From contig CALDZP010000034.1 of NCBI GenBank assembly GCA_937944105.1, positions 38,262 through 102,261 on the forward strand: a DNA stretch of 64,000 bases, in the 5' to 3' direction. The notes beneath the pieces were generated by a model, which saw only the letters and a program-made list of their open reading frames with translations, made no database searches and was not told the DNA's origin. Source of the DNA: an uncultured Ignavibacteria bacterium (GTDB taxonomy: Bacteria > Bacteroidota > Ignavibacteria > Ch128b). Positions within the stretch are counted from its first letter, which is position 1, and each line of letters opens with the position of its first letter. Below are positions 1-64,000 of the stretch, piece by piece. Both the position numbers and the translations under genes were made by a program.

Positions 1-124
1 ACGCCACTGAAACCTTCCCATCCCGATTAAGATCGGAACAGTGGCATTTATCAATGGCTATACGCACTCACAGTTGCGGGGCAGTACCGGATTTTCACCG
101 GTTTCCCTTTTAACCAAGTGGACC
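1..124 (-). ncRNA. Cobalamin (B12) riboswitch; may extend slightly past the window edge; regulated gene is off-window to the left
   Basis: The reverse complement reads ...GGTTAAAAGGGAAACCGGTGAAAATCCGGTACTGCCCCGCAACTGTGAGTGCG...AAATGCCACTGTTCC...GGGATGGGAAGG...CAGTGG. It contains the conserved GGGAA, GGTGAAAATCC and GCnGCCCCGCAACUGUGA blocks, the B12-box GCCACUG, and P1 pairing CCACT/AGTGG. Confidence 0.8.
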
Positions 125-198
125 AGTAAAGTTTTCAATGAACTTAAACAAAGTTAATCAAATGATTATTCAAAAATCAAATTTTACTATTACTCAAA

Positions 199-1311
199 TT
201 AAATTAGTTTTAATTTCTTTTTAATTGATGGGCTGATAATATTGAAATAATAAGTGAGAGCTTCAGAAAACAAAATCATTAAAAACCACATTGCAATTAC
301 CCCAAGAACTGTTTCACCAACATTACATTTGTAACCTAAAAAGTCTTTTACTCCTCTGTTCCATGAACTCCCATATAAAAGCATCACGTGAACAACGTAA
401 ATCCACAGTGAATTTTTACTTGCATTGTATAAAAATTTTGGGATACGTTTTATATAAAGAGATAAAATAGAAAACAGGCTCCCAAAAATTAAAACTGTGC
501 CAAATCTTGCATAGAACAAAGCTGGACTTGTAGACCACAGTGTGCTCATATTAAAAAATATGATCTCCATGAAGTTAATTAAGAATGCTGATAGAATGAA
601 AATGATACCAATTTTTAATTGTACTTTTGTTAAGTGGATCATATTGCTGAGAAAATTTTTTCGCTGGAAATATATTCCAACGGCTCCGCCTAAAAACAAA
701 TAAGCTCCCCAGGGAAAAAGCGGAAAGAGAGAGCCGGTTCTCTGAGAAAACCATGAAGATATTTGAAGTGGGAAATGCTCTTCCCAATCCACAAGTGTTG
801 ATAACTGTCGACCAAGCACAAAAAGAATAGAAATTAATATTAAATATCTTGCTGCATCATATTTAAATTTTCTAGCAAGTATTTCCATAAAAAGAAAAAT
901 AATTAAACTTGCACCAATTAATTGTAAAATATCAATTGCATAAAATAGTTGAATCATTTGATATGTTACACTTTCCCAGTTGATAATAGTTGGAGTTGGT
1001 GATTTCATTAAGTAACCGATTACGATTAAAAGTAAAGCACGTTTAATAGTTTTGATCTTTATCTTTCTAAACTTTTCTTCTGAATCGGTTCTTCTGAATC
1101 TTACTCCGTAAATAAAACCTGATGCAAATAAAAATAGAGGAGCGGTTAAACCCCTGAAAAATAACCAGGTATTAAAACCTATCGAATCGGGTTTTCTAAA
1201 TTCGTTACTTAATAATACATCAACCGTATGTCCATGAACCATTAGAAAGATTGCGCAGAATCGCAGCAAATCAATATAAATTACTCTTTGTGACCTTAAA
1301 TCAGCTACCAT
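199..1311 (-). CDS. Polytopic membrane acyltransferase (acyltransferase-3 / DUF1624 HGSNAT-like)
   Basis: 370 aa, about 10 hydrophobic helices, N-terminal 'IDLLRFCAIFLMVHGH' motif typical of this family. Confidence 0.5.
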   Translation of the reverse strand: MVADLRSQRVIYIDLLRFCAIFLMVHGHTVDVLLSNEFRKPDSIGFNTWLFFRGLTAPLFLFASGFIYGVRFRRTDSEEKFRKIKIKTIKRALLLIVIGYLMKSPTPTIINWESVTYQMIQLFYAIDILQLIGASLIIFLFMEILARKFKYDAARYLILISILFVLGRQLSTLVDWEEHFPLQISSWFSQRTGSLFPLFPWGAYLFLGGAVGIYFQRKNFLSNMIHLTKVQLKIGIIFILSAFLINFMEIIFFNMSTLWSTSPALFYARFGTVLIFGSLFSILSLYIKRIPKFLYNASKNSLWIYVVHVMLLYGSSWNRGVKDFLGYKCNVGETVLGVIAMWFLMILFSEALTYYFNIISPSIKKKLKLI

Positions 1312-1580
1312 CTATATATTAATCTCTAAGTAATTGTAAAAAGTTATCGAAAAAATTTGGTACATTATAATTAATATAATCTGAAGAATCTCCATTAATT
1401 ATTGTATTAAAACAAGTGAGTTTCTAATTGTATGTTGAATTTTTCAATAGATTATTTTTCTACATCATCAGTTTTCTATTCTATTATTTTTTGAGTGTTC
1501 TGAATTAATTAAATATTTTCAACGGAAGTAAAAAATAATATAAATGAATTTTCTTGTTAAATAATTAAAAGTCAGTTCAC

Positions 1581-1934
1581 TCATTTTTTAACTTTTTCCT
1601 CGATTTTCTCTCTCATTTTATTTATAGATTTTACTACAAGGAAAAGAGCGAATGCAATAATTAAAAAATTAATTAATGTATTAATGAAATTGCCATAAGC
1701 CCAAACAACAGCACCTGTTTGCCTTGCTTCCTCGAGAGAAGAAACAGGACCACCTTTAAGTGTTAAAAATAAATCTTTAAAGTCAACACCACCAATTAAG
1801 AAACCTAGTGGTGGCATAAGAATGTCATTAACAAGTGAGTTTACAACTGTTCCAAAGGCAGCTCCTAAAATTATTCCGACTGCCATATCAATCATGTTAC
1901 CTTTTAATGCGAATTTTTTGAATTCTTCTAACAT
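1581..1934 (-). CDS. mscL: Large-conductance mechanosensitive channel MscL
   Basis: 117 aa; 'FALKGNMIDMAVGIILGAAFGTVVNSLVNDILMPPLG' matches the MscL TM1/loop signature. Confidence 0.85.
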   Translation of the reverse strand: MLEEFKKFALKGNMIDMAVGIILGAAFGTVVNSLVNDILMPPLGFLIGGVDFKDLFLTLKGGPVSSLEEARQTGAVVWAYGNFINTLINFLIIAFALFLVVKSINKMREKIEEKVKK

Positions 1935-1999
1935 GTTTAATATCCAATATTAGTTTAAAATATTTTTTTAATTTGCTCTAAAATAAGGAATGTAAAAAA

Positions 2000-2275
2000 A
2001 TGAAGAAAATAATTTTAATTATTTCCTTTGTTGTTCTAACTTTTTTAATAACCGGATGTTTTCCAACTTATTCATCAGAAGGTGAATCTGTTTCTGGTTT
2101 CTTTAAAGGTGTATGGCATGGATGGATCGCTCCAATTTCACTTATTGCTGAGATTTTTGATTCAAACATTAGAATTTATGAACCAAATAATACAGGTTGG
2201 TGGTATGATTTTGGATTTTATATTGCCATAATTGCTGGATTTGGTGGGCTTGCTTTGAGAAGAAAAAAAGACTAA
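2000..2275 (+). CDS. Small lipoprotein/membrane protein, unknown function
   Basis: 91 aa; signal peptide with lipobox-like 'LITGCF'; C-terminal hydrophobic helix. Confidence 0.4.
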   Translation: MKKIILIISFVVLTFLITGCFPTYSSEGESVSGFFKGVWHGWIAPISLIAEIFDSNIRIYEPNNTGWWYDFGFYIAIIAGFGGLALRRKKD

Positions 2276-2442
2276 CATGCTTGAATTAATTAATATTAAC
2301 TTAATCAAAAAGTTTTTATAATGTCTTCAGTTATGTAAAAATAAACCAGTTATGTTGAAATAAATAAGTCTGTATTTTCACAAACACACATCTTAACATT
2401 AGATTTAGAATTAAGTTAATTTTGTAAAAAAATGGAGTATAA

Positions 2443-3546
2443 ATGAAAGTAAAAAGAATTGGAATTCTAACTGGTGGAGGAGATTGTCCTGGTCTTAATG
2501 CTGTAATAAGGGGAGTTACTAAGCCTGCAATTGAAATGGGAATGACTGTATTAGGAATTGAAGATGGTTTTGAAGGACTTGTTGAAGGGAAAATGCATGA
2601 ATTGACAAATCGAGATGTATCCGGAATCATCAATATTGGTGGGACAATTCTTGGTTCATCAAACAAGGGTGATCCGTTTCATTGGCCTGTGGATGATGGT
2701 GAGAAAATTGTTATAGAAAATAAATCTAAATTAGCCGTCAAAAATTACAAAGGTTGGGGTTTGGATTGTTTGATTGTTATCGGTGGAGATGGTTCGATGC
2801 ATATCTCATCACAATTAATGAAACTTGGTTTGAATATTGTCGGTGTTCCAAAAACCATTGATAATGATTTATATGGAACTGATTTAACTTTTGGTTATGA
2901 TTCTGCTGTTTTCGTTGCGACTGAGGCAATTGATCGATTACATACTACTGCATCTTCTCATCACCGTGTTATGGTGATCGAGGTTATGGGAAGATATGGT
3001 GGTTGGATTGCATTGGGTGCTGGGATAGCCGGTGGTGCCGATGTTATTCTTATCCCTGAAATTCCCTTTAAATGGGAAGATGTGGCAGAAAAAGTGATTG
3101 AAAGAAGTACAAAAGGGAAAAGATTTAGCATTGTCTGTGTAGCCGAAGGTGCAAAACCAATTGGTGGTCAGATTGTAATTCAAGAAAAAGATAAAAAGAG
3201 AACCGATCCAATTCGACTTGGTGGTATTGGACATCTTGTTGGTAAAAAAATTGAAGAGATGACAGGTCTAGAAACAAGAGTTACAATTTTAGGTCATTTA
3301 CAAAGAGGTGGTAGCCCTACTCCATTTGATAGAATTCTAGCAACAAGATTTGGCACGCATGCTATTGAAGTTGCTGCAAAAAAGAAGTTTGGTCAAATGG
3401 TTGCTTTGAAGGGTGACAAAATCACTTCGATTCCAATTAAAGATGCTATCAGAAAAAAGAAACTTGTGCCGGTTGACTGTCAGATGATCCGAACTGCCGT
3501 ACGTGTTGGAACTTCATTCGGGAATAATGAAATTACTGGATGGTAA
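2443..3546 (+). CDS. pfkA: 6-phosphofructokinase (PfkA/Pfp family)
   Basis: 'GILTGGGDCPGLNAVIRGV', 'GGDGS', 'PKTIDNDL', 'MGRYGG' motifs. Lys is at the position of E. coli Gly124 (PPi-like) but Gly is at position 104 (ATP-like). Confidence 0.85.
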   Translation: MKVKRIGILTGGGDCPGLNAVIRGVTKPAIEMGMTVLGIEDGFEGLVEGKMHELTNRDVSGIINIGGTILGSSNKGDPFHWPVDDGEKIVIENKSKLAVKNYKGWGLDCLIVIGGDGSMHISSQLMKLGLNIVGVPKTIDNDLYGTDLTFGYDSAVFVATEAIDRLHTTASSHHRVMVIEVMGRYGGWIALGAGIAGGADVILIPEIPFKWEDVAEKVIERSTKGKRFSIVCVAEGAKPIGGQIVIQEKDKKRTDPIRLGGIGHLVGKKIEEMTGLETRVTILGHLQRGGSPTPFDRILATRFGTHAIEVAAKKKFGQMVALKGDKITSIPIKDAIRKKKLVPVDCQMIRTAVRVGTSFGNNEITGW

Positions 3547-3551
3547 AATTT

Positions 3552-5495
3552 TTAATTTGAGCTTGTATTAAAAATCTCTTTTTCAATCTTTGAATATTGC
3601 TCGGAGAGGTTTGTCCATTCTTCTATATAACTGTCAATTTTCTGGGAGACCTCTTTGTATTCTTGATAAATATTTCTATCAGGAGATACTTTTTCTGGTT
3701 GTGTAAATAATATTTCAAGTTGTTTCTTTATGTTTTCTAAATTTGAGATTTCCTTCTCTATGTGATTAATTTTTTCTTTTAGATTTTTTGTTAGTAAATA
3801 AAATTTTTGCCTCTTTTCGGCTTCAATTCTCCTCTGTAATTTTCTTTCATTAAGATTTCTTTCAGATTCATTTTTAGAATTAATATTCGAATTATTTACT
3901 TTTTCTAATTCTTTTTTCTGAATAAAATCATTTAGATTACCCCAATAAACTTTTATAGTTTTATTTTTGACCTCGATAACTTTATTAACTATTGGATTAA
4001 TAAAATCAACATCGTGTGATACAATTACTATGGTTCCATTATAATCAATCAATGCATCCTGCAAAATTTTTTTTGACTGAATATCAAGATGATTGGTCGG
4101 TTCATCTAAAATTAAAAAGTTAGACTTCTTAAGAAGTATTTTCAATAAAACTAGTCTACTTTTTTCTCCCCCTGATAACACCTTAACTTTTTTAAAAACC
4201 TCATCACCATGAAATAGAAAGCAACCTAAAAATTTGCGAAGCTGTCCCTGAGTTTTTTCAGGATCAATGTGTTCAACAGTTTCAAGAACGGTTTTATCTA
4301 AATCAAGTTCCTCCGTTAAGTTTTGTGAATAATATCCGGTAATTACATTATGCCCAAATTTAATTTCTCCAGAAGTAATTGGTTCAGTTTGTGCTAAAAT
4401 TTTCGCGAGGGTACTTTTACCAGAACCGTTTAAGCCAATTACTGCAATCTTGTCGCCTCGATCTACCTGTAAATTTATATTTTTTAGAACTTCAAAGTTT
4501 TCATATGATTTTGAAACATTCTCAAGTTTTACAACAATTTTTCCAGAGGGTGGAACATTATTAAAATTAAAATTAATGACTTCAATATCATCTGGAATTT
4601 CCACAACTTCAATTTTTTCAAGCATTTTTATCCTACTCTGCACTTGCTTCGCCTTTGTAGCTTTATATCTAAACCTTTCAATAAATTTTTCTATATGTCG
4701 AATTTTTTTTTGTTGATTTTTAAATTCATTTAAAAGTTGACTTCGTTTCTTTTCCTGATAGTTATAAAAATCGCTGGCATTACCATCATAGAGAATTACT
4801 TTACCAAATGAGAAACCAAGTGTCTTTGTAGTTACGGAATTTAAAAAATGTGTGTCATGAGAAATAATTAGTAGAGCACCTTTAAATTTTTTTAGGTAGG
4901 ATATCAAAAATTCCTGAGAATCAAAGTCAAGATGATTTGTTGGCTCATCAAGCAGAAGTAAATCAGAATTTGCTAAAAGCAGTTTTGCAATTGCAATTCT
5001 TACTCGCCAACCTCCACTGAATTCAGATAATTTTCTTTTAAAATCTTCTTCTGAAAAACCTAATCCAATAAGGACCTTACTAATCTCTGCTTTATATAAT
5101 TCTGGATTTAATTGATGAAGTCTAGATTGAATTTGGCCAAGTTTTTCAAGAAGTGACTTATTTTGATTTGAATTTAACTCATTTAGAATTTCTTTTTCTT
5201 TTTTCTCTAAATTAAAAATTTCATGATTGGATTTATAAACTTCATCAAAAAGTATTTCATCACTCACTTCACTAATATAGTCTTGAGGCAAGTATCCAAT
5301 TTTTAATCTTTTTTGAAAGTTAATCGAACCATCTTCAGGTTCAATTTCACCAGCTAAAATTTTTATAAGTGTAGTTTTACCACAACCATTTGGTCCAACA
5401 ATTCCAATTTTATCAGATTGATTTATTTTGAAGGAAACGGAATGAAATAAATATTCACCGGATAATTGAATCGAAATATTTTCAACAGAAACCAT
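3552..5495 (-). CDS. ABC-F family ATPase (Uup/EttA-like, two ABC domains plus C-terminal coiled coil)
   Basis: 647 aa; two Walker A (GPNGCGKTT, GLNGSGKST), two LSGGxxxR signatures, no TM domain, charged coiled-coil C-terminal tail. Confidence 0.85.
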   Translation of the reverse strand: MVSVENISIQLSGEYLFHSVSFKINQSDKIGIVGPNGCGKTTLIKILAGEIEPEDGSINFQKRLKIGYLPQDYISEVSDEILFDEVYKSNHEIFNLEKKEKEILNELNSNQNKSLLEKLGQIQSRLHQLNPELYKAEISKVLIGLGFSEEDFKRKLSEFSGGWRVRIAIAKLLLANSDLLLLDEPTNHLDFDSQEFLISYLKKFKGALLIISHDTHFLNSVTTKTLGFSFGKVILYDGNASDFYNYQEKKRSQLLNEFKNQQKKIRHIEKFIERFRYKATKAKQVQSRIKMLEKIEVVEIPDDIEVINFNFNNVPPSGKIVVKLENVSKSYENFEVLKNINLQVDRGDKIAVIGLNGSGKSTLAKILAQTEPITSGEIKFGHNVITGYYSQNLTEELDLDKTVLETVEHIDPEKTQGQLRKFLGCFLFHGDEVFKKVKVLSGGEKSRLVLLKILLKKSNFLILDEPTNHLDIQSKKILQDALIDYNGTIVIVSHDVDFINPIVNKVIEVKNKTIKVYWGNLNDFIQKKELEKVNNSNINSKNESERNLNERKLQRRIEAEKRQKFYLLTKNLKEKINHIEKEISNLENIKKQLEILFTQPEKVSPDRNIYQEYKEVSQKIDSYIEEWTNLSEQYSKIEKEIFNTSSN

Positions 5496-5749
5496 TAATC
5501 AGATTGAGAATTCTTTTTTTCGTTGTTTTTTGCAAATTGGATAGATTCTTGAAGCGCACTTAAGAATTTTTCAAAATCCTCCTTATATAGAAAGATTTTA
5601 AATTTTTCAATATCTACTTCATTCCGTTTCTTTTCTGTAATTGTGATGTATAGTTCTGAAGTGTTTTTAGTTGGACGAACATCAAAAAAATATGTTCTTC
5701 TTCCGGCTTTTACCACTTTAGTAAAGATTTCTGGATTAAATTTATCCAC
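5495..5749 (-). CDS. DUF3276 (PUR-alpha-like) nucleic-acid-binding protein
   Basis: 84 aa; 'AGRRTYFFDVRPTKNTSELYITITEKKR' resembles the DUF3276 core; its stop overlaps the ABC-F start by 1 nt. Confidence 0.5.
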   Translation of the reverse strand: MDKFNPEIFTKVVKAGRRTYFFDVRPTKNTSELYITITEKKRNEVDIEKFKIFLYKEDFEKFLSALQESIQFAKNNEKKNSQSD

Positions 5750-5766
5750 CTTATTACCCTCATTTT

Positions 5767-7986
5767 TTATTTTCTGATAATAGCAACTTTACCAGTTGTT
5801 ATTTGTTCACCATCTTCACTAAATGCAACTATAAAATAAATTCCCGATGGTACTGGAATAGAATTTTTATCTTTTCCATCCCATACTGCAACTTTACCAC
5901 CTGGGGTTGAGAACTCGGTTACAAAATCTCCTGAAGTCGTTAAAATTTTAATTACTGAGTTTTTTACCAGTCCATCAATCACTAAATTAATATTTTGTGA
6001 ATTTTTTACAATTGCTGGATTTGGATAAATCTTAAGCTTATCAAAACTTTCCTTGGGTTTAACTGAAAATGAATTGAAACTTGCCATACCATAATCTGTC
6101 CCGATATAAACCGTTCCTGTGTTATTGTCAATCGCAATACTTTTTATATTGTCATCGGGTAAAGGTGAATTTTTAGTATTATATTGTGCAATTAAACTAC
6201 TTCCATCTGGATTTAAAACCCATACGCCTTTAGTTGTACCTACCCATTTATTATTTAATTGATCAACAGTTATACAATTAATGTATTGTGTTCTAAGAAT
6301 ATAAACACTGGAAATCCTTTCCGTCGGTTTTAATGGATTTGGAATTATATACATCCCCTGTATTGTACCAACCCAAATTTCATTTCTTAAATCAACGGCA
6401 ATACTTGTAGGAGTGTAACCTCCGAAATTATCTCGTGTTATTAAACCCCAATTTGAGGGCATTCTCTCAAATTCATTAAAATAAACTATACCTTCTACAG
6501 TTTGATATTGCCCAGCTTTCTCAAGAAGAATCCATTTAGTATCATTTTGATCAATTACTAGATCTTCTGTTACAACAAGCGAAGGGTTATACTCGTTTAC
6601 AAAAAATTCCCAAGTAGAATCCTTGCTTAATTTAATTAGACTTCTGTTGTCACTTGCTCTATAGTTTAAAAACCATATATTTCCCTTTGAATCTTCCGCC
6701 AGAGAACGAATAACAACAAAATTTGGATTTTCAATTACACCATTTAATCCATTTACATTAAAATGGCTAAATCTCACTAGCTGGGTGTCATTTGTAACTC
6801 TAATTAAACCATTTCCCCAACCGAGAGCCCAGACAGTATTGCCTGATGTTACTTTTACTCTGTGAATTGCATTTGTGCCCATTTCAGGAAATTCACTTGT
6901 AGTATAATTTTTCCAGCCATCTTTTGAAAGACGATAAAATCCTTTTAAGACAACATCTTTTCCAGAGGCAGCCCATACCTGTCCTTTTTCATCTACTGCT
7001 ATTGAAGGAAAGAAATTTGAATTTGGACCTGGCGGAGCAATTGTTTTTATGTTTGAATTGTCAATCACAATAATTCCATCATTCGATGCAATGAAAATTT
7101 TATTCCCATCAAAATCAATTTCTCTAAGTGAGTTTAAATAATTTTCATATATGATAGATATCTCAAAATTTCTATAGAGTGCAACAAAGTTATCGGTTAG
7201 AATAAATAACGAGTCGCCTTTAATTTTCAAATCGTTAATTCGTTTATTAAAAAACAAATCATTAAAGAATGGTTGAAATAAATTATTTTTAAAGACAGCT
7301 AAACCCTGTGAAGTACCTATATATATGGAATCATTAAATTTTGCAATTACATTTACAATATTTGAAGGTAATCCATGTTCAGTAGTGAAATTCCACCAGC
7401 TTTGAGGATCTAAATAATTTGTGAAAGAGGATTTTTGAACAGCAATTCCCTTCTCTGTTGCAACCCATAAAGTATCAAGTGGCAAAACATTATTTACTTT
7501 TGAATCTATTCCAAATGAACCAAGTTTTGTGTATGTATCTCCGAATGAAAGTGTATTTGCATCTATTATAGTTACACCAAAATCTGTGCATGCATAAATT
7601 TTACCTTTAGAATAAATCAATTTATTGATCTGTTTTTGGGTTTTCTCTGAAAGTGCGATTGTAAAAATTGTCTGGAATTCTTCTAATGATGGATTATAGA
7701 CCGAGATATAACCACTTTTACCACCAATCCATATTTTGCCAGTATTGTCTTTTTGGATCGATAAAATTGAAAGTTCTTTTAGACCATTTAATAGATTAAA
7801 CTGTTTATAATAATTTTGTTTTGATTTAAAGAATACACCTCCAGAAGTTCCAGCCCAAATTCCATCGCTTGTAATTGTGACCGTCTTTACATCAGACTGG
7901 TTTGTATAATTTTCCCACTTCCCAATTTGGGCATAGTTTAAAGAAAAAAATGCACTTATTATTAGAATACAAATAAGATTTTTCAT
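5767..7986 (-). CDS. Secreted beta-propeller (two-component-regulator-propeller repeats) protein with T9SS C-terminal sorting domain
   Basis: Signal peptide; repeated 'GG(V/L)...' propeller blades; C-terminal 'KIYPNPA...GIYFIVAF' T9SS CTD. Confidence 0.6.
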   Translation of the reverse strand: MKNLICILIISAFFSLNYAQIGKWENYTNQSDVKTVTITSDGIWAGTSGGVFFKSKQNYYKQFNLLNGLKELSILSIQKDNTGKIWIGGKSGYISVYNPSLEEFQTIFTIALSEKTQKQINKLIYSKGKIYACTDFGVTIIDANTLSFGDTYTKLGSFGIDSKVNNVLPLDTLWVATEKGIAVQKSSFTNYLDPQSWWNFTTEHGLPSNIVNVIAKFNDSIYIGTSQGLAVFKNNLFQPFFNDLFFNKRINDLKIKGDSLFILTDNFVALYRNFEISIIYENYLNSLREIDFDGNKIFIASNDGIIVIDNSNIKTIAPPGPNSNFFPSIAVDEKGQVWAASGKDVVLKGFYRLSKDGWKNYTTSEFPEMGTNAIHRVKVTSGNTVWALGWGNGLIRVTNDTQLVRFSHFNVNGLNGVIENPNFVVIRSLAEDSKGNIWFLNYRASDNRSLIKLSKDSTWEFFVNEYNPSLVVTEDLVIDQNDTKWILLEKAGQYQTVEGIVYFNEFERMPSNWGLITRDNFGGYTPTSIAVDLRNEIWVGTIQGMYIIPNPLKPTERISSVYILRTQYINCITVDQLNNKWVGTTKGVWVLNPDGSSLIAQYNTKNSPLPDDNIKSIAIDNNTGTVYIGTDYGMASFNSFSVKPKESFDKLKIYPNPAIVKNSQNINLVIDGLVKNSVIKILTTSGDFVTEFSTPGGKVAVWDGKDKNSIPVPSGIYFIVAFSEDGEQITTGKVAIIRK

Positions 7987-8023
7987 GTTCTTATTTCCTT
8001 AAAAATGGAGTAAGGCTGGCTCG

Positions 8024-8857
8024 CTATGATCCTCTTTTATGATTTGTATAATCAAAAATCTTTTGCATTTGATTTAAATATAATCCAAATTTCCCAAAAT
8101 TTGAATAATCATTTCTCGGTCCACCATGAAAGTCAGAACCTCCTGATTCAAGTAAGTTGTATTCAACACATAATTTATGTAAAAATTCTTGTCTGGATTT
8201 CTTAATTGTAGGATGATAGATTTCAATACCGTCAATTCCAGATTTAATAATTTCTTTTAATTTTCCATCAGAAAGATTATAAGGGTGAGCAAGAAAAGTT
8301 ATTCCGTTACAAGATTTAATTAATTCAATCACCTTGGCGGGTGATGTATGATGTTTTTTTTCGTATGCTTTTGAATTGTCACCTAAATATTTCTCAAATG
8401 CTTCATAATAAGTTGATACTATCTTCTTCTTGATCAAAGCAAAAGCTATATGTGGACGTGTAATTGGTTTACTTTCTGAAAATTGTATTACTTCTTCAAT
8501 TGAAAGGTTTATACCAAGTGTTTTTAATTTCTTTAAAATTCTTTCAGCTCTTTCCAATCGCTCAATTCGGAATTGTTGTAAATAATATATTAGGTCGGAA
8601 TTAGAAGTATCAATGAAATAACCAAGTAAGTGAATTTCCTGACCCTCAATCTCACTGCTTATTTCAACACCTGGTATATTTTGAATACCTCTGTCGAAGG
8701 CTATCTGATTAGCCAATTCAATTCCATCGATTGTATCGTGGTCAGTAAATGAAATGATTTTTAAATTTTTTGAGATGGCTTTATCAATTACAGCTTCAAC
8801 AGAATATCTGCCGTCAGAAAAAGTACTATGCAAATGTAAGTCAACTTCTATTTTCAA
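8024..8857 (-). CDS. PHP-domain metal-dependent phosphoesterase
   Basis: 'MKIEVDLHLHSTFSDGRYS' N-terminal His motif; downstream His/Asp motifs of the PHP family. Confidence 0.75.
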   Translation of the reverse strand: MKIEVDLHLHSTFSDGRYSVEAVIDKAISKNLKIISFTDHDTIDGIELANQIAFDRGIQNIPGVEISSEIEGQEIHLLGYFIDTSNSDLIYYLQQFRIERLERAERILKKLKTLGINLSIEEVIQFSESKPITRPHIAFALIKKKIVSTYYEAFEKYLGDNSKAYEKKHHTSPAKVIELIKSCNGITFLAHPYNLSDGKLKEIIKSGIDGIEIYHPTIKKSRQEFLHKLCVEYNLLESGGSDFHGGPRNDYSNFGKFGLYLNQMQKIFDYTNHKRGS

Positions 8858-9062
8858 ATTTTGTCCATTACTTTAATAAACAATTTATTGATTGTATTGT
8901 TAACTAACAATTTTTTGAAAAAAAGGTTTTAATTCAAGAAAAATTATTTTACTTTATCTTGTTTAAATAAAGAATTGCGTAATATTTCCGTGATAAATTT
9001 TTGCATTTTATTTTTAGATTAATCTCTTAATTTTGCATTCGAGAAAAATGTGAGTAGAGAAA

Positions 9063-9404
9063 TTGGAACAAAATCCAGAACAACATTTTATGCCTTGTAT
9101 GAATGAAAATTGTAATACCTTCCACCTTGTTAGTACGGAAGAGCTTGCGAAATTGAAAAATGATAATAATTCAATGGAAATACTATTATGTAATGCTTGC
9201 CGTTCAAGAAAAGATCATTACCATGTTTTACAGTGTCTGAGTTGTCGAACAATTATTGAATTTTTGCCAATTCTACCAGGTGAAACTCCAGATATTATTT
9301 ATGTTGAAAAGTGTTTGAGATGTGGTGGAACAATTGAGGACGAAATTTCATTTGTTAATTCCATGTATAAACATATTCACTTTAAATTGAGTATTCTGAA
9401 TTAA
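9063..9404 (+). CDS. Cys-rich double zinc-ribbon protein, unknown function; true start probably the ATG at 9090
   Basis: Cys pairs CMNENC, CNAC, CLSC, CLRC; the ORF-track start is TTG. Confidence 0.4.
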   Translation: MEQNPEQHFMPCMNENCNTFHLVSTEELAKLKNDNNSMEILLCNACRSRKDHYHVLQCLSCRTIIEFLPILPGETPDIIYVEKCLRCGGTIEDEISFVNSMYKHIHFKLSILN

Positions 9405-10213
9405 TCAATCTTTGATTTTGAATATTTAAAGTACTCACTTCTTTTCAATTCGTAAAATATAATTGATGCTGAAATCGCTAAATTGAGTGATTCAGCAGAA
9501 CCAGATGAGGGTATACTAACAAAATCATCACACATTTTTTTAATTTCATTAGAGATACCTTTTGATTCATTTCCAAATATTAAAATTGTTCTTTCTTTTA
9601 ATTCAAATTTTGCAATGTTTTTACCTTTAGTGGTAGTTCCCAAAAGTTTATAACCAGTTTGTTTAGCTTTATTTAAAAAATCATTTAAATCGACTTCATC
9701 AAATATGTTAATATGAAAAATTGATCCCATTGAAGCTCTAACAACTTTAGGATTTGTAATTTCTACACTGGTTCTACTTATAACAATACAATCCAAACCA
9801 AACCAATCGGCAGATCTTATTATTGTACCAAGATTTCCAGGATCACTAATATTTTCAAACACAGGGATTATAATTGGTAGTTTTGTGAATATATTTTCTA
9901 ATTCATATTTTTTCTTCTCAACAAGAGCTGCGATACCACTGGGGGATGTTTCGTTTGTAATTTTACTAAATTCTTTTTCACTTAATTCAAAACAAATAAT
10001 TTTCTTTGAGGCAAAATTATTTTTTAATTTATCAATGAGTTGAAGACCCTTGTTTGTAGCATAAATTTCTTTTGTTTCCCAATCGGAATTTAAAGCTTCA
10101 ATTAAAAGTTTTTCCGATTCTATTAAAAAATGATTACTTTCCTGTCGGTATTTTTTTTGTTTAAGTTTTGATATTTCTTTGAGGTGATTCGAGCTTATTT
10201 TTCTAATTATCAT
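9401..10213 (-). CDS. TrmH/SpoU-family RNA 2'-O-methyltransferase
   Basis: 'FENISDPGNLGTIIRSADWFG' and 'GSAESLNLAISASIIFYEL' SpoU motifs. Confidence 0.8.
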   Translation of the reverse strand: MIIRKISSNHLKEISKLKQKKYRQESNHFLIESEKLLIEALNSDWETKEIYATNKGLQLIDKLKNNFASKKIICFELSEKEFSKITNETSPSGIAALVEKKKYELENIFTKLPIIIPVFENISDPGNLGTIIRSADWFGLDCIVISRTSVEITNPKVVRASMGSIFHINIFDEVDLNDFLNKAKQTGYKLLGTTTKGKNIAKFELKERTILIFGNESKGISNEIKKMCDDFVSIPSSGSAESLNLAISASIIFYELKRSEYFKYSKSKID

Positions 10214-10248
10214 ATCTTTAAGAATTGGGGATTAGAATCTTATTATTT

Positions 10249-11751
10249 TCAGTCTTGCTTAATAAATTTGAAGATTTGTGTCTGGTATGGTTTCAAATCC
10301 AGATACAATCCATTATTTAACATTTCGTCTCCATCTCTTAAATATTCTTCGGAGCTTAATCTATCTTTGATTAAGAATCTTTTGCCAGCTAAATCGTAAC
10401 TTAAAATTTTTACTTTACATTGAGATTGATAGGGAGAAAGATTTATTACTACAAGATCTTTATTCATTTTATCGTCTTCATAAAGATAAATTATGAAATT
10501 GTAGAATGCTGGATTCCCTTCCCAGGCTGGAATTGGTTTTAAGATTTTAAAGTAGCCGTTCTTAATGGTAGAATTTTTAATGGATGAAAAAAGTAATTTA
10601 TAGAAATTAATCAACTCAGCGCTTTCTTGTTCTTTCTGAATTCTTCCTAATTGAAGTGCGTGATAAAATTTTCTACCTTCAATTTGTCCATCATAAATTA
10701 ATTTCATTGACGGTAAGGTATAAATTAAAGTGGCAACGGCTTTTAACTTTTCAATTTGAAATAGGTGTGCAGATCTTTGTTCATCATGATTTTCGATAAA
10801 TAAAAATCGCTTCTTCCGATATGAGAAAATTCTACTAATGTATTCATTTATAAAACCTATTGAATTTTCAAGAATCATATTATAAAGTTTTTTTTCATAA
10901 ACATAATCAAATCCTAAATCGAGCAAATCATTTTCTCTATCCCAGTAAACTTCAGCAATTAAAGTAAAATCAGGATTTTTATGTTTCAATTTTTTGATTG
11001 CTTCAAACCAGAATTCTTTTGCTAATGGAACATAATCATCGGGTAATGGATAATCTTTCCAATTTTCATAAAATATATCTGACAATAAAAGCATTGACAT
11101 ATCACATCGAAGCCCATCACATTTTTCCGATAACTTGAGTAGTTCTTTTATCATAAAATCACGAACTTTTTTTGAGCGATAGTCGAGTTGTAAAGTATCT
11201 TTCCAGACTGGGGAGTAAGGTTCTTTCCCATGAGCTAATAAATATTCCTTGCCTTTTATTTTTAATGAGATAAATTCGTTTGTTTTAGACTTGCTTAAGT
11301 TTTCTGATGCTTTAATAAAGAATTCAGGATGTTTTTTAACTACTGGACTATCAATTGCAAAATGATTTGGCACAAAATCCAGAATAATTTTTAGATCAAA
11401 TTTTTCAAGTAATAATTTTCTAAGTTTCTTATAAGATTCTTCTCCACCGAATTCTTTTGAAATTTTGTAGTTGGTAATTGCATAAGGTGAACCAATAACA
11501 TCTTCCACTTGCCAATCTGGTAATGATTCGAAATATCTTGTATGTAATTCTTTCATTGAGATAGAAATTTCTCTACTTACTTTGCTCGGTTCATAAATTC
11601 CTAAGATCCAGAGAAATTCAATTCCTAAATTTCTGAGATTTTCGAAAAAGTTGTTTGGGATATCGAAAAATGTTGGTTTATTTTTATTCGTTATGTTTAT
11701 TCTTCGAATGAATTCCCGAATATCAATTTGATATACTAATCTATGGTTCAT
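10249..11751 (-). CDS. GH13 alpha-amylase-family glycoside hydrolase
   Basis: GH13 regions I-IV: 'DFVPNHFA', 'GLRCDMSM', 'IAEVYWD', 'FIENHD'. Confidence 0.7.
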   Translation of the reverse strand: MNHRLVYQIDIREFIRRINITNKNKPTFFDIPNNFFENLRNLGIEFLWILGIYEPSKVSREISISMKELHTRYFESLPDWQVEDVIGSPYAITNYKISKEFGGEESYKKLRKLLLEKFDLKIILDFVPNHFAIDSPVVKKHPEFFIKASENLSKSKTNEFISLKIKGKEYLLAHGKEPYSPVWKDTLQLDYRSKKVRDFMIKELLKLSEKCDGLRCDMSMLLLSDIFYENWKDYPLPDDYVPLAKEFWFEAIKKLKHKNPDFTLIAEVYWDRENDLLDLGFDYVYEKKLYNMILENSIGFINEYISRIFSYRKKRFLFIENHDEQRSAHLFQIEKLKAVATLIYTLPSMKLIYDGQIEGRKFYHALQLGRIQKEQESAELINFYKLLFSSIKNSTIKNGYFKILKPIPAWEGNPAFYNFIIYLYEDDKMNKDLVVINLSPYQSQCKVKILSYDLAGKRFLIKDRLSSEEYLRDGDEMLNNGLYLDLKPYQTQIFKFIKQD

Positions 11752-11753
11752 AT

Positions 11754-13532
11754 TTAAATGGTGAAATATTTTGCTTCTGGATGATGAATAATAATTGCTG
11801 AAGTACTCTGTTCAGGTACCATTTGAAAACCATCTGTCAGTGTAACTCCAATTCTCTCAGGTCTTAAAAGTTTAAATAGTTTTGTCTGATCTTCAAGGTT
11901 AGGGCAAGCAGGATAACCAAAAGAGTATCTTGATCCACGATAACCCTGTTGAAAAAGTTTTTTAATATCCTTTGCATCTGCATAATCAATTTTTAGTTCT
12001 TCACGGATTTTTTTGTGCCAGTATTCTGCAAGTGCTTCGGCGGTTTCTACTGAAAGTCCATGAAAGAATAAATATTCAGAATACTGATTATTTGAGTAAA
12101 GATATTTAGAATATTCAGTTGCTTCATTTCCAACTGTTACAACATGAAAAGCAACAACATCAAATTTTCCACTTTCCACGGGCAAAACAAAATCTGAAAT
12201 ACATAAATTCTTTTTATCAACTTGTCTTGGAAAAGAAAAACGCACAAATTCTTCTAATTGAACTTTGGATAAATCTAAATCCCAGATGTCATATATTTTT
12301 TCATTATCCAAATTTTCAGGTTTATAAATTATTAAATCATTTTTGTCAGATTGTGCTGGGAAATATCCATAAACGACTTTTGGTTTGAGTAAATTATTTT
12401 CTTTTACTGTTCTCTTTAGTTTTTCATAAATAGGTAAGATTTTTTCTTCCACAAGTTTATTGTATTCTTCATCAGATATTTTTCTTTTTCTGAATTGCCA
12501 TTGACCTCTGAAGAGAGCTACTTCATTAATATATTTAAAGACTTCATCAAGTGGAATATCTTCAACAATTTTTACACCCCAGAATGGAGGTTGAGGGACT
12601 TCATCAAGTATGGATACACTTGATTTTTGAAAAGCTTTTTCTTCATCAAAGAATGCAAGTTTTGCATCACTACCAACGAGTGTATCAAGTATATCATCAT
12701 CAGTAATATCACTCTCAAGTTTTTTATCCTGTTTTATAAGTTCTTCTAAGTTATGTGACTTAATTTTTTCCATGAATTTTAATCCATCGAAAGCATCTTC
12801 GGCATATTCAACATATCCCTTATAAATTTTTTTCAGATCTTGTTCAACATATCTTCTTGTAAGAGCTGCGCCACCTAAAACTACAGGAATATGGAGTCCT
12901 TGTTCATTTAAGACTTCGAGGTTTTCTTTCATTATTAATGTTGATTTTACAAGTAAACCACTCATGCCAATTGCATCGGCATTTTGTTTTTCAAATTCTT
13001 CGATCATTTTTTCAACCGGACATTTTATTCCAAGATTATAAACAGTATAACCATTATTTGTTAGAATTATATCAACTAAATTCTTCCCTATGTCATGCAC
13101 GTCTCCTTTAACAGTTGCAAGAACAATTTTACCTTTAGATTCTCCCTGTTTCTTTTCCATAAATTTTTCAAGATAACCAACAGCTGATTTCATGACTTCG
13201 GCACTTTGCAAAACAAATGGAAGTTGCATCTGTCCGCTTCCGAAAAGTTCACCTACAATTTTCATCCCTTCCAGAAGTATTTTATTAATAATGTCTAAAG
13301 CTGAATATTTTTTAAGAGCTTCATCGAGATCTTCCTTTAATCCAATTTTTTCTCCATCTATAATTCTATTTTTTAATCTCTCCTCAACTGAAAGATCCTT
13401 TTTATTTGATTTCTCTTTGTCCTCTTCAGGTTTAGATGAATAATAGGCAATTAATTCCTGTAATGGATCGTAGACAACCTTTCTTTCTTTTTCTGCCATA
13501 ATTCTTGTGATTTTTGTTAATAATTTAAACAA
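11754..13532 (-). CDS. metH: Methionine synthase C-terminal half (B12-binding cap, B12-binding and AdoMet activation domains)
   Basis: 'GDVHDIGKN' (DxHxxG), 'MSGLL' (SxL), 'VVLGGAAL' (GG) cobalamin-binding motifs; activation-domain 'GYPACP' motif; 592 aa. Confidence 0.8.
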   Translation of the reverse strand: MFKLLTKITRIMAEKERKVVYDPLQELIAYYSSKPEEDKEKSNKKDLSVEERLKNRIIDGEKIGLKEDLDEALKKYSALDIINKILLEGMKIVGELFGSGQMQLPFVLQSAEVMKSAVGYLEKFMEKKQGESKGKIVLATVKGDVHDIGKNLVDIILTNNGYTVYNLGIKCPVEKMIEEFEKQNADAIGMSGLLVKSTLIMKENLEVLNEQGLHIPVVLGGAALTRRYVEQDLKKIYKGYVEYAEDAFDGLKFMEKIKSHNLEELIKQDKKLESDITDDDILDTLVGSDAKLAFFDEEKAFQKSSVSILDEVPQPPFWGVKIVEDIPLDEVFKYINEVALFRGQWQFRKRKISDEEYNKLVEEKILPIYEKLKRTVKENNLLKPKVVYGYFPAQSDKNDLIIYKPENLDNEKIYDIWDLDLSKVQLEEFVRFSFPRQVDKKNLCISDFVLPVESGKFDVVAFHVVTVGNEATEYSKYLYSNNQYSEYLFFHGLSVETAEALAEYWHKKIREELKIDYADAKDIKKLFQQGYRGSRYSFGYPACPNLEDQTKLFKLLRPERIGVTLTDGFQMVPEQSTSAIIIHHPEAKYFTI

Positions 13533-13866
13533 GGTTTGTGTGAAAATAAATTCATTTGAGAATTTATTTTTTTAATTTTCAGGATAAAAAAAGTTTTAAA
13601 TTGTTTCATCCATGAATAATAGTTTTTAACATTAAAACTGAAATCCTTTATTTCTTGATTTCATATTTTTTAATTCATTTCACTTTGAATTATATCGTTT
13701 ATAATTAAAAAATTTCAAAATTAAATACCCGAGAAATGTTTCTTATTGTTGTTAAGGATTAAAACCCAGGAGTCTTAAAATTTTGTTGTGTATTTTGAAA
13801 TAAGTTATAAAAAAAATTTTGATTACATGGTTTATTTAATTCTGAAAAATATTTAACTTATCTATT

Positions 13867-16089
13867 ATGAAACGAATTTTATTTTGGATTACAATATTTA
13901 TGCTTAAACTTTATTCTCAGAATAAAGATACTTCTATAATTTTTTCTGAAGTAATGTTTTATAATTCATCTTCTATTCCGAATGGAGAATTTATTGAATT
14001 ATTTAATACGAGCTACACTGATACAATTGATATTTTGGGTTGGAAAATTAAATATTATACTTCGGTGGCTGATCAAATAGTAGATGCTGGGCAGGGAACA
14101 AAAATTCTTCCTCGTCAATTTGCTGTAATTTTTGAGAATGATTATTCTGGTGGTTATTCAGTTCCATCCTCAGCGTTGATATTAAAAATAAGTGATAATG
14201 CTTTTGGTACATCGGGAATGGCAAATGGAACAGATAGAGATATTCATCTCATCAATGCAACTAATGATACAATATGGTCATATACATATTCAGCGAACAA
14301 TTCATCGGGATATTCTGATGAAAAAATAATTTTAATAGGAGACAATTCGCCTTCAAATTGGGCAAATTCTTTAATATTAAATGGAACTCCTGGCGGGCGT
14401 AATAGTGTCTCCCCGAAAGAATATGATATTGGGTTGGTTAGATTTAAAACAACTCCCTTATTTCCTGTATTGAATGACACAGTTCAAGTTGGTGTTTGGG
14501 TAAAAAATTTCGGGATTCGAGATGCTTCGAATTTCATTGTTACATTTAAATATGATTTTAATAATGATGGGATTTATGATTTATTTGTCACTTCAAATAC
14601 AATTAATTATCTAAAATCTGGAGATTCATTATTTATAATATCTGATTCATTGATTAAGGGTTTGAGCTCTGAGGTAAAGATTTTATCTGAATTAAACTTT
14701 ACTCTTGATGAAAATCATGTTAATGATACAATTTCATTGTTGATTAAACCTGGAGTTTCACCGGGTACGGTTTTAATTAGTGAAGTAATGTATGATCCAA
14801 GAACAGGTGAACCTGAATGGGTAGAAATCTACAATAAATCTGACTCAAAAGTAAATCTTAAAGGATGGAAAATTTCTGATGTTCTTGCAACTCCTACAAT
14901 TACAACGATCACAAATAATGATTTTTACATTGAACCAAAATCACTCCTTGTTTTAGCTTCGAATTTATCAATTAGAAATTTTTATGATACCATTTCATCT
15001 CCTTTATTGGTAGTTCCAATACCCACATTAAACAATGATAAAGATGGTGTTGTAATTTATGATGAAAGAGGGTTAATGATTGATTCACTTTTTTATTTTT
15101 CTCATTGGGGAATTAGTAAGCGTTCAATTGAAAGAATAAGTTATGATAGAGAAACAAACTTAAAAAGTAATTGGGCAGCTTCTGTCTCAGATAGTGGAGG
15201 AACACCCGGAAATTTTAATTCTGTGATGAATATTCAACCAGCAAATCCATCATCTATTGTAATTAATGAAATTATGTATGAACCGTTAACAGGATTTGCT
15301 GAATACATTGAAATTTATAATAACTCTCTAGATTCAATTAATCTGGCAGGATGGAAAATAGTCGAAGGTGGTGGTAAATCATTTTTGTTAAGCTCAAGAA
15401 CAAAATATCTTAAAGCAGGTGAATATTTTGTTATTTCTTCAGATTCATCAATTTTGTCTCTCTTTCCTTATCTTCATGAATCTTATTTTTCAAATAATTT
15501 AAAAATTTTTAATGCCCCAGATTTATCTTTATCTAATACTGGCGACATATTAGTTCTGCAAGATATTTTTGAAAATAATATTGATAGTGTAGCTTATCAA
15601 ACAAAATGGCATAATCCAGAAATCGATAATTCGAAAGGCAGATCACTCGAAAGGATAAATCCATCTCTTAATTCAAATGACAGCAGAAACTGGACAACTT
15701 CGGTAAATCCAGCAGGCGGAACCCCATTAATTCAAAATTCTGTTTATACTAAAAAAGTTTCTACCTCATCAAAAATTGAGATTTCTCCCAATCCGTTCTC
15801 ACCTGATAATGATGGCTTTGAAGATTTTACCATCATCTCGTATCAATTACCTATTGAGACATCCCAGATAAGGATCAGAATATTCGATAGTGTGGGAAGA
15901 CTCGTTAGAACATTAGCGGACAATGAGCCCTCTGCTTCTTCTGGTTCAATTATCTTTGATGGGCTTGATGATAATAAGCAACCTCTTAGAATTGGAATTT
16001 ACATTGTACTGCTTGAAGCTATAAATCAGCAAAATGGTGTAGTTGAGAAAATCAAACAACCTTTAGTAATTGCAAGAAAATTTAAATGA
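13867..16089 (+). CDS. Secreted lamin-tail-domain (LTD) x3 protein with FlgD-Ig/T9SS-like C-terminal domain
   Basis: Three LTD-like repeats ('SEVMYDP..EWVEIYN..GWKI'); C-terminal 'SPNPFSPDNDGFED...GIYIVLL'. Confidence 0.6.
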   Translation: MKRILFWITIFMLKLYSQNKDTSIIFSEVMFYNSSSIPNGEFIELFNTSYTDTIDILGWKIKYYTSVADQIVDAGQGTKILPRQFAVIFENDYSGGYSVPSSALILKISDNAFGTSGMANGTDRDIHLINATNDTIWSYTYSANNSSGYSDEKIILIGDNSPSNWANSLILNGTPGGRNSVSPKEYDIGLVRFKTTPLFPVLNDTVQVGVWVKNFGIRDASNFIVTFKYDFNNDGIYDLFVTSNTINYLKSGDSLFIISDSLIKGLSSEVKILSELNFTLDENHVNDTISLLIKPGVSPGTVLISEVMYDPRTGEPEWVEIYNKSDSKVNLKGWKISDVLATPTITTITNNDFYIEPKSLLVLASNLSIRNFYDTISSPLLVVPIPTLNNDKDGVVIYDERGLMIDSLFYFSHWGISKRSIERISYDRETNLKSNWAASVSDSGGTPGNFNSVMNIQPANPSSIVINEIMYEPLTGFAEYIEIYNNSLDSINLAGWKIVEGGGKSFLLSSRTKYLKAGEYFVISSDSSILSLFPYLHESYFSNNLKIFNAPDLSLSNTGDILVLQDIFENNIDSVAYQTKWHNPEIDNSKGRSLERINPSLNSNDSRNWTTSVNPAGGTPLIQNSVYTKKVSTSSKIEISPNPFSPDNDGFEDFTIISYQLPIETSQIRIRIFDSVGRLVRTLADNEPSASSGSIIFDGLDDNKQPLRIGIYIVLLEAINQQNGVVEKIKQPLVIARKFK

Positions 16090-16264
16090 ATGTAAAATCA
16101 TAACGATTGAGAAAGTTATAAAAAAATACGATTTTACAAAAAAAGGAGGCTTTAAATAGTAATGGAAGAAAAAATTAGATTAAATCCTAACAGGGAATTT
16201 AAAGTTAAGTTGGTGCGTTATATTATTTTAACAATCTTGTTTGTAATTGCTGTAATTTTTTTGT

Positions 16265-17320
16265 TCAAGCTAATTTTTTCTTATACATTATAACATTTAT
16301 CATTTTATCACAGAAGTCGATTACTGTTTTTACTTCTATATCATTAATATTATTTGTTGGAGAACACAAGTAAAATTTATTTTTCCATAGAGGAGCCCAC
16401 TCATATTTAAGTTCCCTATTCCCAAGTGCAATTAAAATTGTATCAGTTAGTCCAGCAATATGCATAACTCCGGTATCATTTGAGATAAATAAATCACAAT
16501 AGTTAATTAGAGCTAATAATTTTTTAAAAGGCAAATTCTTTGCGTGATAGAAAGGAATTTTTAAGTCATTTAGCGATAAAACTAAATGTTTAGTAACATT
16601 TTCATCGTTCGGTCCAGAAGTTATGATAAAACTCGAATTATATTTTTTATACAAATACTTAATAACACTTAAAAAATTTTCCGTTTTCCAGATGTTTTGA
16701 AGCTTACCCGCCCCTGGATGAACTCCAATTAAAATATTTTGAGATTTATGATTTTCGTTGAAAATATTTTGAGTTTCATTTTTTTCATTTTCATTTAATC
16801 TTGGAAAAGATTCGAAAATTTCTTTGATGGTAATTTCACACCCAATTTGTTTTATCACCTCAAGATTTCTAAAGGTTTGATGAACCTTATTAGTTTTCCA
16901 ATAAAAATTTCTTTTAATATTTAACAAAAAGCTGAATTTATTTTTAAGATTATCGATACTTTCAACACCAACTCGATATTTAATATTTGAAAGATAGCTA
17001 ATTAATATTGAGGTAGTAGAAAATCGAATTGTTGATGGAATGATTGCAAGATCAAATTTAATTTTTCTTAATGTTTTGATAAGTTTAATTTGTTTTTTTA
17101 GTGAAGATCTGTCAAATGAAATTACATTATCAATGTAAGGATTTATTTCTTTGAATGGAATTTCATAGTTTGTTTTTGACGCAAGAAGAGTAATTTGAGA
17201 ACCCGGAAAATGTTTCTTTAAAGCATAAAACATAGGGATTGAAACAATTAAATCACCAATTTGATTATGTTTACGTATAATAAGTATTTTGTTAATATTT
17301 TTAAACTGAAGACTATTCAT
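16265..17320 (-). CDS. Glycosyltransferase family 9 (heptosyltransferase-like)
   Basis: 'ILIIRKHNQIGDLIVSIPMFYALKKHFP' N-terminal GT9 motif; C-terminal 'NDTGVMHIA'. Confidence 0.7.
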   Translation of the reverse strand: MNSLQFKNINKILIIRKHNQIGDLIVSIPMFYALKKHFPGSQITLLASKTNYEIPFKEINPYIDNVISFDRSSLKKQIKLIKTLRKIKFDLAIIPSTIRFSTTSILISYLSNIKYRVGVESIDNLKNKFSFLLNIKRNFYWKTNKVHQTFRNLEVIKQIGCEITIKEIFESFPRLNENEKNETQNIFNENHKSQNILIGVHPGAGKLQNIWKTENFLSVIKYLYKKYNSSFIITSGPNDENVTKHLVLSLNDLKIPFYHAKNLPFKKLLALINYCDLFISNDTGVMHIAGLTDTILIALGNRELKYEWAPLWKNKFYLCSPTNNINDIEVKTVIDFCDKMINVIMYKKKLA

Positions 17321-17330
17321 AAATTCTTAA

Positions 17331-18335
17331 TTGAATGCTTTTAAATATTTAAGTAATTTTGAAATAGTTTTTCGCAAAATAATGAACTTTTCATATAATG
17401 GGTTTAATATTTTAATGTCCAGATTTAATACAATAATTCATTTAATTTTAATTTTTAGCCTTACTTTTTGTTTTACTTCCTGTATAAAAGAAGTTTCTGA
17501 ACCAATTGAACCTACAGTTCTTAAGAAACTTAAGTTAATTCCGGAAAATCCTGTTAATATCATTTATCTTAATTTTAAAAACTTAAAGAAAACAAAATCA
17601 TGGCAAAATTTTTTTACTGAAGATTTAAATGTTCAAACTTCAGAAAGCAAAAATATCTTTGATTCTCTTGGGATCGATTTTAATAATGATATCGATGAAA
17701 TCATAATAGCGAGTCAATGGAACGACATTAATACTTATATAATTACTCTTAACAATACAAAGAATCTAAAACATAATAAATTAAAAGAGAGCGACTTTAA
17801 ATTCTACTTTATAGATGAAAAAATTCTTTTTATTACAAATGATGAGAAAAAACTTGAAAAAGTAATTCACAATGACTTTGAATCCAGTTTTATAAAAAAC
17901 CCTCTATTTAGAAGAATAATTAATTCAATTCAATATAAAGAACAATTCTGGTTTGTTACGAAAAATAATTCATTTTTTATTCACCTTTTAGAAAATGGGA
18001 ATTATGATGCTCAGAAACTTGAAAATTTATTTCGAACAATTCAATTCATCAATTTCTCATTGAGAATCGATAAAGATTTAAGCTTAAATTCTCACTGGGA
18101 ATGCATTGATACTTATAGAGCTAATCTTTTGAGGGGTGTTTTGGATGGACTGATTTCTGTTCTCGCATTGACAGAACCCAATGACCCATTTGCTCGAGAA
18201 TTAGCAAAAGCAAATATTTTTATTGAAAATAAAGCTGTAAATATTAGTTTAAAATTATCAAAAAATGAATTTGAAAAACTTCGTCAATCAACAATCGCAA
18301 ACAAATTGAAGAGAATAACCGGATATGAGCAATGA
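17331..18335 (+). CDS. Hypothetical lipoprotein (likely start at 17415)
   Basis: Internal Met followed by hydrophobic helix and 'FTSC' lipobox. Confidence 0.4.
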   Translation: MNAFKYLSNFEIVFRKIMNFSYNGFNILMSRFNTIIHLILIFSLTFCFTSCIKEVSEPIEPTVLKKLKLIPENPVNIIYLNFKNLKKTKSWQNFFTEDLNVQTSESKNIFDSLGIDFNNDIDEIIIASQWNDINTYIITLNNTKNLKHNKLKESDFKFYFIDEKILFITNDEKKLEKVIHNDFESSFIKNPLFRRIINSIQYKEQFWFVTKNNSFFIHLLENGNYDAQKLENLFRTIQFINFSLRIDKDLSLNSHWECIDTYRANLLRGVLDGLISVLALTEPNDPFARELAKANIFIENKAVNISLKLSKNEFEKLRQSTIANKLKRITGYEQ

Positions 18336-19269
18336 AGAAAAAAAATTAAAGCTTCAGGATTTGATAGATGAAATGCCACTTCCTCAGGTCGAATCTGAAA
18401 GAATCGAGACAGTTGGCATTATTGGTGGTGGCATTATGGGCTCAGGTATAGCACAAGCTGCCTCACAAGCAGGATTGGATGTAATAATTGTTGAAAAAGA
18501 TGAAATCAGCGCAGAAAAGAGTAAAAAAAGATTGAGCGAAAGTATGGATCAAGAGATTAGGCGCTGGGGTATGACCATCAGTGAGAAAAAGGCAATTATT
18601 CAGAGAATACGATGGACAACAGATATCAATGAAGTTAGCGAATGTGATATAATAATTGAAGCTGTAGATGAAGATCTAAAACTTAAACAAGAAATATTTA
18701 GAAAATTAGATGAAATTTGTCCTCCTGAAACAATTTTTGTTTCGAACACCTCCACACTCAGTCTTTCAAAAATTGCTGACGGAACATCACGAGGACATAA
18801 AACAATTGGAATGCATTTCCTGAATCCTGTCCCCAAAGTACCTGTTGTTGAAATTGTTCGTGGAATTGAAACTTCGGATGAAACTGCTAATATTGCTAAG
18901 TCATTTGCGAAGAAATTGGGTAAAACCCCTGTTGAAGTCTTTGAATATCCTGGTTTTATTACAACTCGTGTAATCGTGCCTTTTCTTAATGAAGCCATGC
19001 ATATTTTAATGGAAGGATTAGCAACAGCAGAAGGTATAGATACAGCAACCAAGCTTGGTTATAATCTTCCCATTGGTCCCCTTGAACTTGCAGATACGAT
19101 GGGACTCGATGAAATTCTGGCTTGGATGGAATCTCTCTGGCATGAATTGGGCGAACCTCGCTATCGTCCATGTCCATTACTTAGAAAATATGTGCGTGAA
19201 GGAAAGCTTGGTAAAAAATCAGGAGAAGGTTTCTTTAAATATGATGAACATGGTAGAAAAATAACTTAA
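18325..19269 (+). CDS. hbd: 3-hydroxyacyl-CoA / 3-hydroxybutyryl-CoA dehydrogenase
   Basis: 'VGIIGGGIMGSGIAQ' Rossmann motif; 3HCDH N- and C-domain conservation; about 30-aa N-terminal extension. Confidence 0.8.
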   Translation: MSNEEKKLKLQDLIDEMPLPQVESERIETVGIIGGGIMGSGIAQAASQAGLDVIIVEKDEISAEKSKKRLSESMDQEIRRWGMTISEKKAIIQRIRWTTDINEVSECDIIIEAVDEDLKLKQEIFRKLDEICPPETIFVSNTSTLSLSKIADGTSRGHKTIGMHFLNPVPKVPVVEIVRGIETSDETANIAKSFAKKLGKTPVEVFEYPGFITTRVIVPFLNEAMHILMEGLATAEGIDTATKLGYNLPIGPLELADTMGLDEILAWMESLWHELGEPRYRPCPLLRKYVREGKLGKKSGEGFFKYDEHGRKIT

Positions 19270-19286
19270 AATCAGAGGAAAAATTC

Positions 19287-20507
19287 ATGAAAGTTTTAGT
19301 TTTAAATTGTGGCAGTTCTTCAGTTAAATATCAATTTATTTCAACTGATGATAAAAAAGTTCTGGCTAAAGGATTAATTGAGAGAATTGGTTCCTCTGGG
19401 GCTATTCTTACTCATCAAAGATATGATGGGGATACAATTAAAATTACCGGTGAAATTTTAGATCACGATATTGCAATTGAATATGTCATAGCTGTTCTAT
19501 TGAGTAAAAATCATGGTGTTATAAAAGATAGAAGTGAAATTGAAGCTGTAGGTCATAGAGTAGTACATGGTGGGGAGGATTTTTCTGGCAGCGTTTTAAT
19601 CACAGATGCAGTTATTCAAACTTTACGTAATAACATTGAATTAGCGCCACTTCATAATCCACCAAATATTAAAGGTATTATAGCATGCCAGAAACATTTA
19701 CCCGGTATTCCTCAAGTTGGAGTTTTTGATACGGCTTTCCATCAAAAGATGCCACCAAAAGCTTATCTTTATGGAATACCATACATATTATACAAAAAAT
19801 ACAAAATCAGAAGATATGGTTTTCACGGGACCTCACATCTTTTTGTATCAAAAAGAGCTGCTCAATTAATGAATCAACCATATGAAAAATTAAAAATCAT
19901 AACATGTCATCTTGGGAATGGATGCAGTGTTGCAGCAATTGATGGTGGAATTTCTATCGATACATCTATGGGATTTACACCACTTGAAGGATTATTAATG
20001 GGAACAAGATGTGGTGATTTAGATCCTTCTATTCCGTTACATGTTATGGGCAAAGAAGAGTTAACTCTTGCAGAAGTAAATACTATGTTAAATAAACATA
20101 GTGGTTTAATGGGGATTTCTGGTGTGTCAAATGATATGAGAGAAATTATCAAAGCAATGAATGAGGGAAATGAAAGGGCAAAATTTGCATTTGAAGTTTT
20201 TTGCTATAAAATTAAAAAATATATAGGAGCTTATACAGCAGCTCTTGGTGGACTTGATGCTATAGTGTTTACAGGTGGTATTGGTGAAAATAGTTCAGAG
20301 GTGAGAAAGGAAGTTATTTCAAATCTTGAGTTCTTAGGAATTGAGCTTGATGAAGGGAAAAATAATCTAACAAATGGGGAGAGAATTATTTCAAAAGATA
20401 ACTCAAAAGTGAAAGTATTTGTAATTCCCACCAATGAAGAATTAGTGATAGCTCTTGATACAGCTCAGATTGTTAGTGAGAACCAGGTTTTAGTTAATAA
20501 GAATTGA
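19287..20507 (+). CDS. ackA: Acetate kinase
   Basis: 'MKVLVLNCGSSSVKYQ' N-terminal signature, 'GHRVVHGG', 'ITCHLGNG'. Confidence 0.9.
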   Translation: MKVLVLNCGSSSVKYQFISTDDKKVLAKGLIERIGSSGAILTHQRYDGDTIKITGEILDHDIAIEYVIAVLLSKNHGVIKDRSEIEAVGHRVVHGGEDFSGSVLITDAVIQTLRNNIELAPLHNPPNIKGIIACQKHLPGIPQVGVFDTAFHQKMPPKAYLYGIPYILYKKYKIRRYGFHGTSHLFVSKRAAQLMNQPYEKLKIITCHLGNGCSVAAIDGGISIDTSMGFTPLEGLLMGTRCGDLDPSIPLHVMGKEELTLAEVNTMLNKHSGLMGISGVSNDMREIIKAMNEGNERAKFAFEVFCYKIKKYIGAYTAALGGLDAIVFTGGIGENSSEVRKEVISNLEFLGIELDEGKNNLTNGERIISKDNSKVKVFVIPTNEELVIALDTAQIVSENQVLVNKN

Positions 20508-20537
20508 CATTGAAAAAAAAGTCATGAGTAGTTTTAT

Positions 20538-21128
20538 ATGAATCTTAATGATTTTTTATTGAGCTTTATACCTCTATTTGTTGCAATTGATATTATTGGA
20601 ACAGCTCCAATCTACCTGGCATTAACTGAACAATTTGAGAAGAAAGAAAGAAGAAAATTGGTTGTACAGGCAGTGATAACCGCTTTCATTCTTGCAATTG
20701 TTTTTATTGCTACTGGAAAAGTAATTCTTGATTTTATGGGAATAACGTTAAACGATTTTCGAATTGGTGGTGGATTGGTTCTTTTGATTCTTTCAATTAA
20801 TGATCTTGTTTTTGCCAGTGATGAGACACGAAAACCTAAAGGTACGATTGGAATTGTTCCGTTAGGAATACCATTAATTATGGGTCCCGCAGCATTAACG
20901 ACAATTCTCGTAATTCTTAACAATAATGGTATTATTCCTACTATGCTATCAGTATTTATAAATTTAGTTATTGTTTTTGTTGTTCTTTATTATGCAGAGA
21001 AGTTAGTTGATTTAATTGGAGAGTCAGGTTCAAAAGCGTTTGCTAAAGTTGCATCCTTATTCCTTGCAGCAATTGCTGTTATGATGATTAGGGTTGGTAT
21101 TACGGAAGTTATTAAAGAAATGCGTTGA
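20538..21128 (+). CDS. MarC-family (UPF0056) integral membrane protein
   Basis: 196 aa, 6 TM, 'FIPLFVAIDIIGTAPIYLALT' N-terminal motif. Confidence 0.7.
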   Translation: MNLNDFLLSFIPLFVAIDIIGTAPIYLALTEQFEKKERRKLVVQAVITAFILAIVFIATGKVILDFMGITLNDFRIGGGLVLLILSINDLVFASDETRKPKGTIGIVPLGIPLIMGPAALTTILVILNNNGIIPTMLSVFINLVIVFVVLYYAEKLVDLIGESGSKAFAKVASLFLAAIAVMMIRVGITEVIKEMR

Positions 21129-21129
21129 A

Positions 21130-21663
21130 TTATGGTCTCGTTTGGATATAACCTCTATATGGAGTTGAAGGTTGTATAGTAATAAAAGCCTTTGGATCAA
21201 TTTTCTCAACAATTTCTAAAAACTCTTTTTGCCTTTTTCGAGCAATTATTGAGACAATTATTGCTTGACCACCTGTTCCACCTTCTCCTGGAAGTATTGT
21301 AACTCCGAATTTCTTTTTTCTCAACTCGTCAGCAATCTCATCAGCAAAATGTAACGATACAATATAAATCTGGATAAATCCCAATCCGAATTTTTGTTCA
21401 AGTGTTATTCCGATGATATTACCCAAACCAAATCCTGTTGAGTAACCAAGTATATTCCATAAATTATCTATGTGAAGCATTATATGTCTTATTGCGAAAA
21501 TCCAAACTGTAACTTCAATAAAACCTAAAATCCCTGCGTAATATTTTCTGCCCTGTACTACCATAAGTGTTCGAATTGTGCTTATGGTAACATCTACAAT
21601 CCTCATGCACATAATCATTATTGCGCTAAGAAAAATTTCCATTTTAAAACCATTTTTTTTCAA
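21130..21663 (-). CDS. UPF0316/DUF2179 small membrane protein
   Basis: 177 aa; 3 TM plus C-terminal DUF2179-like 'GVTILPGEGGTGGQ...IVSII'. Confidence 0.5.
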   Translation of the reverse strand: MKKNGFKMEIFLSAIMIMCMRIVDVTISTIRTLMVVQGRKYYAGILGFIEVTVWIFAIRHIMLHIDNLWNILGYSTGFGLGNIIGITLEQKFGLGFIQIYIVSLHFADEIADELRKKKFGVTILPGEGGTGGQAIIVSIIARKRQKEFLEIVEKIDPKAFITIQPSTPYRGYIQTRP

Positions 21664-21804
21664 AAATAACCATTCGAGGATAAATGATTCTTATAAAACA
21701 GTCCATCTAATCTTGTAAGCAAAATACTACAAAAATTTTAATTAAAATCAATTGACATTAATAAAATTCATTTTTATGTTTATTATCATTTATTTTGTAA
21801 AAAT

Positions 21805-22290
21805 ATGGGTGAAAAGACTAGAGTATTTTCAGTAAAATTCTTTTTTAAGACAATGAATCTTATTTATTTTAGTTTTGTCGGTAGCGGCATTATCTTATGC
21901 CTCATCTCATTTTATTTATGGGGATTTGATATTAATATTAGAACAGAACTGTCTTTTGAAAAGCAACTTATTCTTGGGATCTTCGTAATTGTTTCGACAT
22001 TTTTATCTCAATTTATATACAGAAGAGCTATCAGAAGAATTAACGATAATGATCAAATAATTATAAAATTACAAAGTTATCAGGCTGCAGTGATTTACCG
22101 AATGAGTATTTTAGAATTCACTCTTGTTATTACTGTGTTATTTTTCATTTTTACAAAAATATGGTCATTTTTATTTATAAGTTTTGCTTTACTATTTTTA
22201 TTGTTTTTATGTAAACCAACCAAATATAGTTTATTTAAATTATTACCGTTATCAGAAGAAGAGAAAATATTGATAATTAATAATTCGTAA
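21805..22290 (+). CDS. Hypothetical membrane protein
   Basis: ORF with four hydrophobic segments; no recognisable motifs. Confidence 0.3.
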   Translation: MGEKTRVFSVKFFFKTMNLIYFSFVGSGIILCLISFYLWGFDINIRTELSFEKQLILGIFVIVSTFLSQFIYRRAIRRINDNDQIIIKLQSYQAAVIYRMSILEFTLVITVLFFIFTKIWSFLFISFALLFLLFLCKPTKYSLFKLLPLSEEEKILIINNS

Positions 22291-22815
22291 TTAAAAAATT
22301 TTCACGCTGACTTTTGGTATAGATTTAATTAAACTTTAGAATCTTATAATTAGATTAATTAATTTACTTATTGGGCTTTAATGACTTAACATATTAAATC
22401 TTAAATTTCACATTGAAGTGAATTGATGAATAATATAAAATTAAAATTGTTTCGATAATTTGATATAAAATTTTAATTCTTTTTTTCTTGATTAAGACTA
22501 AAACTCTATTTATGAAATATAATTTTGGAAATTTTACAGATGGATCAAGATTTTAAACTTGCAAAACTCTAAGCATATTTCAATGAATTGATGATTATTT
22601 TTTTAATTTTTTGGGGTTACATGTTTTATTCATTATACTGGAATAGAGGTACTTAAATAAATATTTTTTTAAGGTAGAAAATTCACAGGACACTTCTTAA
22701 ATTATAGAAATTCAAAACAAAATTTCAGAAACTATATAGATTATCTTTATAATTTATTAAAACAGATTTCATTATAGAACTTGGAGTAGATTATTCATCT
22801 TTCTATTTTATTATT

Positions 22816-23658
22816 ATGAAACAAACTATTTATTTCATTAATAACGATTTTGTAGAAAAAGATAAAGCAGTAATTCCAGTTAATGATATTGGTTTGCTTA
22901 GAGCTTATGCAGTATTCGATTACTTAAAAACTTACTTCGGCAAGCCTTTTCATCTAATTGACCATATTGAACGATTATTCAAATCCGCTGAGTTTATTGG
23001 TCTAAAAATACCAAAGAATAAATTGGAAATTAAAGATATTGTGATTGAATTGATTCGCATTAATAAATTTCCTGAATCGAGTGTGAGGATCATAGTTACA
23101 GGGGGGGACAGTCCTGATGGCAAGAAAAAAGGAGAGCCGAGATTAATCATTACGTGCGAACCAAGAAATGAATTAGATATCAAATTTTACGAAAAAGGAA
23201 TAAAAATAAAATCTGTTCACGATTATCGAGAAACACCACTTGCTAAAACCATAAATTACACACTGGCAATTAAATATCTAAATGATTTTATTCCAAAAGG
23301 ATTTTTCGAGGTTCTTTACATACATAATTCCAAAATAACTGAATGTACATCAAGTAATATCTTTTTCATCAAAGGGAAAAAATTAATAACCCCTAAAGAT
23401 GAAGTGTTGCCAGGAATAACAAGAAAAATAGTTTTAAACCTGGCTTCGAAATATTTTGATGTTGATGAAAGAGATATTTATTACCATGAAATTTATGACT
23501 TTGATGAATCATTTATTACTTCTACAGATAAAGAAGTGATGCCTGTAATTTCAATTGATGAGCATCTTTTTAATAAAGGTATAATTGGAGATAAAACAAA
23601 GCTCGTAATTAAATTATTTCGAGATTACATTGAATCTAAAGTATGGATGGATTTCTAA
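22816..23658 (+). CDS. Class IV aminotransferase (BCAT / aminodeoxychorismate lyase-like)
   Basis: 'LRAYAVFDYLKTY', 'ECTSSNIFFIKGKKLITP', 'LPGITRKIVL' fold-type IV motifs. Confidence 0.65.
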   Translation: MKQTIYFINNDFVEKDKAVIPVNDIGLLRAYAVFDYLKTYFGKPFHLIDHIERLFKSAEFIGLKIPKNKLEIKDIVIELIRINKFPESSVRIIVTGGDSPDGKKKGEPRLIITCEPRNELDIKFYEKGIKIKSVHDYRETPLAKTINYTLAIKYLNDFIPKGFFEVLYIHNSKITECTSSNIFFIKGKKLITPKDEVLPGITRKIVLNLASKYFDVDERDIYYHEIYDFDESFITSTDKEVMPVISIDEHLFNKGIIGDKTKLVIKLFRDYIESKVWMDF

Positions 23659-23705
23659 TGTTATGAATGAACTTTTACTTTATGAGTTTATATTATTTCA
23701 TAGTT

Positions 23706-24578
23706 TTATACTTCAATTCCTAAACCTTCTCTAACTAAAATTCCTATTCCAAAAGTAATTGCAGTTACAACAAGATTTAATACTACCATTTCAAGAAATC
23801 TATGTTTAAATGATAAATCCTTGGCAACAGATATATAGTAATTGAAAATGAAGATTATGAAAATTGCAATACCTATAGTGATTGGTAAAGCAATAAAAGG
23901 ATTGGATAATAAAAGGTAAGGAAGAACAAGCAAAATAACAGTAATGATATAAGCCCCACCTGTATAAAAAGCAGATTTAAGATAGTTTTTGTTTTCCCCC
24001 TCGGCTTTTTCTGAAAGGTAATTTGATGCTGCCATTGAAAAAGACGCCGCAATTCCTGTTATTAATCCTGCTAATGCGATTATTTGCGTTTTTTGTATTG
24101 CAAAAGTCAAGCCCGCAAGTGCTCCAGTTAATTCAATTAATGCATCATTTAAACCAAGTACAATTGAACCTGCATATTTTAGTTTTTCCTCATCTAACAT
24201 ATCAATCAATGCATTTTCATGTGAATTCTCTTCTGCAAGAATTTTTTCTGCTTCTGGTAGTTTATCAACAATAGAAGAATAAAATCTTTCTGCTTTCTGC
24301 TCACCTTTTTCCATTAGTTTTATACTGAATGTTATACCAAATAAGCGAGCCATAAAGTTGTAGAAATAAACTTTGAATCTATTTGGCTTGACCTCTGTAT
24401 TTGTTAATTTTTTCCAGTAATTATAATGTGCTAATTCATCGTGTGCTATTTTACTTAAGACTTCAGAATTATTTTTATCTTTTACTATTCTCGAAAGATA
24501 GCTATAGACATAAAACTCAGTTATTTCATTTTTCTGAACGAATAATAATTGCTCTTTTAATTCTGAATCAATTGTCAT
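23706..24578 (-). CDS. VIT1/CCC1-family Fe/Mn transporter with N-terminal ferritin-like domain
   Basis: N-terminal 'AHDELAHYNYW' ferritin-like part; C-terminal 5 TM VIT1 region. Confidence 0.65.
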   Translation of the reverse strand: MTIDSELKEQLLFVQKNEITEFYVYSYLSRIVKDKNNSEVLSKIAHDELAHYNYWKKLTNTEVKPNRFKVYFYNFMARLFGITFSIKLMEKGEQKAERFYSSIVDKLPEAEKILAEENSHENALIDMLDEEKLKYAGSIVLGLNDALIELTGALAGLTFAIQKTQIIALAGLITGIAASFSMAASNYLSEKAEGENKNYLKSAFYTGGAYIITVILLVLPYLLLSNPFIALPITIGIAIFIIFIFNYYISVAKDLSFKHRFLEMVVLNLVVTAITFGIGILVREGLGIEV

Positions 24579-24605
24579 TGTTATTCTCCTATATATTAAT
24601 GAATT

Positions 24606-25682
24606 TTAAGAGTTCTGAAAGCTTTGTTTTAATTTTTCACTTCTATCAGCAAGTTTTAATTGTTCAATTAATTCATCAAGATTACCATCAAGAATTTCTT
24701 GAAGGTTATATAGGGTTAATCCAATTCTATGATCTGTTACTCTATTTTGAGGGAAGTTGTAAGTTCTGATTTTATCGCTTCTATCGCCTTTCCTTACCAT
24801 CGATCTTCTTTGCTCAATTAATTCTTTGTTTTGTTCTTCCATTTGTAAATCATAAAGTCGAGCTCTCAAAACTTTCATTGCTTTTATTCTATTTTGAATT
24901 TGTGACCTTTCATCTTGACATTGCACGACAATACCAGTTGGAATATGTGTGATTCGTACAGCAGTTTCTACTTTGTTCACATTTTGACCACCTGCACCGC
25001 CACTTCTATAAATATCGATTCTTAAATCGTTGGGATTTATTTCTACCTCAATTTCTTCAGCTTCAGGAAGAACAACAACAGATGCTGCTGAAGTATGTAT
25101 TCTTCCACTCGATTCAGTTTTTGGTACACGTTGGACACGATGAACTCCACTTTCATATTTCATATTTCCATATGCACCGTTTCCTTGAATCATAAAAATT
25201 ACTTCTTTCAATCCACCTATGCCTGTGTCGTTTAAATCAATCAGATCAATTTTCCAACCTTTGTTTTCAGCATATCTTGAATACATTCTAAACAAATCAG
25301 CTGCAAAAAGGGCAGCTTCTTCACCACCAGTACCAGCACGAATTTCTACAATACAATTTTTTTGATCATTTGGATCTTTTGGAAGAAGCAACATCTTTAA
25401 TTCTTCTTCCAGCTTTTCTAGTTTAGGTTCAAGTTCTTCAAGCTCAATTTTAGCAAGTTCAGCTAATTCAGGGTCAAGTTTGGAGTAAATAATTTCTTTG
25501 TTGCCTTCAATATTTTTTTTCACTTCTTTGTATTTTTTATATGTATTAACTATTTCTTCCAGTTCGCTTCTTTCTTTTGTAAGCTTGATTAACTTTTGTT
25601 GATCTGAGACCACTTCAGGATTCATTAATTGCTGATTTATTTCTTCAAATCTTTTAACGATGTTTTCTAAGTTTTCGAACAT
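24606..25682 (-). CDS. prfA: Peptide chain release factor 1
   Basis: '[24 protein letters not shown]' (GGQ); 'PKT' tripeptide (PxT, RF1-specific); '[14 protein letters not shown]'. Confidence 0.9.
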
Positions 25683-25752
25683 AATTTTCTCTCTCCAGTT
25701 TCAAAAATAGAAAATATTGCTGGATTAAATAAATTCAAAAATAAGGAGTGTT

Positions 25753-26754
25753 TTAATTTTTTAGGTGTTTTATAATTCTTGCCAATGAAGGTGTTTTTGA
25801 AAAACTGATTAAAGTAAAATAAAATCTTATTTTAAGCTTATCATAAATGAAATAAAGAATTATCAGAATGATTAGTACTGGTATCAAGAAAAGAATAAAA
25901 AACATAATGGTATTTTGAATTTTAATACTACTTCCCCTTATAGGAAAAATGAATGATTGGACAAGATAAATTTTATAATTATCGTCAAACCATCTAAGAG
26001 GAGGTAACTCACTAAGTCTGAATGTTTCAATGTTTTTGATGAAATAAATATTATTGAAAAGAGAGTAGTAGGATATATAATACTCCTCAATAGGTGTTTC
26101 ATATTTTGTCTTATTTTCATGAATGACAGTAATCAAATTAGTCTTACCTGAGTGAATTAAATCATATAATTCATCTGATGATAGATAAATTGTATCGATT
26201 TTAAATGAGATATTAAATGTGGCATCTGAAATTATCCATTTCCCTCTTTTTTCATCCCATATTTCTATTGTAGAGTGTCTATCAAATGAATCAAAAATAG
26301 ATCTTGCAATAGTTATATATCTTACTTTGAAATCATATAAATGTAAAATATATCCATATAATCTTGCAATTTCCCCACAAAGTAATGGTTTGTTTGATTT
26401 TAAGTGATAGTATAATTTGTCTGGATATCTTGAGAACAAGTACTCTCCATTTTTTTTCAGTCCTTGATTCAAAAGTTTTTCCCTTATGAAAGCAGCAGTC
26501 TCAATTGTATGTTCTGGAACCTGAGAAATCCCAAAATCTTTATTTATCATCGATTTAAAATATTCATTATACTTCTTGGGAAAATTAAATTCAGTATTAG
26601 AATCTATTAAAGTAAATTCATCTTGTTTGATTATGCTATAACGACTTAAGGTTATTATATTGTATTCTTTTGAAACAATTGAGAATAAAATTTCAAAAAG
26701 AATCAGGAAGAAAAGTATGTTTATTAGCAAAAGTTTTCTTTTTATTTCAATCAT
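25753..26754 (-). CDS. Transglutaminase-like cysteine protease domain membrane protein
   Basis: N-terminal TM; 'CGEIARLYGYIL...HSTIEIWD...WIISDAT' Cys-His-Asp arrangement. Confidence 0.55.
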   Translation of the reverse strand: MIEIKRKLLLINILFFLILFEILFSIVSKEYNIITLSRYSIIKQDEFTLIDSNTEFNFPKKYNEYFKSMINKDFGISQVPEHTIETAAFIREKLLNQGLKKNGEYLFSRYPDKLYYHLKSNKPLLCGEIARLYGYILHLYDFKVRYITIARSIFDSFDRHSTIEIWDEKRGKWIISDATFNISFKIDTIYLSSDELYDLIHSGKTNLITVIHENKTKYETPIEEYYISYYSLFNNIYFIKNIETFRLSELPPLRWFDDNYKIYLVQSFIFPIRGSSIKIQNTIMFFILFLIPVLIILIILYFIYDKLKIRFYFTLISFSKTPSLARIIKHLKN

Positions 26755-27032
26755 TTTTTAGCTTAGATACTTTTCTAGCATATAAGTTTAATTGTTTAAT
26801 AATATTTGCTAGATTCATACCAAAACAATATATGATTTAAAGCGATTAATTAAGTGATTTAATGAAATAATTTTAATGAATATGAAAAATATTCATGAAC
26901 TATGAATTTTTTTTGTAAGAGCTTTCAAAAGATCTTTTATGTTTAAATAAAATTTTATTATGTTATTTTTAGATGTTTAAAAATATTCGTATGAATTAAT
27001 TCAGGTTTAAATAAAATAATCAGTAGAAAAAA

Positions 27033-28850
27033 ATGAAAACATTTAATCAACTGCTGAAGGAAAAGGTATTAATATTTGACGGAGCTATGGGTACAAATCT
27101 TCAAGCTCAAAATCTTAGCTTTAATGATTTTGGTGGAAAGGAATATGAAGGTTGCAATGAATATTTAATCATTTCAAAACCTGACGCAGTAAAGAAAGTA
27201 CATCTGGATTTTCTTGAGGCTGGAGCTGATATAATTGAAACGAACACATTTGGTTCAAATGAAGTTGTGTTATCAGAATATAATTTACAAAATTTAGCAT
27301 ATGAGATCAGCTACAAGGCAGCAAAACTCGCAAAAGAACTGGCTTTAGATTTTTCATCGAATGAAAAACCAAGATTTGTTGCTGGTTCGATTGGTCCAGG
27401 GACAAAATTACCTTCATTAGGACACATATCATTTAAAGAACTCGAAAAATCATATTATCCTCAAATATCTGGGCTAGTTGATGGTGGCGCTGATATATTA
27501 TGTATCGAAACATGTCAGGATATGCTTCAAATTAAAGCTGCTCTCTCTGCTGCTATGAAAGTTTTTGATGAGAAAAAAACTAAACTACCAATTATTGTTT
27601 CAATTACAATTGAAACAACAGGAACAATGTTAATGGGAACTGATATTTCTGCAGCTTTAACAACTTTAGAACCTTATGAAATAATTGATGTTATAGGTAT
27701 GAACTGTGCCACTGGTCCAAAAGAGATGAGCGAAAATGTTCGTTACCTTTGTCAAAATTCGCCTAAACCTATTTTTGTGATGCCCAATGCAGGAATTCCA
27801 GAAAATGTTAATGGTAAAGCTTGCTATCATTTGAATCCTGATGAACTTGTTCACTGGTTGAGTCATTTTGTGAAAGATTTAGGTGTAAATATTGTTGGTG
27901 GCTGTTGTGGGACCACAAAAGAACATATAAAAAAATTAGTCGAAAATTTGTCAAATCTTAAACCAGCAGAAAGAAATTGGAGTTACCAACCTTCTGTATC
28001 CAGTAATTTTATCAGTCAATCTCTAAGAGTTGATCCAGCGCCTGTTTTAGTTGGTGAAAGATGTAATGCAAACGGTTCTAAACAATTTCGTGATTATTTA
28101 TTGAAAGATGATTATGAGGGAATGCTTCAAGTTGCAAAAGATCAAATTAAAGAGGGCGCACATATGATTGATGTTTGTGTTGCTTATGTTGGACGAGATG
28201 AAAAAAAAGATATGATTGAATTTGTTAAAAGATTAAATACTCAAGTTGTACTTCCTATTATGATCGATTCCACAGAATATGAAGTAATCGAAGCTGCTCT
28301 GGAAAATTATGCTGGTAGATGTGTAATTAATTCAATTAATTTGGAAGATGGAGAAGAAAGAACTTCAAAGGTTTTACCACTTGCGAAAAAGTTTGGTGCA
28401 GCGGTTATATGCTTAACAATTGATGAAGAAGGAATGGCAAAAACTGCTGAAAAAAAACTGGCTATTGCCAAAAGAATAAGAGATATAGCAGTAAAAAGAT
28501 TCGGTCTAAGGGAATCTGATTTAATTTTTGATCCATTAACATTCACTCTTGGCAGTGGAGATGAGGAATTTCGTAAAAGTGCAATTGAAACCCTTGAAGC
28601 AATAAAATTGATTAAAAAAGAAATTCCAAATTCCTTTACGATTCTTGGAATTAGTAATGTATCATTTGGTTTGAATCCTAAAGCAAGGCATGCTCTTAAT
28701 TCAGTCTTTCTATATTATGCAGTGCAGGCTGGACTTGATCTGGCAATAGTTCATGCGAGTAAAATCATGCCTCTTAACAAAATTGATGATCGTGGTAAAA
28801 AACTTTGCGAGGAATTAATTTTTGATAAGAGAATTTTTGAATATTCTTAG
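27033..28850 (+). CDS. metH: Methionine synthase N-terminal half (homocysteine-binding plus pterin/methyl-THF-binding domains)
   Basis: 'LIFDGAMGT' Hcy S-methyltransferase start, 'GGCCG'; pterin-binding TIM barrel 'VGERCNANGSKQF...MIDVC'; 605 aa; ends where the B12-cap would begin. Confidence 0.8.
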   Translation: MKTFNQLLKEKVLIFDGAMGTNLQAQNLSFNDFGGKEYEGCNEYLIISKPDAVKKVHLDFLEAGADIIETNTFGSNEVVLSEYNLQNLAYEISYKAAKLAKELALDFSSNEKPRFVAGSIGPGTKLPSLGHISFKELEKSYYPQISGLVDGGADILCIETCQDMLQIKAALSAAMKVFDEKKTKLPIIVSITIETTGTMLMGTDISAALTTLEPYEIIDVIGMNCATGPKEMSENVRYLCQNSPKPIFVMPNAGIPENVNGKACYHLNPDELVHWLSHFVKDLGVNIVGGCCGTTKEHIKKLVENLSNLKPAERNWSYQPSVSSNFISQSLRVDPAPVLVGERCNANGSKQFRDYLLKDDYEGMLQVAKDQIKEGAHMIDVCVAYVGRDEKKDMIEFVKRLNTQVVLPIMIDSTEYEVIEAALENYAGRCVINSINLEDGEERTSKVLPLAKKFGAAVICLTIDEEGMAKTAEKKLAIAKRIRDIAVKRFGLRESDLIFDPLTFTLGSGDEEFRKSAIETLEAIKLIKKEIPNSFTILGISNVSFGLNPKARHALNSVFLYYAVQAGLDLAIVHASKIMPLNKIDDRGKKLCEELIFDKRIFEYS

Positions 28851-28944
28851 TTTTGATTTCTAAATATTTTGAATGTATATCCGAAAATATTCTGGGATCG
28901 GGAGAGTATAATAATTATGGATTAATATATGTGAACTAAATTAA

Positions 28945-31900
28945 ATGAAAATTAATTTTAAAAAATCTATTGCTAAATTTTCGCAACTAAAAAAACTCCA
29001 CATCTTAGTCTTAATTATACCCATCCTTTCTTTTCAAATTAATTCGGTAAGATCTTTTACCACAAATGATGGATTAATTGATAATAGAATAATTGATATA
29101 AATCAAGATGTATACGGGCAACTTTGGGTTATAACCAGTAGTTCGATTTCGGTTTTCAATGGGAGTCACTGGAAAAATTTTAGCACTAAATTTCAACATA
29201 AAGATAACCCGTTTAATTCGTACCTTTTAAGTTATACTAAAATTCTAATAGATGAGAATAATAACAAATATTTTTTAAGCGATGATGGCAGAATATTTTT
29301 GATGGATAACAATGGGTTAAGAGAATTAGTCTCTCCTTTGCAATCGAAGGGGATTTTTTTCAACGATATTCAGCTTGTGAGTGAAGAAAGCAAACAAATC
29401 ATCTGGGCTACAACTGCGAATAAGGGACTTGCTTATTTTGATAATTTATGGTTTTCATTTGGTGTTGATGAAGGCTTAAATTCAAACAGAATTTTGGTAG
29501 CAAAGAGTAAAGGTGAATACTTATTTATAATTACTGACAGGGGACTTCAATTTTTAAAAAACAGAAAAGTAATATATTCATTTCCAACTCAAGATTTTTC
29601 AAAGTATAAAAATTTTTCTGTTGCGTTCGATATCCGCTCAAGAGTAAATGAAAAAATTCCTGCAATATGGATTCTGGCAGACAATCGCTTATTAAAATTT
29701 GAAAATGAGAAAATTTATGATCATACCATTAAATATTATAATCCTTATCGTGAAAATTATACTTTTATATACTCAAATGGAGGGAATAAATTATACCTGG
29801 GGAATAGTTATTTCATAAAGGTGATTAATATTGTTAACGGAGATATTCAAATTTTAAATAAAGAGATAGGAATACCAGGTTCACTGAAAATCTTATTTTC
29901 AGACAATGAAAAAAATTTATGGATTGGTACTGATCGTGGTTTAACTCGATTGAGCTTTACGGCTGTTTCAAGCTTTACAGATAAAGAAGGGTTAACTGAA
30001 TCTAAAATAATTTCATCAGCTAAGATTGGAACTGATTTTTATTTTGGTCATTCTAATGGTAAGTTAACAATTTTATCAAACTCAAAATTTTATAAACTAA
30101 ATTTTCAATCCCAAATAAATTATTATATCGAAAAACTTAAAGAAAGATCTTTTGATATAACTAAGATTATAGCTCAAAAGAATAAGATTATACTTAAAGT
30201 TGGTAACTGGGGTGTTTTTGAAGTCCTTTCAATGAATAGACTAAAACCAATTTTTATTGTGCGGGATGAAAGAGAGTTTATAAACGATTTATTATTTACT
30301 TCAGATCATAGCTTAATCTTGGTAGGAAATTTTATAAGGAATGGAGATAAAATTAATTTTTATTCAGTAAATACCAATTTGAATTTAATTGAAGAGGACG
30401 TTATAAAATCTTTTAGTTATAAAAAAATTTTTCAAACAAGAGATGAATCAATATGGTTTGTTACAGAGGATGCTAAAATTTTAAAGTTAGTTCGAGGTAG
30501 AATAGAAAAAATTGATCTAAACGGTATTATTTATTCTAAAATTAATTTGATACGTGAAGATAGGGGAAGCAATATTTTTATTGGGACCGATAATGGGTTC
30601 GTTATATTGATGAAAAATGGTGAAATGAAAAGTTATCTAAATAATGGTTCTGAAAATTTAAATTCTAGAATCGAAATATATTCTTTTTACTTTGATGATT
30701 TTAATAATGTCTGGTTAATGACAAATAAAGGTTTAAAGTTCTGGAATTGGAAAGAGTTCAAATTCTCCTCTGAATGGAGAAATATTCTACCTTATAGATA
30801 TAATGAAAATGCAATTGAAGAAAATGAGAGAAAAATTTTTATTTCTGCTGAGAATGGACTTTTTGTTTTACATTTTGATGAAGAGGAAATAAAAGATATT
30901 CAACCAAGACTTTACATCTCTGAAATAATTGCTGATGGAATTTCATATGATCCTCTCAATGAGATAAAATTAAATGAGTTAGAAAATTTAACATTTCGTT
31001 ACGATGCCGTTTTACTATCATCTAATAATAATATAGAATTTTCATTTAAATTAGATGGCTATGATTCCGATTGGTCGGCTCCAACTGTTGCGCGTGAGGT
31101 TAAATACATTAATCTTCCTGAAGGCAATTTTAAATTCCTTGTACGTGCCAGAACGAATTATTCTGATTGGACAATACCTATTTCAACAAACCTTATTAAA
31201 ATTAAAAAGCCGCTCTATAAGAAATATGAATACATATTAATATGTGTTTTATTTGCATTAGTTATTTTCTTGTTTTTACATTCAACAAGAAAAAGAAATA
31301 GAATTGCTGATAACAAGTTCAAAAATTTGCAGCAACAAATTCAAAATGTTGAGAAACAAAATAAACAACTCCGACAGGAGATCAGTAAGTCACTGGAAAT
31401 CTCAAAATCAAGAATGACTTTTCTGGCAGGTCTTTCACACGAATTAAGAACACCAATAAATTCAATCATTGGTTTTATTGATATTCTCCTTGATTCTACA
31501 TTAAATCTAACCGAAGAAGAACAAAAAAAATATTTGAGTTACATTAGTGTAAATAGTAGAAGGCTTTTAATTCTCATCAATGATATCATAGATCTTGCAA
31601 AAATTGATTCTGGGACTATATCTCTTGAATATTCAGAGGTTAATCTAAATGCAGAAGTAAGAGAAACCATTAATCTTTTTAGAGAGAAAATTAAACAGAA
31701 ACAACTTGATTTAATTTTAGAGCTTGATTCGGAATTAGAAAGTAAATTACTATATGTTGATAGAAATAGATTGCAGCAAATTATTTCGAACCTATTAACA
31801 AATGCAATTAAATTCACTGAAGAAGGATTTATTAAGGTTTCAACGAAATTTGAAAATGATAAATTTTTATTGGTTGTAGAAGACACTGGTATTGGAATTC

Positions 31901-32139
31901 CTGAAGGTGAGGTAGATTTTATTTTTGAAGAGTTCAGGAGATCTTCAAATGCGATAAGGAAATCAATTGAAGGGACTGGACTTGGACTCTCAATTACTAA
32001 AAGACTCGTTGAAATGATGAGAGGCGAGATTAAAGTAGAAAGTCAGGAAGAACTAGGCACAAAGTTTACAGTTATTTTCCCGCAGAATAAAGAATATACC
32101 AATAAAATTGGCAAAGAATTAAGAACGAACTTAAATTAA
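28945..32139 (+). CDS. Sensor histidine kinase with periplasmic beta-propeller/Y_Y_Y sensor region (no receiver domain)
   Basis: Propeller repeats, TM helix around aa 765, HisKA 'LAGLSHELRTPIN', HATPase 'DTGIGIP...GTGLGLSI'. Confidence 0.75.
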   Translation: MKINFKKSIAKFSQLKKLHILVLIIPILSFQINSVRSFTTNDGLIDNRIIDINQDVYGQLWVITSSSISVFNGSHWKNFSTKFQHKDNPFNSYLLSYTKILIDENNNKYFLSDDGRIFLMDNNGLRELVSPLQSKGIFFNDIQLVSEESKQIIWATTANKGLAYFDNLWFSFGVDEGLNSNRILVAKSKGEYLFIITDRGLQFLKNRKVIYSFPTQDFSKYKNFSVAFDIRSRVNEKIPAIWILADNRLLKFENEKIYDHTIKYYNPYRENYTFIYSNGGNKLYLGNSYFIKVINIVNGDIQILNKEIGIPGSLKILFSDNEKNLWIGTDRGLTRLSFTAVSSFTDKEGLTESKIISSAKIGTDFYFGHSNGKLTILSNSKFYKLNFQSQINYYIEKLKERSFDITKIIAQKNKIILKVGNWGVFEVLSMNRLKPIFIVRDEREFINDLLFTSDHSLILVGNFIRNGDKINFYSVNTNLNLIEEDVIKSFSYKKIFQTRDESIWFVTEDAKILKLVRGRIEKIDLNGIIYSKINLIREDRGSNIFIGTDNGFVILMKNGEMKSYLNNGSENLNSRIEIYSFYFDDFNNVWLMTNKGLKFWNWKEFKFSSEWRNILPYRYNENAIEENERKIFISAENGLFVLHFDEEEIKDIQPRLYISEIIADGISYDPLNEIKLNELENLTFRYDAVLLSSNNNIEFSFKLDGYDSDWSAPTVAREVKYINLPEGNFKFLVRARTNYSDWTIPISTNLIKIKKPLYKKYEYILICVLFALVIFLFLHSTRKRNRIADNKFKNLQQQIQNVEKQNKQLRQEISKSLEISKSRMTFLAGLSHELRTPINSIIGFIDILLDSTLNLTEEEQKKYLSYISVNSRRLLILINDIIDLAKIDSGTISLEYSEVNLNAEVRETINLFREKIKQKQLDLILELDSELESKLLYVDRNRLQQIISNLLTNAIKFTEEGFIKVSTKFENDKFLLVVEDTGIGIPEGEVDFIFEEFRRSSNAIRKSIEGTGLGLSITKRLVEMMRGEIKVESQEELGTKFTVIFPQNKEYTNKIGKELRTNLN

Positions 32140-32203
32140 ATTGAATTAATTTTTTAATGTATTTATAAAAGCTAAATTGATTTTTTAGGGGCGGGGACTT
32201 TAA

Positions 32204-33244
32204 TTAAAACAATTTTTCAGTATCCCATAAAGCACCACTCAATAAATCAGCTTTATTTATTTTTAAAACTTTCAATGCCAGTTCAGTAGTTTCTCTTCCT
32301 CGAGGTGTCCTCTTTAAAAATCCTTGTTGAATAAGAAATGGTTCATAAACTTCTTCAATGGTACCTGGATCTTCATTAACAGAAACAGCAATGGTATTTA
32401 GACCCACTGGTCCACCTTTGTATTTTAAAACAATAGTTCGAAGAATTTCTTTATCCATGTCATCCAGGCCAAATTCATCTACGTCGAGATTTCTCAATGC
32501 TTTCTGAGCAATTTCAAGGTTAATTTTATTTAGATTTTCTACATCTGCGAAATCTCTCGTTCTCTTTAAGAGTCTATTTGCAATTCTTGGTGTTCCTCGG
32601 GACCTTCGAGCAATTTCAAACGCAGCATCATCATCTATTTCGATTTGTAAAATTTTTGCTGATCTTTTAACAATTTGATGCAAATCTTCTGCAGTGTAGT
32701 AATCTAATCGAGAATTAATTCCAAATCGATCTCTAAGAGGTGAAGTTAAAAGTCCTGCTCTTGTTGTAGCACCAATTAATGTATATTTGGGAAGTTTAAT
32801 TTGAACAGTTCGAGCATTTGGTCCTGAGTCAATCATAATATCAATCTTAAAGTCTTCCATTGCAGAATAAAGGTATTCCTCAACAACTGGACTTAGTCGA
32901 TGGATTTCATCTATAAAAAGCACTGAATTTTCCTCAAGATTAGTAAGAATTCCCGCCAGATCTCCTGGTTTTTCCAGAACAGGTCCTGAGGTAATTTTAA
33001 TTTTCACTCCAAGCTCATTTGCAATTATATGTGCAAGGGTTGTTTTACCAAGTCCTGGTGGCCCAGTTAAGAGAACGTGATCGAGTGATTCTTTTCTAAT
33101 TAACGCTGCGCTAATGAAGACCTTTAAATTATCCACGATTTTTTTTTGACCAACAAACTCTTCAAAAGATAGGGGCCTTAAATTTTTTTCAAGTTCAATA
33201 TCTTCATTAAATCTGACAGGAGTTGTTGTTTTTGTTTTTCTCAT
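32204..33244 (-). CDS. ruvB: Holliday junction branch-migration helicase RuvB
   Basis: '[22 protein letters not shown]', 'LFIDEIHRL', sensor 2 and C-terminal winged helix. Confidence 0.9.
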
Positions 33245-33361
33245 AGAGTCTTTTAAAGTAATTTTGTTTCGATTATTTGTAAACTTAATGAAGGCTAAAT
33301 TGCATTCAAAACTTTAATTTACTTGATTAAAAGAGTAATTTTTTTTGAAATGTAAAAAAAT

Positions 33362-33904
33362 TTAATCTTCTTTAATAAGATAAATATTATTGTCTTCAAT
33401 TTTGTAAAGAAGTGGAGCAACCATAACTTTGGGATATCTTAATCTTAATCTTTTTGCTTCACTCAAAAGAAAATCAATTTCATTTCCTATTTCAAACAAT
33501 GGTGCAAAATGCATAAAATGTTCTTCAGCCCATTCTTTGCTCCATCCAGCATTTTCAATAAGACCATTGATGAATGCATCTTTTTTAGAGAATAAATTAA
33601 CCATACCACAATTATTGTGCCCAATTAAAGCAATATATTTTACCTTTCCGATTGCAATTGCATAGGAAACTTTGAACTCGCTATAACGAAGGTTGGCTCC
33701 ACCTGTTCGAATAATATAAGCAAAGTTTTCAGGAATTCTTAATTGCTTTCGATTATCCATACACATTCCAATTAATAATTGAGCTTTATCGAATTTATCA
33801 AATTCGAGTCTAAGGTTGTGATATTCAAGAAGTTTACCAATTGGTGTATCTAAATATTCTGAAAAAATTTTTTCTCTTGAATCGACTTTAATAAGTCTGT
33901 GCAT
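33362..33904 (-). CDS. Beta-carbonic-anhydrase-like protein (divergent)
   Basis: 'CMDNR' (compare CxDxR) and 'GHNNCGM' (HxxCG) zinc-ligand motifs; 180 aa. Confidence 0.45.
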   Translation of the reverse strand: MHRLIKVDSREKIFSEYLDTPIGKLLEYHNLRLEFDKFDKAQLLIGMCMDNRKQLRIPENFAYIIRTGGANLRYSEFKVSYAIAIGKVKYIALIGHNNCGMVNLFSKKDAFINGLIENAGWSKEWAEEHFMHFAPLFEIGNEIDFLLSEAKRLRLRYPKVMVAPLLYKIEDNNIYLIKED

Positions 33905-34037
33905 TTTTTTTACCTCTTTATTTTTGTAAATCTATAAAAAATGTTCTAAACTTATTTGTTTTTTTTAGTTTCAATGTTTATGTTTCTTAGGTTATATAAT
34001 ATTAACTAATTAAAAAACTTTAATACGGGGAGGTGAC

Positions 34038-35534
34038 ATGTTTTTCAATTGTTTAAAAAATTTTTTACAAATTTTAGTTCTCTTTTTACTTTTTTCTTTG
34101 AAATTATATTCTCAAGTGGGTTCAGAATTCCCAATTGAAGTAGGACCAGATTCTTGTTTTGCAACAGGGTATGCTCAAGATGATGTGAAGTATGCAATCG
34201 TAATGAGAAGAGAAAAAGGATTAAGTGGTGCTGATATTGTAGTTCAATTCCATTCGAAGGCAGATCATTCATTAATTGGCACCCCAATAAAAGTTGGTTC
34301 AACGGTTGTTCCAGTAAATTTGTTTGATGAAGCTATACCCCAGATTGCTTTCGATGGGATGCGTTATCTTATAGTGTGGAGTGATATTATGAATGGTGGG
34401 ATTAAATACCGATTTATTAATTCTCAGACATTTGAGTTAAGTCAACTTTATTCTGATTCAACTCTTTCTGTAGTGCTTAGTGGAAATTGTTTACACTTTA
34501 ATTCAAATACCAATAGATATCTTCTTGTATCGGGGATTAATAGTCAATCAGGTATTTATCTTATTTATAATTTCATAACCACGACAGGAAATATTTCAAG
34601 TTCAAGTCAATTAGTCAATTTTCCAACCAGAAAAGATATAAGTCTTTCTTATGCATTGGGAAAATATTTAATATGTTTTGTTAAAAAAGATCCACTATAT
34701 TCTGACCATGATGTTTATGGACAGTTACTTGATGAAAATGGTACTCTTGTAGGTTCACCTTTTGCTATTGATATTAATCAGTATCCAAGTGATAATCCAA
34801 TTTTTGTTACTTTTGATGGTAAATATTTTGTTTGTTTTTTCCCTGATGAGGAACCAACAGGATGGAAACTTTATGCTAAAAGAATTGCACCAAATGGTTC
34901 CGTCTGGCATAACCGATATTTAATCTCCGATGATTTTTCACTATTACCCTTTGCTTCTATAGGAAATGGAAAAATGCTCGTAACATGGATTAAATTACCA
35001 ATTACTGGTATTGGATATATGAAAGGTAGATTTTTTAATACCAACCTTGATGGAATTGGAAGCGAATTTGTAATTTTTTATCCATTTAACATCAAATTTC
35101 CTTTAAGTAATACATCTGTATTTTCAGGTGAAAAATATTTTTGTTACACTACTCTTGCTAAAATTGTAATTGGTCCAGATTCATCAATTTATCCTATAGA
35201 TGGTGATATTTATGGAACAACAGTTCTGGATCCTACACTTATAGAAAAAGATGAAAGTAATCCTAATTTATGCATATTATATCAAAATTATCCCAATCCA
35301 TTTAATCCATTGACAAAAATTAAATTTTATATAAAAGAAGATGGTTTTACTACCTTAAAACTGCTCAATTTAATCTCAGAAGAAATATGTACTATCGTTT
35401 CTGATTATTTATCAGCTGGTGATTATGAATTCACTCTGAATCCATCTGAGTTTGGTTTAAATAGCGGAATTTATTTTGCACAATTAACTTCAGGACGATA
35501 TAAGGCAACAATAAAGTTAGTATATCTAAAGTAA
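34038..35534 (+). CDS. Secreted hypothetical protein with T9SS C-terminal sorting domain
   Basis: Signal peptide; C-terminal 'LYQNYPNPFNP...GIYFAQL'. Confidence 0.5.
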   Translation: MFFNCLKNFLQILVLFLLFSLKLYSQVGSEFPIEVGPDSCFATGYAQDDVKYAIVMRREKGLSGADIVVQFHSKADHSLIGTPIKVGSTVVPVNLFDEAIPQIAFDGMRYLIVWSDIMNGGIKYRFINSQTFELSQLYSDSTLSVVLSGNCLHFNSNTNRYLLVSGINSQSGIYLIYNFITTTGNISSSSQLVNFPTRKDISLSYALGKYLICFVKKDPLYSDHDVYGQLLDENGTLVGSPFAIDINQYPSDNPIFVTFDGKYFVCFFPDEEPTGWKLYAKRIAPNGSVWHNRYLISDDFSLLPFASIGNGKMLVTWIKLPITGIGYMKGRFFNTNLDGIGSEFVIFYPFNIKFPLSNTSVFSGEKYFCYTTLAKIVIGPDSSIYPIDGDIYGTTVLDPTLIEKDESNPNLCILYQNYPNPFNPLTKIKFYIKEDGFTTLKLLNLISEEICTIVSDYLSAGDYEFTLNPSEFGLNSGIYFAQLTSGRYKATIKLVYLK

Positions 35535-35585
35535 TACTTAAATGTATTATAAGATTTATGCCTGCTGAAAGTAATAATAAGTCTT

Positions 35586-36437
35586 TCAGTAGGCTTTTTT
35601 ATTTTTTAATGCAAATACATTCATGTTTTGTCCGCTAAAAATTAAAGTTGCAGGAATCCTGATTAATTCTTTCATTTTTGAGTATCGAATATCACTTGCA
35701 ATGGTTGTATTAAAATTATTATGATTCTTATAAAAAAATTTCATCGGATTTAGAAAAGATTTTTGAATTTTAACTTTTCTGAACCCACAGCCATAAATTA
35801 AATTTTTGATTGATTTAGGTGAATAATGAAATAAATGATAAGGTAAACTCCAACCATTCCATTTATCTTTTTTTAAGTATCTATCAAGGCTCATCACATT
35901 CGGAAGAGAAAGCCATAAAATCCCATTTTCACTTAATAATTCCGAAGCCTTTAAAAGATTTCTATGTGGATCGGGTAAATGCTCAAATGAATGATAAAAG
36001 CAAATTAAATCAAACTTTTTATTAGAATCATAATCTTTTAAATCACCATTAAATAATTCAATACCAAATTTTTCTTTAGCGATTTTTGTACTATAATCAG
36101 AAATTTCTATTCCTTCGGCGTCTAATCCAAGTTCTCGAAAAGCTTTAACAAATAAACCAAAACCTGCTCCAACATCAAGAATAGATTGGACTGTACCAAA
36201 ATTATTTTTAATTATAGTGAGATAATATATGGCGGTATTTTTTATCTGTTCAAAGTTTAATTCCGATTCATAAAGATAATTTTCAAAATATTCTTGATCA
36301 TAAAAATTTTGAGATTTAATTAACTCATCAAAATTTTCCATAAAAATTACTTTACAACTCTTGCATTTAAACAGATTGTAACCATTAATTGTTTTGTAAA
36401 AAACTATTTTTTCAGACTTACAAATGTTGCATATCAT
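35586..36437 (-). CDS. Class I SAM-dependent methyltransferase with N-terminal zinc ribbon
   Basis: 'CNICKS...CKSCKV'; 'ILDVGAGFGLF' motif I. Confidence 0.65.
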   Translation of the reverse strand: MICNICKSEKIVFYKTINGYNLFKCKSCKVIFMENFDELIKSQNFYDQEYFENYLYESELNFEQIKNTAIYYLTIIKNNFGTVQSILDVGAGFGLFVKAFRELGLDAEGIEISDYSTKIAKEKFGIELFNGDLKDYDSNKKFDLICFYHSFEHLPDPHRNLLKASELLSENGILWLSLPNVMSLDRYLKKDKWNGWSLPYHLFHYSPKSIKNLIYGCGFRKVKIQKSFLNPMKFFYKNHNNFNTTIASDIRYSKMKELIRIPATLIFSGQNMNVFALKNKKAY

Positions 36438-36447
36438 TTTAATTAGT

Positions 36448-37476
36448 TTAAGTTTCTAAATCTCGTTTCCCTTGAACAAATTCTTCAGCAATTCTTACAT
36501 CGTGAGGACTTCCGATAAATAGAGGAACTCGTTGATGTAATTCTTTCGGCTCAATATCTAAAATTCTCTGGTAGCCATCCGAAGCTTTACCACCTGCTTG
36601 TTCTACAATGAATGCAAGTGGATTGCATTCGTACATTAATCGAAGTTTACCATTTGGATTTTTCTTGTCTCGTGGATACATAAAAATGCCACCATAAATT
36701 AAATTTCGGTGAAAATCTGCTACAAGAGAACCAACGTATCTTGCTGAATAAGGGCGGCCTGTTTCTTTGTCATGCTGTTGCAAATACTTAATATATTTTT
36801 TTAAACCTTCATCCCAGTAAAGATAGTTTCCCTCATTGATGGAATAAATTTTACCTTTAGTTGGTATTCTAATATTGTCATGACTTAGAAGAAATTCGCC
36901 AACTGCGGGATCAAGTGTAAAGCCATAGACCCCATTACCAGTAGTATAAACAAGAATAGTGCTTGAACCATAAACAATGTAACCTGCCGCAACTTGTTCA
37001 CTTCCTTTTTGGAGACAATCTTCTATTGTTCCTGGTCCGTTTCCTTTCGATTTTCGTCGATAGATTGAAAAGATAGTTCCAATGCTAACATTGACATCAA
37101 TATTAGATGAGCCATCAAGAGGATCGAATAATAAAACATATTTTCCAATTTTATTGCCCTGAGGAATGTGAATTAAATTTTCTTCCTCTTCGGAAGCCAT
37201 CACACACAAATGTCCCCCATGATTCATTGCATTGATTAAAACATCATGAGCAAAAACATCTAATTTTTTAACTTCCTCACCATGAATATTTTTAGTTCCA
37301 GTAAAACCAAGAATATCAACAAGTCCAGCTTTGTTTACTTCAAGAGAAATTATCTTTGCTGCAAGAGCAAGATCTGAAAGTAGATCGGATAGTTCTCCCG
37401 TTGCTTCGGGGTGTTTTCTTTCATTTTCGATAATGTGTCTTTCTAATGTCAAAAAACGTTTAGGAATATTTTCCAT
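36448..37476 (-). CDS. fbp: Fructose-1,6-bisphosphatase class 1
   Basis: Full-length match to the FBPase class 1 pattern ('[10 protein letters not shown]', '[11 protein letters not shown]'). Confidence 0.85.
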
Positions 37477-37658
37477 ATTTACGATTCTCCATTATTGTTT
37501 TGATTATAAATGAAATATATTAAAACTTTCTGTTGCTGGAGATGTAAAAATTTTGGAATGATAGCAGGAAAGAATGATATAATGATATGCAGAAAAAAGA
37601 TACAAATTAAAAATTTTTTTAATTCGATGAAGATAAAGACCCTCCATAATAAATTAAG

Positions 37659-37732
37659 TACCCCCGAGAGGATTCGAACCTCCGACACGCGGTTTAGGAA
37701 ACCGCTGCTCTATCCTACTGAGCTACGGGGGC
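37659..37732 (-). tRNA. tRNA-Arg (anticodon CCT)
   Basis: The reverse complement GCCCCCGTAGCTCAGTAGGATAGAGCAGCGGTTTCCTAAACCGCGTGTCGGAGGTTCGAATCCTCTCGGGGGTA folds as a cloverleaf with anticodon stem GCGGT/ACCGC, loop TTCCTAA and T-loop GGTTCGAATCC. Confidence 0.85.
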
Positions 37733-37848
37733 AATTTTTATTATTGCATAAGCAATTTAAAAATTTCAGTTTTTATATAAAATAAAACTAACTTTGGAAC
37801 CATTATTCTTAAAACGTTTGTTATTTGCGAAAAAAAGGATTCTGATTT

Positions 37849-40134
37849 ATGAGTAGAATATATACATTATTTTTAATTGTAATTGTTTTGACTATTAATA
37901 GTTATTCCCAAATTAACACAGGTGAAATAAGAGGAAAGGTAATTGAAGCAAATAATAAACTTCCTATTCCTTTTGCAAATGTAATAGTTCTCGGAACAAA
38001 CATTGGTGCTTCAACTGATTTGCAAGGTAATTTTATTATTAAAAATGTTCCTGTAGGAATCTATCAAGTAAAAGCTTCGGTCATTGGTTATAATTCAGTT
38101 GTTAAAAGTGATGTTATGGTTAAATCTAATAAGATAACAGAAGTTGATTTTGAATTAGTTCAAAAGGTAATTGAAATTGATAATGTTGTTGTAAGAGCAG
38201 ATTATTTTGAAAAAAATTATTTAGAACCTGTAAGCGTTAGAAAATTTTCTCAAGAAGAAGTTAGAAGAAGTCCTGGTGGTTTCGAAGATGTTATTCGTGC
38301 CTTGAGTGTTTTGCCAGGAATAGCACAAGCAGATGCAGGTAGAAATGATCTAATTGTTCGTGGCGGTGCTCCTTCTGAAAATCTTTATGTAGTTGATGGT
38401 TTTGAAATACCAAATATAAATCATTTTGGTACTCAAGGTTCAACTGGTGGACCGATCAGTTTTATTAATCTCGATTTTGTTAAAGATGTTAGTTTTTCAA
38501 CTGGAGGATTTCCTGTTATTTATGGTGATAAAGTCTCTTCAACCTTAAATATAAATCTTCGAGAAGGTAATAATAGAAAATTTAATGGGAGAGGAACTCT
38601 TTCAGCTACTTTGTTTGGTTTTGATTTTGAAGGACCTGTTGTAAATGATAAACTATCAATGATTTTCTCAGCAAGAAGAAGTTATCTCGATTTTATCTTT
38701 AAAGCTGCAGGTTTTTCTTTTGTCCCTGAGTATTATGATATTTTAACAAAAGCTGATTATAAAATTGACAATAAAAATTCTGTGGGTTTTTTATTCATTA
38801 ATGCTATTGATAATGTAAAGTTTTTTAATGATAGTCCTGAAAAGAGAGTAAATAATTCAAGAATTCTTGGAAGTGATCAATTGCAATACGTATCCGGATT
38901 GAAATATCGTCGGTTATTTAGAGATGGATATATGGATTTGAAATTATACCGTAATTTCACTAAATATAATACGAGGCAAAGTGATTCATTACAGAATCCA
39001 ATATTTAAAAATATATCACTGGAAGAAGAAAATAATCTTCAGCTTGATGTAGTACATAAATTCTTCAAAAATCTTGAAATGAATTTTGGTATATCTTCTA
39101 AATTTATAGAATTCGATGCAGATATTTTATTCCCGAGTTTTGTTACATCACTAAAAGATACTTTACCCGATTTGAATTTAAACAAAAGTGAAAATTACTT
39201 TAAAGGGGCAACATATATTAATTTAAATTATCGAACATCAAATAAAATAATAACTAATTTTGGTTTGCGATTGGATTATTTTGATGCCATAAATAAAAAA
39301 TTTTATCTAAGTCCAAGATTTTCTGCTTCATATATTTTAAACGAATTTTTCTTTTTAAATTTTAGTGCGGGAATTTACAGACAATTTCCATCATACATAT
39401 GGCTTGTAGCCTATGATCAAAATAAAGATCTTAAAGCAATTAATGTAAACCAATTTGTACTAGGATTAGATTATTTATGGAGAGAAGATGCACAAATAAA
39501 AATCGAAGGATTTGTAAAAAATTATACTGATTATCCTGCAAGCTTAATAAGGCCATATTTAGTCCTAGCTAATACTGGTGCCGGTTTTTCAGGAAGTGAT
39601 GATAATTTCACTTCATTTGGCCTGGATCCATTGGTAAGTAAAGGTAAAGGCTTATCTCGAGGAGTTGAATTATCTGTCCAGAAGAAAATTTCGGAAATTC
39701 CCTGTTATGGAATTTTTAGTTTAACTTATTCCAAGTCAGACTTTTATGCACTTGATGGAATTAAGAGAAATAGTAATTACGATCAAAACTGGATAATTAA
39801 TTTAAGTGGTGGTTATAGATTTAATATGTACTGGGAAATTAGCACAAGATTTAGATTTTCTTCTGGTAGACCTTACACACCTTTTGATGATAATGGTATC
39901 CAGTACATATCAGAGGTAAATTCAAGAAGATTGAAATCAACACATTCTCTTGACATTCGCGTTGATAGAAGATGGTTATTGAAAAACTGGACTCTTATTA
40001 CATATATTGATATTCAAAATATATATAACAGGAGAAATTTAACCGGCATAAGATATGATAGAATTAAAGGTACAGTAGATGAGACTGCTTCAATAGGAAT
40101 TTTACCTTCAATAGGTATATTAGCTGAATTTTAA
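37849..40134 (+). CDS. TonB-dependent-receptor-like outer membrane protein with CarboxypepD_reg domain
   Basis: Signal peptide, CarbopepD_reg N-terminal, plug-like region, long beta-rich body ending in aromatic F. Confidence 0.6.
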   Translation: MSRIYTLFLIVIVLTINSYSQINTGEIRGKVIEANNKLPIPFANVIVLGTNIGASTDLQGNFIIKNVPVGIYQVKASVIGYNSVVKSDVMVKSNKITEVDFELVQKVIEIDNVVVRADYFEKNYLEPVSVRKFSQEEVRRSPGGFEDVIRALSVLPGIAQADAGRNDLIVRGGAPSENLYVVDGFEIPNINHFGTQGSTGGPISFINLDFVKDVSFSTGGFPVIYGDKVSSTLNINLREGNNRKFNGRGTLSATLFGFDFEGPVVNDKLSMIFSARRSYLDFIFKAAGFSFVPEYYDILTKADYKIDNKNSVGFLFINAIDNVKFFNDSPEKRVNNSRILGSDQLQYVSGLKYRRLFRDGYMDLKLYRNFTKYNTRQSDSLQNPIFKNISLEEENNLQLDVVHKFFKNLEMNFGISSKFIEFDADILFPSFVTSLKDTLPDLNLNKSENYFKGATYINLNYRTSNKIITNFGLRLDYFDAINKKFYLSPRFSASYILNEFFFLNFSAGIYRQFPSYIWLVAYDQNKDLKAINVNQFVLGLDYLWREDAQIKIEGFVKNYTDYPASLIRPYLVLANTGAGFSGSDDNFTSFGLDPLVSKGKGLSRGVELSVQKKISEIPCYGIFSLTYSKSDFYALDGIKRNSNYDQNWIINLSGGYRFNMYWEISTRFRFSSGRPYTPFDDNGIQYISEVNSRRLKSTHSLDIRVDRRWLLKNWTLITYIDIQNIYNRRNLTGIRYDRIKGTVDETASIGILPSIGILAEF

Positions 40135-40162
40135 GAATTTTATTGGGAGGTGATTTAGCAAA

Positions 40163-41638
40163 ATGAAAAATGTTGCAATAATTGGCGCTGGACTTGGAGG
40201 ATTAGCTACTGCCTTAAGGTTATCTCAGAATGGTTTTTCTGTGAAAGTAATTGAAAAAAATAACAAAGCTGGTGGAAGACTTAATCAATTAAAATTAGAT
40301 GGATTTACTTTTGATGTTGGTCCATCTTTTATGAGTATGACTTATGAATTGGACGAATTATTTTTTTACATCAATGAAAAGAATCCATTAGTTCTTGAAC
40401 CACTTGATCCCTTATACAATGTTTTTTTTGAAGGTAGAAAAAAACCATTCAAATTATGGAAAGATCTTGATAAACTTCAAAATGAATTTGCTGATGTCGA
40501 AAAGAATCTTGTTGAAAAGTTAGAAAATTTTCTAAATAATGCAAAAGAATTCTTTCATGATACAGAGTACAGAGTAGTTAAGCAAAATTTTGAAAATAAA
40601 TTGGATTATATACTAAAATTAAGTAAAGTACCTAAAAAACATATTCCTTATCTTTTCAAAACTGTTTGGAGCGAAGTTTCAAAGCATTTTGAAAGTAATG
40701 AGCTAAGAGTAATTTTTTCTCTGGTTGCATTTTTTTTAGGATCAACGCCATTCAAAACCCCAGCTATTTATACATTATTAAATTATACAGAGATGAGACA
40801 CAATGGTTATTGGAGAATTTCTGGAGGAATGTATCGACTTGTTGAAGTTATTCTGAATATTCTAAGACAACGTAAAATTGAATTTATTTTTAATACAGAA
40901 ATAGTAGGATACAAAGCGAATAAAAATAGAGTTGATTATCTAATAGATCAGAATGGAAATCATCATTATGCAGATTTGTTTGTTATAAATTCCGATGCAG
41001 CATTTTTTAGAGGCAAAGTCTTAGGACGAAAGAAATATTCTGAAAAAAATCTTAACAGAATGGATTGGACAATGGCGCCATTCACAGTTTATTTAGGTGT
41101 AAAAGGTAAAATAGAACAGTTAGAATTACATAATTATTTTCTTGGAAATGATTTCCAATCATATGCAAATAAAATTTTTACTTCCACACACAGCCCCAAT
41201 AAACCTTACTACTATGTTAATGTTTTAAGTAAATCTGAACCTGATTCGGCGCCGCCAGATTGTGAAAATATTTTTATACTCTGTCCAGTTCCTGATTTGA
41301 GATTTAAAAGTGATTGGTCTGATACTCAAGAATTTGCAGATAACATCATTGAAGATTTATCACGAAGAATTGATTTTGACATCAAATCAAATCTTAAAGT
41401 TATGAGAATCTATAATCCGATTGATTGGCAAAATATGTTTAATTTATACAAAGGTTCCGGTTTGGGATTGGCTCATGGAATTAATCAAGTGGGTGCTTTT
41501 CGTCCAAGTAATAAAGATGAAGAGTTTAGTAATTTGTATTATGTTGGTGCTTCTACAATTCCAGGAACAGGTTTGCCAATGGTTATAATTAGCTCAAAAC
41601 TCGTAACCGAAAGGATTCTGAATGATTCAACTTTATGA
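40163..41638 (+). CDS. crtI: Phytoene desaturase (CrtI family)
   Basis: 'VAIIGAGLGGLATALRL...GGR' FAD dinucleotide fold; C-terminal CrtI signature 'GASTIPGTGLPMV'. Confidence 0.75.
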   Translation: MKNVAIIGAGLGGLATALRLSQNGFSVKVIEKNNKAGGRLNQLKLDGFTFDVGPSFMSMTYELDELFFYINEKNPLVLEPLDPLYNVFFEGRKKPFKLWKDLDKLQNEFADVEKNLVEKLENFLNNAKEFFHDTEYRVVKQNFENKLDYILKLSKVPKKHIPYLFKTVWSEVSKHFESNELRVIFSLVAFFLGSTPFKTPAIYTLLNYTEMRHNGYWRISGGMYRLVEVILNILRQRKIEFIFNTEIVGYKANKNRVDYLIDQNGNHHYADLFVINSDAAFFRGKVLGRKKYSEKNLNRMDWTMAPFTVYLGVKGKIEQLELHNYFLGNDFQSYANKIFTSTHSPNKPYYYVNVLSKSEPDSAPPDCENIFILCPVPDLRFKSDWSDTQEFADNIIEDLSRRIDFDIKSNLKVMRIYNPIDWQNMFNLYKGSGLGLAHGINQVGAFRPSNKDEEFSNLYYVGASTIPGTGLPMVIISSKLVTERILNDSTL

Positions 41639-42464
41639 AAAAGTAAGTTTCGATACCAGTAAATTAGTTACAACAAAGTACTCAACTTCTTTTAGTCTTG
41701 GTATATTAACTCTGGATAAAAAATTAAGGAAACATATTTACGCAATTTATGGTCTAGTTAGAATTGCTGATGAAATTGTTGATACTTTCCATCATCTTGA
41801 TAAAAAGAAATTGCTAGACGAACTGAAAAATGAAACTTATAAATCCATTAGTAATAGATTCTCGTCTAACTTAGTTCTTAATTCATTCCAGATAACAGTC
41901 AATGAATATAAGATACCCAAAGAATTAATTGATGCATTTTTCCATTCAATGGAGATGGATACATATAAAAATAATTTTAGTCGAGAAGATTATGATAAAT
42001 ATGTTTATGGATCAGCGGAAGTAGTTGGCTTAATGTGTCTTAAAATTTTTGTTGATGGCGATGAAGATAAGTATAAAGAACTAAGAGAGTATGCTCGAGC
42101 ACTTGGTTCAGCTTTTCAGAAAGTAAATTTTCTTAGAGATATTGGTAGTGATTTAAATGATCGTCATAGGATTTACATTCCTGAAGTGCCAGAAGTTAGT
42201 GAAATAACAAATGAAGAAAAACAAAAACTAGTTCAGGAAACCGAAAGAGAATTTAGTTTAGCTCTTGAAGGAATTAAAAGGTTACCCAATTCTGCAAAGT
42301 TGGGTGTCTATTCTACTTACTTGTATTACTTGGCTTTGCTAAGAAAAATCAAGAAAAAGCAATTAGACTACTTATTAAGTAGAAGAGTAAGAGTTAATAA
42401 TTTTCACAAAATTTTACTTTTACTAAAAGCTTTTTTACAGGTTAAGGTTTTAAAATTAATATGA
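41622..42464 (+). CDS. crtB: Phytoene synthase
   Basis: 'YAIYGLVRIADEIVD' and 'YVYGSAEVVGLM', 'RDIGSDL' squalene/phytoene synthase motifs. Confidence 0.8.
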   Translation: MIQLYEKVSFDTSKLVTTKYSTSFSLGILTLDKKLRKHIYAIYGLVRIADEIVDTFHHLDKKKLLDELKNETYKSISNRFSSNLVLNSFQITVNEYKIPKELIDAFFHSMEMDTYKNNFSREDYDKYVYGSAEVVGLMCLKIFVDGDEDKYKELREYARALGSAFQKVNFLRDIGSDLNDRHRIYIPEVPEVSEITNEEKQKLVQETEREFSLALEGIKRLPNSAKLGVYSTYLYYLALLRKIKKKQLDYLLSRRVRVNNFHKILLLLKAFLQVKVLKLI

Positions 42465-42997
42465 TTTCAATTATTCTAATTTTTATTTTTCTTTTTAAGT
42501 CTTTTCCCGATTACAATTCCAGTGAAAAAGAATTGATCAGGCGTTTATTTTATTTTTCTATAGAGTCCAAAGATACTCTTAAAATTTTTGAAGATAAATT
42601 AAAAAAAATAGATAAAGAATTAGACTCCAACTTTAAAGATGCGTATTACGGAGCTTATCTAACTTTAGTAGCTAAACATTCAATAAATCCTTACACTAAG
42701 TACTTTAAATTAAAGGAAGGTTTAGAATTCTTAAATAAATCAATTAAAAATGATCCTGAAAAACTTGAGTTTAGATTCTTAAGATTATCTATACTAAATT
42801 ATGTGCCTTCTTTTTTAGGTTTTGACAATTTTTTTTATGAAGATTACAGACAAATAAAAAATCTAATAATAAAGAAAGATTATACCGAACTTGATAGAAA
42901 AATTCATAAAGGTATTCTTGAATTTTTGTTGCGAAGTCAAAAAATAAGTGAAGATGAAAAACATTTCTTAGGGAATATTTATAAAGACTTTAAATGA
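42461..42997 (+). CDS. Hypothetical protein embedded in carotenoid operon
   Basis: 178 aa; N-terminal hydrophobic segment; start and stop both overlap the flanking crt genes. Confidence 0.3.
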   Translation: MISIILIFIFLFKSFPDYNSSEKELIRRLFYFSIESKDTLKIFEDKLKKIDKELDSNFKDAYYGAYLTLVAKHSINPYTKYFKLKEGLEFLNKSIKNDPEKLEFRFLRLSILNYVPSFLGFDNFFYEDYRQIKNLIIKKDYTELDRKIHKGILEFLLRSQKISEDEKHFLGNIYKDFK

Positions 42998-43668
42998 CTG
43001 ATTATTCAATTATTCTTATCTCAACAATTATAATCCCGTTTATTTTTTCATTTGAGAAAAAAGTTAATTTTATTAGTAAAATAAAAACTGTTCTAAAGGT
43101 TATTTTTATTGTTTTTATTCCTTACATCATCTGGGATATTGTTTTTACAAATTACAGTGTTTGGGGATTTTCTGAGGAAAAAGTTTCCAGATTAAAGATT
43201 TTATCATTACCAATTGAAGAGCATTTATTTTTCTTTTGCATACCTTACACTTTAATTTTTATATATGAAGTTATTAATTTTTATTTAATTGATTCCAAGC
43301 TGAAATTTAATCACAATTTTGCTTTATTATTTGGTATTATCCTTCTAACAATTGCGATAATAACTTATCCAAAAGCATATACATCATTACAATTTTTAAT
43401 TACATCAATTTTGTCTTTTTATATTTGGCTAAAAAAGTTGGAGATATTTTTATCAAAAAATTTCTGGATTTTTATTATTGTCTCTTTCATTGGCTTTATT
43501 GTAATTAATTATTTCTTGACATCAATACCTATTGTTGTTTACAATAGTTCACAAATTCTTGGCATAAGAATTCTTACAATTCCAGTTGAGGATTTCTTTT
43601 ATCATTTCACTCTTACAACCGTTCTGATAATTTTGTATAAATCTTTTCATAGATTAAATGAAAAATAA
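42994..43668 (+). CDS. Lycopene cyclase domain protein (fused CrtYc/CrtYd type)
   Basis: 224 aa polytopic; two 'PxE(E/D)' motifs ('LPIEEHLFF', 'IPVEDFFYH') characteristic of the lycopene-cyclase domain. Confidence 0.6.
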   Translation: MTDYSIILISTIIIPFIFSFEKKVNFISKIKTVLKVIFIVFIPYIIWDIVFTNYSVWGFSEEKVSRLKILSLPIEEHLFFFCIPYTLIFIYEVINFYLIDSKLKFNHNFALLFGIILLTIAIITYPKAYTSLQFLITSILSFYIWLKKLEIFLSKNFWIFIIVSFIGFIVINYFLTSIPIVVYNSSQILGIRILTIPVEDFFYHFTLTTVLIILYKSFHRLNEK

Positions 43669-45133
43669 AATTATCATAATTGGTTCCGGATTTGGTGGAT
43701 TATCTGCTGCAATACATCTTGCTGCAAAAGGATATGAAGTTACTATCTTTGAAAAAAATAGTAAACTGGGTGGTAAAGCAGGTGAAATTGTTGAACAAGG
43801 TTTTCGTTTTGATACTGGACCGACTTTGTTGACTATGCCATTTGTTCTAGAAAATTTATTCAATGTAGGCAATTTTAATATTAATGATTTTATTTCGATC
43901 AAATCAAAAGATATTGTGACAAAATATTTTTTTAATGATGGTACAAATTTTTATCAATATTTTAATAGAGATAGACTTCTCTTAGAATTTGAAAAAGTTT
44001 GCCCAAATTCATCTGCTGAATTTATCAAGTTTATTAATTACTCAAAAAAAATTTATGATTTAACCGCCGAATTATTTTTATTTCAACCTTTTCTTGAAAT
44101 TAAAAATATTCTTCAACTGAAGAGCTTAAAGACATTATTTAAAATTAACCGAATTGATCCGTTTAGAACTGTTCATAATGCTAATAATGGTTTTTTTAAG
44201 GACAAAAAGTTTGTACAACTCTTTGATAGGTTTGCTACCTATAATGGTTCCAATCCATTCAAAGCACCAGCAACATTAAATATTATCCCATTTGTTGAAT
44301 TTGAATTTGGGGGTTACTTTGTTGAAGGAGGAATTTATAGAATTATTAATGCTCTTGAGAAGATAGCTCAAAAATTGGAAGTAAAAATTTATAAATCTTC
44401 AAATGTTGAGAAGATCTTGGTTAAAAATCAAAAGGTTGAAGGGATACTTATAGATGGAGAAAAATTTGACGCTCAAATTATAATTTCAAACTCCGATTTG
44501 TTCAATACCTACAAGTTATTGATTGGAGATGTGAAAAATTCTGAAGCTAATAAATATATAAAACAAGAGTTATCTACTTCGGCAATAATATTTTACTGGG
44601 GTGTAAGTACAAACTCTGAAAATTTAGAAATGGATAACATTCTTTTCTCAGAAGACTACCAGAAAGAATTTCATCAATTATTTGATCAGAAAGTTGTTCC
44701 AAACGATCCAACAATTCACATACATATATCGTCGAAAAAAAATTTTTTAGATGCTCCCAAAGGTTTTGAAAATTGGTATGTAATGATTAATGCACCTTCA
44801 ATTAATAAACAAAACTTTGATATTGAAGAAATAAGAGAAAGAGTTTTACAAAAGATCAAAAAAATGACTAAGATTGATTTAAGTAATAAAATTGTTTTTG
44901 AAAAATTTAAAACTCCATTAATGCTTGAAGAGGAAACATCAGGTTTATATGGCAGTCTTTATGGTCCCTCACACAACAGATTTTACTCAGCTTTTTTAAG
45001 ACAGAGAAATAAATCTTCTGTTATTGATGGTTTATATTTTTGTGGGGGGACTGTTCATCCTGGTGGGGGAATACCATTAGCAATTCTTTCGGGTAAAATT
45101 GTATCAGAAATTGTAGATAAGAACTTGAGATGA
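43658..45133 (+). CDS. CrtI-family carotenoid desaturase/ketolase paralog (CrtD- or CrtO-like)
   Basis: 'IIIIGSGFGGLSAAIHL...GGK' FAD fold; C-terminal 'GGTVHPGGGIPLA'. Confidence 0.65.
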   Translation: MKNKIIIIGSGFGGLSAAIHLAAKGYEVTIFEKNSKLGGKAGEIVEQGFRFDTGPTLLTMPFVLENLFNVGNFNINDFISIKSKDIVTKYFFNDGTNFYQYFNRDRLLLEFEKVCPNSSAEFIKFINYSKKIYDLTAELFLFQPFLEIKNILQLKSLKTLFKINRIDPFRTVHNANNGFFKDKKFVQLFDRFATYNGSNPFKAPATLNIIPFVEFEFGGYFVEGGIYRIINALEKIAQKLEVKIYKSSNVEKILVKNQKVEGILIDGEKFDAQIIISNSDLFNTYKLLIGDVKNSEANKYIKQELSTSAIIFYWGVSTNSENLEMDNILFSEDYQKEFHQLFDQKVVPNDPTIHIHISSKKNFLDAPKGFENWYVMINAPSINKQNFDIEEIRERVLQKIKKMTKIDLSNKIVFEKFKTPLMLEEETSGLYGSLYGPSHNRFYSAFLRQRNKSSVIDGLYFCGGTVHPGGGIPLAILSGKIVSEIVDKNLR

Positions 45134-45783
45134 TCGAAGCTAAACATAATGAGTTTTTTAGAAAAATTTTTAATGTTTATATCGATTGGCAACTGAAAAA
45201 ATATTTTAACAATTTCTATTTGATTGATGAATTGAATATTGAAGCTAAGGACGATTCATTATTAGTATTGCCTAATCATTTTTCATGGTGGGATGGTTTC
45301 TTCGTTGACTTGATTTACCGAAAATTATTTAGTGATTACAAATTATACATGATGGTGCTTGAAGAGACAATTAAAAAATTTTGGTTTTTCAATCATATTG
45401 GCGCTTTTACTATAAATCCAAAAAATCCAAAAGATATAAATAAATCTTTTAACTACGCTGCTAAGTTATTAAAAGGAACGAAAAATTTTGTTGTTATTTT
45501 TCCACAAGGGGAATTACACGCTTATTCGACTAAAGTAAACTTGAAAAAAGGAGTAATTGATTTGATTATTAACGGAAATTGTGAATCTAATCTACTTATG
45601 CTGGCAATGAAAATACTCTATTTAAATGAAAAAAAGCCTGATGTATTTTTTCATTGTAAATTTTCAAAAGCTTTTGATTACAGATTTGAAGGACAAAAAT
45701 TTGTTGATGATTTTAATGAAAATATCTTAAATCTCGAGACAAAAATTTCTGATCCAAATTATAAAAAAATTAAGTTATTATGA
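45130..45783 (+). CDS. LPLAT-family acyltransferase (CruD-like carotenoid glycoside acyltransferase candidate)
   Basis: 'PNHFSWWDG' (HxxxxD) and 'FPQGE' acyltransferase motifs; position in the operon. Confidence 0.55.
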   Translation: MIEAKHNEFFRKIFNVYIDWQLKKYFNNFYLIDELNIEAKDDSLLVLPNHFSWWDGFFVDLIYRKLFSDYKLYMMVLEETIKKFWFFNHIGAFTINPKNPKDINKSFNYAAKLLKGTKNFVVIFPQGELHAYSTKVNLKKGVIDLIINGNCESNLLMLAMKILYLNEKKPDVFFHCKFSKAFDYRFEGQKFVDDFNENILNLETKISDPNYKKIKLL

Positions 45784-46895
45784 TTGATTTTTTATTTTGT
45801 GCTCTTTTATCGTTAAACATTTTTTTTATATTAATTGTATTATTTAATTTTTTCTCGCCTTTAAATCTACAGGTTCCTAAGTCAACCAAGTTAAGCCTAG
45901 AAAAAAATATTTCTGTTTTAATTCCAGCAAGAAATGAAGAAGATAATATTAAAAATTGTCTTGAGGATGTTTTTAAGCAAGATCTTGAACATAAAGAAGT
46001 TATTTGTTTAGATGATGATTCTACAGATGACACCCTTAATGTTTTGTTGGATCTCAAAAAGAGATATGGAGAGTTAAGAATTATACAAGGTAAGGAGTTG
46101 CCTGATGGTTGGACAGGTAAAAATTGGGCTTGTTATCAACTGGCAGTAAATTCAACAGGAGATTTTTTGGTTTTTATTGATGCTGATGTTAGATTGAAAA
46201 AATTTGCAATAAAGTCAGCTATTTCATTGATGGAAAAATATGATATTAAAATGTTGTCAATATTTCCCACTCAAGTTATGAGAACAATTGGAGAATATCT
46301 GATAGTCCCATTGATGAATTGGTTTTTACTTACTTTTCTTCCTTTAATATTCGTTCGAAAAATTTCTCATTCTTCGTTTGTTGCTGCTAATGGCCAGTTT
46401 ATGATTTTTCGAAGAGATGCTTATTTCAAAATAGGAGGTCATCAGGCGGTTAAAAATAAAATCGTTGAAGATATGGAATTAGCCAGGTTAATGAAAAAAA
46501 ATAATTGTAGGATTATGACATTATTAGGAGGAGATTTAGTAACTGCAAGAATGTATAATAGCTTTTTAGATGGATTAAATGGTTTTTCAAAAAATTTTTT
46601 CTCAGGGTTCAATACCAGTTATTTTAAATTTTCATTCTTTCTGTTTTTCATTTTAATTGTTTTTTTAACACCGTTTTTGTTAGTGTTTATTGATGTAAAG
46701 TTTTTCATTGTAGTGGGATTGATTTTAATACAGAGAGTTTTGATTTCTAAAAAATCAAATCAGAACATTTTTATAAATCTGCTTTTATTACCTTTGCAAT
46801 TATTAATGGTCTTAGTTATTGGAATTAGATCAATGATTTTAACTAACAGAGGTGAATTAAATTGGAAAGGGAGAAATTTAAGTCACATAAAATAA
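45780..46895 (+). CDS. Family-2 glycosyltransferase (CruC-like carotenoid glycosyltransferase candidate)
   Basis: 'VLIPARNEEDNI', 'LDDDSTD' GT2 motifs; C-terminal TM helices. Confidence 0.65.
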   Translation: MIDFLFCALLSLNIFFILIVLFNFFSPLNLQVPKSTKLSLEKNISVLIPARNEEDNIKNCLEDVFKQDLEHKEVICLDDDSTDDTLNVLLDLKKRYGELRIIQGKELPDGWTGKNWACYQLAVNSTGDFLVFIDADVRLKKFAIKSAISLMEKYDIKMLSIFPTQVMRTIGEYLIVPLMNWFLLTFLPLIFVRKISHSSFVAANGQFMIFRRDAYFKIGGHQAVKNKIVEDMELARLMKKNNCRIMTLLGGDLVTARMYNSFLDGLNGFSKNFFSGFNTSYFKFSFFLFFILIVFLTPFLLVFIDVKFFIVVGLILIQRVLISKKSNQNIFINLLLLPLQLLMVLVIGIRSMILTNRGELNWKGRNLSHIK

Positions 46896-47503
46896 TTTTC
46901 TTAATATTGTTAATTTTATACTGTATTGGGATTGTACTTCATTTTATATCATCTTTTAATCATTATCTAAAATTCCTTAATCCAATTTTTTTAGTAACGG
47001 TTTTTTTAATTGTTACAGTTGATAAAAGTGTTGAAAAAAAATTTATAACTTGGGTAATTATGTCGTACTTAATTACATTGTCTATAGAAATACTTGGAGT
47101 TCATACTGGATTGATTTTTGGCAGTTACCAATATGGAAATAACCTTGGAGTAAAATTATCAGGGGTTCCGATAGTGATTGGATTAAATTGGATTACATTA
47201 CTCCTTGGGAGTATTGGATACGCTTCAATGGTAAAAACTTCTGTTTATTTAAAGAGTTTTATAAGTTCGATCTTAATGGTTGGATTTGATGGAATACTGG
47301 AATTAGTTGCATCAAAATTAAATTACTGGTTCTGGAGAGATGATATTATACCTTACCAGAATTTTATTGCCTGGTTTTTGATTTCATATATTCTGAGTTA
47401 TTTTTATTACGTATTGGTTCCTGGAAAAAACTTAATACTGGCAAAATATAATTATATCATTCAATTTCTCTTCTTTGTTATACTTTATATTTTTTTACAT
47501 TAA
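46862..47503 (+). CDS. Polytopic membrane protein, possible carotenoid-biosynthesis (CruF/Caroten_synth-like) protein
   Basis: 213 aa, 6-7 TM; last gene of the crt operon with overlapping start; family assignment from memory only. Confidence 0.35.
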   Translation: MEREKFKSHKIIFLILLILYCIGIVLHFISSFNHYLKFLNPIFLVTVFLIVTVDKSVEKKFITWVIMSYLITLSIEILGVHTGLIFGSYQYGNNLGVKLSGVPIVIGLNWITLLLGSIGYASMVKTSVYLKSFISSILMVGFDGILELVASKLNYWFWRDDIIPYQNFIAWFLISYILSYFYYVLVPGKNLILAKYNYIIQFLFFVILYIFLH

Positions 47504-48056
47504 TATTGTTTTTTGAAAAAACTCATAAAAACAACTTAATATTTTAAGAAATAAACACTTGTTTATTTCTAACCTTCGTTATTCTCGCCTTTATAGCCTT
47601 AACTTAATATTGAACATTCTTTTAAGTAAACTGATTTACAAATGCTAAATAAAGATATTTTTTAAATGTACAAAAGTTACAGCTAAGTAAAATAACTTAT
47701 GAATACCTTAAGTGTAATTTGACATTTATTTTTTATCCTTGAGTTTCTGTTACTTTCTCATAATGTATTTTATATTTATTGTAAGATTAAATTAACCACT
47801 GCTTAGATTCTTTCTTAATCAATTATCCGCGAAAAGAGAAACTCTAGATAATAGCATTTGGGTTATAATTTCCTTCAGCTGTCTAATATTAGCCAGTGCT
47901 TTTTAATAAAAACCTTCTTTTTTAGAGAAAAAAGAAGGCTTTACTTCTGGCACTTGGTTTGACTAATAAATTCTCAAATAGTTCATTTACAAAGATGAAT
48001 AAAAAAGTAATACTAAAATCACAAACATTTAATCACAAAACATAATGGAGGTTCAT

Positions 48057-48578
48057 ATGAAACGCTTAATTCTTTCACTAATTGTTCTTTCTTTTATTTC
48101 TTCTTTATCATATGCACAATCAAGTGCAAGTGCAACGGCAACCGTATTAGCTCAACTTAAGAAAGGACTTTCGGTTTCTCTCATTGGTGGAAATTTAAAT
48201 TTTGGTGAAATAATTCTGAATGGAAGTCCACAATCACCAACTATCGCTCCTTCTTCAGGTGCAAATTTCAGAGTAATCGGTCATCCAAATAAAAATATTA
48301 TGATTACTTTTAACAATGTGACTCTTGATAACAATGCTTGGGTAAGCAGCAATGGTGGAACAAATGGAACAATGGTATTTACTCCTGTTGTAAAGCATAC
48401 AGGATCGAACAGTTCTTATGATACCCCAACAGATGTTTTAAGCGGTAATTCTTATAATCTTGTAAATGTTTCAGGTGATGGTTATTTGTATTTATGGGTA
48501 GGTGGTTCACTCTCAATTGCTGCAAATCAACCTCATGGAGACTATACAGGAACATTTAGCATTACGGTTGCCTACTAA
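48057..48578 (+). CDS. Small secreted SCPU/CsuA-like (fimbrial-subunit-like) protein; stand-alone paralog of the 56.6-58.1 kb genes
   Basis: GGAGG 5 nt upstream of ATG 48057; signal peptide; shared motifs 'NFGEIIL', 'HTG.NS', 'LYLWVGGS', C-terminal 'GDYTGTFSITVAY'. Confidence 0.5.
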   Translation: MKRLILSLIVLSFISSLSYAQSSASATATVLAQLKKGLSVSLIGGNLNFGEIILNGSPQSPTIAPSSGANFRVIGHPNKNIMITFNNVTLDNNAWVSSNGGTNGTMVFTPVVKHTGSNSSYDTPTDVLSGNSYNLVNVSGDGYLYLWVGGSLSIAANQPHGDYTGTFSITVAY

Positions 48579-48598
48579 AAGTTTACTTTATTTCATAT

Positions 48599-48630
48599 GC
48601 CCCAGAATTTTCCTGGGGCTTTTTTATTTT
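48599..48630 (+). terminator. Rho-independent terminator
   Basis: GCCCCAG-aattttc-CTGGGGC hairpin followed by TTTTTTATTTTT. Confidence 0.7.
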
Positions 48631-48706
48631 TAATCTTTCAATCAATTTTTCATTCATTTTAAATTAAAATATTTTTTCGCTTTGTTAATTCTTTTATATT
48701 TGCTTT

Positions 48707-49261
48707 ATGAAAAAATTAAACCTCGGTTGTGGAAATAAAATACTTGATGGATACGTTAATCTTGATGTAGTTGATTATGGCGGTAATTTAATTCATGATT
48801 TAAATTCCTTCCCGTATCCTTTTGATGACAATACTTTCGATGAAATTCTTGCCAGCCATATTTTAGAACACCTTCAAAACTTTAACAAAGTAATCAATGA
48901 ATTATATAGAATTTCGAAACCAAACGCAATAATAAAAGTTTATGCACCTTTTTTCTTGAATACAAAATTCTTTGGAGATCCTGATCATAAAATTCCATTC
49001 TCAATTAGAACTTTTGATAATTACGAATTCATTGAAAATAAAAAATTGAAATTCTACGAGCGATGGAAATTGAATCATAGAACTAATTACCAAACAACAG
49101 CTAAATTCGAAATACTTGAAAAGAAATTTAATGTCTCCAATTTTGTTCCATTAAGATGGCTTAATTTTATTGTAAATTTAGAACCTGTCGTTTATGAGAG
49201 ATTTTTTGCTGGCATTCTATCACCCGAAGAAGTCATTTTTATACTAAGAGTCGTAAAATAA
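48707..49261 (+). CDS. Class I SAM-dependent methyltransferase
   Basis: 'LNLGCGNKILDGYVNLDV' motif I; 'ILASHILEHL' motif. Confidence 0.6.
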   Translation: MKKLNLGCGNKILDGYVNLDVVDYGGNLIHDLNSFPYPFDDNTFDEILASHILEHLQNFNKVINELYRISKPNAIIKVYAPFFLNTKFFGDPDHKIPFSIRTFDNYEFIENKKLKFYERWKLNHRTNYQTTAKFEILEKKFNVSNFVPLRWLNFIVNLEPVVYERFFAGILSPEEVIFILRVVK

Positions 49262-49289
49262 ATTTGCATCATATACTTGACTTTATTAT

Positions 49290-49500
49290 ACTCTTTTTGA
49301 TGTGAATGTTCTTTTCAATCGATGTGGATAAGTTGTGGAAATCGTTCCGCTGTGAAAAGTTTTCACATCAGGAATTTTAATCATAAAAGTTTTCCACATC
49401 AAATAATGTTAATTTCAAAACATTCTAAACCATAATTAATTGAATTACAATAACTTACGAAGATTATTTGATGTGGATAACTTGTGGATAATTTTTACTT
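49290..49500. other. Chromosomal replication origin (oriC) DnaA-box cluster
   Basis: Perfect TGTGGATAA (=TTATCCACA) at 49323-49331, 49472-49480 and 49483-49491; degenerate boxes TGTGGAAAT (49334), TTTTCCACA (49390), TTTTCACA and TGTGAATGT; AT-rich; directly upstream of dnaA. Confidence 0.7.
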
Positions 49501-49538
49501 AAACTTAAACTTTAAGTCATTCAACCAAGTTAAAATAA

Positions 49539-51047
49539 ATGGGTTTAAATATGAGTGTGGATAACTTACAAAATAAAAATAGTCAAAAAGTACTGATTAA
49601 AAACGATACAAAACAAAGAATTTTTAAAAATCCAGAGAAAGCAAAAGAAATTTGGAATTCTTTTATTGAGGTAATTAAGAAAAATATAAATGGTCTTTCT
49701 TTTAAAACTTGGTTCGAACCAATTGAACCAGTCGGTTTTGACAAAGATGAGTTAGTTATCAAAGTGCCAAATGATTTATCCTGGGATTATATTGAAGTGA
49801 ATTTTAATTCATTAATTAAAAAAGCTCTTTTAGCAGCATTGGGTGAAAATGGAAAGTTAACATATATATACGATACACAAAAAGATGAAACCTTAGAAAT
49901 AATTAAAGAAAATAAAGAATACTCCAAAGAAAAAATTAATAATGGTAATAACTCATGGTATCAGGGTGTAACTAAAAATATTAATTGGAACATTAATAGC
50001 TCAAAAGAGCAGGAGAATTTTGAAACAAATTTAAATGAGAAATTTACTTTTGATAATTTTATAAAAGGTGAAAGTAATCAATTTGCTCGTGCAGCAGCTT
50101 TTGCGGTAGCAAATTCACCTGGAGGGACTTCATTCAATCCTTTATTTATTTATGGAGGTGTTGGACTTGGAAAAACGCATCTTATTCAGGCAATTGGAAA
50201 TTATGTTGTGGAAAATAAAAAAGTTAAAAAAGTCTTGTATACTACTGCAGAGAAATTTACAACAGAATTTGTTGATTCAATAAAAAAAGGTAATACAAAT
50301 GAATTTACAGCGTTCTATCGAAAAGTTGATCTTTTAATTATAGATGATATTCAATTTTTATCAGGAAAGGAATCCACAACAGATACTTTCTTTCATATCT
50401 TTAATAGCCTTTATCAATTAGGTAAGCAAATTGTTCTTTCGTGTGATAAACCACCCAAGAGTTTATCGGGGATTGATGAAAGATTAATCTCAAGATTTCA
50501 ATGGGGCTTATCGGTTGATATTCAACCACCAGATTTTGAAACAAGGATAGCAATTCTTATCAAGAAGAGTGAGTCATTTAATCTTGATATTGATTTAAGT
50601 ATTCTCGAATACATTGCAGCAAACATAACAAATAATATTCGTGAACTTGAAGGCGCTTTGATAAAACTACTTGCAAAAGCATCTCTAGAGAACAGAGAAA
50701 TTACACTTGATCTTGCCAGAGAAATAGTAAAGTCTATTGCAACCGAAAAAAAGTCGACCCTTACAATTGATCAAATACAAAATATTGTGGCAGAATATTT
50801 TGGTTATTCCCCTGATGTTTTGATCTCTAAAACAAAGAAGAAAGAGTATGTTCTTGCGAGACAAATAGCTATGTATTTTGCAAAGAAATTTACAAATGCC
50901 TCTCTTAAAACTATCGGTTTGAACTTTGGTGGTCGTGATCATACAACTGTAATTCATGCGCTACAATGCATTGAAGAACAAATGAAAGATGATTCCTTTG
51001 TGGCTATGTTGAGTACAATTCAGGGAAAAATTGAATACAGAACTTGA
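49539..51047 (+). CDS. dnaA: Chromosomal replication initiator DnaA
   Basis: 'GGVGLGKTHLIQAIGN' Walker A, 'LIIDDIQFL', C-terminal DNA-binding 'VLARQIAMYFAKKFT...GGRDHTTVIHA'. Confidence 0.9.
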   Translation: MGLNMSVDNLQNKNSQKVLIKNDTKQRIFKNPEKAKEIWNSFIEVIKKNINGLSFKTWFEPIEPVGFDKDELVIKVPNDLSWDYIEVNFNSLIKKALLAALGENGKLTYIYDTQKDETLEIIKENKEYSKEKINNGNNSWYQGVTKNINWNINSSKEQENFETNLNEKFTFDNFIKGESNQFARAAAFAVANSPGGTSFNPLFIYGGVGLGKTHLIQAIGNYVVENKKVKKVLYTTAEKFTTEFVDSIKKGNTNEFTAFYRKVDLLIIDDIQFLSGKESTTDTFFHIFNSLYQLGKQIVLSCDKPPKSLSGIDERLISRFQWGLSVDIQPPDFETRIAILIKKSESFNLDIDLSILEYIAANITNNIRELEGALIKLLAKASLENREITLDLAREIVKSIATEKKSTLTIDQIQNIVAEYFGYSPDVLISKTKKKEYVLARQIAMYFAKKFTNASLKTIGLNFGGRDHTTVIHALQCIEEQMKDDSFVAMLSTIQGKIEYRT

Positions 51048-51979
51048 TAGAATTTGAATATATATCTTAAAATTGTAATAATTAGTAATCTCTGTACAAT
51101 AAAAACCTATTAATTAAATCTTTTATAAAATCGCATTGCAGTTGAATTCATAAAATTGATTAATTTGTTTAATAGAACATTAAATCTATTTTTTTAATTG
51201 ATTTTACTAATAAGTCAGGAGATTCAATTTAGTTGTAATCAAGGATGTGACGATTTATTTTGTTTTACAATTAAGGTAAGATTCACAGATTTTTCTAATT
51301 GCAATTTTAGAGGAATTCAAGAATGGCAAATCACATTTAGAAGTCTGTGGTTTAGTGTTAAAAAGTAAAGATTTGCTTAAAAATGCTCTGACTTTTTATT
51401 AAATTTATTCAGTGTTTTAGATACAATTTCTCGGGTCTACTTTAATTTTTTTGTTGGCTATCCTTAAAGTATTATTTAGTTAACCTGTCCCAATTTTTCG
51501 GGGTCATATTCTAATTTTTGATCTTAATCTAAATTTAACTTGCAAAATGTCCTGGCATCCATCAGCACCAGAATCCCGAATAAGATTTATTGTTATGCCT
51601 CCAGAATTTGCAATGAAAATTAATAGTAAATTTAAATTTTGAGCCTTGTGCTGAATATTTTTTGTCATTTTTTTGACTGTCAAGCTGAACTTGTTCCAGC
51701 ATTCTTCTTAGAACCCCGAAACATCCTGATATTCATAAGGACATGGTTTGTAATGAAACTTATTGGGCAGTCAATAAAAGTTTTATGCATTAAGTAATGA
51801 TATCGGTCTATTTATTTAAAATGTTCGACAAGAATTAGAAAATTCTAATTGTATCTCTCCATTAAAATTTACAAACTATTAAAACTCGATTCTTGAAAAA
51901 TTAATAAAATTTTTACAGAGAGTTTATTATTTCTTAACAATGCTACTTTAGATTGGCCTCAAAAATTGGAAGGTAAAAT

Positions 51980-54769
51980 ATGAATTTAAATGTAAAACCT
52001 ATCGTAAAAAGCTTTAATAAAACATATTTAATTTTGTTATTCTTTTTCTCATTAATGAATGTTTACTCTCAATCAAAAGGTTCAATTATTGGAACAGTTA
52101 GAGATGAGGTGACTGGTGAGCCGATTATAGGAGCAAATGTTCTCTTAGAAAATACAAGTTTTGGGGCAGCTTCCGATTTAAATGGTAAATTTCAGATTCG
52201 TGATGTTGAAGAGGGGCTTTATAACATTAAAATAAGTCATGTTGCCTATCAAACAAAAATTATAACAAATGTTGAAGTTAAATCAAAAGAGGTTACACAA
52301 CTTAATATAACACTTTCCAGTAATGTACTTGAAACACAAGAAATATTAGTTGAAACTAAATCGGATAAATCATATGAGAATGCTTTGTTGAATTTGCGAA
52401 AAAATTCTCAAAACATTTTAGATGGGATTAGTGCAGAACAAATTAGAAGAACCACAGATGGTCTAACCAGCGATATATTAAAAAGAATTACTGGATTAAC
52501 GATTAACGAAAATAAGTTTGTCAATATAAGGGGTACAAGTGAAAGGTATAATGTAACACAGTTAAACAATTCCAATATTACCAGCACCGAATCGGAGAAA
52601 AAAGCGTTTTCATTTGATTTACTTTCCGCTAATCTTCTGGAATATGCTAATGTTATTAAATCTTATACTCCTGATTTACCAGCAAATTTTGCAGGGGGTG
52701 TAGTTCAACTAAATACAATAAGTTTTCCTGAATATCTTAGAGCTTCGGCTGGTTATTCTACATCATATTCAGAGGGCACATCATTAAAAAGTTTTTCAAC
52801 ATACGAAAATGGAACAAACTTTTTTGGATTTGATAATGGTAGTAGAAAATTACCGGAAAACTTTCCTGATAATTTAAATAAATCAGGTTTAAATCGAGAT
52901 CAAATAAATGAATTAGCTAAAAGTTTAAAAAACATTTGGCAAACTAAGTCAGTTAAAGCACCATTAAATCAAAGCTTTTATTTTACAATTGGTGATGGTA
53001 CCAGATTGATTGGCAGTCAATTTGGATTTGTTACGGCCTTTAGCTATAAAAATGATCATAGAAATTCTTTCATTAATTTGAATGAATATGAATCTTCTGG
53101 TGAGAAAAGATTTGAATATGAAGGTATCAAGTCTTCAAAATCCGTAAACCTTGGAGGTTTATTAAATTTAAGCTATAAATTTAGCGATAATCATTTAATC
53201 TCATGGAGAAACCTTTATTCTCATAGCTCCGATGATGAAGTATCTTTATTACATGGATATCAATACACAGATGCGGGCAAGGAACAAAAGCAAACTGCTA
53301 TTAGATATACAGAACGAGATCTTTTATCGGCGCAAATATTTGGTGAACACTTCTTTCAAAATTTAAATGGATTAAGAGTTGATTGGCGATTTAGTTTAAG
53401 TAACTCCAGAAAGTTAGAACCAGATTATAGAAGAATATATTATGGTAGAGATATAGGTGACGACGGACCGTTCTATGCAGTTCTTGGTTTTCAACCAAAT
53501 CTTAAAAATGGTGGAAGGTTTTTCTCAAACCTTCATGATAAATCAAGGGGTTTAGCCGTAGATTTTAGAACCAATTTGTATTTATTGAGATTTAAGTTTG
53601 GTTTTTCTTATGATGTTACTAAAAGAGATTTTGCTTCTAGATTAATAAGCGTTATAATTAATGCTCCAGGAAATGGTTATACTGATTTTTCATTATTAAC
53701 ACTTCCCCTCGACAAAATTTTTGGTCCAGAGAATTTCAGAAAAAATGGATTTTCAATTGATGAATATCAGAATGGAACAAACAATTATTCTGCCTCTGAG
53801 GAGGTCATTTCATCATACTTAATGACGGAAATCCCTTTTCATTTTGTGAATAAAGAGATAAAAATTTTTGGTGGTTTCAGAATGGAGAACTCTTTACAGA
53901 AAATTAATTCAATGGATGTTAGTGGAGAAATTCCAATTTCGAATTACCTGAAAAAAATTGATTATTTACCTTCCATAAATTTTTTAATTAAACTTAATGA
54001 TTTTACCAATGTCAGATTTTCATACAGCCAGACTTTGAATCGCCCGGAACTTCGGGAGTTAGCACCTTTTGCTTATTTTGATTTTGCAACACAAACTTCT
54101 ATTCGTGGTAATCCAGATTTACAAAGATCATTTATCAAAAATTATGATTTAAGAATAGAAAGCCTTCCTGGTTTGGGTAAATTGATTTCTGCAAATGTTT
54201 TCTATAAAAGCATCTCTAATGCTATAGAAAAGGTTGTTGTTACTGGTAGTGCGCTTGGTTCTGAAAGAACTTTTATGAATGCTGATAAAGCCGAGGTTTA
54301 CGGTTTTGAACTTGAAGGTAGAATATCATTCGGTTTTATTTCAGATTATCTTGAAAATTTATCAATAAATGGAAACTATACAAGAATAAATTCTTTTGTT
54401 AATGTCAGAGGTACTGAGACAACTATCTCAAGGGAAAAAAGACCACTTCAAGGACAATCTCCATATGTTATCAATTTCGGGATTTATTTTGTAGAACCAA
54501 GTTTGGGTAGTTCCTTCACAGTCAATTATAATAAAATAGGAAAAAGAATTGTCGAAGTTGCGACAGCTTATCAGGACGATATAATTGAAAAACCAAGAGA
54601 TGTTATCGACATTAAAATATCTCAGACAGTATTGAAAGGATTTAGTCTAAGCTTAGGGATTAAAGATTTGTTAGCTCAGGATTACGCATTTGTACAAGGT
54701 GATTTGCCGGCAAGAATAATAAAAGCAAATACAACTTACTCATTAGGAATTAATTATAAACTAAACTAA
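51980..54769 (+). CDS. TonB-dependent receptor family outer membrane protein (CarboxypepD_reg N-terminal)
   Basis: Signal peptide, 'GSIIGTVRDEVTGEPIIGANV' CarbopepD_reg, plug-like region, long beta-barrel body. Confidence 0.65.
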   Translation: MNLNVKPIVKSFNKTYLILLFFFSLMNVYSQSKGSIIGTVRDEVTGEPIIGANVLLENTSFGAASDLNGKFQIRDVEEGLYNIKISHVAYQTKIITNVEVKSKEVTQLNITLSSNVLETQEILVETKSDKSYENALLNLRKNSQNILDGISAEQIRRTTDGLTSDILKRITGLTINENKFVNIRGTSERYNVTQLNNSNITSTESEKKAFSFDLLSANLLEYANVIKSYTPDLPANFAGGVVQLNTISFPEYLRASAGYSTSYSEGTSLKSFSTYENGTNFFGFDNGSRKLPENFPDNLNKSGLNRDQINELAKSLKNIWQTKSVKAPLNQSFYFTIGDGTRLIGSQFGFVTAFSYKNDHRNSFINLNEYESSGEKRFEYEGIKSSKSVNLGGLLNLSYKFSDNHLISWRNLYSHSSDDEVSLLHGYQYTDAGKEQKQTAIRYTERDLLSAQIFGEHFFQNLNGLRVDWRFSLSNSRKLEPDYRRIYYGRDIGDDGPFYAVLGFQPNLKNGGRFFSNLHDKSRGLAVDFRTNLYLLRFKFGFSYDVTKRDFASRLISVIINAPGNGYTDFSLLTLPLDKIFGPENFRKNGFSIDEYQNGTNNYSASEEVISSYLMTEIPFHFVNKEIKIFGGFRMENSLQKINSMDVSGEIPISNYLKKIDYLPSINFLIKLNDFTNVRFSYSQTLNRPELRELAPFAYFDFATQTSIRGNPDLQRSFIKNYDLRIESLPGLGKLISANVFYKSISNAIEKVVVTGSALGSERTFMNADKAEVYGFELEGRISFGFISDYLENLSINGNYTRINSFVNVRGTETTISREKRPLQGQSPYVINFGIYFVEPSLGSSFTVNYNKIGKRIVEVATAYQDDIIEKPRDVIDIKISQTVLKGFSLSLGIKDLLAQDYAFVQGDLPARIIKANTTYSLGINYKLN

Positions 54770-54791
54770 CACAATAAAGGAGTTAAATTTT

Positions 54792-56438
54792 ATGAAAAAT
54801 TTTAAAACATCACTTTTATCATTATTAATTTTATTCATTAGTCTACCTGTTCTAAATGTTTTTGCTCAATTAGCACCTGTAGATAGTATAATTCAAGGCA
54901 ACATAAATTCAAACGCTTATCTCTCAAGAACAAAAAAATATTTACTCCGTGGTTTTGTTAATGTAAATGAACCAGCAGTATTAACAATTGAACCGGGAAC
55001 TATTATTTACGGAGAAAAAGATTCTAAAGGTACTTTAATAATTAATCGTGGTGCAAAAATTATTGCAAATGGTACTAAGGAAAGTCCAATTGTTTTTACA
55101 AGTCAACAGCCTGTAGGGCAAAGAGGTCCTGGTGATTGGGGTGGAATAATTATAGCAGGAAAAGCAAGGATTAATGTTCCTGGAGGTACAGCTATAATCG
55201 AAGGAGGAACTGGAACAATTTATGGTGGTGGTGCTAATCCAGATGATAATGATAATAGTGGTATTCTTCGCTACGTTAGAATAGAATTCCCTGGAATTGC
55301 ATTTTTACCAGATAACGAAATTAATGGTTTAACACTTGGCGGAGTTGGGAAAGGAACAACTATTGAATATGTACAGGTAAGTTATTCAGGAGATGATTCT
55401 TTCGAATGGTTCGGTGGAAATGTTAATTGTCGTTATCTTGTGTCATTAAATGCTATAGATGACGATTTTGATATTGATTTTGGTTTTAGAGGAAATTTAC
55501 AATTTGGATTTGCTCTGAGAGATCCTAATTTGGCTGATATTAGTGGTTCAAACGGTTTTGAAACTGATAATGATGGAACTGGAACATATAACTCACCGAG
55601 AACTTTGCCAGTTATCTCAAATTTTACAGTAATAGGACCAATGAGTGATACATCTTTTACTGCATACAATCCAAACTTTAGACGAGGTGCTCACATTAGA
55701 AGAGCTGCTCAAACTTCAATCTATAATTCAATTGTAATGGGTTTCCCCGTTGGTTTGTTGCTTGATGGTTCTGCTGTTCGTTATGCGGCAGTGGGTGATA
55801 CTTTACAAATCAGAAATTCAATTTGGGCTGGGCTAAGAAAAAATAATGGAATAACAACAAATCAATCCGGTTTTAATGCTGAAGAGTGGTTTGATAATCC
55901 AACCTTTGGTAATCGTCGGTTTGTACAGTGCTCGCAAGTTGGTTTAATAGATCCTTTTAACTTGACTAACCCCAATCCTTTACCTTCAAGCAGTTCACCA
56001 GCAGTTAGTGGTGCAAGTTTTTCAAATCCTAGACTTTCTACATTTTTTACACAAACAACTTATGTTGGTGCTTTTAGTCCAACCGAACCAAGATGGGATG
56101 AAGGATGGACTAACTATAATCCACAATATACAAATTATGCAACCGGTGTAGATGAATATAATGTTTCAGTCAACTCATTTGAATTATTTCAAAATTATCC
56201 GAATCCATTTAACCCATCGACAAAAATTTCGTTTTCACTTCCTGAAAATGGTTTAACAACTTTAAAAATTTTCAATTCACTCGGTGAAGAAATTAAGACT
56301 CTGGTTAATGCTGAACTTGAAGCAGGAAAAATTTATACCGTTGAATTTAATGCTTCAGATTTATCCAGTGGAATTTACTTTGCAAAATTAAGTCAATCGA
56401 AGAACTTTAAAGTCATAAAGATGCTTTTGTCAAAATAA
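54792..56438 (+). CDS. Secreted Gly-rich beta-helix-like protein with T9SS C-terminal sorting domain
   Basis: Signal peptide; 'LFQNYPNPFNPSTKISF...GIYFAKL' CTD. Confidence 0.5.
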   Translation: MKNFKTSLLSLLILFISLPVLNVFAQLAPVDSIIQGNINSNAYLSRTKKYLLRGFVNVNEPAVLTIEPGTIIYGEKDSKGTLIINRGAKIIANGTKESPIVFTSQQPVGQRGPGDWGGIIIAGKARINVPGGTAIIEGGTGTIYGGGANPDDNDNSGILRYVRIEFPGIAFLPDNEINGLTLGGVGKGTTIEYVQVSYSGDDSFEWFGGNVNCRYLVSLNAIDDDFDIDFGFRGNLQFGFALRDPNLADISGSNGFETDNDGTGTYNSPRTLPVISNFTVIGPMSDTSFTAYNPNFRRGAHIRRAAQTSIYNSIVMGFPVGLLLDGSAVRYAAVGDTLQIRNSIWAGLRKNNGITTNQSGFNAEEWFDNPTFGNRRFVQCSQVGLIDPFNLTNPNPLPSSSSPAVSGASFSNPRLSTFFTQTTYVGAFSPTEPRWDEGWTNYNPQYTNYATGVDEYNVSVNSFELFQNYPNPFNPSTKISFSLPENGLTTLKIFNSLGEEIKTLVNAELEAGKIYTVEFNASDLSSGIYFAKLSQSKNFKVIKMLLSK

Positions 56439-56457
56439 TCTTAACTTGGTTGATATT

Positions 56458-56487
56458 ACCTGTATCTCCAGATATGGAGGTACAGGT
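56458..56487. other. 12-bp near-perfect hairpin between T9SS-cargo gene and fimbrial operon
   Basis: ACCTGTATCTCC-agatat-GGAGGTACAGGT (one G-U pair); no adjacent T-run. Confidence 0.4.
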
Positions 56488-56619
56488 AAACTTAATATTC
56501 AACATTTTTTATTTAGTAATTAATTACTTTGTTGCTGTAATTTAGATTAGCCATTTAATAATCCCAGACTTATTATTTATTATCATTCCTTTTTATTAAT
56601 TAATTTTTTAACTTTAATC

Positions 56620-57141
56620 ATGATTAGATTGATTAAACATACATTAATGTTTTTCCTAATGTATAACTTATGCATTGGACAACAGTATAACATTTCTGCA
56701 ACTGGACAGGTTAATATGATAAAACCACTTTCAATTACTTCGATTAACAGCACAATAAATTTTGGGGAAATTATCTTAAGTGGTTCTAATTTCATAAAAA
56801 GTCTGAGTCCATCGGAAGGAGCAATTTTTAAGATTGAGGGTCATCCAAATCGAAATGTAATAATTTCTTTTAACCCGGTGACTCTTTCCAATTCAGAATG
56901 GGTCGCTCAAAATGGTGGAACACTTGGTACGTTAAATTTTGAAGCAAATGTTGTTCATACTGGAGCGAATTCGTCTTATCAATCTCCTGTTTCTGTACAA
57001 AATGGAAATTCATATCAGCTTGTAAATTCGTCTGGTATAGGCATTTTGTATTTATGGGTTGGTGGTTCAATAAATATTCAAGCTAATCAGCCAGTAGGGG
57101 ATTACCAGGGAATATTCAGTATAATGGTATCTTATCAATGA
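56620..57141 (+). CDS. SCPU/CsuA-like fimbrial-subunit-like secreted protein (paralog 1 of operon)
   Basis: Signal peptide; 'INFGEIILSGS', 'HTGANSSY', 'LYLWVGGS', C-terminal 'GDYQGIFSIMVSY'; about 45% identical to the 48057 paralog. Confidence 0.5.
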   Translation: MIRLIKHTLMFFLMYNLCIGQQYNISATGQVNMIKPLSITSINSTINFGEIILSGSNFIKSLSPSEGAIFKIEGHPNRNVIISFNPVTLSNSEWVAQNGGTLGTLNFEANVVHTGANSSYQSPVSVQNGNSYQLVNSSGIGILYLWVGGSINIQANQPVGDYQGIFSIMVSYQ

Positions 57142-57650
57142 AAAAATATATTTTAATGATTTTATTTTTTCTTTTTTCAGTTGATTGTTGGAGTCAGACT
57201 AATGAAACAGCGAGCCTTAATATAAGAGCTTCGCTAAAGAGAGGGATCAGTGTTCTTAATCAAAATAACATTTTAAGTTTTGGGGAAATTATTTTGTCAG
57301 GTTCATCTTTTGAATTAAATAAATCACCTCAAGAAGGATTAAGATTTAAGATTTTTTCAGATCCAGCAAAACCTGTTATGATAAGTTATAGTAATGTTGA
57401 GTTAAATTTATCAACTAATTCTGGGAATTTGACAAATGATAATTTACTTTTTGTTCCGAAGGTTTATCATACTGGTGGTAATTCTGATTTTATAGATCCA
57501 GTTGAAGTATTTTCTGGAATTTATTATCAACCACAAAATCAATCTGGTGAAGGTATTTTAAATTTATGGATTGGAGGAACACTTAAAATAAGTCAGTCAA
57601 ATATTCAAGGTGATTATTCAGGCACACTTATAATAACAATTGCATATTAA
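57138..57650 (+). CDS. SCPU/CsuA-like fimbrial-subunit-like secreted protein (paralog 2)
   Basis: Signal peptide; 'SFGEIILSGS', 'YHTGGNS', 'LNLWIGGT', C-terminal 'GDYSGTLIITIAY'; 4-nt overlap with the upstream gene. Confidence 0.5.
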   Translation: MKKYILMILFFLFSVDCWSQTNETASLNIRASLKRGISVLNQNNILSFGEIILSGSSFELNKSPQEGLRFKIFSDPAKPVMISYSNVELNLSTNSGNLTNDNLLFVPKVYHTGGNSDFIDPVEVFSGIYYQPQNQSGEGILNLWIGGTLKISQSNIQGDYSGTLIITIAY

Positions 57651-58116
57651 AATGATGAAAATTCGATTTTATATTTATGTTATAGTTTTTATAATTCTTT
57701 CATATAGTTGTGGCTTCGGTCAATTAATTATTCAAAAAATTAATGATTTAGATTTTGGTGATGTATTTATTGGTTATTCTGCCACGGTGAGTGATCTTTC
57801 ACCAAATGCTGCAAAATTTTTAGTTTATCAAAATTCACAACCACGAGTGGATTTACTTGTTAAATTTACTTTACCTTCTCAACTCACTAATGGGCAAAAT
57901 TCAGTCTCAATAGATTTTAATAATTTTGCTTCATGGGCAAGAGATGATGTTCAGACTGGCAGAATTTACTTTAATCCATATTCTCCTGTATTAATTAAAA
58001 ATGTACGTAGAAATAGGTATCATTATATCTGGTTGGGAGGGACAATTATGAGTTCTTCTGATATCTTACCTGGTTTATATACAGGAACAATCATTCTAAC
58101 TGTAGAGGTATTGTAG
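57640..58116 (+). CDS. Divergent SCPU-like small secreted protein (paralog 3; minor subunit or adaptor candidate)
   Basis: Signal peptide; 'DFGDVFIG', 'IWLGGT', C-terminal 'GLYTGTIILTVEVL'. Confidence 0.4.
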   Translation: MHIKMMKIRFYIYVIVFIILSYSCGFGQLIIQKINDLDFGDVFIGYSATVSDLSPNAAKFLVYQNSQPRVDLLVKFTLPSQLTNGQNSVSIDFNNFASWARDDVQTGRIYFNPYSPVLIKNVRRNRYHYIWLGGTIMSSSDILPGLYTGTIILTVEVL

Positions 58117-58117
58117 T

Positions 58118-58948
58118 ATGAAAAGAAAAATAATTGTTTTAATTACTTTTTATTTTGTTAGTAATTTGTATTCTCAAATTTTAATTTCACCTTATATTGT
58201 TTACACAGATAATAAGAATAAAATAGGCAATTTTATCGTTCAAAATGAATCAGAAAATATCTATGAAATAAATGTAGGATTTCTTTTTGGTTATCCTGTA
58301 TCAGACTCAATAGGACAAATTTCAATGAAATATATTGAGAATGATTCATCTTATTCTTACTCAATAAATAATTTTATTAGAGCATTCCCTAAAAAATTTA
58401 TTCTTGAACCCAAGAAACGACAGATTGTTCGTTTAACAGTAAAAGCTCCAGATACACTTGCAAATGGAACTTACTGGACAAGAATAATTACCTCAGCGGT
58501 GCCTTATTCAGAACAGATAGATTCAATTTCGAGTGGCTTGACAGCAAAAATTAAATTTGTCTTGAATCAGGTAACGACTTGTATGTACCGAGTTAATCCA
58601 GCGGAAAGTGGACTAAAGGTTGAAAACCATGAAGTGAAATATGATTCGAACACAACTACTTTAGTATTAAATTTAAAAAGAGTTGGCAACTCACCTTTTA
58701 TTGGAAATCTTTTAATGAAAATCCTTGACGAAGAGGGTAATGTCATCAAAGAATTAATTGAGTATGTTCCAGTATATTTTGATCTTCAAAAAAGGTTTGT
58801 TTTTAATAATTCAGATTTCGAACCAAACAAAAGTTATATTATCCAAATAACCGCAAGTAATATCGAAAAAGAAGAAATTCCTGAAAGTACTTTAAAGGTA
58901 GTGGTAGTTCCTGAATTAAAGATCCCAATAGAAATTCCATTTAATTAA
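58118..58948 (+). CDS. Periplasmic fimbrial-chaperone-like (PapD/CsuC-like) protein
   Basis: Signal peptide; 'ISPYIVYTD...NFIVQNESENIYEINV' resembles the chaperone N-domain (RxIY...vxN) and 'FILEPKKRQIVRLTV' the PPlFrL block; about 270 aa, typical size. Confidence 0.45.
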   Translation: MKRKIIVLITFYFVSNLYSQILISPYIVYTDNKNKIGNFIVQNESENIYEINVGFLFGYPVSDSIGQISMKYIENDSSYSYSINNFIRAFPKKFILEPKKRQIVRLTVKAPDTLANGTYWTRIITSAVPYSEQIDSISSGLTAKIKFVLNQVTTCMYRVNPAESGLKVENHEVKYDSNTTTLVLNLKRVGNSPFIGNLLMKILDEEGNVIKELIEYVPVYFDLQKRFVFNNSDFEPNKSYIIQITASNIEKEEIPESTLKVVVVPELKIPIEIPFN

Positions 58949-58953
58949 AAGTT

Positions 58954-61900
58954 ATGTTCTGCTTGCTCTTAATATTTTTGAGTTTTTTGGACGTTTATAT
59001 TACCTCTGATTATCCTACTACAAATGTTTATACTTCAAACATTGAATTTTTCTATGCACGTAATTTCCAAGATGAAACTGAAATTGAAGTGATTAATAAT
59101 CTAAATCCGACGCTAAGATGGTTCAAAGTAAATGATGCTATTAAGTATTTAATAGTAATCAATGAATTTGAAGGAAATAATTTGAAATCAAAACCAGTAA
59201 TTATTCGTTACTTTGAGGTACAGGATACATTTTTTGTTATTCCATCTCTAATCCTTGAAGATGGGAAAATATATAGTTGGAATGTAAGGTCATTTAACGG
59301 AAAGCTATGGAGTAATTTTGGAAAAGAATTTTATTTTAAAGTATTCTTAAAAGATTCGAAAGCTCAATCTGATGATAAAACAATAAGTACAATTTCTCCT
59401 GGCAAACTGTCTCCAGAAATTGAATTAATAAACACCATTAACCCAGTATTTAAGTGGTTCAAAATTAAATCGGCAGATTATTATAATTTTATTCTTGAAA
59501 AAGAAGAAAAGCCGGGGAGTTACAAAAAAATTTTATCCTCAGAAAATTTTGGTACAATAAGTGATACTTTTCTTATTCTGCAGGGTAGTCTACTTAAACA
59601 GGGAAATTTATATCGATGGAGAGTTTGGTGTAAAAACAAATTCGGTTTGTTATTGAAATCAGATTATAGATACTTTAAAGTTTCTTTACCAAAAATTTTA
59701 GTTGTACCTGAACCGATTTACCCAGGATATTCTTCTGAAGGGAAAGAAATACTGGCTACCACAACTCCAACATTTATATGGGGGAAAAATCCTTCAGCAA
59801 GTTCTTATTCAGTTGCAATAAGTAAGAAAGATTCTGATGGGAAATACAGACTTATTTTTGACAGTGAAAAAAATTTTAAGATAATAGATACATTCTTCAT
59901 TTTACCTCCCAATATTATTGAGAATAATTCGGAATACAGGTGGAATCTAAAAGTGAATTTGAAAGATGGAAGAACTCTCTACTCAAAAAGATTATATTTC
60001 AAAGTGATTTTTGAAGAACAAAAAACATTGGAAAAGTTTATCCAGAATGAAAGCACTAAAAATGAATTGGAAGAATTTTCATTGAATATGGAATATGCTG
60101 GTATATTTAAAAATCTTGTTTCATCAATCTACCTTGATGAAAAAATATTTATTTCGCTTTCAGAATTTTTATCGAATCTGCAAATTCCATTTGAAAAAAA
60201 GGGAAAAAATATATTCACAGGTTACATTAATGATGATAAAAATAATTTTACAATTGATTTTACTCAAAACAGAATAAAAAAGCAGGGGATTGAATTAAAA
60301 ATCAATCCAGAAGATTTCATCGAATATAATGAAGATTATTTTGTATCAACTTCCTTTTGTGAAAAATTTTTACCTCTTAAATTAGAATTTGATTTTTCTA
60401 ATCTTACCTTAAGCGTTTTAAGTGAAGTAGTATTACCCGTTTATTCTAAATATATTATTGAACAAAGATTGACATCATTAAGAAAAAATGAAAAAGTAAA
60501 AACACTACCTCTTCTTTTCAATAGAGAAAGATATTTACTTAATGGTTTTATTTTAGATTACTCTTTATCTCAAACTTATGTAAAGCATCAAAGAAGCGGA
60601 TACTTTTACAGACTTGCCTTTGGTGGTGAGCTACTTTATGGGGATTTTTATTATTCTCGTCAGCAATTTTTCTCTCAGAATTTTAAAAGTAACGTTGAAG
60701 ATATTAATTGGAAATTTATTTTTAATCCGAACAAATATATTACTCAAATTTCACTCGGTGATAATTTTATTGATGCAATTAACATTTACACATATCGTGG
60801 ATTTATGTTGACAAATGAAGTCGTTGAACCACGAAAAAAAATTGGCAATTATATTTTTCAAGATAAAACAGATCCGAGCAGCTTAGTGGAGTTGTATATA
60901 AATAATGAGTTATATGATATAAAAAGATCAAATGAAAATGGTGATTTTTCATTTGAGATTCCATTGAATTACGGAATGTCCAACCTCGAATTAAGAATTC
61001 ATACATTAATGGGAGAAACAAAAAGTCTTCGAAGAGTTTTCCAGATTCCTTATGAATTTTTACCAGCAGGTATTTTCAATTATAAAACCACTGCTGGTGT
61101 AATAAAGTTTACAAATAAAAAATTTGCATACTCTGAATTTAGTTACGGTATTGCTGATTATTTTACTCTTGCTACAGGTGGAGAATTTATTTATGATTCT
61201 ACAAATAAATATCTAAACTACTTTGGAAAATCTTCTTTCAGAATTTTGCCTAATTTCTATTTAAACCTATTCTACTCACCAAAGATTTTTACAAAAATTC
61301 AAGGTTCATATATAGGATCTAATTTTACTTCTTATAGTTTCGAATATATTGACAATAAAAATCATAAATTTTATAACCCATCAAGAATTAATAAATCATA
61401 TAAAGGTAGCTTCTTTTTACCATTGAAACTCGAAAATAATGAGCTGGGATTTTATTTTAATCAAGAATATTTTAAGTCAGATTTCATCAAAAGATATAAT
61501 ATAAATGTCAATGCTTTTTATCTATACAAATGGTTGGCTTTCAATCTTGGAATTATAAATGAGAATCTTTACTCTAACATAAAAATAATTAGAAGAGAAA
61601 TAACAGGTGGAACTAACATTAATTTTAATACATTTACAAATAGTAACTCAATTTTGAATCGAAGTTATTTATCAATTCGTGCTAATTACAACCTTTTAGT
61701 AAAAGATTTTCAAAGTCTCTCTGTTTTCGCAGCCACAACATTTCTAAATAGTATTAGATTTCAAATAAGTTTTGAAAGATTATTTAAGATTAATGTTACT
61801 AATGTAAGTGTAAATTTATTTTTAGATCTTCCGCAAGCAAGATATTTCGTTAATTCAAATTTAAAAGATGTAATCAATCAACAAATAAGTGGATCGATTG

Positions 61901-62532
61901 GTTATAGTTCACAAATAAATCAACTATATCTTTACAGCGAACCACAAATTGGTCGCTCAGCAATTTATATTGAAGGCTTTGAAGATAGAAATATGAATGA
62001 AAAAAAAGATGGAAATGAGAACATTGTCAAAGATTTAAATTTCTCTATTAATTCTGCATCATATTCTAAAAATTTAAAAGATGGGAAGCTAATTTTAGGT
62101 TTGAATCAATATCAAGAATATAGTTTAAGAGTTATAGATTTTAGAATGAGTGAATTAAATTTATCTACTGAGTTTTCAGAATTTAAGCTCTTAACCGATG
62201 GAAATAGAATAAAAGTAATTAGATTACCTTTTTATGAAACTGGGGAAATTGGCGGATTGGTTCTTCGTAATATTAAGAATGAAGAGATCCCAGTTCGTAA
62301 TGTGAAAATTATAATTACGAATTTATCGACTCAAAAAGAATACATTATTAATACGTTCAGTGACGGTTCGTTTTATTTATACGGGTTAAGGAAAGGAAAA
62401 TATGTAATAAGAGTTGATGAGAATTATTTAAATCGTCATTCTTTGAAATCAAATCCTGAACAAATTGAACTTGAAATTGACCCAACAAAGAATCAACTAA
62501 TCTTTGAAGAATTAAAATTTACTCTGTATTAA
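58954..62532 (+). CDS. Outer-membrane usher-like protein, unusually large (1192 aa)
   Basis: 'VELYINNELYDIKRSNENGDFSFEIPLNYGMSNLELRIH...FQIPYE' aligns with the conserved usher block (VyvNg...GpF.i..lp..G.n.l.v...G....f.vP); beta-rich body; C-terminal beta-sandwich (CarbopepD_reg-like); three N-terminal W-rich repeats of about 100 aa. Confidence 0.5.
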   Translation: MFCLLLIFLSFLDVYITSDYPTTNVYTSNIEFFYARNFQDETEIEVINNLNPTLRWFKVNDAIKYLIVINEFEGNNLKSKPVIIRYFEVQDTFFVIPSLILEDGKIYSWNVRSFNGKLWSNFGKEFYFKVFLKDSKAQSDDKTISTISPGKLSPEIELINTINPVFKWFKIKSADYYNFILEKEEKPGSYKKILSSENFGTISDTFLILQGSLLKQGNLYRWRVWCKNKFGLLLKSDYRYFKVSLPKILVVPEPIYPGYSSEGKEILATTTPTFIWGKNPSASSYSVAISKKDSDGKYRLIFDSEKNFKIIDTFFILPPNIIENNSEYRWNLKVNLKDGRTLYSKRLYFKVIFEEQKTLEKFIQNESTKNELEEFSLNMEYAGIFKNLVSSIYLDEKIFISLSEFLSNLQIPFEKKGKNIFTGYINDDKNNFTIDFTQNRIKKQGIELKINPEDFIEYNEDYFVSTSFCEKFLPLKLEFDFSNLTLSVLSEVVLPVYSKYIIEQRLTSLRKNEKVKTLPLLFNRERYLLNGFILDYSLSQTYVKHQRSGYFYRLAFGGELLYGDFYYSRQQFFSQNFKSNVEDINWKFIFNPNKYITQISLGDNFIDAINIYTYRGFMLTNEVVEPRKKIGNYIFQDKTDPSSLVELYINNELYDIKRSNENGDFSFEIPLNYGMSNLELRIHTLMGETKSLRRVFQIPYEFLPAGIFNYKTTAGVIKFTNKKFAYSEFSYGIADYFTLATGGEFIYDSTNKYLNYFGKSSFRILPNFYLNLFYSPKIFTKIQGSYIGSNFTSYSFEYIDNKNHKFYNPSRINKSYKGSFFLPLKLENNELGFYFNQEYFKSDFIKRYNINVNAFYLYKWLAFNLGIINENLYSNIKIIRREITGGTNINFNTFTNSNSILNRSYLSIRANYNLLVKDFQSLSVFAATTFLNSIRFQISFERLFKINVTNVSVNLFLDLPQARYFVNSNLKDVINQQISGSIGYSSQINQLYLYSEPQIGRSAIYIEGFEDRNMNEKKDGNENIVKDLNFSINSASYSKNLKDGKLILGLNQYQEYSLRVIDFRMSELNLSTEFSEFKLLTDGNRIKVIRLPFYETGEIGGLVLRNIKNEEIPVRNVKIIITNLSTQKEYIINTFSDGSFYLYGLRKGKYVIRVDENYLNRHSLKSNPEQIELEIDPTKNQLIFEELKFTLY

Positions 62533-62612
62533 AATGAATTCATTTTGTTCGACATTCTATAAAAAATTTTTTGAATTGAAAAAGCACTATATCATTACTA
62601 ACTTGCAATGAT

Positions 62613-63146
62613 ATGAATAAAAATTCGAATAATAGTGTAATATTTTTTATCCCTGAAAATAAATTCCATGATCTTGAGTTTTTAATTACTAAATCAATTC
62701 TTGAAAAAAATAATATTAAAGTCTTTATTTCATCTGAGAGTAGAAATCTTTCCACTGGTCATTTTGGTTTACGAGTTAAACCAGATGTTTATCTTTATAA
62801 TATTCACCCTGAGAATTTTAAAGCAATTGTTTTAATTGGTGGAGCAGGCACGAGAAATTACTGGAAAAACGATTTACTAATTAAAGTCGTTAAAAACTTT
62901 CATTTTAAGAAAAAAATTGTTGCAGCTATTTGTAGTGCTGTTGGAATTTTAGCATCGGCAGAATTGTTAAAAGGGAAAAAAGTGACTTGTTATTCAAACG
63001 ATGTAGAAACAATTAAATCATCAGGCGCTTTAATAACTCAAAATCTAATTGAAGTAGATAATAATATTATCACCGCATCAGGACCAGAAGCAGCCGAACT
63101 TTTCGGTAAAGTTTTAAGTGAAATTATAAACAAGGAATTGAGGTAA
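62613..63146 (+). CDS. DJ-1/PfpI-family protein
   Basis: 'AAICSAVGILASAELLKGKKVTCY' nucleophile-elbow Cys; 'ITASGPEAA'. Confidence 0.7.
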   Translation: MNKNSNNSVIFFIPENKFHDLEFLITKSILEKNNIKVFISSESRNLSTGHFGLRVKPDVYLYNIHPENFKAIVLIGGAGTRNYWKNDLLIKVVKNFHFKKKIVAAICSAVGILASAELLKGKKVTCYSNDVETIKSSGALITQNLIEVDNNIITASGPEAAELFGKVLSEIINKELR

Positions 63147-63150
63147 AATT

Positions 63151-64000
63151 ATGATTGTTAGAAGAAAATCAAGGAAAGTTTTTGTTGGTGGTGTTCCAAT
63201 TGGTGGCGATTCACCAATTTCAGTTCAAACAATGACCAAAACTAAAACCAGTAATATTGAAGCAACAGTTCAGCAAATCAAAGAAGCTGAAGAAGCAGGA
63301 TGTGATATTATACGAGTAACTGTAAATGATAAAGAGGCGGCAGAAGCAATTAAAGAAATAGTTAAAAGGTCCAATATTCCAATTGTTGCGGATATCCATT
63401 TTAATCACATATTTGCTTTAAAAGCTATTGAAGCTGGTGTTGCTAAAGTAAGGATTAACCCAGGAAATATAGGTTCTGAAGAAAGAATTAAAGAAGTTCT
63501 GAGCAAAGCTAAAGAAAGAAAGATCCCAATTCGAATAGGTGTTAATTCTGGATCACTCGAAGAAGATATTTTAGAAAAACATGGTTACCCTACTGCAGAA
63601 GCCTTGTACGAAAGCGCAATGAAACATGTTCGTATTTGTGAAAAATATGGATTTGAAGATATTGTTATTTCAGTTAAGTCGACGAATGTAAGACTAATGA
63701 TTGAAGCATACAGAATGATTGCCGAAAGGACAGATTATCCCTTGCATCTTGGAGTTACAGAAGCTGGAACAACAAGAGTTGGAACAATAAAATCAGCAGT
63801 TGGGATTGGAACTCTTTTAGCTGAAGGAATTGGTGATACGATACGAGTTTCTCTTACAGACGATCCTGTGAAAGAAATTGAAGTTGGAAAAGAAATTTTG
63901 AGGTCTCTTGATCTGGCTTCAAGAAATGTTGAGATTATTGCTTGCCCAACTTGTGGAAGACTTGAAGTGGATTTATTTTCCATAACAAATAAACTTGAAA
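63151..64000 (+). CDS. ispG: 4-hydroxy-3-methylbut-2-enyl diphosphate synthase IspG/GcpE (3' end truncated by the window)
   Basis: GAGG RBS; translation 'MIVRRKSRKVFVGGVPIGGDSPISVQTMTKT...' matches the IspG N-terminus; absent from the ORF track because there is no stop in the window. Confidence 0.85.
   Translation, partial: MIVRRKSRKVFVGGVPIGGDSPISVQTMTKTKTSNIEATVQQIKEAEEAGCDIIRVTVNDKEAAEAIKEIVKRSNIPIVADIHFNHIFALKAIEAGVAKVRINPGNIGSEERIKEVLSKAKERKIPIRIGVNSGSLEEDILEKHGYPTAEALYESAMKHVRICEKYGFEDIVISVKSTNVRLMIEAYRMIAERTDYPLHLGVTEAGTTRVGTIKSAVGIGTLLAEGIGDTIRVSLTDDPVKEIEVGKEILRSLDLASRNVEIIACPTCGRLEVDLFSITNKLE

What the first reader, a model, noticed from the sequence alone, without database searches (positions are those of the whole stretch)
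49290..51979. Chromosomal origin: DnaA-box cluster upstream of dnaA, no dnaN downstream, and a 930-bp ORF-free tract instead
Three perfect TTATCCACA boxes, all in the same orientation, and at least four 1-2-mismatch boxes lie within 200 bp upstream of dnaA, interleaved with AT-rich spacers that are candidate DNA-unwinding elements. Unlike the widespread rpmH-dnaA-dnaN-recF arrangement, dnaA here is preceded by a methyltransferase and followed by a 930-bp tract without any ORF of 60 aa or more, then a TonB-dependent receptor. This places window coordinates about 49.3-51.9 kb as the replication origin and makes the flanking fimbrial and carotenoid loci origin-proximal, which means high gene dosage in fast growth.
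Basis: partly seen in the sequence, partly recalled or inferred. Interest (0 to 1): 0.6.

Follow-up and report, generated by a model that had tools for sequence, protein, structure and literature searches.

The report
DnaA-box array upstream of dnaA
A conserved cluster of DnaA-binding sites lies in front of the dnaA gene of an uncultured Ignavibacteriaceae bacterium, but local strand composition does not show replication starting there, and the gene-free stretch after dnaA is the scar of a roughly 9-kb deletion.

Summary
All four exact TTATCCACA boxes in the 64-kb window lie at 49323-49564, in one orientation (0.78 expected window-wide). Four related Ignavibacteriaceae loci, with 71-76% DnaA identity, keep the same layout and spacing. 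dnaA is real. Its conserved start is 49551, so the fourth box covers codons 2-5. A 184-aa methyltransferase precedes dnaA, and no dnaN is in the window.

The origin interpretation is only partly supported.
- Orientation-corrected third-codon GC skew makes the + strand G-rich left of dnaA: r = +0.066, CI 0.025-0.106. An origin here predicts the opposite sign.
- A syntenic relative repeats this result. + genes left and right of dnaA are indistinguishable.
- An I. album-type relative shows the origin-type sign.
- No exceptional unwinding element or conserved DnaA-trio array was found.

The 932-bp ORF-free tract is not origin DNA.
- Relatives carry seven minus-strand genes, an oxidoreductase and multihaem-cytochrome operon of about 9.3 kb, between dnaA and the same TonB receptor.
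- The window keeps only the oxidoreductase's last 21 codons and the receptor's native upstream roughly 85 bp.
- The tract has fewer DnaA boxes than shuffles give.

Most likely this is a DnaA-autoregulated dnaA promoter and leader. A real origin remains a serious rival at about 0.35-0.4.

The parts
48707..49261 (+). 184-aa SAM-methyltransferase-like gene, the conserved upstream neighbour of dnaA in Ignavibacteriaceae
   Evidence: Pfam Methyltransf_11 matches the C-terminal half only. A 184-190-aa ORF occupies the same position in L001, L002, L083, L084 and L085.
49263..49292 (+). Promoter-like block TTTGCA-18 nt-TATACT at the 5' edge of the intergenic region, upstream of all the boxes. The -10 hexamer reads TATAAT in the three relatives.
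   Evidence: Consensus scan. The block is invariant or near-invariant in the 4-genome alignment A4. This is a sequence match only, and promoter activity is inferred.
49323..49342 (-). Tandem DnaA-box pair A: exact TGTGGATAA at 49323-49331, a 2-nt gap, then TGTGGAAAT with 2 mismatches at 49334-49342. The start-to-start distance is 11 bp.
   Evidence: The pair is conserved in L001, L083 and L084, and both boxes are exact in L083.
49351..49367 (.). Perfect 17-bp palindrome TGTGAAAAGTTTTCACA, which reads as two head-to-head weak DnaA-box-like halves (NTTTTCACA)
   Evidence: Invariant in A4. It occurs exactly once per locus, and only upstream of dnaA, in L001, L081, L082, L083 and L084. It is partly kept in L002.
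49390..49398 (+). Oppositely oriented DnaA box TTTTCCACA with 1 mismatch. It is the left arm of a 24-nt inverted repeat with tandem pair B.
   Evidence: inverted repeat I1, 92% complementary. The TCCAC core is invariant in six Ignavibacteria sequences.
49399..49471 (.). 73-bp AT-rich spacer towards which the 49390 box and tandem pair B both point. It contains the conserved block AATGTTAAT (49405-49413). It is the only candidate unwinding or DnaA-trio region.
   Evidence: NTN triplets follow the 49390 box in 3 of 4 genomes by my manual reading of A4. Instability is only at the 94th-97th percentile. Inconclusive.
49472..49491 (-). Tandem DnaA-box pair B: two exact TGTGGATAA separated by CT, with an 11-bp start-to-start distance
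   Evidence: Invariant in A4. A degenerate version sits at the same place in I. album-type loci.
49551..51047 (+). dnaA with a revised start. The ORF list gives 49539, but only ATG 49551 is conserved.
   Evidence: Pfam DnaA_N, Bac_DnaA and Bac_DnaA_C. Start-codon conservation.
49556..49564 (-). Exact DnaA box overlapping codons 2-5 of dnaA
   Evidence: Conserved in L001, L083 and L084, and present with 1 mismatch in L002.
51048..51254 (.). Convergent intergenic spacer between the dnaA stop and the stop of the oxidoreductase relic. It is the most AT-rich part of the locus (16-20% GC) and has no DnaA boxes.
   Evidence: The equivalent spacer is 173 bp in L170, 70 bp in L084, 58 bp in L083 and 3 bp in L001, so it is not a conserved element.
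51255..51320 (-). Relic of the last 21 codons plus the stop codon of a ~330-aa Pyr_redox_2 oxidoreductase that is intact next to dnaA in relatives
   Evidence: tblastn gives 63-74% identity over 19 aa, E = 3e-4 to 4e-3 against the whole window. tblastx also finds it. Translation reads LNSSKIAIRKICESYLNCKTK*, and the C-termini of the relatives align with it.
51321..51895 (.). Unassigned non-coding filler at the deletion junction. It includes the 31 nt (51346-51376) that no independent Logan contig spans.
   Evidence: No ORF of 60 aa or more. No Pfam match. No Rfam match. RNA fold z = -1.1. No homology to the relatives' operon. Logan contigs stop at 51345 and restart at 51377.
51896..51979 (+). 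Native upstream region of the TonB-dependent receptor gene, conserved in relatives
   Evidence: blastn gives 72-74% identity over 73-90 bp to L174, L170 and L171. See also alignment A5.
51980..54769 (+). TonB-dependent receptor, the first gene of a receptor / Por_Secre_tail / DUF4402 cluster
   Evidence: Pfam. Relatives L170, L172, L174 and L175 carry the same cluster.

Best explanation
The region 49263-49564 is a conserved array of DnaA-binding sites in the promoter and 5' leader of dnaA.

Layout, in order:
- a conserved promoter-like block;
- tandem box pair A;
- a palindrome of two weak boxes;
- one box in the opposite orientation;
- a 73-bp AT-rich spacer;
- tandem box pair B;
- a box over codons 2-5 of dnaA.

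The most likely function is autoregulation. DnaA, probably cooperatively through the 11-bp-phased tandem pairs, occupies the region between the promoter and the start codon and throttles dnaA transcription. The E. coli and B. subtilis dnaA promoters are known to work this way. The array may descend from, or still serve as, the box-rich half of an ancestral dnaA-linked origin. The strand composition of the flanking genes indicates that forks pass rightward through this locus rather than starting in it.

The 932-bp ORF-free tract downstream has nothing to do with initiation. It is the scar of a deletion of about 9 kb. The deletion removed a minus-strand operon of seven genes (oxidoreductase, multihaem cytochromes, ferredoxin-type protein) that lies between dnaA and the TonB receptor in close relatives.

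Shown here: the sites, their conservation, the deletion and the skew polarity. Inferred: DnaA binding, repression, and the direction of fork movement.
For: The box cluster:
- All 4 exact boxes of the window fall within 242 bp.
- Spacings of about 149, 11 and 73 bp are identical in L001, L083 and L084. The same layout appears in Logan contigs L081 and L082, which carry an identical DnaA.
- The boxes, the palindrome and the promoter block are invariant, while the spacers between them vary.
- The intergenic region is 66-76% identical between genomes, about the same as the dnaA coding DNA at 71-73%.
- A weaker version of the same architecture exists in I. album-type genomes that still have dnaA-dnaN. 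The array therefore does not depend on what lies downstream.
- The boxes sit between a conserved TTTGCA-18-TATAAT block and the ATG, and one overlaps codons 2-5. This is a repression-type geometry.

No polarity switch at dnaA:
- Left flank r_GC3 = +0.066 [0.025, 0.106]. The two halves give +0.078 and +0.069.
- The syntenic block in relative L177 gives +0.102 in window orientation.
- To the right of dnaA in L170, r = +0.113.
- + genes on the left and on the right do not differ (p = 0.76).
- The I. album-type locus L085 gives -0.080 [-0.149, -0.014] on the left, the sign expected near an origin.

Other points:
- The 11 ORFs of at least 120 aa immediately left of dnaA (37849-49261) are all on the + strand. 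In relatives the 7 genes after dnaA are on the - strand. These flanking genes would be head-on to forks leaving an origin here.
- No exceptional unwinding element is present.

The deletion scar.
Against: - Nine box-like sites in about 265 bp, five of them at or near the consensus, is denser than in characterised autoregulatory dnaA promoters. That density is typical of oriC.
- No other cluster was found. The window has none, about 177 kb of lineage-related loci held only 3 singleton exact boxes, and the regions upstream of detached dnaN genes are not enriched.
- The boxes are perfect in this dnaN-less sublineage but degenerate in I. album-type genomes. That would fit an origin function consolidated upstream of dnaA.
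- tRNA-Arg at 37658-37732, and also prfA and ruvB, are on the - strand. They would be co-directional with a leftward fork.
- The skew test rests on 38 genes and on the assumption of a G-rich leading strand.
- The TA3 component did not discriminate: it was positive in both the window and L085.
- In the relatives the contrast between upstream and downstream genes depends on a single operon.
- The promoter is only a consensus match.
Confidence: 0.5

Rival explanations
1. The methyltransferase-dnaA spacer (49262-49560) is the chromosomal replication origin, a compact single-part oriC upstream of dnaA. DnaA would bind the two phased tandem pairs and the opposed 49390 box, oligomerise, and open the 73-bp AT-rich spacer at 49399-49471. 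The dnaA promoter would be embedded in the origin.
For: - The array is dense, conserved and next to dnaA.
- It is the only DnaA-box cluster in 64 kb and in about 177 kb of related loci.
- Regions upstream of detached dnaN genes lack boxes.
- Tandem boxes 2 nt apart are the commonest arrangement in predicted basal unwinding systems (PMC8287927).
- The 49390 box and pair B converge on an AT-rich spacer with a conserved AATGTTAAT block. That block reads as NTN triplets 4-7 nt from the box in 3 of 4 genomes (my manual reading).
- tRNA-Arg, prfA and ruvB are oriented as expected for a leftward fork.
- The I. album-type relative shows origin-type polarity near dnaA, and M. roseus has a predicted dnaA-linked origin (PMC3534657).
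- About 60 other Bacteroidota dnaA loci have no exact consensus box within 400 bp (one has a single box), so this array is lineage-specific and not a generic dnaA feature.
Against: - The GC3 polarity left of dnaA is the reverse of what an origin predicts. This holds in two sub-blocks and in a second genome.
- + genes on the two sides do not differ.
- The 11 upstream genes in the window, and 7 downstream genes in relatives, would all be head-on.
- The spacers are not unusually unstable.
- The triplet pattern next to tandem pair B is not conserved, and the pattern is permissive in 71% AT DNA.
- No parS site is in the window.
Confidence: 0.37
2. The array is a DnaA reservoir or titration site, like datA or the B. 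subtilis DnaA-box clusters. Alternatively it is the surviving box-rich half of a former two-part origin whose unwinding half left with dnaN. Either way it would modulate initiation from a distance without being the start site.
For: - The ancestral arrangement in I. album-type genomes has boxes on both sides of dnaA and a 385-525-bp AT-rich dnaA-dnaN spacer.
- M. roseus is predicted to initiate in the dnaA-dnaN spacer.
- The dnaN-recF-DciA-gyrB-gyrA block is detached in ~31-32% GC Ignavibacteria loci that may belong to this sublineage (lineage assignment not verified), with 265-1670-bp non-coding regions upstream of dnaN.
- There is no polarity switch at dnaA.
Against: - The regions upstream of dnaN are not enriched in boxes.
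- Nothing distinguishes titration from plain autoregulation in sequence alone.
- The detached dnaN loci are not proven to come from the same genomes.
Confidence: 0.1
3. The ORF-free tract is a functional non-coding element: an origin unwinding region, a small RNA or a riboswitch leader for the TonB receptor.
For: - The stretch 51048-51254 is among the least stable 1% of the window.
- TonB receptor genes often have long regulated leaders.
- About 85 bp upstream of the receptor are conserved.
Against: - No Rfam match at E of 1 or below.
- Fold z = -1.1.
- DnaA boxes are fewer than expected, 1 against 4.3.
- The dnaA-proximal spacer shrinks to 3-70 bp in relatives.
- Relatives have 7 genes in this position.
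- The tract contains a gene relic.
- Only the last ~85 bp are conserved.
Confidence: 0.03

Closest known systems
DnaA-autoregulated dnaA promoters (E. coli dnaA P1/P2 with an intervening DnaA box; the B. subtilis dnaA upstream region). From my own knowledge.
   Same: Consensus DnaA boxes lie between a promoter-like element and the dnaA start codon, and one box overlaps the start of the gene. In E. coli the gene is not at the origin.
   Different: There are many more and stronger boxes here: five at or within 1 mismatch of the consensus (four exact), two phased tandem pairs and a palindrome. Neither the promoter nor repression has been demonstrated.
Single-part oriC upstream of dnaA (for example the Pseudomonas rpmH-dnaA spacer). 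From my own knowledge.
   Same: A cluster of consensus boxes lies in the spacer immediately upstream of dnaA, with AT-rich stretches between them.
   Different: The upstream neighbour is a methyltransferase, not rpmH. Local strand asymmetry does not switch here. No distinct unwinding repeats are present.
Two-part origins that flank dnaA (B. subtilis incA/B-dnaA-incC; H. pylori oriC1-dnaA-oriC2; PMC6669920, PMC8235120)
   Same: A box-rich region lies upstream of dnaA. I. album-type relatives also have an AT-rich spacer downstream of dnaA, before dnaN.
   Different: In this sublineage the downstream half is gone. The spacer after dnaA is 3-207 bp before a convergent gene and has no boxes.
Predicted oriC of Melioribacter roseus in the 303-bp dnaA-dnaN spacer (PMC3534657)
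   Same: It belongs to the same class (Ignavibacteria). The candidate origin is linked to dnaA, and its GC-skew transition was used as support.
   Different: It lies on the other side of dnaA. dnaN is not adjacent here, and no skew transition is seen locally.
Basal unwinding system: a DnaA box or box pair, a spacer of at most 16 bp, and at least 3 DnaA-trios (PMC8287927)
   Same: Tandem boxes 2 nt apart. NAN/NTN triplet runs lie within 4-7 nt of tandem pair B and of the 49390 box.
   Different: The triplet runs next to pair B are not conserved among relatives. None reads as a run of the preferred 3'-GAT-5'. The pattern is expected by chance in 71% AT DNA.

Membership tests
Bacterial chromosomal origin (DnaA-dependent oriC) | Cluster of DnaA boxes above chance | tested here: met
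   4 exact boxes plus 2 with 1-2 mismatches lie in 309 bp, against 1.4 expected, and 0 of 300 shuffles reached this. The boxes are conserved in 4 related genomes.
Bacterial chromosomal origin (DnaA-dependent oriC) | Switch of strand compositional asymmetry (GC skew) at the site | tested here: not met
   Only a local test was possible.
- r_GC3 left of dnaA is +0.066 [0.025, 0.106], the same sign as to the right of dnaA in L170 (+0.113).
- The result is replicated in L177.
- + genes left and right are equal.
- Raw skew shows no sign change at 49.3 kb.
Whole-genome skew could not be tested.
Bacterial chromosomal origin (DnaA-dependent oriC) | Distinct AT-rich DNA-unwinding element next to the boxes | tested here: inconclusive
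   The inter-box spacers have 22-24% GC in a 29% GC genome and reach only the 94th-97th percentile of instability. No 13-mer-type repeats are present.
Bacterial chromosomal origin (DnaA-dependent oriC) | Genes diverge from the site (co-orientation with the forks) | tested here: not met
   The 11 genes immediately to the left are all on the + strand. In relatives, the 7 genes after dnaA are on the - strand. tRNA-Arg (-) at 37.7 kb is the one feature that fits.
Bacterial chromosomal origin (DnaA-dependent oriC) | Initiation activity: marker-frequency peak, autonomous replication, DnaA-dependent unwinding | not testable with these tools
   No reads or experiments are available.
Basal unwinding system (BUS; PMC8287927) | DnaA box or tandem pair with at least 3 DnaA-trios (central A) within 16 bp on the correct side | tested here: inconclusive
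   - The window has TAC GAA GAT TAT followed by TTGA before pair B. This run is lost in L001, L083 and L084.
- ATA ATG TTA ATT lies 4 nt after box 49390, and the pattern is kept in 3 of 4 genomes.
Both readings are my manual reading of A4, using the definition. I inferred the box orientation from E. coli oriC and from the '5'-tail' statement.
DnaA-autoregulated dnaA promoter | DnaA boxes located between or over the promoter elements and the dnaA start | tested here: met
   A conserved TTTGCA-18-TATAAT block at 49263-49292 lies upstream of all the boxes, and one box covers codons 2-5. The promoter is a consensus match only.
DnaA-autoregulated dnaA promoter | Repression of dnaA transcription by DnaA | not testable with these tools
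   This needs reporter fusions or DnaA depletion.
Gene-deletion scar (for 51048-51979) | The flanking genes are syntenic with relatives that carry intervening genes | tested here: met
   L170 has dnaA, then 7 minus-strand genes (about 9.3 kb), then the same TonB receptor cluster. L174 keeps the distal operon genes upstream of the receptor. L001, L083 and L084 keep the proximal ones after dnaA.
Gene-deletion scar (for 51048-51979) | Residual fragment of a lost gene in the right place and orientation | tested here: met
   The last 21 codons and the stop codon of the oxidoreductase lie at 51320-51255 on the - strand, with 63-74% identity to four orthologues. No relic of the other six genes was detected.

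The most novel reading that the evidence does not exclude
This Ignavibacteriaceae sublineage may capture an intermediate step in the uncoupling of dnaA from the origin within Bacteroidota. I. album-type genomes keep methyltransferase-dnaA-dnaN with origin-type skew polarity. In this sublineage dnaN has left and forks appear to pass through the locus. Even so, the ancestral box array has been kept and sharpened to the perfect consensus, as an initiator-sensing control region that is not an origin. About 60 dnaA loci from other Bacteroidota (Bacteroidales, Cytophagales and others) have lost all boxes near dnaA. If so, a strong DnaA-box cluster next to dnaA would be a false positive for origin finders in this clade.
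Probability: 0.3. Interest if true: 0.4.

Novelty: new member of a known kind. Interest (0 to 1): 0.2.

Why it matters
Origin predictors and genome-start conventions lean heavily on a DnaA-box cluster next to dnaA. Here that signature is strong and conserved, yet it disagrees with local strand asymmetry. Origin-proximity and gene-dosage claims for the neighbouring carotenoid and DUF4402 loci should therefore not be made from it alone.

The case also shows that an ORF-free tract beside dnaA can be a simple deletion scar rather than origin DNA. In this organism the deletion removed an oxidoreductase and multihaem-cytochrome operon that relatives retain, which may matter for its respiratory capacity.

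Otherwise the features are of familiar kinds.

Tried and rejected
- **Rfam.** The whole window at gathering threshold gave only a cobalamin riboswitch and a tRNA. The region 47400-52100 at E of 1 or below gave nothing.
- **tRNA/tmRNA scan.** Only tRNA-Arg was found.
- **Repeats.** No repeat family links the tract to the rest of the window, and there are no convincing terminal inverted repeats.
- **Promoter and terminator scan.** Counts did not exceed shuffles. It was useful only for the conserved TTTGCA/TATACT block.
- **Small ORFs of the tract.** No Pfam match at E of 1 or below.
- **RNA fold of 51346-51979.** z = -1.1.
- **A remnant of dnaN, recF or gyrB in the tract or window.** None found.
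- **"oriC moved away with dnaN".** Regions upstream of dnaN in detached loci are not enriched in boxes. It is unproven that these loci belong to the same genomes.
- **parS as an origin-proximity marker.** No site with up to 3 mismatches.
- **Helix-stability ranking to find an unwinding element.** Not discriminating in this AT-rich genome.
- **TA3 skew as a second replication indicator.** Dropped, because it is positive on the left in both the window and L085.
- **Skew difference across +/-10 kb in about 60 Bacteroidota dnaA loci.** The median is about 0 and the spread is about +/-0.08, too noisy to calibrate single loci.
- **My first impression that the spacer is more conserved than dnaA.** Wrong. 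Pairwise identity is 66-76% against 71-73% for dnaA.
- **The Logan contig break at 51345.** I first read it as a repeat or a chimeric join. A contig from the same sample resumes 31 nt later, so micro-heterogeneity is more likely.


Full report
**Source and context.** The window has about 29% GC. Its DnaA is 71-76% identical to DnaA of uncultured Ignavibacteriaceae (L001, L083, L084) and 64-66% identical to I. album-type MAGs (L002, L085). Genes around the finding, in order:
- a TonB-type receptor;
- a carotenoid operon with two CrtI-like desaturases, phytoene synthase, lycopene cyclase, an acyltransferase, a glycosyltransferase and Caroten_synth;
- a DUF4402 protein;
- a 184-aa methyltransferase-like protein;
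- dnaA;
- the ORF-free tract;
- a TonB-dependent receptor, a Por_Secre_tail protein, and DUF4402 paralogues.

**The observation.** Exact TTATCCACA occurs four times in 64 kb, at 49323, 49472, 49483 and 49556. All four read TGTGGATAA on the + strand. Shuffles give 0.78 on average and never 4. One-mismatch boxes are not enriched window-wide (28 against 23.7). Within 49262-49570 there are 6 sites with at most 2 mismatches against 1.4 expected.

The sites form a regular layout:
- tandem pair A, at 49323 (exact) and 49334 (2 mismatches), 11 bp start to start;
- a perfect 17-bp palindrome, TGTGAAAAGTTTTCACA, at 49351-49367, made of two weak box-like halves;
- an oppositely oriented TTTTCCACA at 49390;
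- a 73-bp AT-rich spacer;
- tandem pair B, at 49472 and 49483, both exact;
- a box at 49556.

The 49390 box and pair B are the cores of a 24-nt inverted repeat with 92% complementarity.

dnaA is confirmed. In a four-genome alignment only the ATG at 49551 is conserved. The ORF-list start at 49539 is not, so the last box covers codons 2-5. The tract 51048-51979 is 932 bp with no ORF above 59 aa. No dnaN, recF or gyrB is in the window.

**Conservation.**
- L001, L083 and L084 carry the same gene order: carotenoid genes, DUF4402, methyltransferase, dnaA. They have the same boxes at the same spacings. L083 has five exact boxes because both members of pair A are perfect.
- In alignment A4 the boxes, the palindrome, a block AATGTTAAT and a promoter-like TTTGCA-18-TATAAT block are invariant, while the spacers vary.
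- Pairwise identity of the spacer is 66-76%, about that of the dnaA coding DNA at 71-73%. That is high for non-coding DNA at this divergence.
- I. album-type loci keep a degenerate version of every element at the same positions. The array is therefore old, and it does not depend on dnaN being downstream.
- Of roughly 60 dnaA loci from other Bacteroidota with long flanks, none has an exact consensus box within 400 bp of dnaA (one has a single box). The array is a feature of Ignavibacteria.

**Is it the origin?**

*For.* The array is dense, conserved and next to dnaA. It is also the only cluster in the window, and about 177 kb of lineage-related loci contain only three singleton exact boxes. Some Ignavibacteria have a detached dnaN-recF-DciA-gyrB-gyrA block (L164-L169). 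The regions upstream of dnaN there are not enriched in boxes. M. roseus, in the same class, has a predicted dnaA-linked origin with a skew transition (PMC3534657).

*Against.* Raw GC skew does not change sign at 49.3 kb, but here it follows gene orientation. I therefore separated the two effects at third codon positions.
- Left of dnaA there are 22 + genes and 16 - genes. Their coding-strand GC3 skews are +0.09 and -0.04 (Mann-Whitney p = 0.014).
- This gives a strand term r = +0.066 (bootstrap 95% CI 0.025-0.106). The + strand is G-rich regardless of gene direction.
- Both halves of the left flank agree, at +0.078 and +0.069.
- A relative with the same gene order over window positions 14-33 kb, but only 59% identity at the third codon positions of prfA (the one gene measured), gives +0.102 in window orientation.
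- To the right of dnaA in relative L170, where both orientations are present, r = +0.113.
- In the window, + genes left and right of 49.3 kb are indistinguishable (p = 0.76).

An origin at 49.3 kb predicts a negative r on the left. It also predicts that left - genes resemble right + genes. The opposite is seen.

L085, an I. album-type locus with dnaA-dnaN, gives r = -0.080 [-0.149, -0.014] on the left. That is the origin-type sign, so the method can register it.

Gene orientation agrees with the skew. The 11 genes upstream of dnaA here are all on the + strand, and in relatives the 7 genes downstream are on the - strand. Nearly all immediate neighbours would be head-on to forks from this site.

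*Caveats.*
- The sample is small.
- A G-rich leading strand is assumed.
- TA3 skew did not discriminate.
- tRNA-Arg, prfA and ruvB on the - strand fit a leftward fork.

**Unwinding elements.** The inter-box spacers reach only the 94th-97th percentile of predicted instability. Many other intergenic regions are weaker.

I took the published definition of the basal unwinding system and inferred the box orientation from E. coli oriC and from the "5'-tail" statement.
- Triplet runs with a central A occur next to pair B in the window but are lost in relatives.
- A run next to the 49390 box, which includes the conserved AATGTTAAT, is kept in three of four genomes (manual reading).
- In 71% AT DNA this pattern is expected by chance, so the test is inconclusive.

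No parS site is in the window.

**The ORF-free tract.** tblastx and tblastn place the C-terminus of a ~330-aa Pyr_redox_2 oxidoreductase at window 51320-51264 on the - strand. In L001, L083 and L084 this protein is encoded convergently just after dnaA. Translation reads LNSSKIAIRKICESYLNCKTK followed by a stop codon at 51255-51257. This matches the last 21 residues of four orthologues.

L170 lies on a 296-kb contig, and its TonB receptor is 76% identical to the window's. It shows the full arrangement. After dnaA come seven minus-strand genes of about 9.3 kb in all:
- the oxidoreductase;
- a 524-aa protein;
- two multihaem cytochromes;
- a Fer4/Pyr_redox protein;
- a TPR protein;
- a 298-aa protein.

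These are followed by the same TonB receptor, Por_Secre_tail and DUF4402 cluster as window 51980 onward. L174, the closest receptor homologue found (78% identity), also keeps the distal operon genes. None of the seven genes is in the window apart from the relic.

Only about 85 bp upstream of the receptor start align with relatives. The 575 bp in between (51321-51895) have no ORF, Pfam, Rfam, fold or homology signal. The tract has fewer DnaA boxes than expected, 1 against 4.3. The AT-rich stretch after dnaA corresponds to a spacer that shrinks to 3-70 bp in relatives, so it is not a conserved element.

Two Logan assemblies of this organism end at 51345. A third contig from the same sample resumes at 51377. 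No independent contig spans the junction. The 31-nt gap suggests micro-heterogeneity rather than a false join.

**Conclusion.** The box array is real and very probably functional. I rank explanations in this order:
- autoregulation of dnaA, possibly a retained half of an ancestral dnaA-linked origin: 0.5;
- a true compact origin: 0.37;
- a titration site or remnant role: 0.1.

The tract is a deletion scar and should be removed from the origin claim. Whole-contig skew and read-coverage slope would settle the origin question.

Noticed in passing
window 51048-51979 compared with L170 292-10000: This organism has lost a seven-gene minus-strand operon of about 9.3 kb that four or five relatives keep between dnaA and the TonB receptor. 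The operon encodes a Pyr_redox_2 oxidoreductase, two multihaem cytochromes, a Fer4/Pyr_redox protein, a TPR protein and two unknowns. The loss may change its respiratory repertoire.
   Followed up: yes
window 49387-49483: The box at 49390 and tandem pair B lie within 24-nt inverted repeats whose flanks (ATCAAATAAT) are also complementary. Relatives show a few compensatory changes but also broken pairs. Folded as RNA, the dnaA leader has z = -3.46. This could be a leader hairpin, a cruciform, or just extended box flanks.
   Followed up: partly
window 49351-49367: A perfect palindrome, TGTGAAAAGTTTTCACA, is invariant in five loci and found only upstream of dnaA. It might bind DnaA head to head, or a different dimeric regulator. 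It resembles parS half-sites in swapped order but is not parS.
   Followed up: partly
window 51346-51376: Two independent Logan assemblies stop at 51345, and another contig from the same sample starts at 51377. These 31 nt at the deletion junction are spanned by no independent contig.
   Followed up: partly
window 13867-16089; L164 3186-5321; L165 745-2970: The window's 740-aa LTD/CHU_C protein is 62-63% identical to the LTD protein that sits directly upstream of the detached dnaN-recF-DciA-gyrB block in other Ignavibacteria. In the window a glycosyltransferase on the opposite strand follows it instead. This points to a rearrangement breakpoint there.
   Followed up: partly
L168 8333-10000: A 1.67-kb ORF-free region with 25% GC lies upstream of a detached dnaN. 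It is not enriched in consensus DnaA boxes. Its content is unknown.
   Followed up: no
window 48707-49261: The 184-aa methyltransferase-like gene is linked to dnaA in every Ignavibacteria locus examined. It matches only the C-terminal half of Methyltransf_11, and the SAM-binding N-terminal motifs were not detected.
   Followed up: no
window 1-142 (-): A cobalamin riboswitch aptamer is cut by the window edge (79 bits). Separately, methionine synthase is split into two genes on opposite strands: the B12-binding and activation part at 11754-13532 (-) and the homocysteine and pterin-binding part at 27033-28850 (+).
   Followed up: no
window 37658-37732 (-): tRNA-Arg(CCT) lies at the point where the gene mix on both strands gives way to an unbroken run of + strand genes from 37849 to the window end.
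   Followed up: no
window 48045-48578 and 56620-57650: DUF4402 paralogues lie on both sides of dnaA and share a 79-nt stretch at 71% identity (D2). The downstream set is followed by 158-, 276- and 1192-aa proteins with no Pfam match, and the cluster is conserved in relatives.
   Followed up: no
L177 561-2024: In a relative, the block next to ruvB holds a Card1-type CARF endonuclease and an MJ1673-family protein. The window has different genes there (33362-35534).
   Followed up: no

Follow-up and report, generated by a model that had tools for sequence, protein, structure and literature searches.

The five co-directional genes at positions 56,620-62,532 and a separate gene at 48,057-48,578 most likely build surface fibres by the chaperone-usher route. 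We put at roughly 0.8 the probability that together they encode a complete system for assembling fibres by this route, strongly diverged and most closely resembling the archaic (sigma, Csu-type) pili. The first-pass annotation had named the archaic type, and among the known classes that type is indeed the nearest, an affinity visible only in structure prediction and profile-profile comparison. The system is related to the Acinetobacter Csu pili only very remotely and has gone unannotated until now; its mechanism is not new in kind. Chaperone-usher pili are textbook adhesion and biofilm machinery whose study, to our knowledge, has been confined almost wholly to Proteobacteria; the Ignavibacteria/Melioribacteraceae lineage is known for its type IX secretion system (T9SS) and type V pili. 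A literature search on Ignavibacteria-type bacteria returned no description of such chaperone-usher systems.

Gene layout and the DUF4402 subunits

All five ORFs were recovered on the + strand, overlapping or abutting, as the first-pass annotation had described them. Gene 1 (56,620-57,141; 173 aa) and gene 2 (57,138-57,650; 170 aa) encode DUF4402 pilin paralogs that both carry a signal peptide; their putative donor strands are NISATGQVNMIK and TASLNIRASLKR, respectively. Gene 3 (57,640-58,116; 158 aa from TTG) encodes a divergent DUF4402-like subunit that ends in TVEVL; its likelier start is the ATG at 57,652, just past the gene 2 stop, rather than the TTG at 57,640. Gene 4 (58,118-58,948; 276 aa) encodes a predicted periplasmic chaperone of two Ig-like domains, and gene 5 (58,954-62,532; 1192 aa) an outer-membrane usher homolog with an added N-terminal triple of FN3-like domains. 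Directly 5' of the operon lies a T9SS cargo gene (54,792-56,438; Por_Secre_tail, E 4.5e-9), terminated by a hairpin with a 15-bp stem (56,456-56,489). The AT-rich 130 nt that follow, up to position 56,619, presumably hold the operon promoter; sigma-70-like matches in this intergenic stretch do not exceed the shuffled expectation. A second, similar C-terminal sorting-domain region is present at 35,277-35,531 of the window (the whole 64-kb stretch of DNA that was analysed), and the host genome has T9SS cargo. The gene 3' of the usher gene is DJ-1/PfpI.

A fourth small gene (48,057-48,578, + strand; 173 aa) encodes a DUF4402 protein that carries a signal peptide, ends in ...GDYTGTFSITVAY and has SSASATATVLAQLKK as its putative N-terminal donor strand. 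Searched with tblastn, this lone paralog matched gene 1, its closest paralog (52% identity, E 1.5e-50), gene 2 (41%, E 1e-35) and gene 3 (27%, E 1.5e-4). Judged by sequence, the paralogy among the four small secreted proteins is far beyond chance, and the description of genes 1-3 as three paralogous secreted proteins holds. The motifs said to be common to them (NFGEIILxGS, HTGxNS, LYLWVGGS and GDYxGTFxITVxY) are present in the lone paralog and in genes 1 and 2, but gene 3 keeps them only loosely, as DFGDVFIGYS ... YIWLGGT ... GLYTGTIILTVEVL. A similar division was seen with the Pfam DUF4402 model (PF14352; gathering threshold 25.2 bits), which matched the lone paralog (E 3.2e-11, 44.4 bits), gene 1 (E 7.6e-7, 30.3 bits) and gene 2 (E 4.3e-6, 27.9 bits) above the cutoff; gene 3 fell below it (E 0.022, 15.8 bits), so that the suggested DUF4402 membership reaches significance for all but gene 3.

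The SCPU model (PF05229), the other family proposed for these proteins, matched none of the four. Across the 32 members of the subunit family, DUF4402 matched every one and SCPU none; CsuA/B itself matches SCPU at 3.8e-22. Although the plain SCPU model is silent, the proposed likeness to SCPU/CsuA pilins emerged when the subunit family profile (A4) was compared with the SCPU/Csu pilin profile of five annotated sigma-type operons: hhalign aligned the two end to end over 147 columns, at 96.2% and E 2.1e-9. In this alignment, V34/A36/L38 of the DUF4402 family fall on CsuA/B V8/L10/I12, which are donor-strand residues (PMC4654587), and the C-terminal ...GDYTGTFSITVAY falls on CsuA/B ...GDYKDTLLVTVNF. 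The N-terminal segment of alternating hydrophobic residues is kept in 32 homologs; it shares its register with the donor strand of CsuA/B and is itself a putative donor strand. The mature subunits contain zero cysteines. One subunit homolog carries the IMG label 'Mat/Ecp fimbriae major subunit'.

The four subunits appear to be differentiated. Alignment of the small proteins shows that gene 3 is without the N-terminal donor segment of about 15 residues, and a subunit type lacking this extension stands directly 5' of the chaperone gene in seven loci, even in the distant L002 and L014. Since a subunit without the segment could act as strand acceptor only, it should enter first, at the distal tip; gene 3 is therefore a candidate for the tip or initiator subunit. 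The candidate minor or adaptor subunits are genes 1 and 2; L005 and L007 have gene 1 orthologs at the corresponding position, and gene 2 orthologs occur in L004-L007. The lone paralog does stand alone, as first reported, with GGAGG at 48,048-48,052 in front of its start and, behind it, a strong terminator made up of a GC-rich hairpin (48,599-48,619) followed by a T-run. It is 88% identical to its copy on the L005 contig, where the same comparison gives 55% for the usher and 72% for the chaperone, which makes it the most conserved component of the system. Because its ribosome-binding site is the strongest and its sequence the most conserved, and because it has a terminator to itself, the lone paralog is a candidate for the major subunit that makes up the bulk of the rod.

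The predicted chaperone and usher

Gene 4 had been described as a PapD-like periplasmic chaperone. Pfam PapD_N and PapD_C gave no match to it at E <= 1, the NCBIfam models likewise stayed below threshold, and the one weak Pfam match was to WxLIP_PGBD (E 0.0019). The description is nevertheless upheld by predicted structure and by aligned proline and arginine residues. The AF2 model of gene 4 (pLDDT 86.7) is a tandem Ig fold, and its Foldseek matches in the PDB are mostly pilus chaperones: CsuC (1.6e-9), EcpB (5dfk, 2e-9), FimC and CfaA are within the top seven, and Caf1M and PapD are also found. Ranks 1 and 4 are WxLIP proteins, the top match being 9i1y_B (E 3.3e-10). The profile of gene 4 matched the sigma chaperones weakly, in domain 1 (hhalign 29.8%, P 5.6e-4). 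In that alignment, P25, P91 and R122 of gene 4 correspond to CsuC Pro7, Pro59 and Arg89, and I145/F147/L149/Q151 correspond to the CsuC G1 donor residues. Pro59 and Arg89 of CsuC are chaperone hallmark residues (PMC4654587). The alignment with EcpB picks out the same proline and arginine, P91 as EcpB Pro60 and R122 as the Arg89 equivalent, and both are invariant across 31 homologs. On the model, gene 4 thus has the two Ig-like domains of a PapD-like chaperone, with P91 as the superfamily-invariant proline of strand D1. We infer an A1 strand ILISPYIVY, a kink at Pro91, a carboxylate anchor at Arg122, a G1 donor strand KIKFVLNQ and a disordered F1-G1 loop at 130-148. The non-classical chaperone signature also includes a Tyr/Arg pair in domain 2, Tyr196 and Arg174 in CsuC; no equivalent was mapped in gene 4, where Y240, Y220 and R188 are no more than candidates.

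For gene 5, too, the models that had been proposed as a check gave nothing: Pfam Usher (PF00577), PapC_N and PapC_C did not match at E <= 1, and the NCBIfam models were likewise below threshold. Among 35 usher relatives, Usher matched two (at about 1e-3) and PapC_N one (E 0.039). Structure prediction gave a different picture, and the claim that gene 5 encodes an usher-like barrel with a plug was borne out by the model and by Foldseek, whose best matches are full-length FimD (E 2e-23 over 912 columns) and PapC (8e-19). In the AF2 model (pLDDT 68), an alpha/beta N-terminal domain is followed by six strands, then the plug sandwich, a further 18 or so strands and two C-terminal sandwiches; the predicted protein therefore has the barrel, plug, N-terminal and C-terminal domains of the usher architecture.

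These parts can be placed along gene 5 as follows, all on the + strand. Residues 44-351 (59,083-60,006) appear to form three tandem FN3/Ig_Rha78A_N-like domains of about 93 aa each, as indicated by repeat alignment, the secondary structure of the model and FN3 arrays among the Foldseek matches; the usher orthologs P0004 and P0010 match PF25788. The region is absent from most members of the usher family (about 860 aa), and its three domains are presumably periplasmic and an addition specific to the clade. The alpha/beta N-terminal domain (residues 373-508; 60,070-60,477) lies within the Foldseek alignment to full-length FimD and may be the docking site for chaperone-subunit complexes. The predicted translocation beta-barrel spans residues 529-1010 (60,538-61,983), and the plug-like beta-sandwich, which interrupts it behind strand 6, spans residues 629-698 (60,838-61,047) and contains VELYINNELYDIKRSNENGDFSFEIPLNYGMSNLELRI. 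Under hhalign, this region aligns with the FimD plug (VTIKQNGYDIYNSTVPPGPFTINDIY...LQVTIKE); the conserved 'usher block' of the first-pass annotation, VELYINNELYD...LELRI, is residues 645-683 and aligns with the same domain. At residues 1029-1191 (62,038-62,526), the model has two beta-sandwich domains in the position of CTD1/CTD2. The C-terminal region is CarboxypepD_reg-like in 33 of the 35 usher relatives and aligns co-linearly with EcpC (hhalign with the usher family profile A5, P 0.0034).

Aligned with a profile of the ushers of five annotated sigma-type operons, the usher family profile scored 96.3% (hhalign, E 1.7e-9). Each of the five sigma ushers, taken singly, also matched the plug region of the gene 5 family, at P 1e-6 to 5e-4; reversed-sequence hhalign controls gave P 0.5-0.8, with 0.58 for the usher control. 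Single-usher scores against the family were 9.8e-7 for CsuD, 4.5e-4 for FimD and 0.16 for EcpC. The sigma ushers match FimD at E 2e-24 but the gene 5 family at 1.7e-9; they are thus far nearer to FimD than to gene 5, which argues that the gene 5 family lies outside the group covered by Pfam Usher.

Proposed assembly, alternatives and distribution

Assembly would begin with export of the four DUF4402 proteins by Sec; their signal peptides are visible, and cleavage would occur after AQ, SQ or GQ. The chaperone, whose fold and residues fit this role, would cap the subunits by donor-strand complementation with its A1 and G1 strands, and Arg122 would anchor the subunit's C-terminal carboxylate (...VAY-COOH) as Arg89 does in CsuC. 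By homology, the usher would then recruit the chaperone-subunit complexes and catalyse donor-strand exchange, in which the N-terminal segment of an incoming subunit displaces the chaperone strand from the preceding one, and the growing fibre would be threaded outward through the barrel. The gene 3 product would be incorporated first and so come to lie at the distal tip, the products of genes 1 and 2 would serve as minor or adaptor subunits, and the monocistronic lone paralog would supply the bulk of the rod. The FN3-like domains of the usher would be periplasmic accessories.

It is unlikely that the lone paralog lies outside the system and that the operon makes fibres from genes 1-3 only. The gene is 8 kb from the operon, across a methyltransferase gene, dnaA, a gene for a TonB-dependent receptor and the T9SS cargo gene, and L002 and L014 keep every DUF4402 gene inside the operon. 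Against this separation stand its 52% identity to gene 1, its retention of the donor segment and of the C-terminal strand, and the content of the 64-kb window, which holds one chaperone, one usher and four subunit genes, with no second chaperone or usher.

We likewise regard as improbable a product that is an amorphous or sheet-like surface polymer, such as a Caf1-like capsule or a protein U-like coat, made by genuine chaperone-usher machinery. Caf1 of Yersinia forms a capsule-like coat, and protein U of Myxococcus is the founding SCPU protein. In keeping with such a polymer, the SCPU family, to which the subunits are homologous, takes its name from a spore-coat protein (PMC8047123), every subunit is single-domain, and there is no dedicated two-domain adhesin gene. 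However, the four differentiated subunit types, the conservation of the type without a donor strand and the highly conserved subunit that is apparently expressed separately bring the system nearer to the tip, adaptor and rod division of Csu than to a single-subunit capsule. Finally, that there is no assembly system at all, gene 5 being a generic barrel (porin or transporter), gene 4 a WxLIP-type protein and the small proteins independent secreted products, is very hard to credit: Pfam Usher and PapD are silent, NCBI names the usher relatives 'carboxypeptidase regulatory-like domain-containing protein' and WxLIP tops the Foldseek list of gene 4, but Foldseek spans full-length ushers including the N-terminal, plug and C-terminal domains, the sigma-usher profile match is centred on the plug and vanishes in the reversed control, the chaperone hallmark residues are invariant, the subunits align full-length with Csu pilins, and in all loci examined the subunit, chaperone and usher genes invariably occur together.

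The operon type recurs outside the present genome. Four other Ignavibacteria genomes keep its gene order, and so do Melioribacteraceae and two additional metagenomic loci, where the subunits are more numerous. Rosettibacter, a cultured relative, carries a homolog. The usher family comprises at least 930 unannotated clusters at 50% identity (E < 1e-30; a lower bound), and every one that was checked bears the name 'hypothetical' or 'carboxypeptidase regulatory-like'. Searches of PDB sequences with phmmer and hmmsearch gave no match. There is a large unannotated family of usher/chaperone/DUF4402 triads in Ignavibacteria and Melioribacteraceae. If confirmed, DUF4402 would gain a pilin function, several thousand 'hypothetical' outer-membrane proteins would join the usher superfamily, very distant sequences would become available for finding universal features of donor-strand assembly, and the cysteine-free pilins may suit anaerobic or thermophilic periplasms.

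More tentatively, and with the odds somewhat against it, the operon may represent an unrecognised fourth deep chaperone-usher branch beside the classical, alternate and archaic ones, widespread in Ignavibacteria/FCB. Such a branch would be marked by DUF4402 pilins, by a chaperone and an usher unseen by curated models, by a single-domain tip without a donor strand in place of a lectin-type adhesin, and by periplasmic FN3 arrays on ushers. If so, chaperone-usher and T9SS would coexist as surface-display routes in the superphylum, and donor-strand fibre assembly would be older and broader in origin than the Proteobacteria-centred view holds. In the scheme of Nuccio and Baumler, the sigma clade is reportedly defined by an usher clustering with sigma ushers in usher phylogeny.

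Comparison with known systems

To the WxLIP proteins of Gram-positive cocci, gene 4 is alike in its Ig-fold only; unlike them, it is fixed beside an outer-membrane usher homolog in a diderm and carries pilus-chaperone sequence hallmarks. The classical Fim and Pap systems share the overall architecture of the modelled usher (an N-terminal domain, a barrel whose plug follows strand 6, and a pair of C-terminal domains), the aligned plug motif and the tandem-Ig chaperone fold, but at the sequence level the chaperone shows no detectable similarity to FimC (P 0.23), nor do the subunits to FimA (P 0.2). In addition, the classical carboxylate anchor is an Arg/Lys pair and the non-classical one an Arg in strand F1 (PMC4654587); the arginine predicted here is of the latter kind. 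With the alternate (alpha) ECP and CFA/I systems, the locus shares the chaperone fold, which matches EcpB (E 2e-9) and CfaA, and conserved equivalents of Pro60 and Arg89. The profile links to ECP are at noise level, however (subunit profile with EcpA, P 0.01-0.02; usher profile with EcpC, P 0.003-0.16), and the large EcpD-like adhesin and second chaperone of ECP are absent here.

The nearest known relative, Csu, differs in several respects. Its subunits are SCPU proteins and those here DUF4402 proteins; CsuA/B has two cysteines, at DUF4402 Leu and Ile positions, and the subunits here have none; the Pfam Usher and PapD models are blind to the usher and chaperone of this locus; and the N-terminus of the usher here is extended by three FN3-like domains. 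What is probably the major subunit gene stands apart from the operon. The proposal that the gene order mirrors csuA/B-A-B-C-D stands for pilins, chaperone and usher, but not for csuE: a CsuE-like gene (about 320-340 aa, with SCPU) follows the usher in all five reference sigma operons, and no such two-domain tip adhesin gene lies 3' of the usher here or in the related loci examined, a short subunit without a donor strand standing instead 5' of the chaperone. The host also differs, as PMC4654587 lists archaic systems in Proteobacteria, Cyanobacteria and Deinococcus-Thermus only, a list outside which Ignavibacteria (Bacteroidota/FCB) fall. Csu nonetheless shares with this locus, in comparison with the five reference operons, a set of several small paralogous pilins followed by chaperone and then usher, and subunits whose homology runs the full length, from the donor segment to the C-terminal G-D-Y...T-V-x-aromatic strand. 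Its chaperone likewise has the A1 motif h-L-I-x-P, the kink proline, the non-classical anchor arginine and an alternating G1 strand (PMC4654587), and its ushers give the gene 5 family its best profile match.

Operon layout and genomic setting

All five operon genes named in the first-pass annotation were recovered from the ORF table at the stated positions, reading in one direction on the + strand: gene 1 (56620-57141, 173 aa), gene 2 (57138-57650, 170 aa), gene 3 (57640-58116, 158 aa), gene 4 (58118-58948, 276 aa) and gene 5 (58954-62532, 1192 aa). Between neighbors there is either an overlap of 4 to 11 nt or a gap of 1 to 5 nt. Gene 3 more likely begins at the ATG at 57652, 2 bases past the gene-2 stop, than at the TTG at 57640. 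With a fourth small paralog standing alone at 48057-48578, the window has four subunit genes next to a single chaperone gene and a single usher gene. As had been claimed, this lone gene carries a GGAGG 5 nt 5' of its ATG and, 20 nt past its stop, a GCCCCAG...CTGGGGC hairpin with a T-run. We found by tblastn that it is 52% identical to gene 1 (E 1.5e-50), 41% to gene 2 (E 1e-35) and 27% to gene 3 (E 1.5e-4), and the sequence resemblance among the four small proteins is far beyond chance. The motifs quoted in the first-pass annotation occur in three of the four, gene 3 being a loose fit only. The G+C content of the window is ~29%, and among named relatives it is closest to Ignavibacterium and to metagenome-assembled genomes of Ignavibacteria; a tblastn search of the PLSDB plasmids with the lone pilin gave no match.

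Several features of the surroundings deserve mention. All four perfect DnaA boxes of the window (TTATCCACA) are grouped at the dnaA 5' end (boxes, 49323-49564; dnaA, 49539-51047, Pfam Bac_DnaA 2.4e-69), where replication probably originates. From there it is ~0.8 kb to the lone pilin gene and ~7 kb to the operon, a nearness that would place both at high dosage in growing cells. Immediately upstream of the operon is a T9SS cargo gene (Por_Secre_tail, 54792-56438). T9SS cargo genes take this position at two unrelated wider-family loci as well (L003 1-4819; L015 1-2142), where they encode large Ig-repeat adhesin-like proteins. In genomes with abundant T9SS cargo this adjacency may have arisen by chance; alternatively, it may signify a functional link between two surface-display routes. 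The sorting domain of the window's cargo protein is 50% identical to the C-terminal 86 residues (35277-35531) of the 34038-35534 product. The cargo gene is directly followed, at 56456-56489, by a hairpin of unusual length (15-bp stem, 4-nt loop). Given its weak T-run, this hairpin may act as a terminator or, lying in front of the pilus operon, have a regulatory role. Upstream of the cargo gene, 51980-54769 encodes a TonB-dependent receptor with an N-terminal CarboxypepD_reg domain, and the receptor-cargo pair is syntenic in two related Ignavibacteria loci (L005, L007). A second receptor-like ORF, at 37849-40134, is 32% identical to this receptor over 160 aa.

Chaperone and usher

Curated models recognized little of the operon. 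Genes 4 and 5, which had been proposed to carry chaperone and usher domains, matched none of the Pfam PapD_N/C, Usher or PapC_N/C models at E <= 1, and in Pfam and NCBIfam overall they produced sub-threshold noise only (WxLIP_PGBD, DUF928, CarboxypepD_reg, EcpR, PipX). An NCBIfam scan of the window proteins yielded nothing, and neither phmmer with the three protein types nor hmmsearch with profiles of our chaperone and subunit alignments (A2 and A4) found anything meaningful among PDB sequences. The first-pass annotation had listed outcomes that would speak against its reading, a lack of curated-HMM hits among them; taken literally, half of what it listed is what we observed. Because these searches were mostly empty, the question was decided by fold and by profile-profile comparison. 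With hhalign, single classical or alternate sequences (FimC, FimA, EcpA, EcpB) scored at noise level, and the comparison became informative only after sigma-type (archaic, Csu-type) reference alignments had been made from annotated plasmid operons.

The AlphaFold model of gene 4, built with 31 homologs (A2), is confident and consists of two beta-sandwich domains (pLDDT 86.7, pTM 0.77) with a low-confidence loop at 130-148. Foldseek returned a list of 320 PDB matches below 1e-3. Pilus chaperones predominate in it and represent all three classes, among them CsuC (6fjy_A, 1.6e-9), EcpB (2e-9), FimC, CfaA, Caf1M and PapD. Gram-positive WxLIP is interspersed at its top; we rejected a WxL-type surface complex on account of the diderm host and the presence of an usher homolog. 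We compared A2 with five sigma-type chaperones, from csu-like operons on plasmids of Acinetobacter, Burkholderia, Klebsiella, Novosphingobium and Paracoccus. The match reached a P value of 5.6e-4 only, yet all of domain 1 was aligned: the mature N-terminus ILISPYIVY fell on the CsuC A1 strand FLIWPIYP, P91 on Pro59, R122 on Arg89, and I145/F147/L149/Q151 on the G1 donor residues V110/F112/M114/Y116. In a separate, independent comparison with E. coli EcpB, itself scoring at noise level, P91 fell on Pro60 and R122 on Arg89. Both residues are invariant across the 31 homologs, and two IMG records name homologs 'P pilus assembly chaperone PapD'. The proline is the sole residue invariant across the chaperone-usher superfamily, and the arginine is the C-terminal-carboxylate anchor typical of archaic and alternative chaperones (Pakharukova et al. 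2015, PMC4654587). The modeled fold and these alignments indicate that gene 4 is a pilus-chaperone homolog.

For gene 5, a word-indexed search found just 15 close homologs. The order of domains is clear in the AlphaFold model, even at its moderate quality (pLDDT 68, pTM 0.39). Three FN3-like sandwiches (residues 44-351) are followed by an alpha/beta domain (373-508), six long strands (529-620), a small sandwich (629-698), ~18 more long strands (708-1010) and two C-terminal sandwiches (1029-1191). Ushers, as known from the FimD and PapC structures, comprise an NTD, a barrel with a plug after strand 6, CTD1 and CTD2, and the predicted domain order is this same plan. The best 12 Foldseek matches are all FimD or PapC (top 3rfz_B, E 2e-23, 912 columns), with target-normalised TM-scores of 0.4-0.5 against isolated translocation domains. 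The stretch singled out in the first-pass annotation as a conserved usher block (residues 645-683) is placed by the family profile on the FimD plug.

Profile comparison pointed in the same direction. An alignment of the wider usher family (A5, n=35) matched the sigma-usher alignment at 96.3% (E 1.7e-9, 504 columns), spanning residues 576-1149 versus CsuD 223-791, and each of the five sigma ushers singly matched A5 at the same plug-centred region (P 1e-6 to 5e-4). Against FimD the value was 4.5e-4, against EcpC 0.16, and reversed-sequence controls gave P 0.5-0.8. Sigma ushers match FimD at 2e-24, and this family is therefore much further from sigma than sigma is from the classical class. An exhaustive search of representatives extended the family to 6709 proteins at E <= 1e-3 and 930 at E <= 1e-30, named, where a name is given, 'hypothetical protein' or 'carboxypeptidase regulatory-like domain-containing protein'. 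Most members are ~860 aa long and cover profile positions 370-1197 only, indicating that the FN3 triple is specific to the clade of the window usher. Many others (~1150-1490 aa; P0186-P0214 and others) have an extra C-terminal region of 300-600 aa and no N-terminal FN3 triple. Giant repeat proteins (P0168, P0158) also contain the FN3 / Ig_Rha78A_N-like repeat seen in the window usher, with 31 matched stretches in P0168. Model and profiles together identify gene 5 as an usher homolog extended at its N-terminus, and the added FN3 triple would lie, and have its role, in the periplasm.

Small subunits and their conservation

In Pfam, three of the four small proteins matched DUF4402 (PF14352; 3.2e-11, 7.6e-7 and 4.3e-6), whereas gene 3, at 0.022, fell under the cutoff. 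The SCPU domain suggested by the first-pass annotation was detected by its Pfam model in 0/4 of the window proteins and 0/32 of the family. The relationship emerged at profile level: our alignment of 32 DUF4402 proteins (A4) matched 11 annotated SCPU/Csu subunits end to end (96.2%, E 2.1e-9, 147 columns). The segment following the signal peptide, SSASATATVLAQLKK, is strongly conserved, has hydrophobic or small residues at alternate positions, and was placed on the N-terminal extension of CsuA/B, with V34/A36/L38 on Val8/Leu10/Ile12. Joint mutation of these three CsuA/B residues abolishes polymerisation (PMC4654587). In addition, the L-N/D-F-G of the DUF4402 proteins aligned to the L-N-F-G of CsuA/B, and the C-terminal GDYTGTFSITVAY to GDYKDTLLVTVNF. 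These alignments argue that the small proteins are SCPU-like pilins, in which an incomplete-Ig groove would be expected.

Gene 3 represents a distinct type. It is missing the ~15-residue N-terminal segment, its mature end continuing directly as the strand that precedes D-F-G (QLIIQKINDLDFG), and its C-terminus reads TVEVL in place of VAY. By donor-strand logic such a protein can accept but cannot donate a strand, and could occupy only the distal end; we therefore read gene 3 as a putative tip or initiator subunit, which would take the place of CsuE. No CsuE-like gene is present at the operon. The gene following the usher (62613-63146) belongs to the DJ-1/PfpI family (E 7.7e-33), has no obvious tie to pilus assembly, and is found in the same place in 4/4 related Ignavibacteria loci (L004-L007). 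We rejected gene 3 as a lipoprotein: the Cys of its signal region is outside a lipobox and is missing in orthologs, e.g. those of L002 and L005-L007.

A profile search of genome contigs with the family alignment A1 found four loci only, all from close Ignavibacteria. Of the related loci L004-L007, two from other Ignavibacteria genomes (L005, L007) keep the order gene 1-gene 2-gene 3-chaperone-usher; L004 and L006 start at a contig end inside or at gene 2 and are identical in order from there on. Over these four loci, identities are 52-55% for the usher, 65-72% for the chaperone and 53-73% for gene 3. A homolog also occurs in the cultured Rosettibacter primus. A Melioribacteraceae locus (L002) has three DUF4402 genes, one extra small gene, a gene-3 type, a chaperone and a 1090-aa usher, and two wider-family loci with ushers of 849 and 874 aa lacking the FN3 triple are arranged alike. 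The extra L002 gene (6148-6594), between the DUF4402 genes and the gene-3 type, encodes a 148-aa secreted protein with a pilin-like end (...SITIIY) and no match in Pfam or, by BLAST, to the window subunits. The gene-3 type is directly upstream of the chaperone in 7/7 loci examined, including distant L002 and metagenomic L014. The most conserved component is the lone paralog, 88% identical to its homolog on the L005 contig. Given this conservation, and its monocistronic arrangement, strong ribosome-binding site and own terminator, as expected of a bulk subunit, we infer that it supplies the bulk of the fibre.

Proposed assembly and comparison with Csu-type pili

Together, these data suggest the following route. 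Subunits would leave the cytoplasm by Sec and be captured singly by the chaperone through strand complementation, in which Arg122 would hold the subunit's C-terminal carboxylate. Chaperone-subunit complexes would dock at the usher N-terminal domain, the plug would be displaced, and donor-strand exchange would polymerise the gene-3 product first, the products of genes 1 and 2 next, and then many copies of the lone paralog, the fibre being extruded via the usher barrel.

The operon finding is real. The interpretation offered by the first-pass annotation, an archaic chaperone-usher-like operon, was essentially right. Behind it stand the modeled chaperone and usher folds, hallmark residues, synteny shared between loci and homology to sigma-type components. 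The searchable literature, covering few subscription journals, contained no mention of DUF4402 or PF14352 and no chaperone-usher systems described in Ignavibacteria or Bacteroidota. The system reveals no new principle. With it, a well-understood mechanism reaches a new lineage, and a large protein family that had gone unannotated comes to light.

The archaic Csu-type pilus differs from this system in having the SCPU domain, Usher and PapD model detection and a CsuE-type adhesin, all absent here. Its subunits are recognized by the SCPU model, unlike the DUF4402 proteins, and CsuA/B has two cysteines versus none in mature DUF4402 proteins. Because these class features are lacking and the usher is further from sigma than sigma is from the classical class, we file the system outside the sigma clade, as a variant of the chaperone-usher kind. 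The system would nevertheless work like a Csu-type pilus, the class nearest to it in every profile comparison.

Follow-up and report, generated by a model that had tools for sequence, protein, structure and literature searches.

The long usher-like protein encoded within the 64,000-nucleotide window (the whole stretch of DNA that was analysed) raises the question of what its additional N-terminal residues are and which compartment they occupy. Its ATG-start ORF (58954..62532, forward strand, 1192 aa) was confirmed at exactly these coordinates, and an in-frame stop codon is present 9 nt 5′ of the start. The excess of about 350 aa that was given in a preliminary description of the locus was confirmed as well: the shared core of the protein family comprises roughly 830 aa, relatives consisting of this core only have 850-880 aa (median 868 aa), and the FimD and PapC chains in the PDB have about 780-806 residues. 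The explanation favoured here as a whole, and considered fairly probable, is a divergent usher with a periplasmic, envelope-engaging FN3 arm, in whose operon the pilus tip is provided by the third DUF4402 paralogue.

The usher gene is the last of five tightly packed or overlapping genes, which encode three DUF4402 subunits, a chaperone with PapD/CsuC-like fold and the usher in this order (Table 1). The genes are preceded by an AT-rich intergenic gap of 130 nt and a hairpin, which is likely the terminator of the preceding gene and the 5′ boundary of the pilus operon. The same operon was found with different flanks in L001, L003, L008, L009, L010 and L011. The best explanation for the genes at 56620..62532 is a chaperone-usher-type pilus operon belonging to a very divergent, unannotated clade; DUF4402-associated pilus operons of this clade span Ignavibacteria, Melioribacteraceae, Bacteroidota and Kryptonia lineages.

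Table 1. Features of the pilus operon and of the predicted usher (window coordinates; residues refer to the 1192-aa protein).
Feature	Position	Strand	Remark
Hairpin, 15-bp stem	56456..56489	+	Terminator-like site 3′ of preceding gene
DUF4402 subunit 1, 173 aa	56620..57141	+	Pfam DUF4402 E 7.6e-07, above cut-off
DUF4402 subunit 2, 170 aa	57138..57650	+	Pfam DUF4402 E 4.3e-06
DUF4402-like subunit 3, 158 aa	57640..58116	+	Weak DUF4402 match, E 0.022
Periplasmic pilus chaperone, 276 aa	58118..58948	+	Predicted two-Ig-domain PapD/CsuC-like fold
Predicted long usher, 1192 aa	58954..62532	+	Whole ORF, stop codon included
Hydrophobic N-terminus (presumed signal peptide) and variable linker, residues 1-40	58954..59073	+	Helix 3-13
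Repeat R1, residues 41-140	59074..59373	+	Predicted FN3 / Ig_Rha78A_N-like sandwich; 0.56 identity among orthologues
Repeat R2, residues 146-248	59389..59697	+	0.49 identity among orthologues
Repeat R3, residues 251-352	59704..60009	+	0.64 identity among orthologues
Variable linker, residues 353-372	60010..60069	+	Between FN3 array and usher N-terminal domain
Usher N-terminal periplasmic alpha/beta domain, residues 373-490	60070..60423	+	Secondary structure; Foldseek to FimD
Barrel strands 1-6, residues 529-620	60538..60813	+	DSSP strand list
Plug domain, residues about 625-700	60826..61053	+	Six-strand sandwich inserted past barrel strand 6
Remaining barrel strands, residues about 705-1010	61066..61983	+	
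C-terminal domain 1, residues about 1011-1105	61984..62268	+	Approximate boundary; low model confidence
C-terminal domain 2, residues about 1106-1192	62269..62529	+	CarboxypepD_reg/transthyretin-like sandwich

The protein had been described as usher-like, and this assignment was upheld on the basis of its predicted fold and its relatives and not by a direct Pfam match. No direct sequence match to ushers was obtained in Pfam, NCBIfam or the PDB; Pfam Usher (PF00577) was not matched even at E <= 1, and PapC_N and PapC_C were likewise unmatched. The AF2 model of the usher is of moderate quality (pLDDT 67, pTM 0.42), with poor resolution of C-terminal domain 1 and of the final barrel strands. For residues about 373-1192 it comprises an N-terminal domain, about 24 barrel strands, a plug after strand 6 (a six-strand module at 629-698, with the barrel picking up again at 708) and two C-terminal sandwiches. 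The plug of PapC and FimD is located between barrel strands 6 and 7. In the Foldseek comparison with the PDB the top 17 matches were all FimD or PapC (E 1.3e-19 to 6e-10), with alignments over 480-795 columns (795 for full-length FimD) and an identity of only 11-15%, and two independent methods agreed in ranking these two proteins as the structurally closest. Among the relatives, P0049 (E 1.6e-141 to the family profile) matches Pfam Usher with E 2e-14 (53.7 bits vs a cut-off of 27.1), its region equivalent to the plug of the query aligning to Pfam Usher positions 44-202; at E <= 0.01 this Pfam family was matched by 3/44 family members. The plug is also the most conserved region of the usher (0.67 identity). 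The model and these relatives indicate that the 1192-aa protein is, with high probability, a genuine outer-membrane pilus usher, though a very divergent one. The query resembles FimD and PapC in the predicted order of its domains (N-terminal domain, barrel, plug after strand 6, two C-terminal sandwiches) and in the position of its gene directly 3′ of a PapD-fold chaperone gene, and differs from them by the 350-aa triple-FN3 array ahead of the N-terminal domain and by a C-terminal domain 2 of the CarboxypepD_reg/transthyretin-like type. The preliminary description had pointed out this C-terminal sandwich; it is present as a sub-threshold Pfam match (residues 1111-1155, E 0.0016), and CarboxypepD_reg is matched at E <= 0.01 by 37/44 family members (best E 5.7e-10), but it is not an addition, because it lies within the core of the core-only relatives, at usher C-terminal domain 2. 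At the position of C-terminal domain 1, sub-threshold SdrD_B-like matches were found in relatives, and in some of the relatives a weak resemblance to Cu_amine_oxidN1 was noted for the N-terminal domain.

The adjoining upstream gene encodes a PapD-like two-Ig-domain chaperone fold, as shown by its AF2 model (pLDDT 87.6, pTM 0.78), and no match at sequence level was found in Pfam, NCBIfam or the PDB. Foldseek matched the model to CsuC, EcpB, FimC, CfaA, Caf1M and SafB at E 1e-9 to 1e-7, the TM(target) against known pilus chaperones being 0.5-0.6; CsuC (E 1.6e-9) is among the best structural matches, and the single best match is the structurally similar Enterococcus WxLIP. Two homologues of the chaperone carry the JGI name 'P pilus assembly chaperone PapD'.

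The preliminary description had stated that no separate tip-adhesin gene is present, thereby overlooking the third DUF4402 paralogue. The N-terminal segments of subunits 1 and 2 have a length of 25-28 residues with alternating hydrophobics: in subunit 1 the presumed signal cleavage site (..GQ) is followed by 26 residues before the FGE motif, and in subunit 2 the segment comprises 27 residues. In subunit 3 the corresponding stretch is only about 10 residues long. With this segment and its G-x-Y-x-G...Y-Q C-terminus, subunit 1 is a candidate pilus shaft subunit carrying an N-terminal strand segment. Subunit 3 lacks the N-terminal strand of roughly 16-17 residues, visible as an 18-column gap in the alignment (A3) just past the signal peptide, and the short N-terminus of the last subunit gene is conserved in 6/7 related operons, including those of L001, L003, L008, L009 and L010. 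The hallmark of a tip subunit is the lack of a donor strand. Because the strand segment of subunits 1 and 2 is missing, subunit 3 is the likely candidate for the tip, that is the first-incorporated subunit; it has a single domain and is therefore not CsuE-like in size.

The archaic (sigma) chaperone-usher systems Csu of Acinetobacter (CsuA/B-A-B-C-D-E) and CupE of Pseudomonas resemble this operon in having several small paralogous subunits together with one chaperone and one usher. However, the subunits here are of the DUF4402 type, and neither the Fimbrial family (PF00419) of the FimD/PapC systems nor SCPU (PF05229) nor Csu pilins could be linked to them by sequence in Pfam or the PDB: SCPU was matched by 0/28 of the subunit homologues scanned, all 28 matching DUF4402 only, and a PDB profile search with the subunits did not find a Csu or CupE pilin. 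In the Csu operon the tip gene csuE is the last one, past the usher gene, whereas the candidate tip gene here precedes the chaperone gene. Furthermore, unlike in Csu, a two-domain CsuE-like tip is not encoded, and the usher carries accessory domains. Archaic systems occur outside enterobacteria (PMC4654587), as does the system described here; Ignavibacteria, Bacteroidota and Kryptonia are absent from the archaic-system phyla given in that work.

The three tandem repeats of roughly 100 aa that had been reported for the N-terminal part were verified at several levels. The pairwise Smith-Waterman scores of R1-R3 were 102-152 compared with a shuffled mean of about 29 (z 13.9-23.7; observed score reached by 0/500 shuffles), and hhalign of the repeat family profiles gave 98.7-99.7% probability (E 4e-16 to 2e-25). 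In the AF2 model each repeat consists of seven strands (pLDDT about 63-86, R1 about 63-83), and with Foldseek the array aligned with other three-domain FN3 arrays, e.g. contactin FN1-FN3 (E about 1e-7), in agreement with the earlier proposal that FN3-type beta-sandwiches make up the extra length. The W/Y motifs of the repeats are presumably the conserved FN3 core positions, i.e. the strand-B Trp and the strand-F 'Y-x-W/Y-x-V'. The query repeats stay just below the Pfam thresholds for Ig_Rha78A_N (PF25788) and fn3 (PF00041), the curated cut-offs being exceeded by repeats of P0016, P0019, P0027 and P0069 and nearly reached by the P0004 repeat (26.1 bits vs a cut-off of 27.4). A sub-threshold DUF928 match was observed in R3 (residues 266-337). 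The mutual amino-acid identity of R1-R3 is about 30%, and no repeat was found at the DNA level; therefore, the triplication is old and represents neither low-complexity sequence nor an assembly artefact. Judged from the model, the extra N-terminal residues are most likely three ancient FN3 / Ig_Rha78A_N-like domains preceding the usher N-terminal domain.

Fusion of an FN3-repeat gene and an ordinary usher gene by frameshift or misassembly, for which no supporting evidence was found, is practically dismissed; neither a DNA repeat nor a break in composition occurs in the region. Fourteen homologues from independent samples or assemblies (50-57% identity, 1157-1208 aa) align without break across residues 340-380, thereby excluding a frameshift fusion; more distant homologues are also continuous over the junction, and relatives with 1-6 repeats are fused likewise. 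Among close homologues the identity of the repeats is 0.49-0.64, compared with 0.45-0.67 for the usher core and 0.19-0.23 for the linkers. The linker between array and N-terminal domain has a mean identity of 0.23, with pLDDT below 50 at residues 355-371, and residues 1-40 have a mean identity of only 0.19, with pLDDT below 50 at residues 1-41. Because the identity among orthologues is far above the roughly 30% between repeats, the three repeat positions are individually maintained, and this high position-specific conservation points to a specific partner more than to a passive spacer.

A census of the family was based on 137 complete-core cluster representatives, of which 42 consist of the core only, 79 have a C-terminal extension (C-extended) and 16 an N-terminal one (N-extended). 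Repeat numbers in the N-extended clusters are one (4 clusters), two (4), three (6), five (1) and six (1). The family core begins at the domain of residues 373-490, the core-only relatives starting at about query position 370, directly past their signal peptides. C-terminal extensions across the family are SPOR, LysM, OmpA or TPR modules; SPOR was found in 7/10 of the C-extended relatives scanned (4 clearly above the Pfam cut-off, 3 at or just below it), and LysM and TPR also occurred among them. None of the 137 proteins carries both an N- and a C-terminal extension, an absence that is confounded by phylogeny, because the N-extended set comprises the nearest relatives of the query.

Both termini of an usher are periplasmic, and its N-terminal domain receives chaperone-subunit complexes. 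Since this is the established topology, the array is placed in the periplasm, and residues 41-352 are considered, with good confidence, to form a periplasmic accessory arm. After Sec export and insertion of the barrel, the FN3 array would remain in the periplasm as a flexible arm on the 20-residue linker, with a length of about 10-12 nm as estimated from typical FN3 dimensions. A fused adhesin or tip module, as suggested in the preliminary description, would instead require passage of the array through the pore of the very usher that carries it, so that the array would be exposed on the surface and take over the role of a separate tip adhesin. The operon indeed encodes no two-domain CsuE-like subunit, and long arrays of the R1-R3 repeat type occur in P0027, P0037 and P0148, which are very large, extracellular-looking non-usher proteins. 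However, such threading conflicts with usher topology, as the array is linked to the periplasmic N-terminal domain by a stretch of only about 20 residues, too short to cross the barrel beside the fibre, and each repeat is a predicted complete seven-strand sandwich with no groove for a donor strand. Moreover, subunit 3 is available as candidate tip, the operons of core-only ushers likewise lack a two-domain adhesin, and in P0069 the C-terminus of the usher is followed by an FN3/Ig_Rha78A_N domain and then by a periplasmic OmpA peptidoglycan-binding domain. It is thus highly improbable that the array is a fused adhesin, and it does not form the tip of the pilus.

The periplasmic part of the earlier suggestion of a periplasm-spanning extension fits usher topology, but the spanning part is conjectural. 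An arm of this kind would have an uncleaved N-terminal hydrophobic segment in the inner membrane and an array bridging to the usher in the outer membrane. The usher N-terminus MFCLLLIFLSFLDVYITS has neither a charged n-region nor a clear cleavage site, which also speaks against the explanation favoured here; no obvious A-x-A or ..AQ site is present in the query and its closest relatives, and a variable linker of 20-30 residues separates the N-terminus from R1. Against this, the N-termini of the N-extended relatives P0016, P0017, P0023, P0026 and P0033 resemble, by eye, typical signal peptides with ..AQ or ..SQ at their end, directly followed by the first repeat ('ISPG..'); 1-6 repeats cannot fit one periplasmic width; and insertion in both membranes conflicts with the Sec-to-BAM route normally taken by outer-membrane barrels. 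Spanning of the periplasm is accordingly very unlikely.

For the periplasmic arm, the mechanism proposed is that of an envelope-engaging accessory by which the assembly platform would be positioned or anchored with respect to the cell-wall layer; alternatively or additionally, the array may offer a periplasmic docking surface. The sister ushers (e.g. P0035 of Candidatus Kryptonia, and P0069) share the roughly 830-aa core (E down to 1e-153) and the operon type and, like the query, have a terminal accessory module on a periplasmic end, which in P0069 is of the same FN3/Ig_Rha78A_N type. In these sisters the modules are located at the C-terminus, and recognised peptidoglycan-binding domains are among them, whereas the query module is N-terminal and FN3-like only, with no recognisable binding domain. 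A tether function is proposed by analogy only, since neither the FN3 array nor any of the N-extended relatives showed a detectable peptidoglycan-binding motif or domain; the analogy is with the C-terminal SPOR, LysM and OmpA modules of sister ushers, which never occur alongside an N-terminal array. A tethering or positioning function is plausible, with a little less than even confidence; the 42/137 relatives that manage without any extension count against the proposed role of the array, as does the position-specific conservation of each repeat.

In place of a tether, the array could be a substrate-handling module that serves as docking or hand-over site for chaperone-subunit complexes or the fibre base. 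The array directly precedes the substrate-receiving N-terminal domain, its repeats are conserved among orthologues on par with the plug and the C-terminal domains, and it lacks a peptidoglycan-binding signature. On the other hand, a repeat number of 1-6 among relatives of the same operon type is unexpected under a fixed docking geometry, and core-only ushers serve the same DUF4402 subunits with the same chaperone type without any array; substrate handling as the function is therefore unlikely.

More broadly, and tentatively, DUF4402 operons could represent a deep, unrecognised chaperone-usher branch, in which the usher would routinely be coupled to the envelope by modular domains in the periplasm, either C-terminal SPOR, LysM or OmpA or N-terminal arrays of 1-6 FN3 domains, the triple-FN3 arm acting as a partner-specific connector. 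If this is true, the triple-FN3 arm sets where and how pili are assembled in Ignavibacteria; to our knowledge, envelope coupling by such modules has not been described for any characterised usher. For Ig_Rha78A_N/fn3 domains, matched by the query repeats below threshold, the periplasmic N-terminus of an usher is a new context compared with glycoside hydrolases or surface and extracellular proteins.

The ORF of 1192 aa, which had been described as an unusually long usher-like gene, was confirmed together with its ATG start (see table), and since an in-frame stop codon lies 9 nt upstream of this ATG, the start is not movable upstream. The three tandem repeats noted at its N-terminus (R1, R2 and R3) proved to be homologous. 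Local alignment of repeat pairs gave scores of 102-152, compared with a level of about 29 after shuffling (z 13.9-23.7), and profile-profile comparison of repeat against repeat, with 14 orthologues per unit, gave probabilities of 98.7-99.7%; by these alignment and profile statistics a low-complexity origin was ruled out. Due to the fact that the identity between the repeats is only about 30% and that no repeat is traceable at the DNA level, the triplication is regarded as old. The W/Y motifs of the repeats are located at what we take to be FN3 core positions, and repeats of relatives exceeded the thresholds of the Pfam models Ig_Rha78A_N and fn3, with a repeat of the close homologue P0004 just short of the cut-off (26.1 vs 27.4 bits). 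A total of 14 homologues from independent metagenomes or MAGs labelled Ignavibacteria (1157-1208 aa, 50-57% identity) aligned end to end, including the junction between the repeats and the core, i.e. the usher part of approximately 830 aa common to the relatives, while P0015, a Melioribacteraceae relative (29% identical), carries two repeats. The preliminary description had named fusion by a sequencing frameshift as the test of the long ORF; this artefact was ruled out by the homologues, which are unbroken over the junction, and by the missing DNA-level repeat, and the ORF is genuine. The same FN3/Ig_Rha78A_N-like repeats were also observed in giant proteins that are not ushers, where 10-33 units form an array (P0027 with 1759 aa, P0037 with 3283 aa, P0051, P0124 and P0148), one with a DUF4347 head and one with PKD and CarboxypepD_reg tails, so that the usher repeats represent a widely used building block.

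The 1192-aa protein is very probably an usher. Neither for this protein nor for the 276-aa protein encoded before it was an usher, chaperone or pilin family found in Pfam and NCBIfam, and searches of the PDB sequences by phmmer and by profile (with the protein and with the close and broad usher-family alignments A1 and A2) matched no usher; the sole PDB sequence matches lay in the plug (a Bap-like Ig stretch) and in C-terminal domain 2 (a NOMO transthyretin-like stretch). An AF2 model generated from an alignment of 15 sequences was moderate overall (pLDDT 67, pTM 0.42) and good in the repeats and most of the barrel. The order of its elements (see table) corresponds to the PapC/FimD usher plan as we understand it, with the diagnostic plug likewise placed between strands 6 and 7. 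A bridge at the sequence level is provided by the relative P0049 (family profile E 1.6e-141), in which the Pfam Usher model scored 53.7 bits in the plug region. An exhaustive search with the family profile yielded 6706 cluster representatives with E < 1e-3, 929 with E < 1e-30. The family is unannotated because Pfam Usher matches only 3 of 44 members, and the three named relatives are called 'hypothetical protein', 'carboxypeptidase regulatory-like domain-containing protein' and 'SPOR domain-containing protein'. The broad taxonomy of the family is taken from three cluster members with organism names, and the search for related loci with A1 returned four Ignavibacteria loci only. A large usher family is thus missed by current annotation. 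For the ORF itself, the practical gain is that its annotation has been corrected and that its domains are mapped clearly enough to be tested.

Positions of features in the usher (residues) and at the pilus loci (nucleotides)
Feature	Position	Remark
Signal helix	N-terminal	AF2, first element
R1 / R2 / R3	41-140 / 146-248 / 251-352	FN3-like repeats
Three seven-strand sandwiches	44-352	AF2
Disordered linker	353-372	AF2
Alpha/beta domain	373-490	AF2
Helix	495-509	AF2
Six long barrel strands	529-620	AF2
Six-strand sandwich	629-698	AF2, plug position
About 18 more barrel strands	to ~1010	AF2
Two terminal sandwiches	after barrel	AF2
Conserved core	~370-1197	query positions
Pilus operon		gene order: three DUF4402 proteins (173, 170, 158 aa), 276-aa protein, usher last
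Subunits 1 and 2	window 56620-57650
Last DUF4402-like gene	window 57640-58116	candidate tip subunit
Last DUF4402-like gene	L001 6742-7203	Ignavibacteria
Last DUF4402-like gene	L003 6713-7177	Melioribacteraceae
Last DUF4402-like gene	L009 2036-2509
Last DUF4402-like gene	L008 5464-5952
Last DUF4402-like gene	L010 5214-6098	Kryptonia
276-aa protein	window 58118-58948
Usher	window 58954-62532 (+)	1192 aa
Usher N-terminus	window 58954-59013	MFCLLLIFLSFLDVYITS
Hairpin	window 56456-56489	15-bp stem, 4-nt loop
TonB-dependent receptor gene	window 51980-56438; L001 1167-5563	929 aa, directly upstream of pilus operon; coordinates span this gene and the beta-helix protein gene after it

The best 150 cluster representatives were re-scanned with separate HMMs for core and repeats, and the core was complete in 137. 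Within this set, 42 relatives consisted of the core only (median 868 aa, an ordinary usher length), 79 carried a C-terminal extension (median 265 aa, from about 100 aa to a maximum of 631 aa) and 16 carried N-terminal repeats (4 clusters with one repeat, 4 with two, 6 with three and 1 each with five and six); both extensions together were found in 0 of 137. The C-terminal CarboxypepD_reg-like sandwich, which had been pointed out in the preliminary description, is located inside the core common to the family and is therefore the family's usher C-terminal domain 2 and no addition. SPOR was detected in 7 of 10 C-extended relatives scanned (P0035, P0036, P0041, P0049, P0055, P0060 and P0064), 4 clearly above and 3 at or just below the Pfam cut-off; LysM and TPR were found in one relative each (P0039 and P0040), and P0069 carries the same FN3 type on the periplasmic end of the usher, in the form of a C-terminal FN3/Ig_Rha78A_N domain followed by an OmpA domain. 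Of these modules, SPOR, LysM and OmpA are periplasmic and bind peptidoglycan; a cell-wall anchor built into a characterised usher is not known to us. The characterised ushers FimD, PapC, Caf1A and CsuD (about 800-870 aa) are seen as outer-membrane platforms complete in themselves, for which terminal accessory modules, specifically an N-terminal FN3 array, are to our knowledge undescribed. The family ushers, in comparison, often come with accessory modules in the periplasm, which are FN3 arrays in some cases and peptidoglycan-binding domains in others.

An usher has both of its ends in the periplasm, and chaperone-subunit complexes enter at its N-terminal domain (PMC4654587). Since the array precedes this domain and is joined to it by about 20 variable residues, it is likely to be periplasmic as well. 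Several N-extended relatives possess N-termini which by eye resemble classic signal peptides and end in ..AQ or ..SQ, with the first repeat directly after, which argues against an inner-membrane anchor; judged from these N-termini such an anchor is unlikely. As complete sandwiches in the model, the repeats would take no part in donor-strand exchange, and the linker is too short for an exit of the array through the pore beside the fibre, so that a fused adhesin, as considered in the preliminary description, is highly improbable; that interpretation was partly supported, in that the usher-like nature stood and the adhesin did not. Sister ushers carry tails that bind peptidoglycan, and by this analogy the favoured reading is that the array is a periplasmic accessory arm which would engage the envelope; it may possibly tether or position the usher. 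In the main rival explanation, assembly intermediates would dock on the array. With a repeat number varying from 1 to 6, the array resembles a spacer, while the conservation of the repeats (0.49-0.64, on par with the plug and the C-terminal domains, linkers 0.19-0.23) and the distinct identity kept by each repeat position among orthologues look, as far as sequence comparison goes, like specific binding; these two features pull in opposite directions. Since no binding motif was found in the array, its function is something we can only infer. If the modules do tether or position the usher, this would add a new layer to pilus biogenesis, through which the placement of outer-membrane assembly machines with respect to the cell wall could be addressed.

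The N-terminus of the usher of the window lacks a positively charged n-region. In most orthologues the n-region is longer and rich in K/R, and the usher orthologue of L001 shares 35 nt with the chaperone gene. The signal peptide of the usher of the window may be a weaker or shortened one.

The five genes of the operon are packed or overlapping and follow the hairpin. The cassette recurs with unrelated flanks in the Ignavibacteria locus L001, the Melioribacteraceae locus L003 and four further contigs (L008-L011), the ushers of which are of different types. For the 276-aa protein a confident model was obtained (pLDDT 87.6), which matches the chaperones CsuC, EcpB, FimC, CfaA, Caf1M and SafB with E 1e-9 to 1e-7; its profile retrieved nothing from the PDB sequences. 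The best single Foldseek match of this model was the WxL-interacting protein WxLIP of the Gram-positive Enterococcus faecium (9i1y, E 4e-10), and the protein reached Pfam WxLIP_PGBD with E 0.0019, below threshold, suggesting that WxLIP proteins and pilus chaperones are structurally related.

In 6 of 7 operons, a segment of about 16-17 residues that follows the signal peptide in the other subunits is missing from the product of the last subunit gene, the one next to the chaperone gene; 10-11 residues are left before the FG(D/E) motif, compared to 25-28 in the others. The tip of chaperone-usher pili is formed by a subunit without donor strand, and because the last subunit of the window is without the N-terminal strand segment, its gene is, judged from its sequence, a candidate for the tip subunit. 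The last DUF4402-like genes before the chaperone probably represent the tip subunit class of such pili. At the Kryptonia locus L010 the product of the gene in this position has 294 aa and is thus as large as a two-domain protein. In most operons the last subunit gene is below the reach of the Pfam DUF4402 model. The C-termini of subunits 1 and 2 of the window read G-D-Y-x-G-x-hydrophobic-x-hydrophobic...Y-(Q), with Gly 13-14 residues before the end and Tyr last or next to last, a pattern which presumably resembles the signature of classical fimbrial subunits. Profiles of the DUF4402 subunit alignments A3 and A6, searched against PDB and Pfam, did not connect these subunits with pilins of the Csu, SCPU or Fimbrial type. 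By the pairing of the usher family with DUF4402, a domain of unknown function gains a probable pilin role.

The folds of usher and chaperone, the gene neighbourhood and the donor-strand logic fit a system that works like a chaperone-usher pilus. In contrast to the classical and archaic classes, the sequence models Pfam Usher (applied directly), SCPU and Fimbrial failed here, and on the basis of these sequence models the system was therefore filed under neither class. Archaic systems have been reported from Proteobacteria, Cyanobacteria and Deinococcus-Thermus (PMC4654587). A literature search of incomplete coverage, in which absence of evidence only can be stated, found nothing on DUF4402, nothing linking ushers with SPOR and no ushers for Ignavibacteria or Bacteroidota. 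The machinery is recognisable, and the accessory modules are its new part.

The hairpin is strong and unusually long, ends the upstream gene and is located before the operon, between this T9SS-cargo gene and the pilus genes; its tail is T-poor (ACTTAATATT), and it is terminator-like and not a canonical intrinsic terminator. A promoter scan returned 41 sites vs 41.4 in shuffled sequence, i.e. no excess. The next gene after the TonB-dependent receptor gene encodes a beta-helix protein of 548 aa that ends in a T9SS sorting domain (Por_Secre_tail). In an Ignavibacteria genome with 50% identity both genes are syntenic, and the Melioribacteraceae locus lacks them; they are thus neighbours that do not belong to the pilus cassette.
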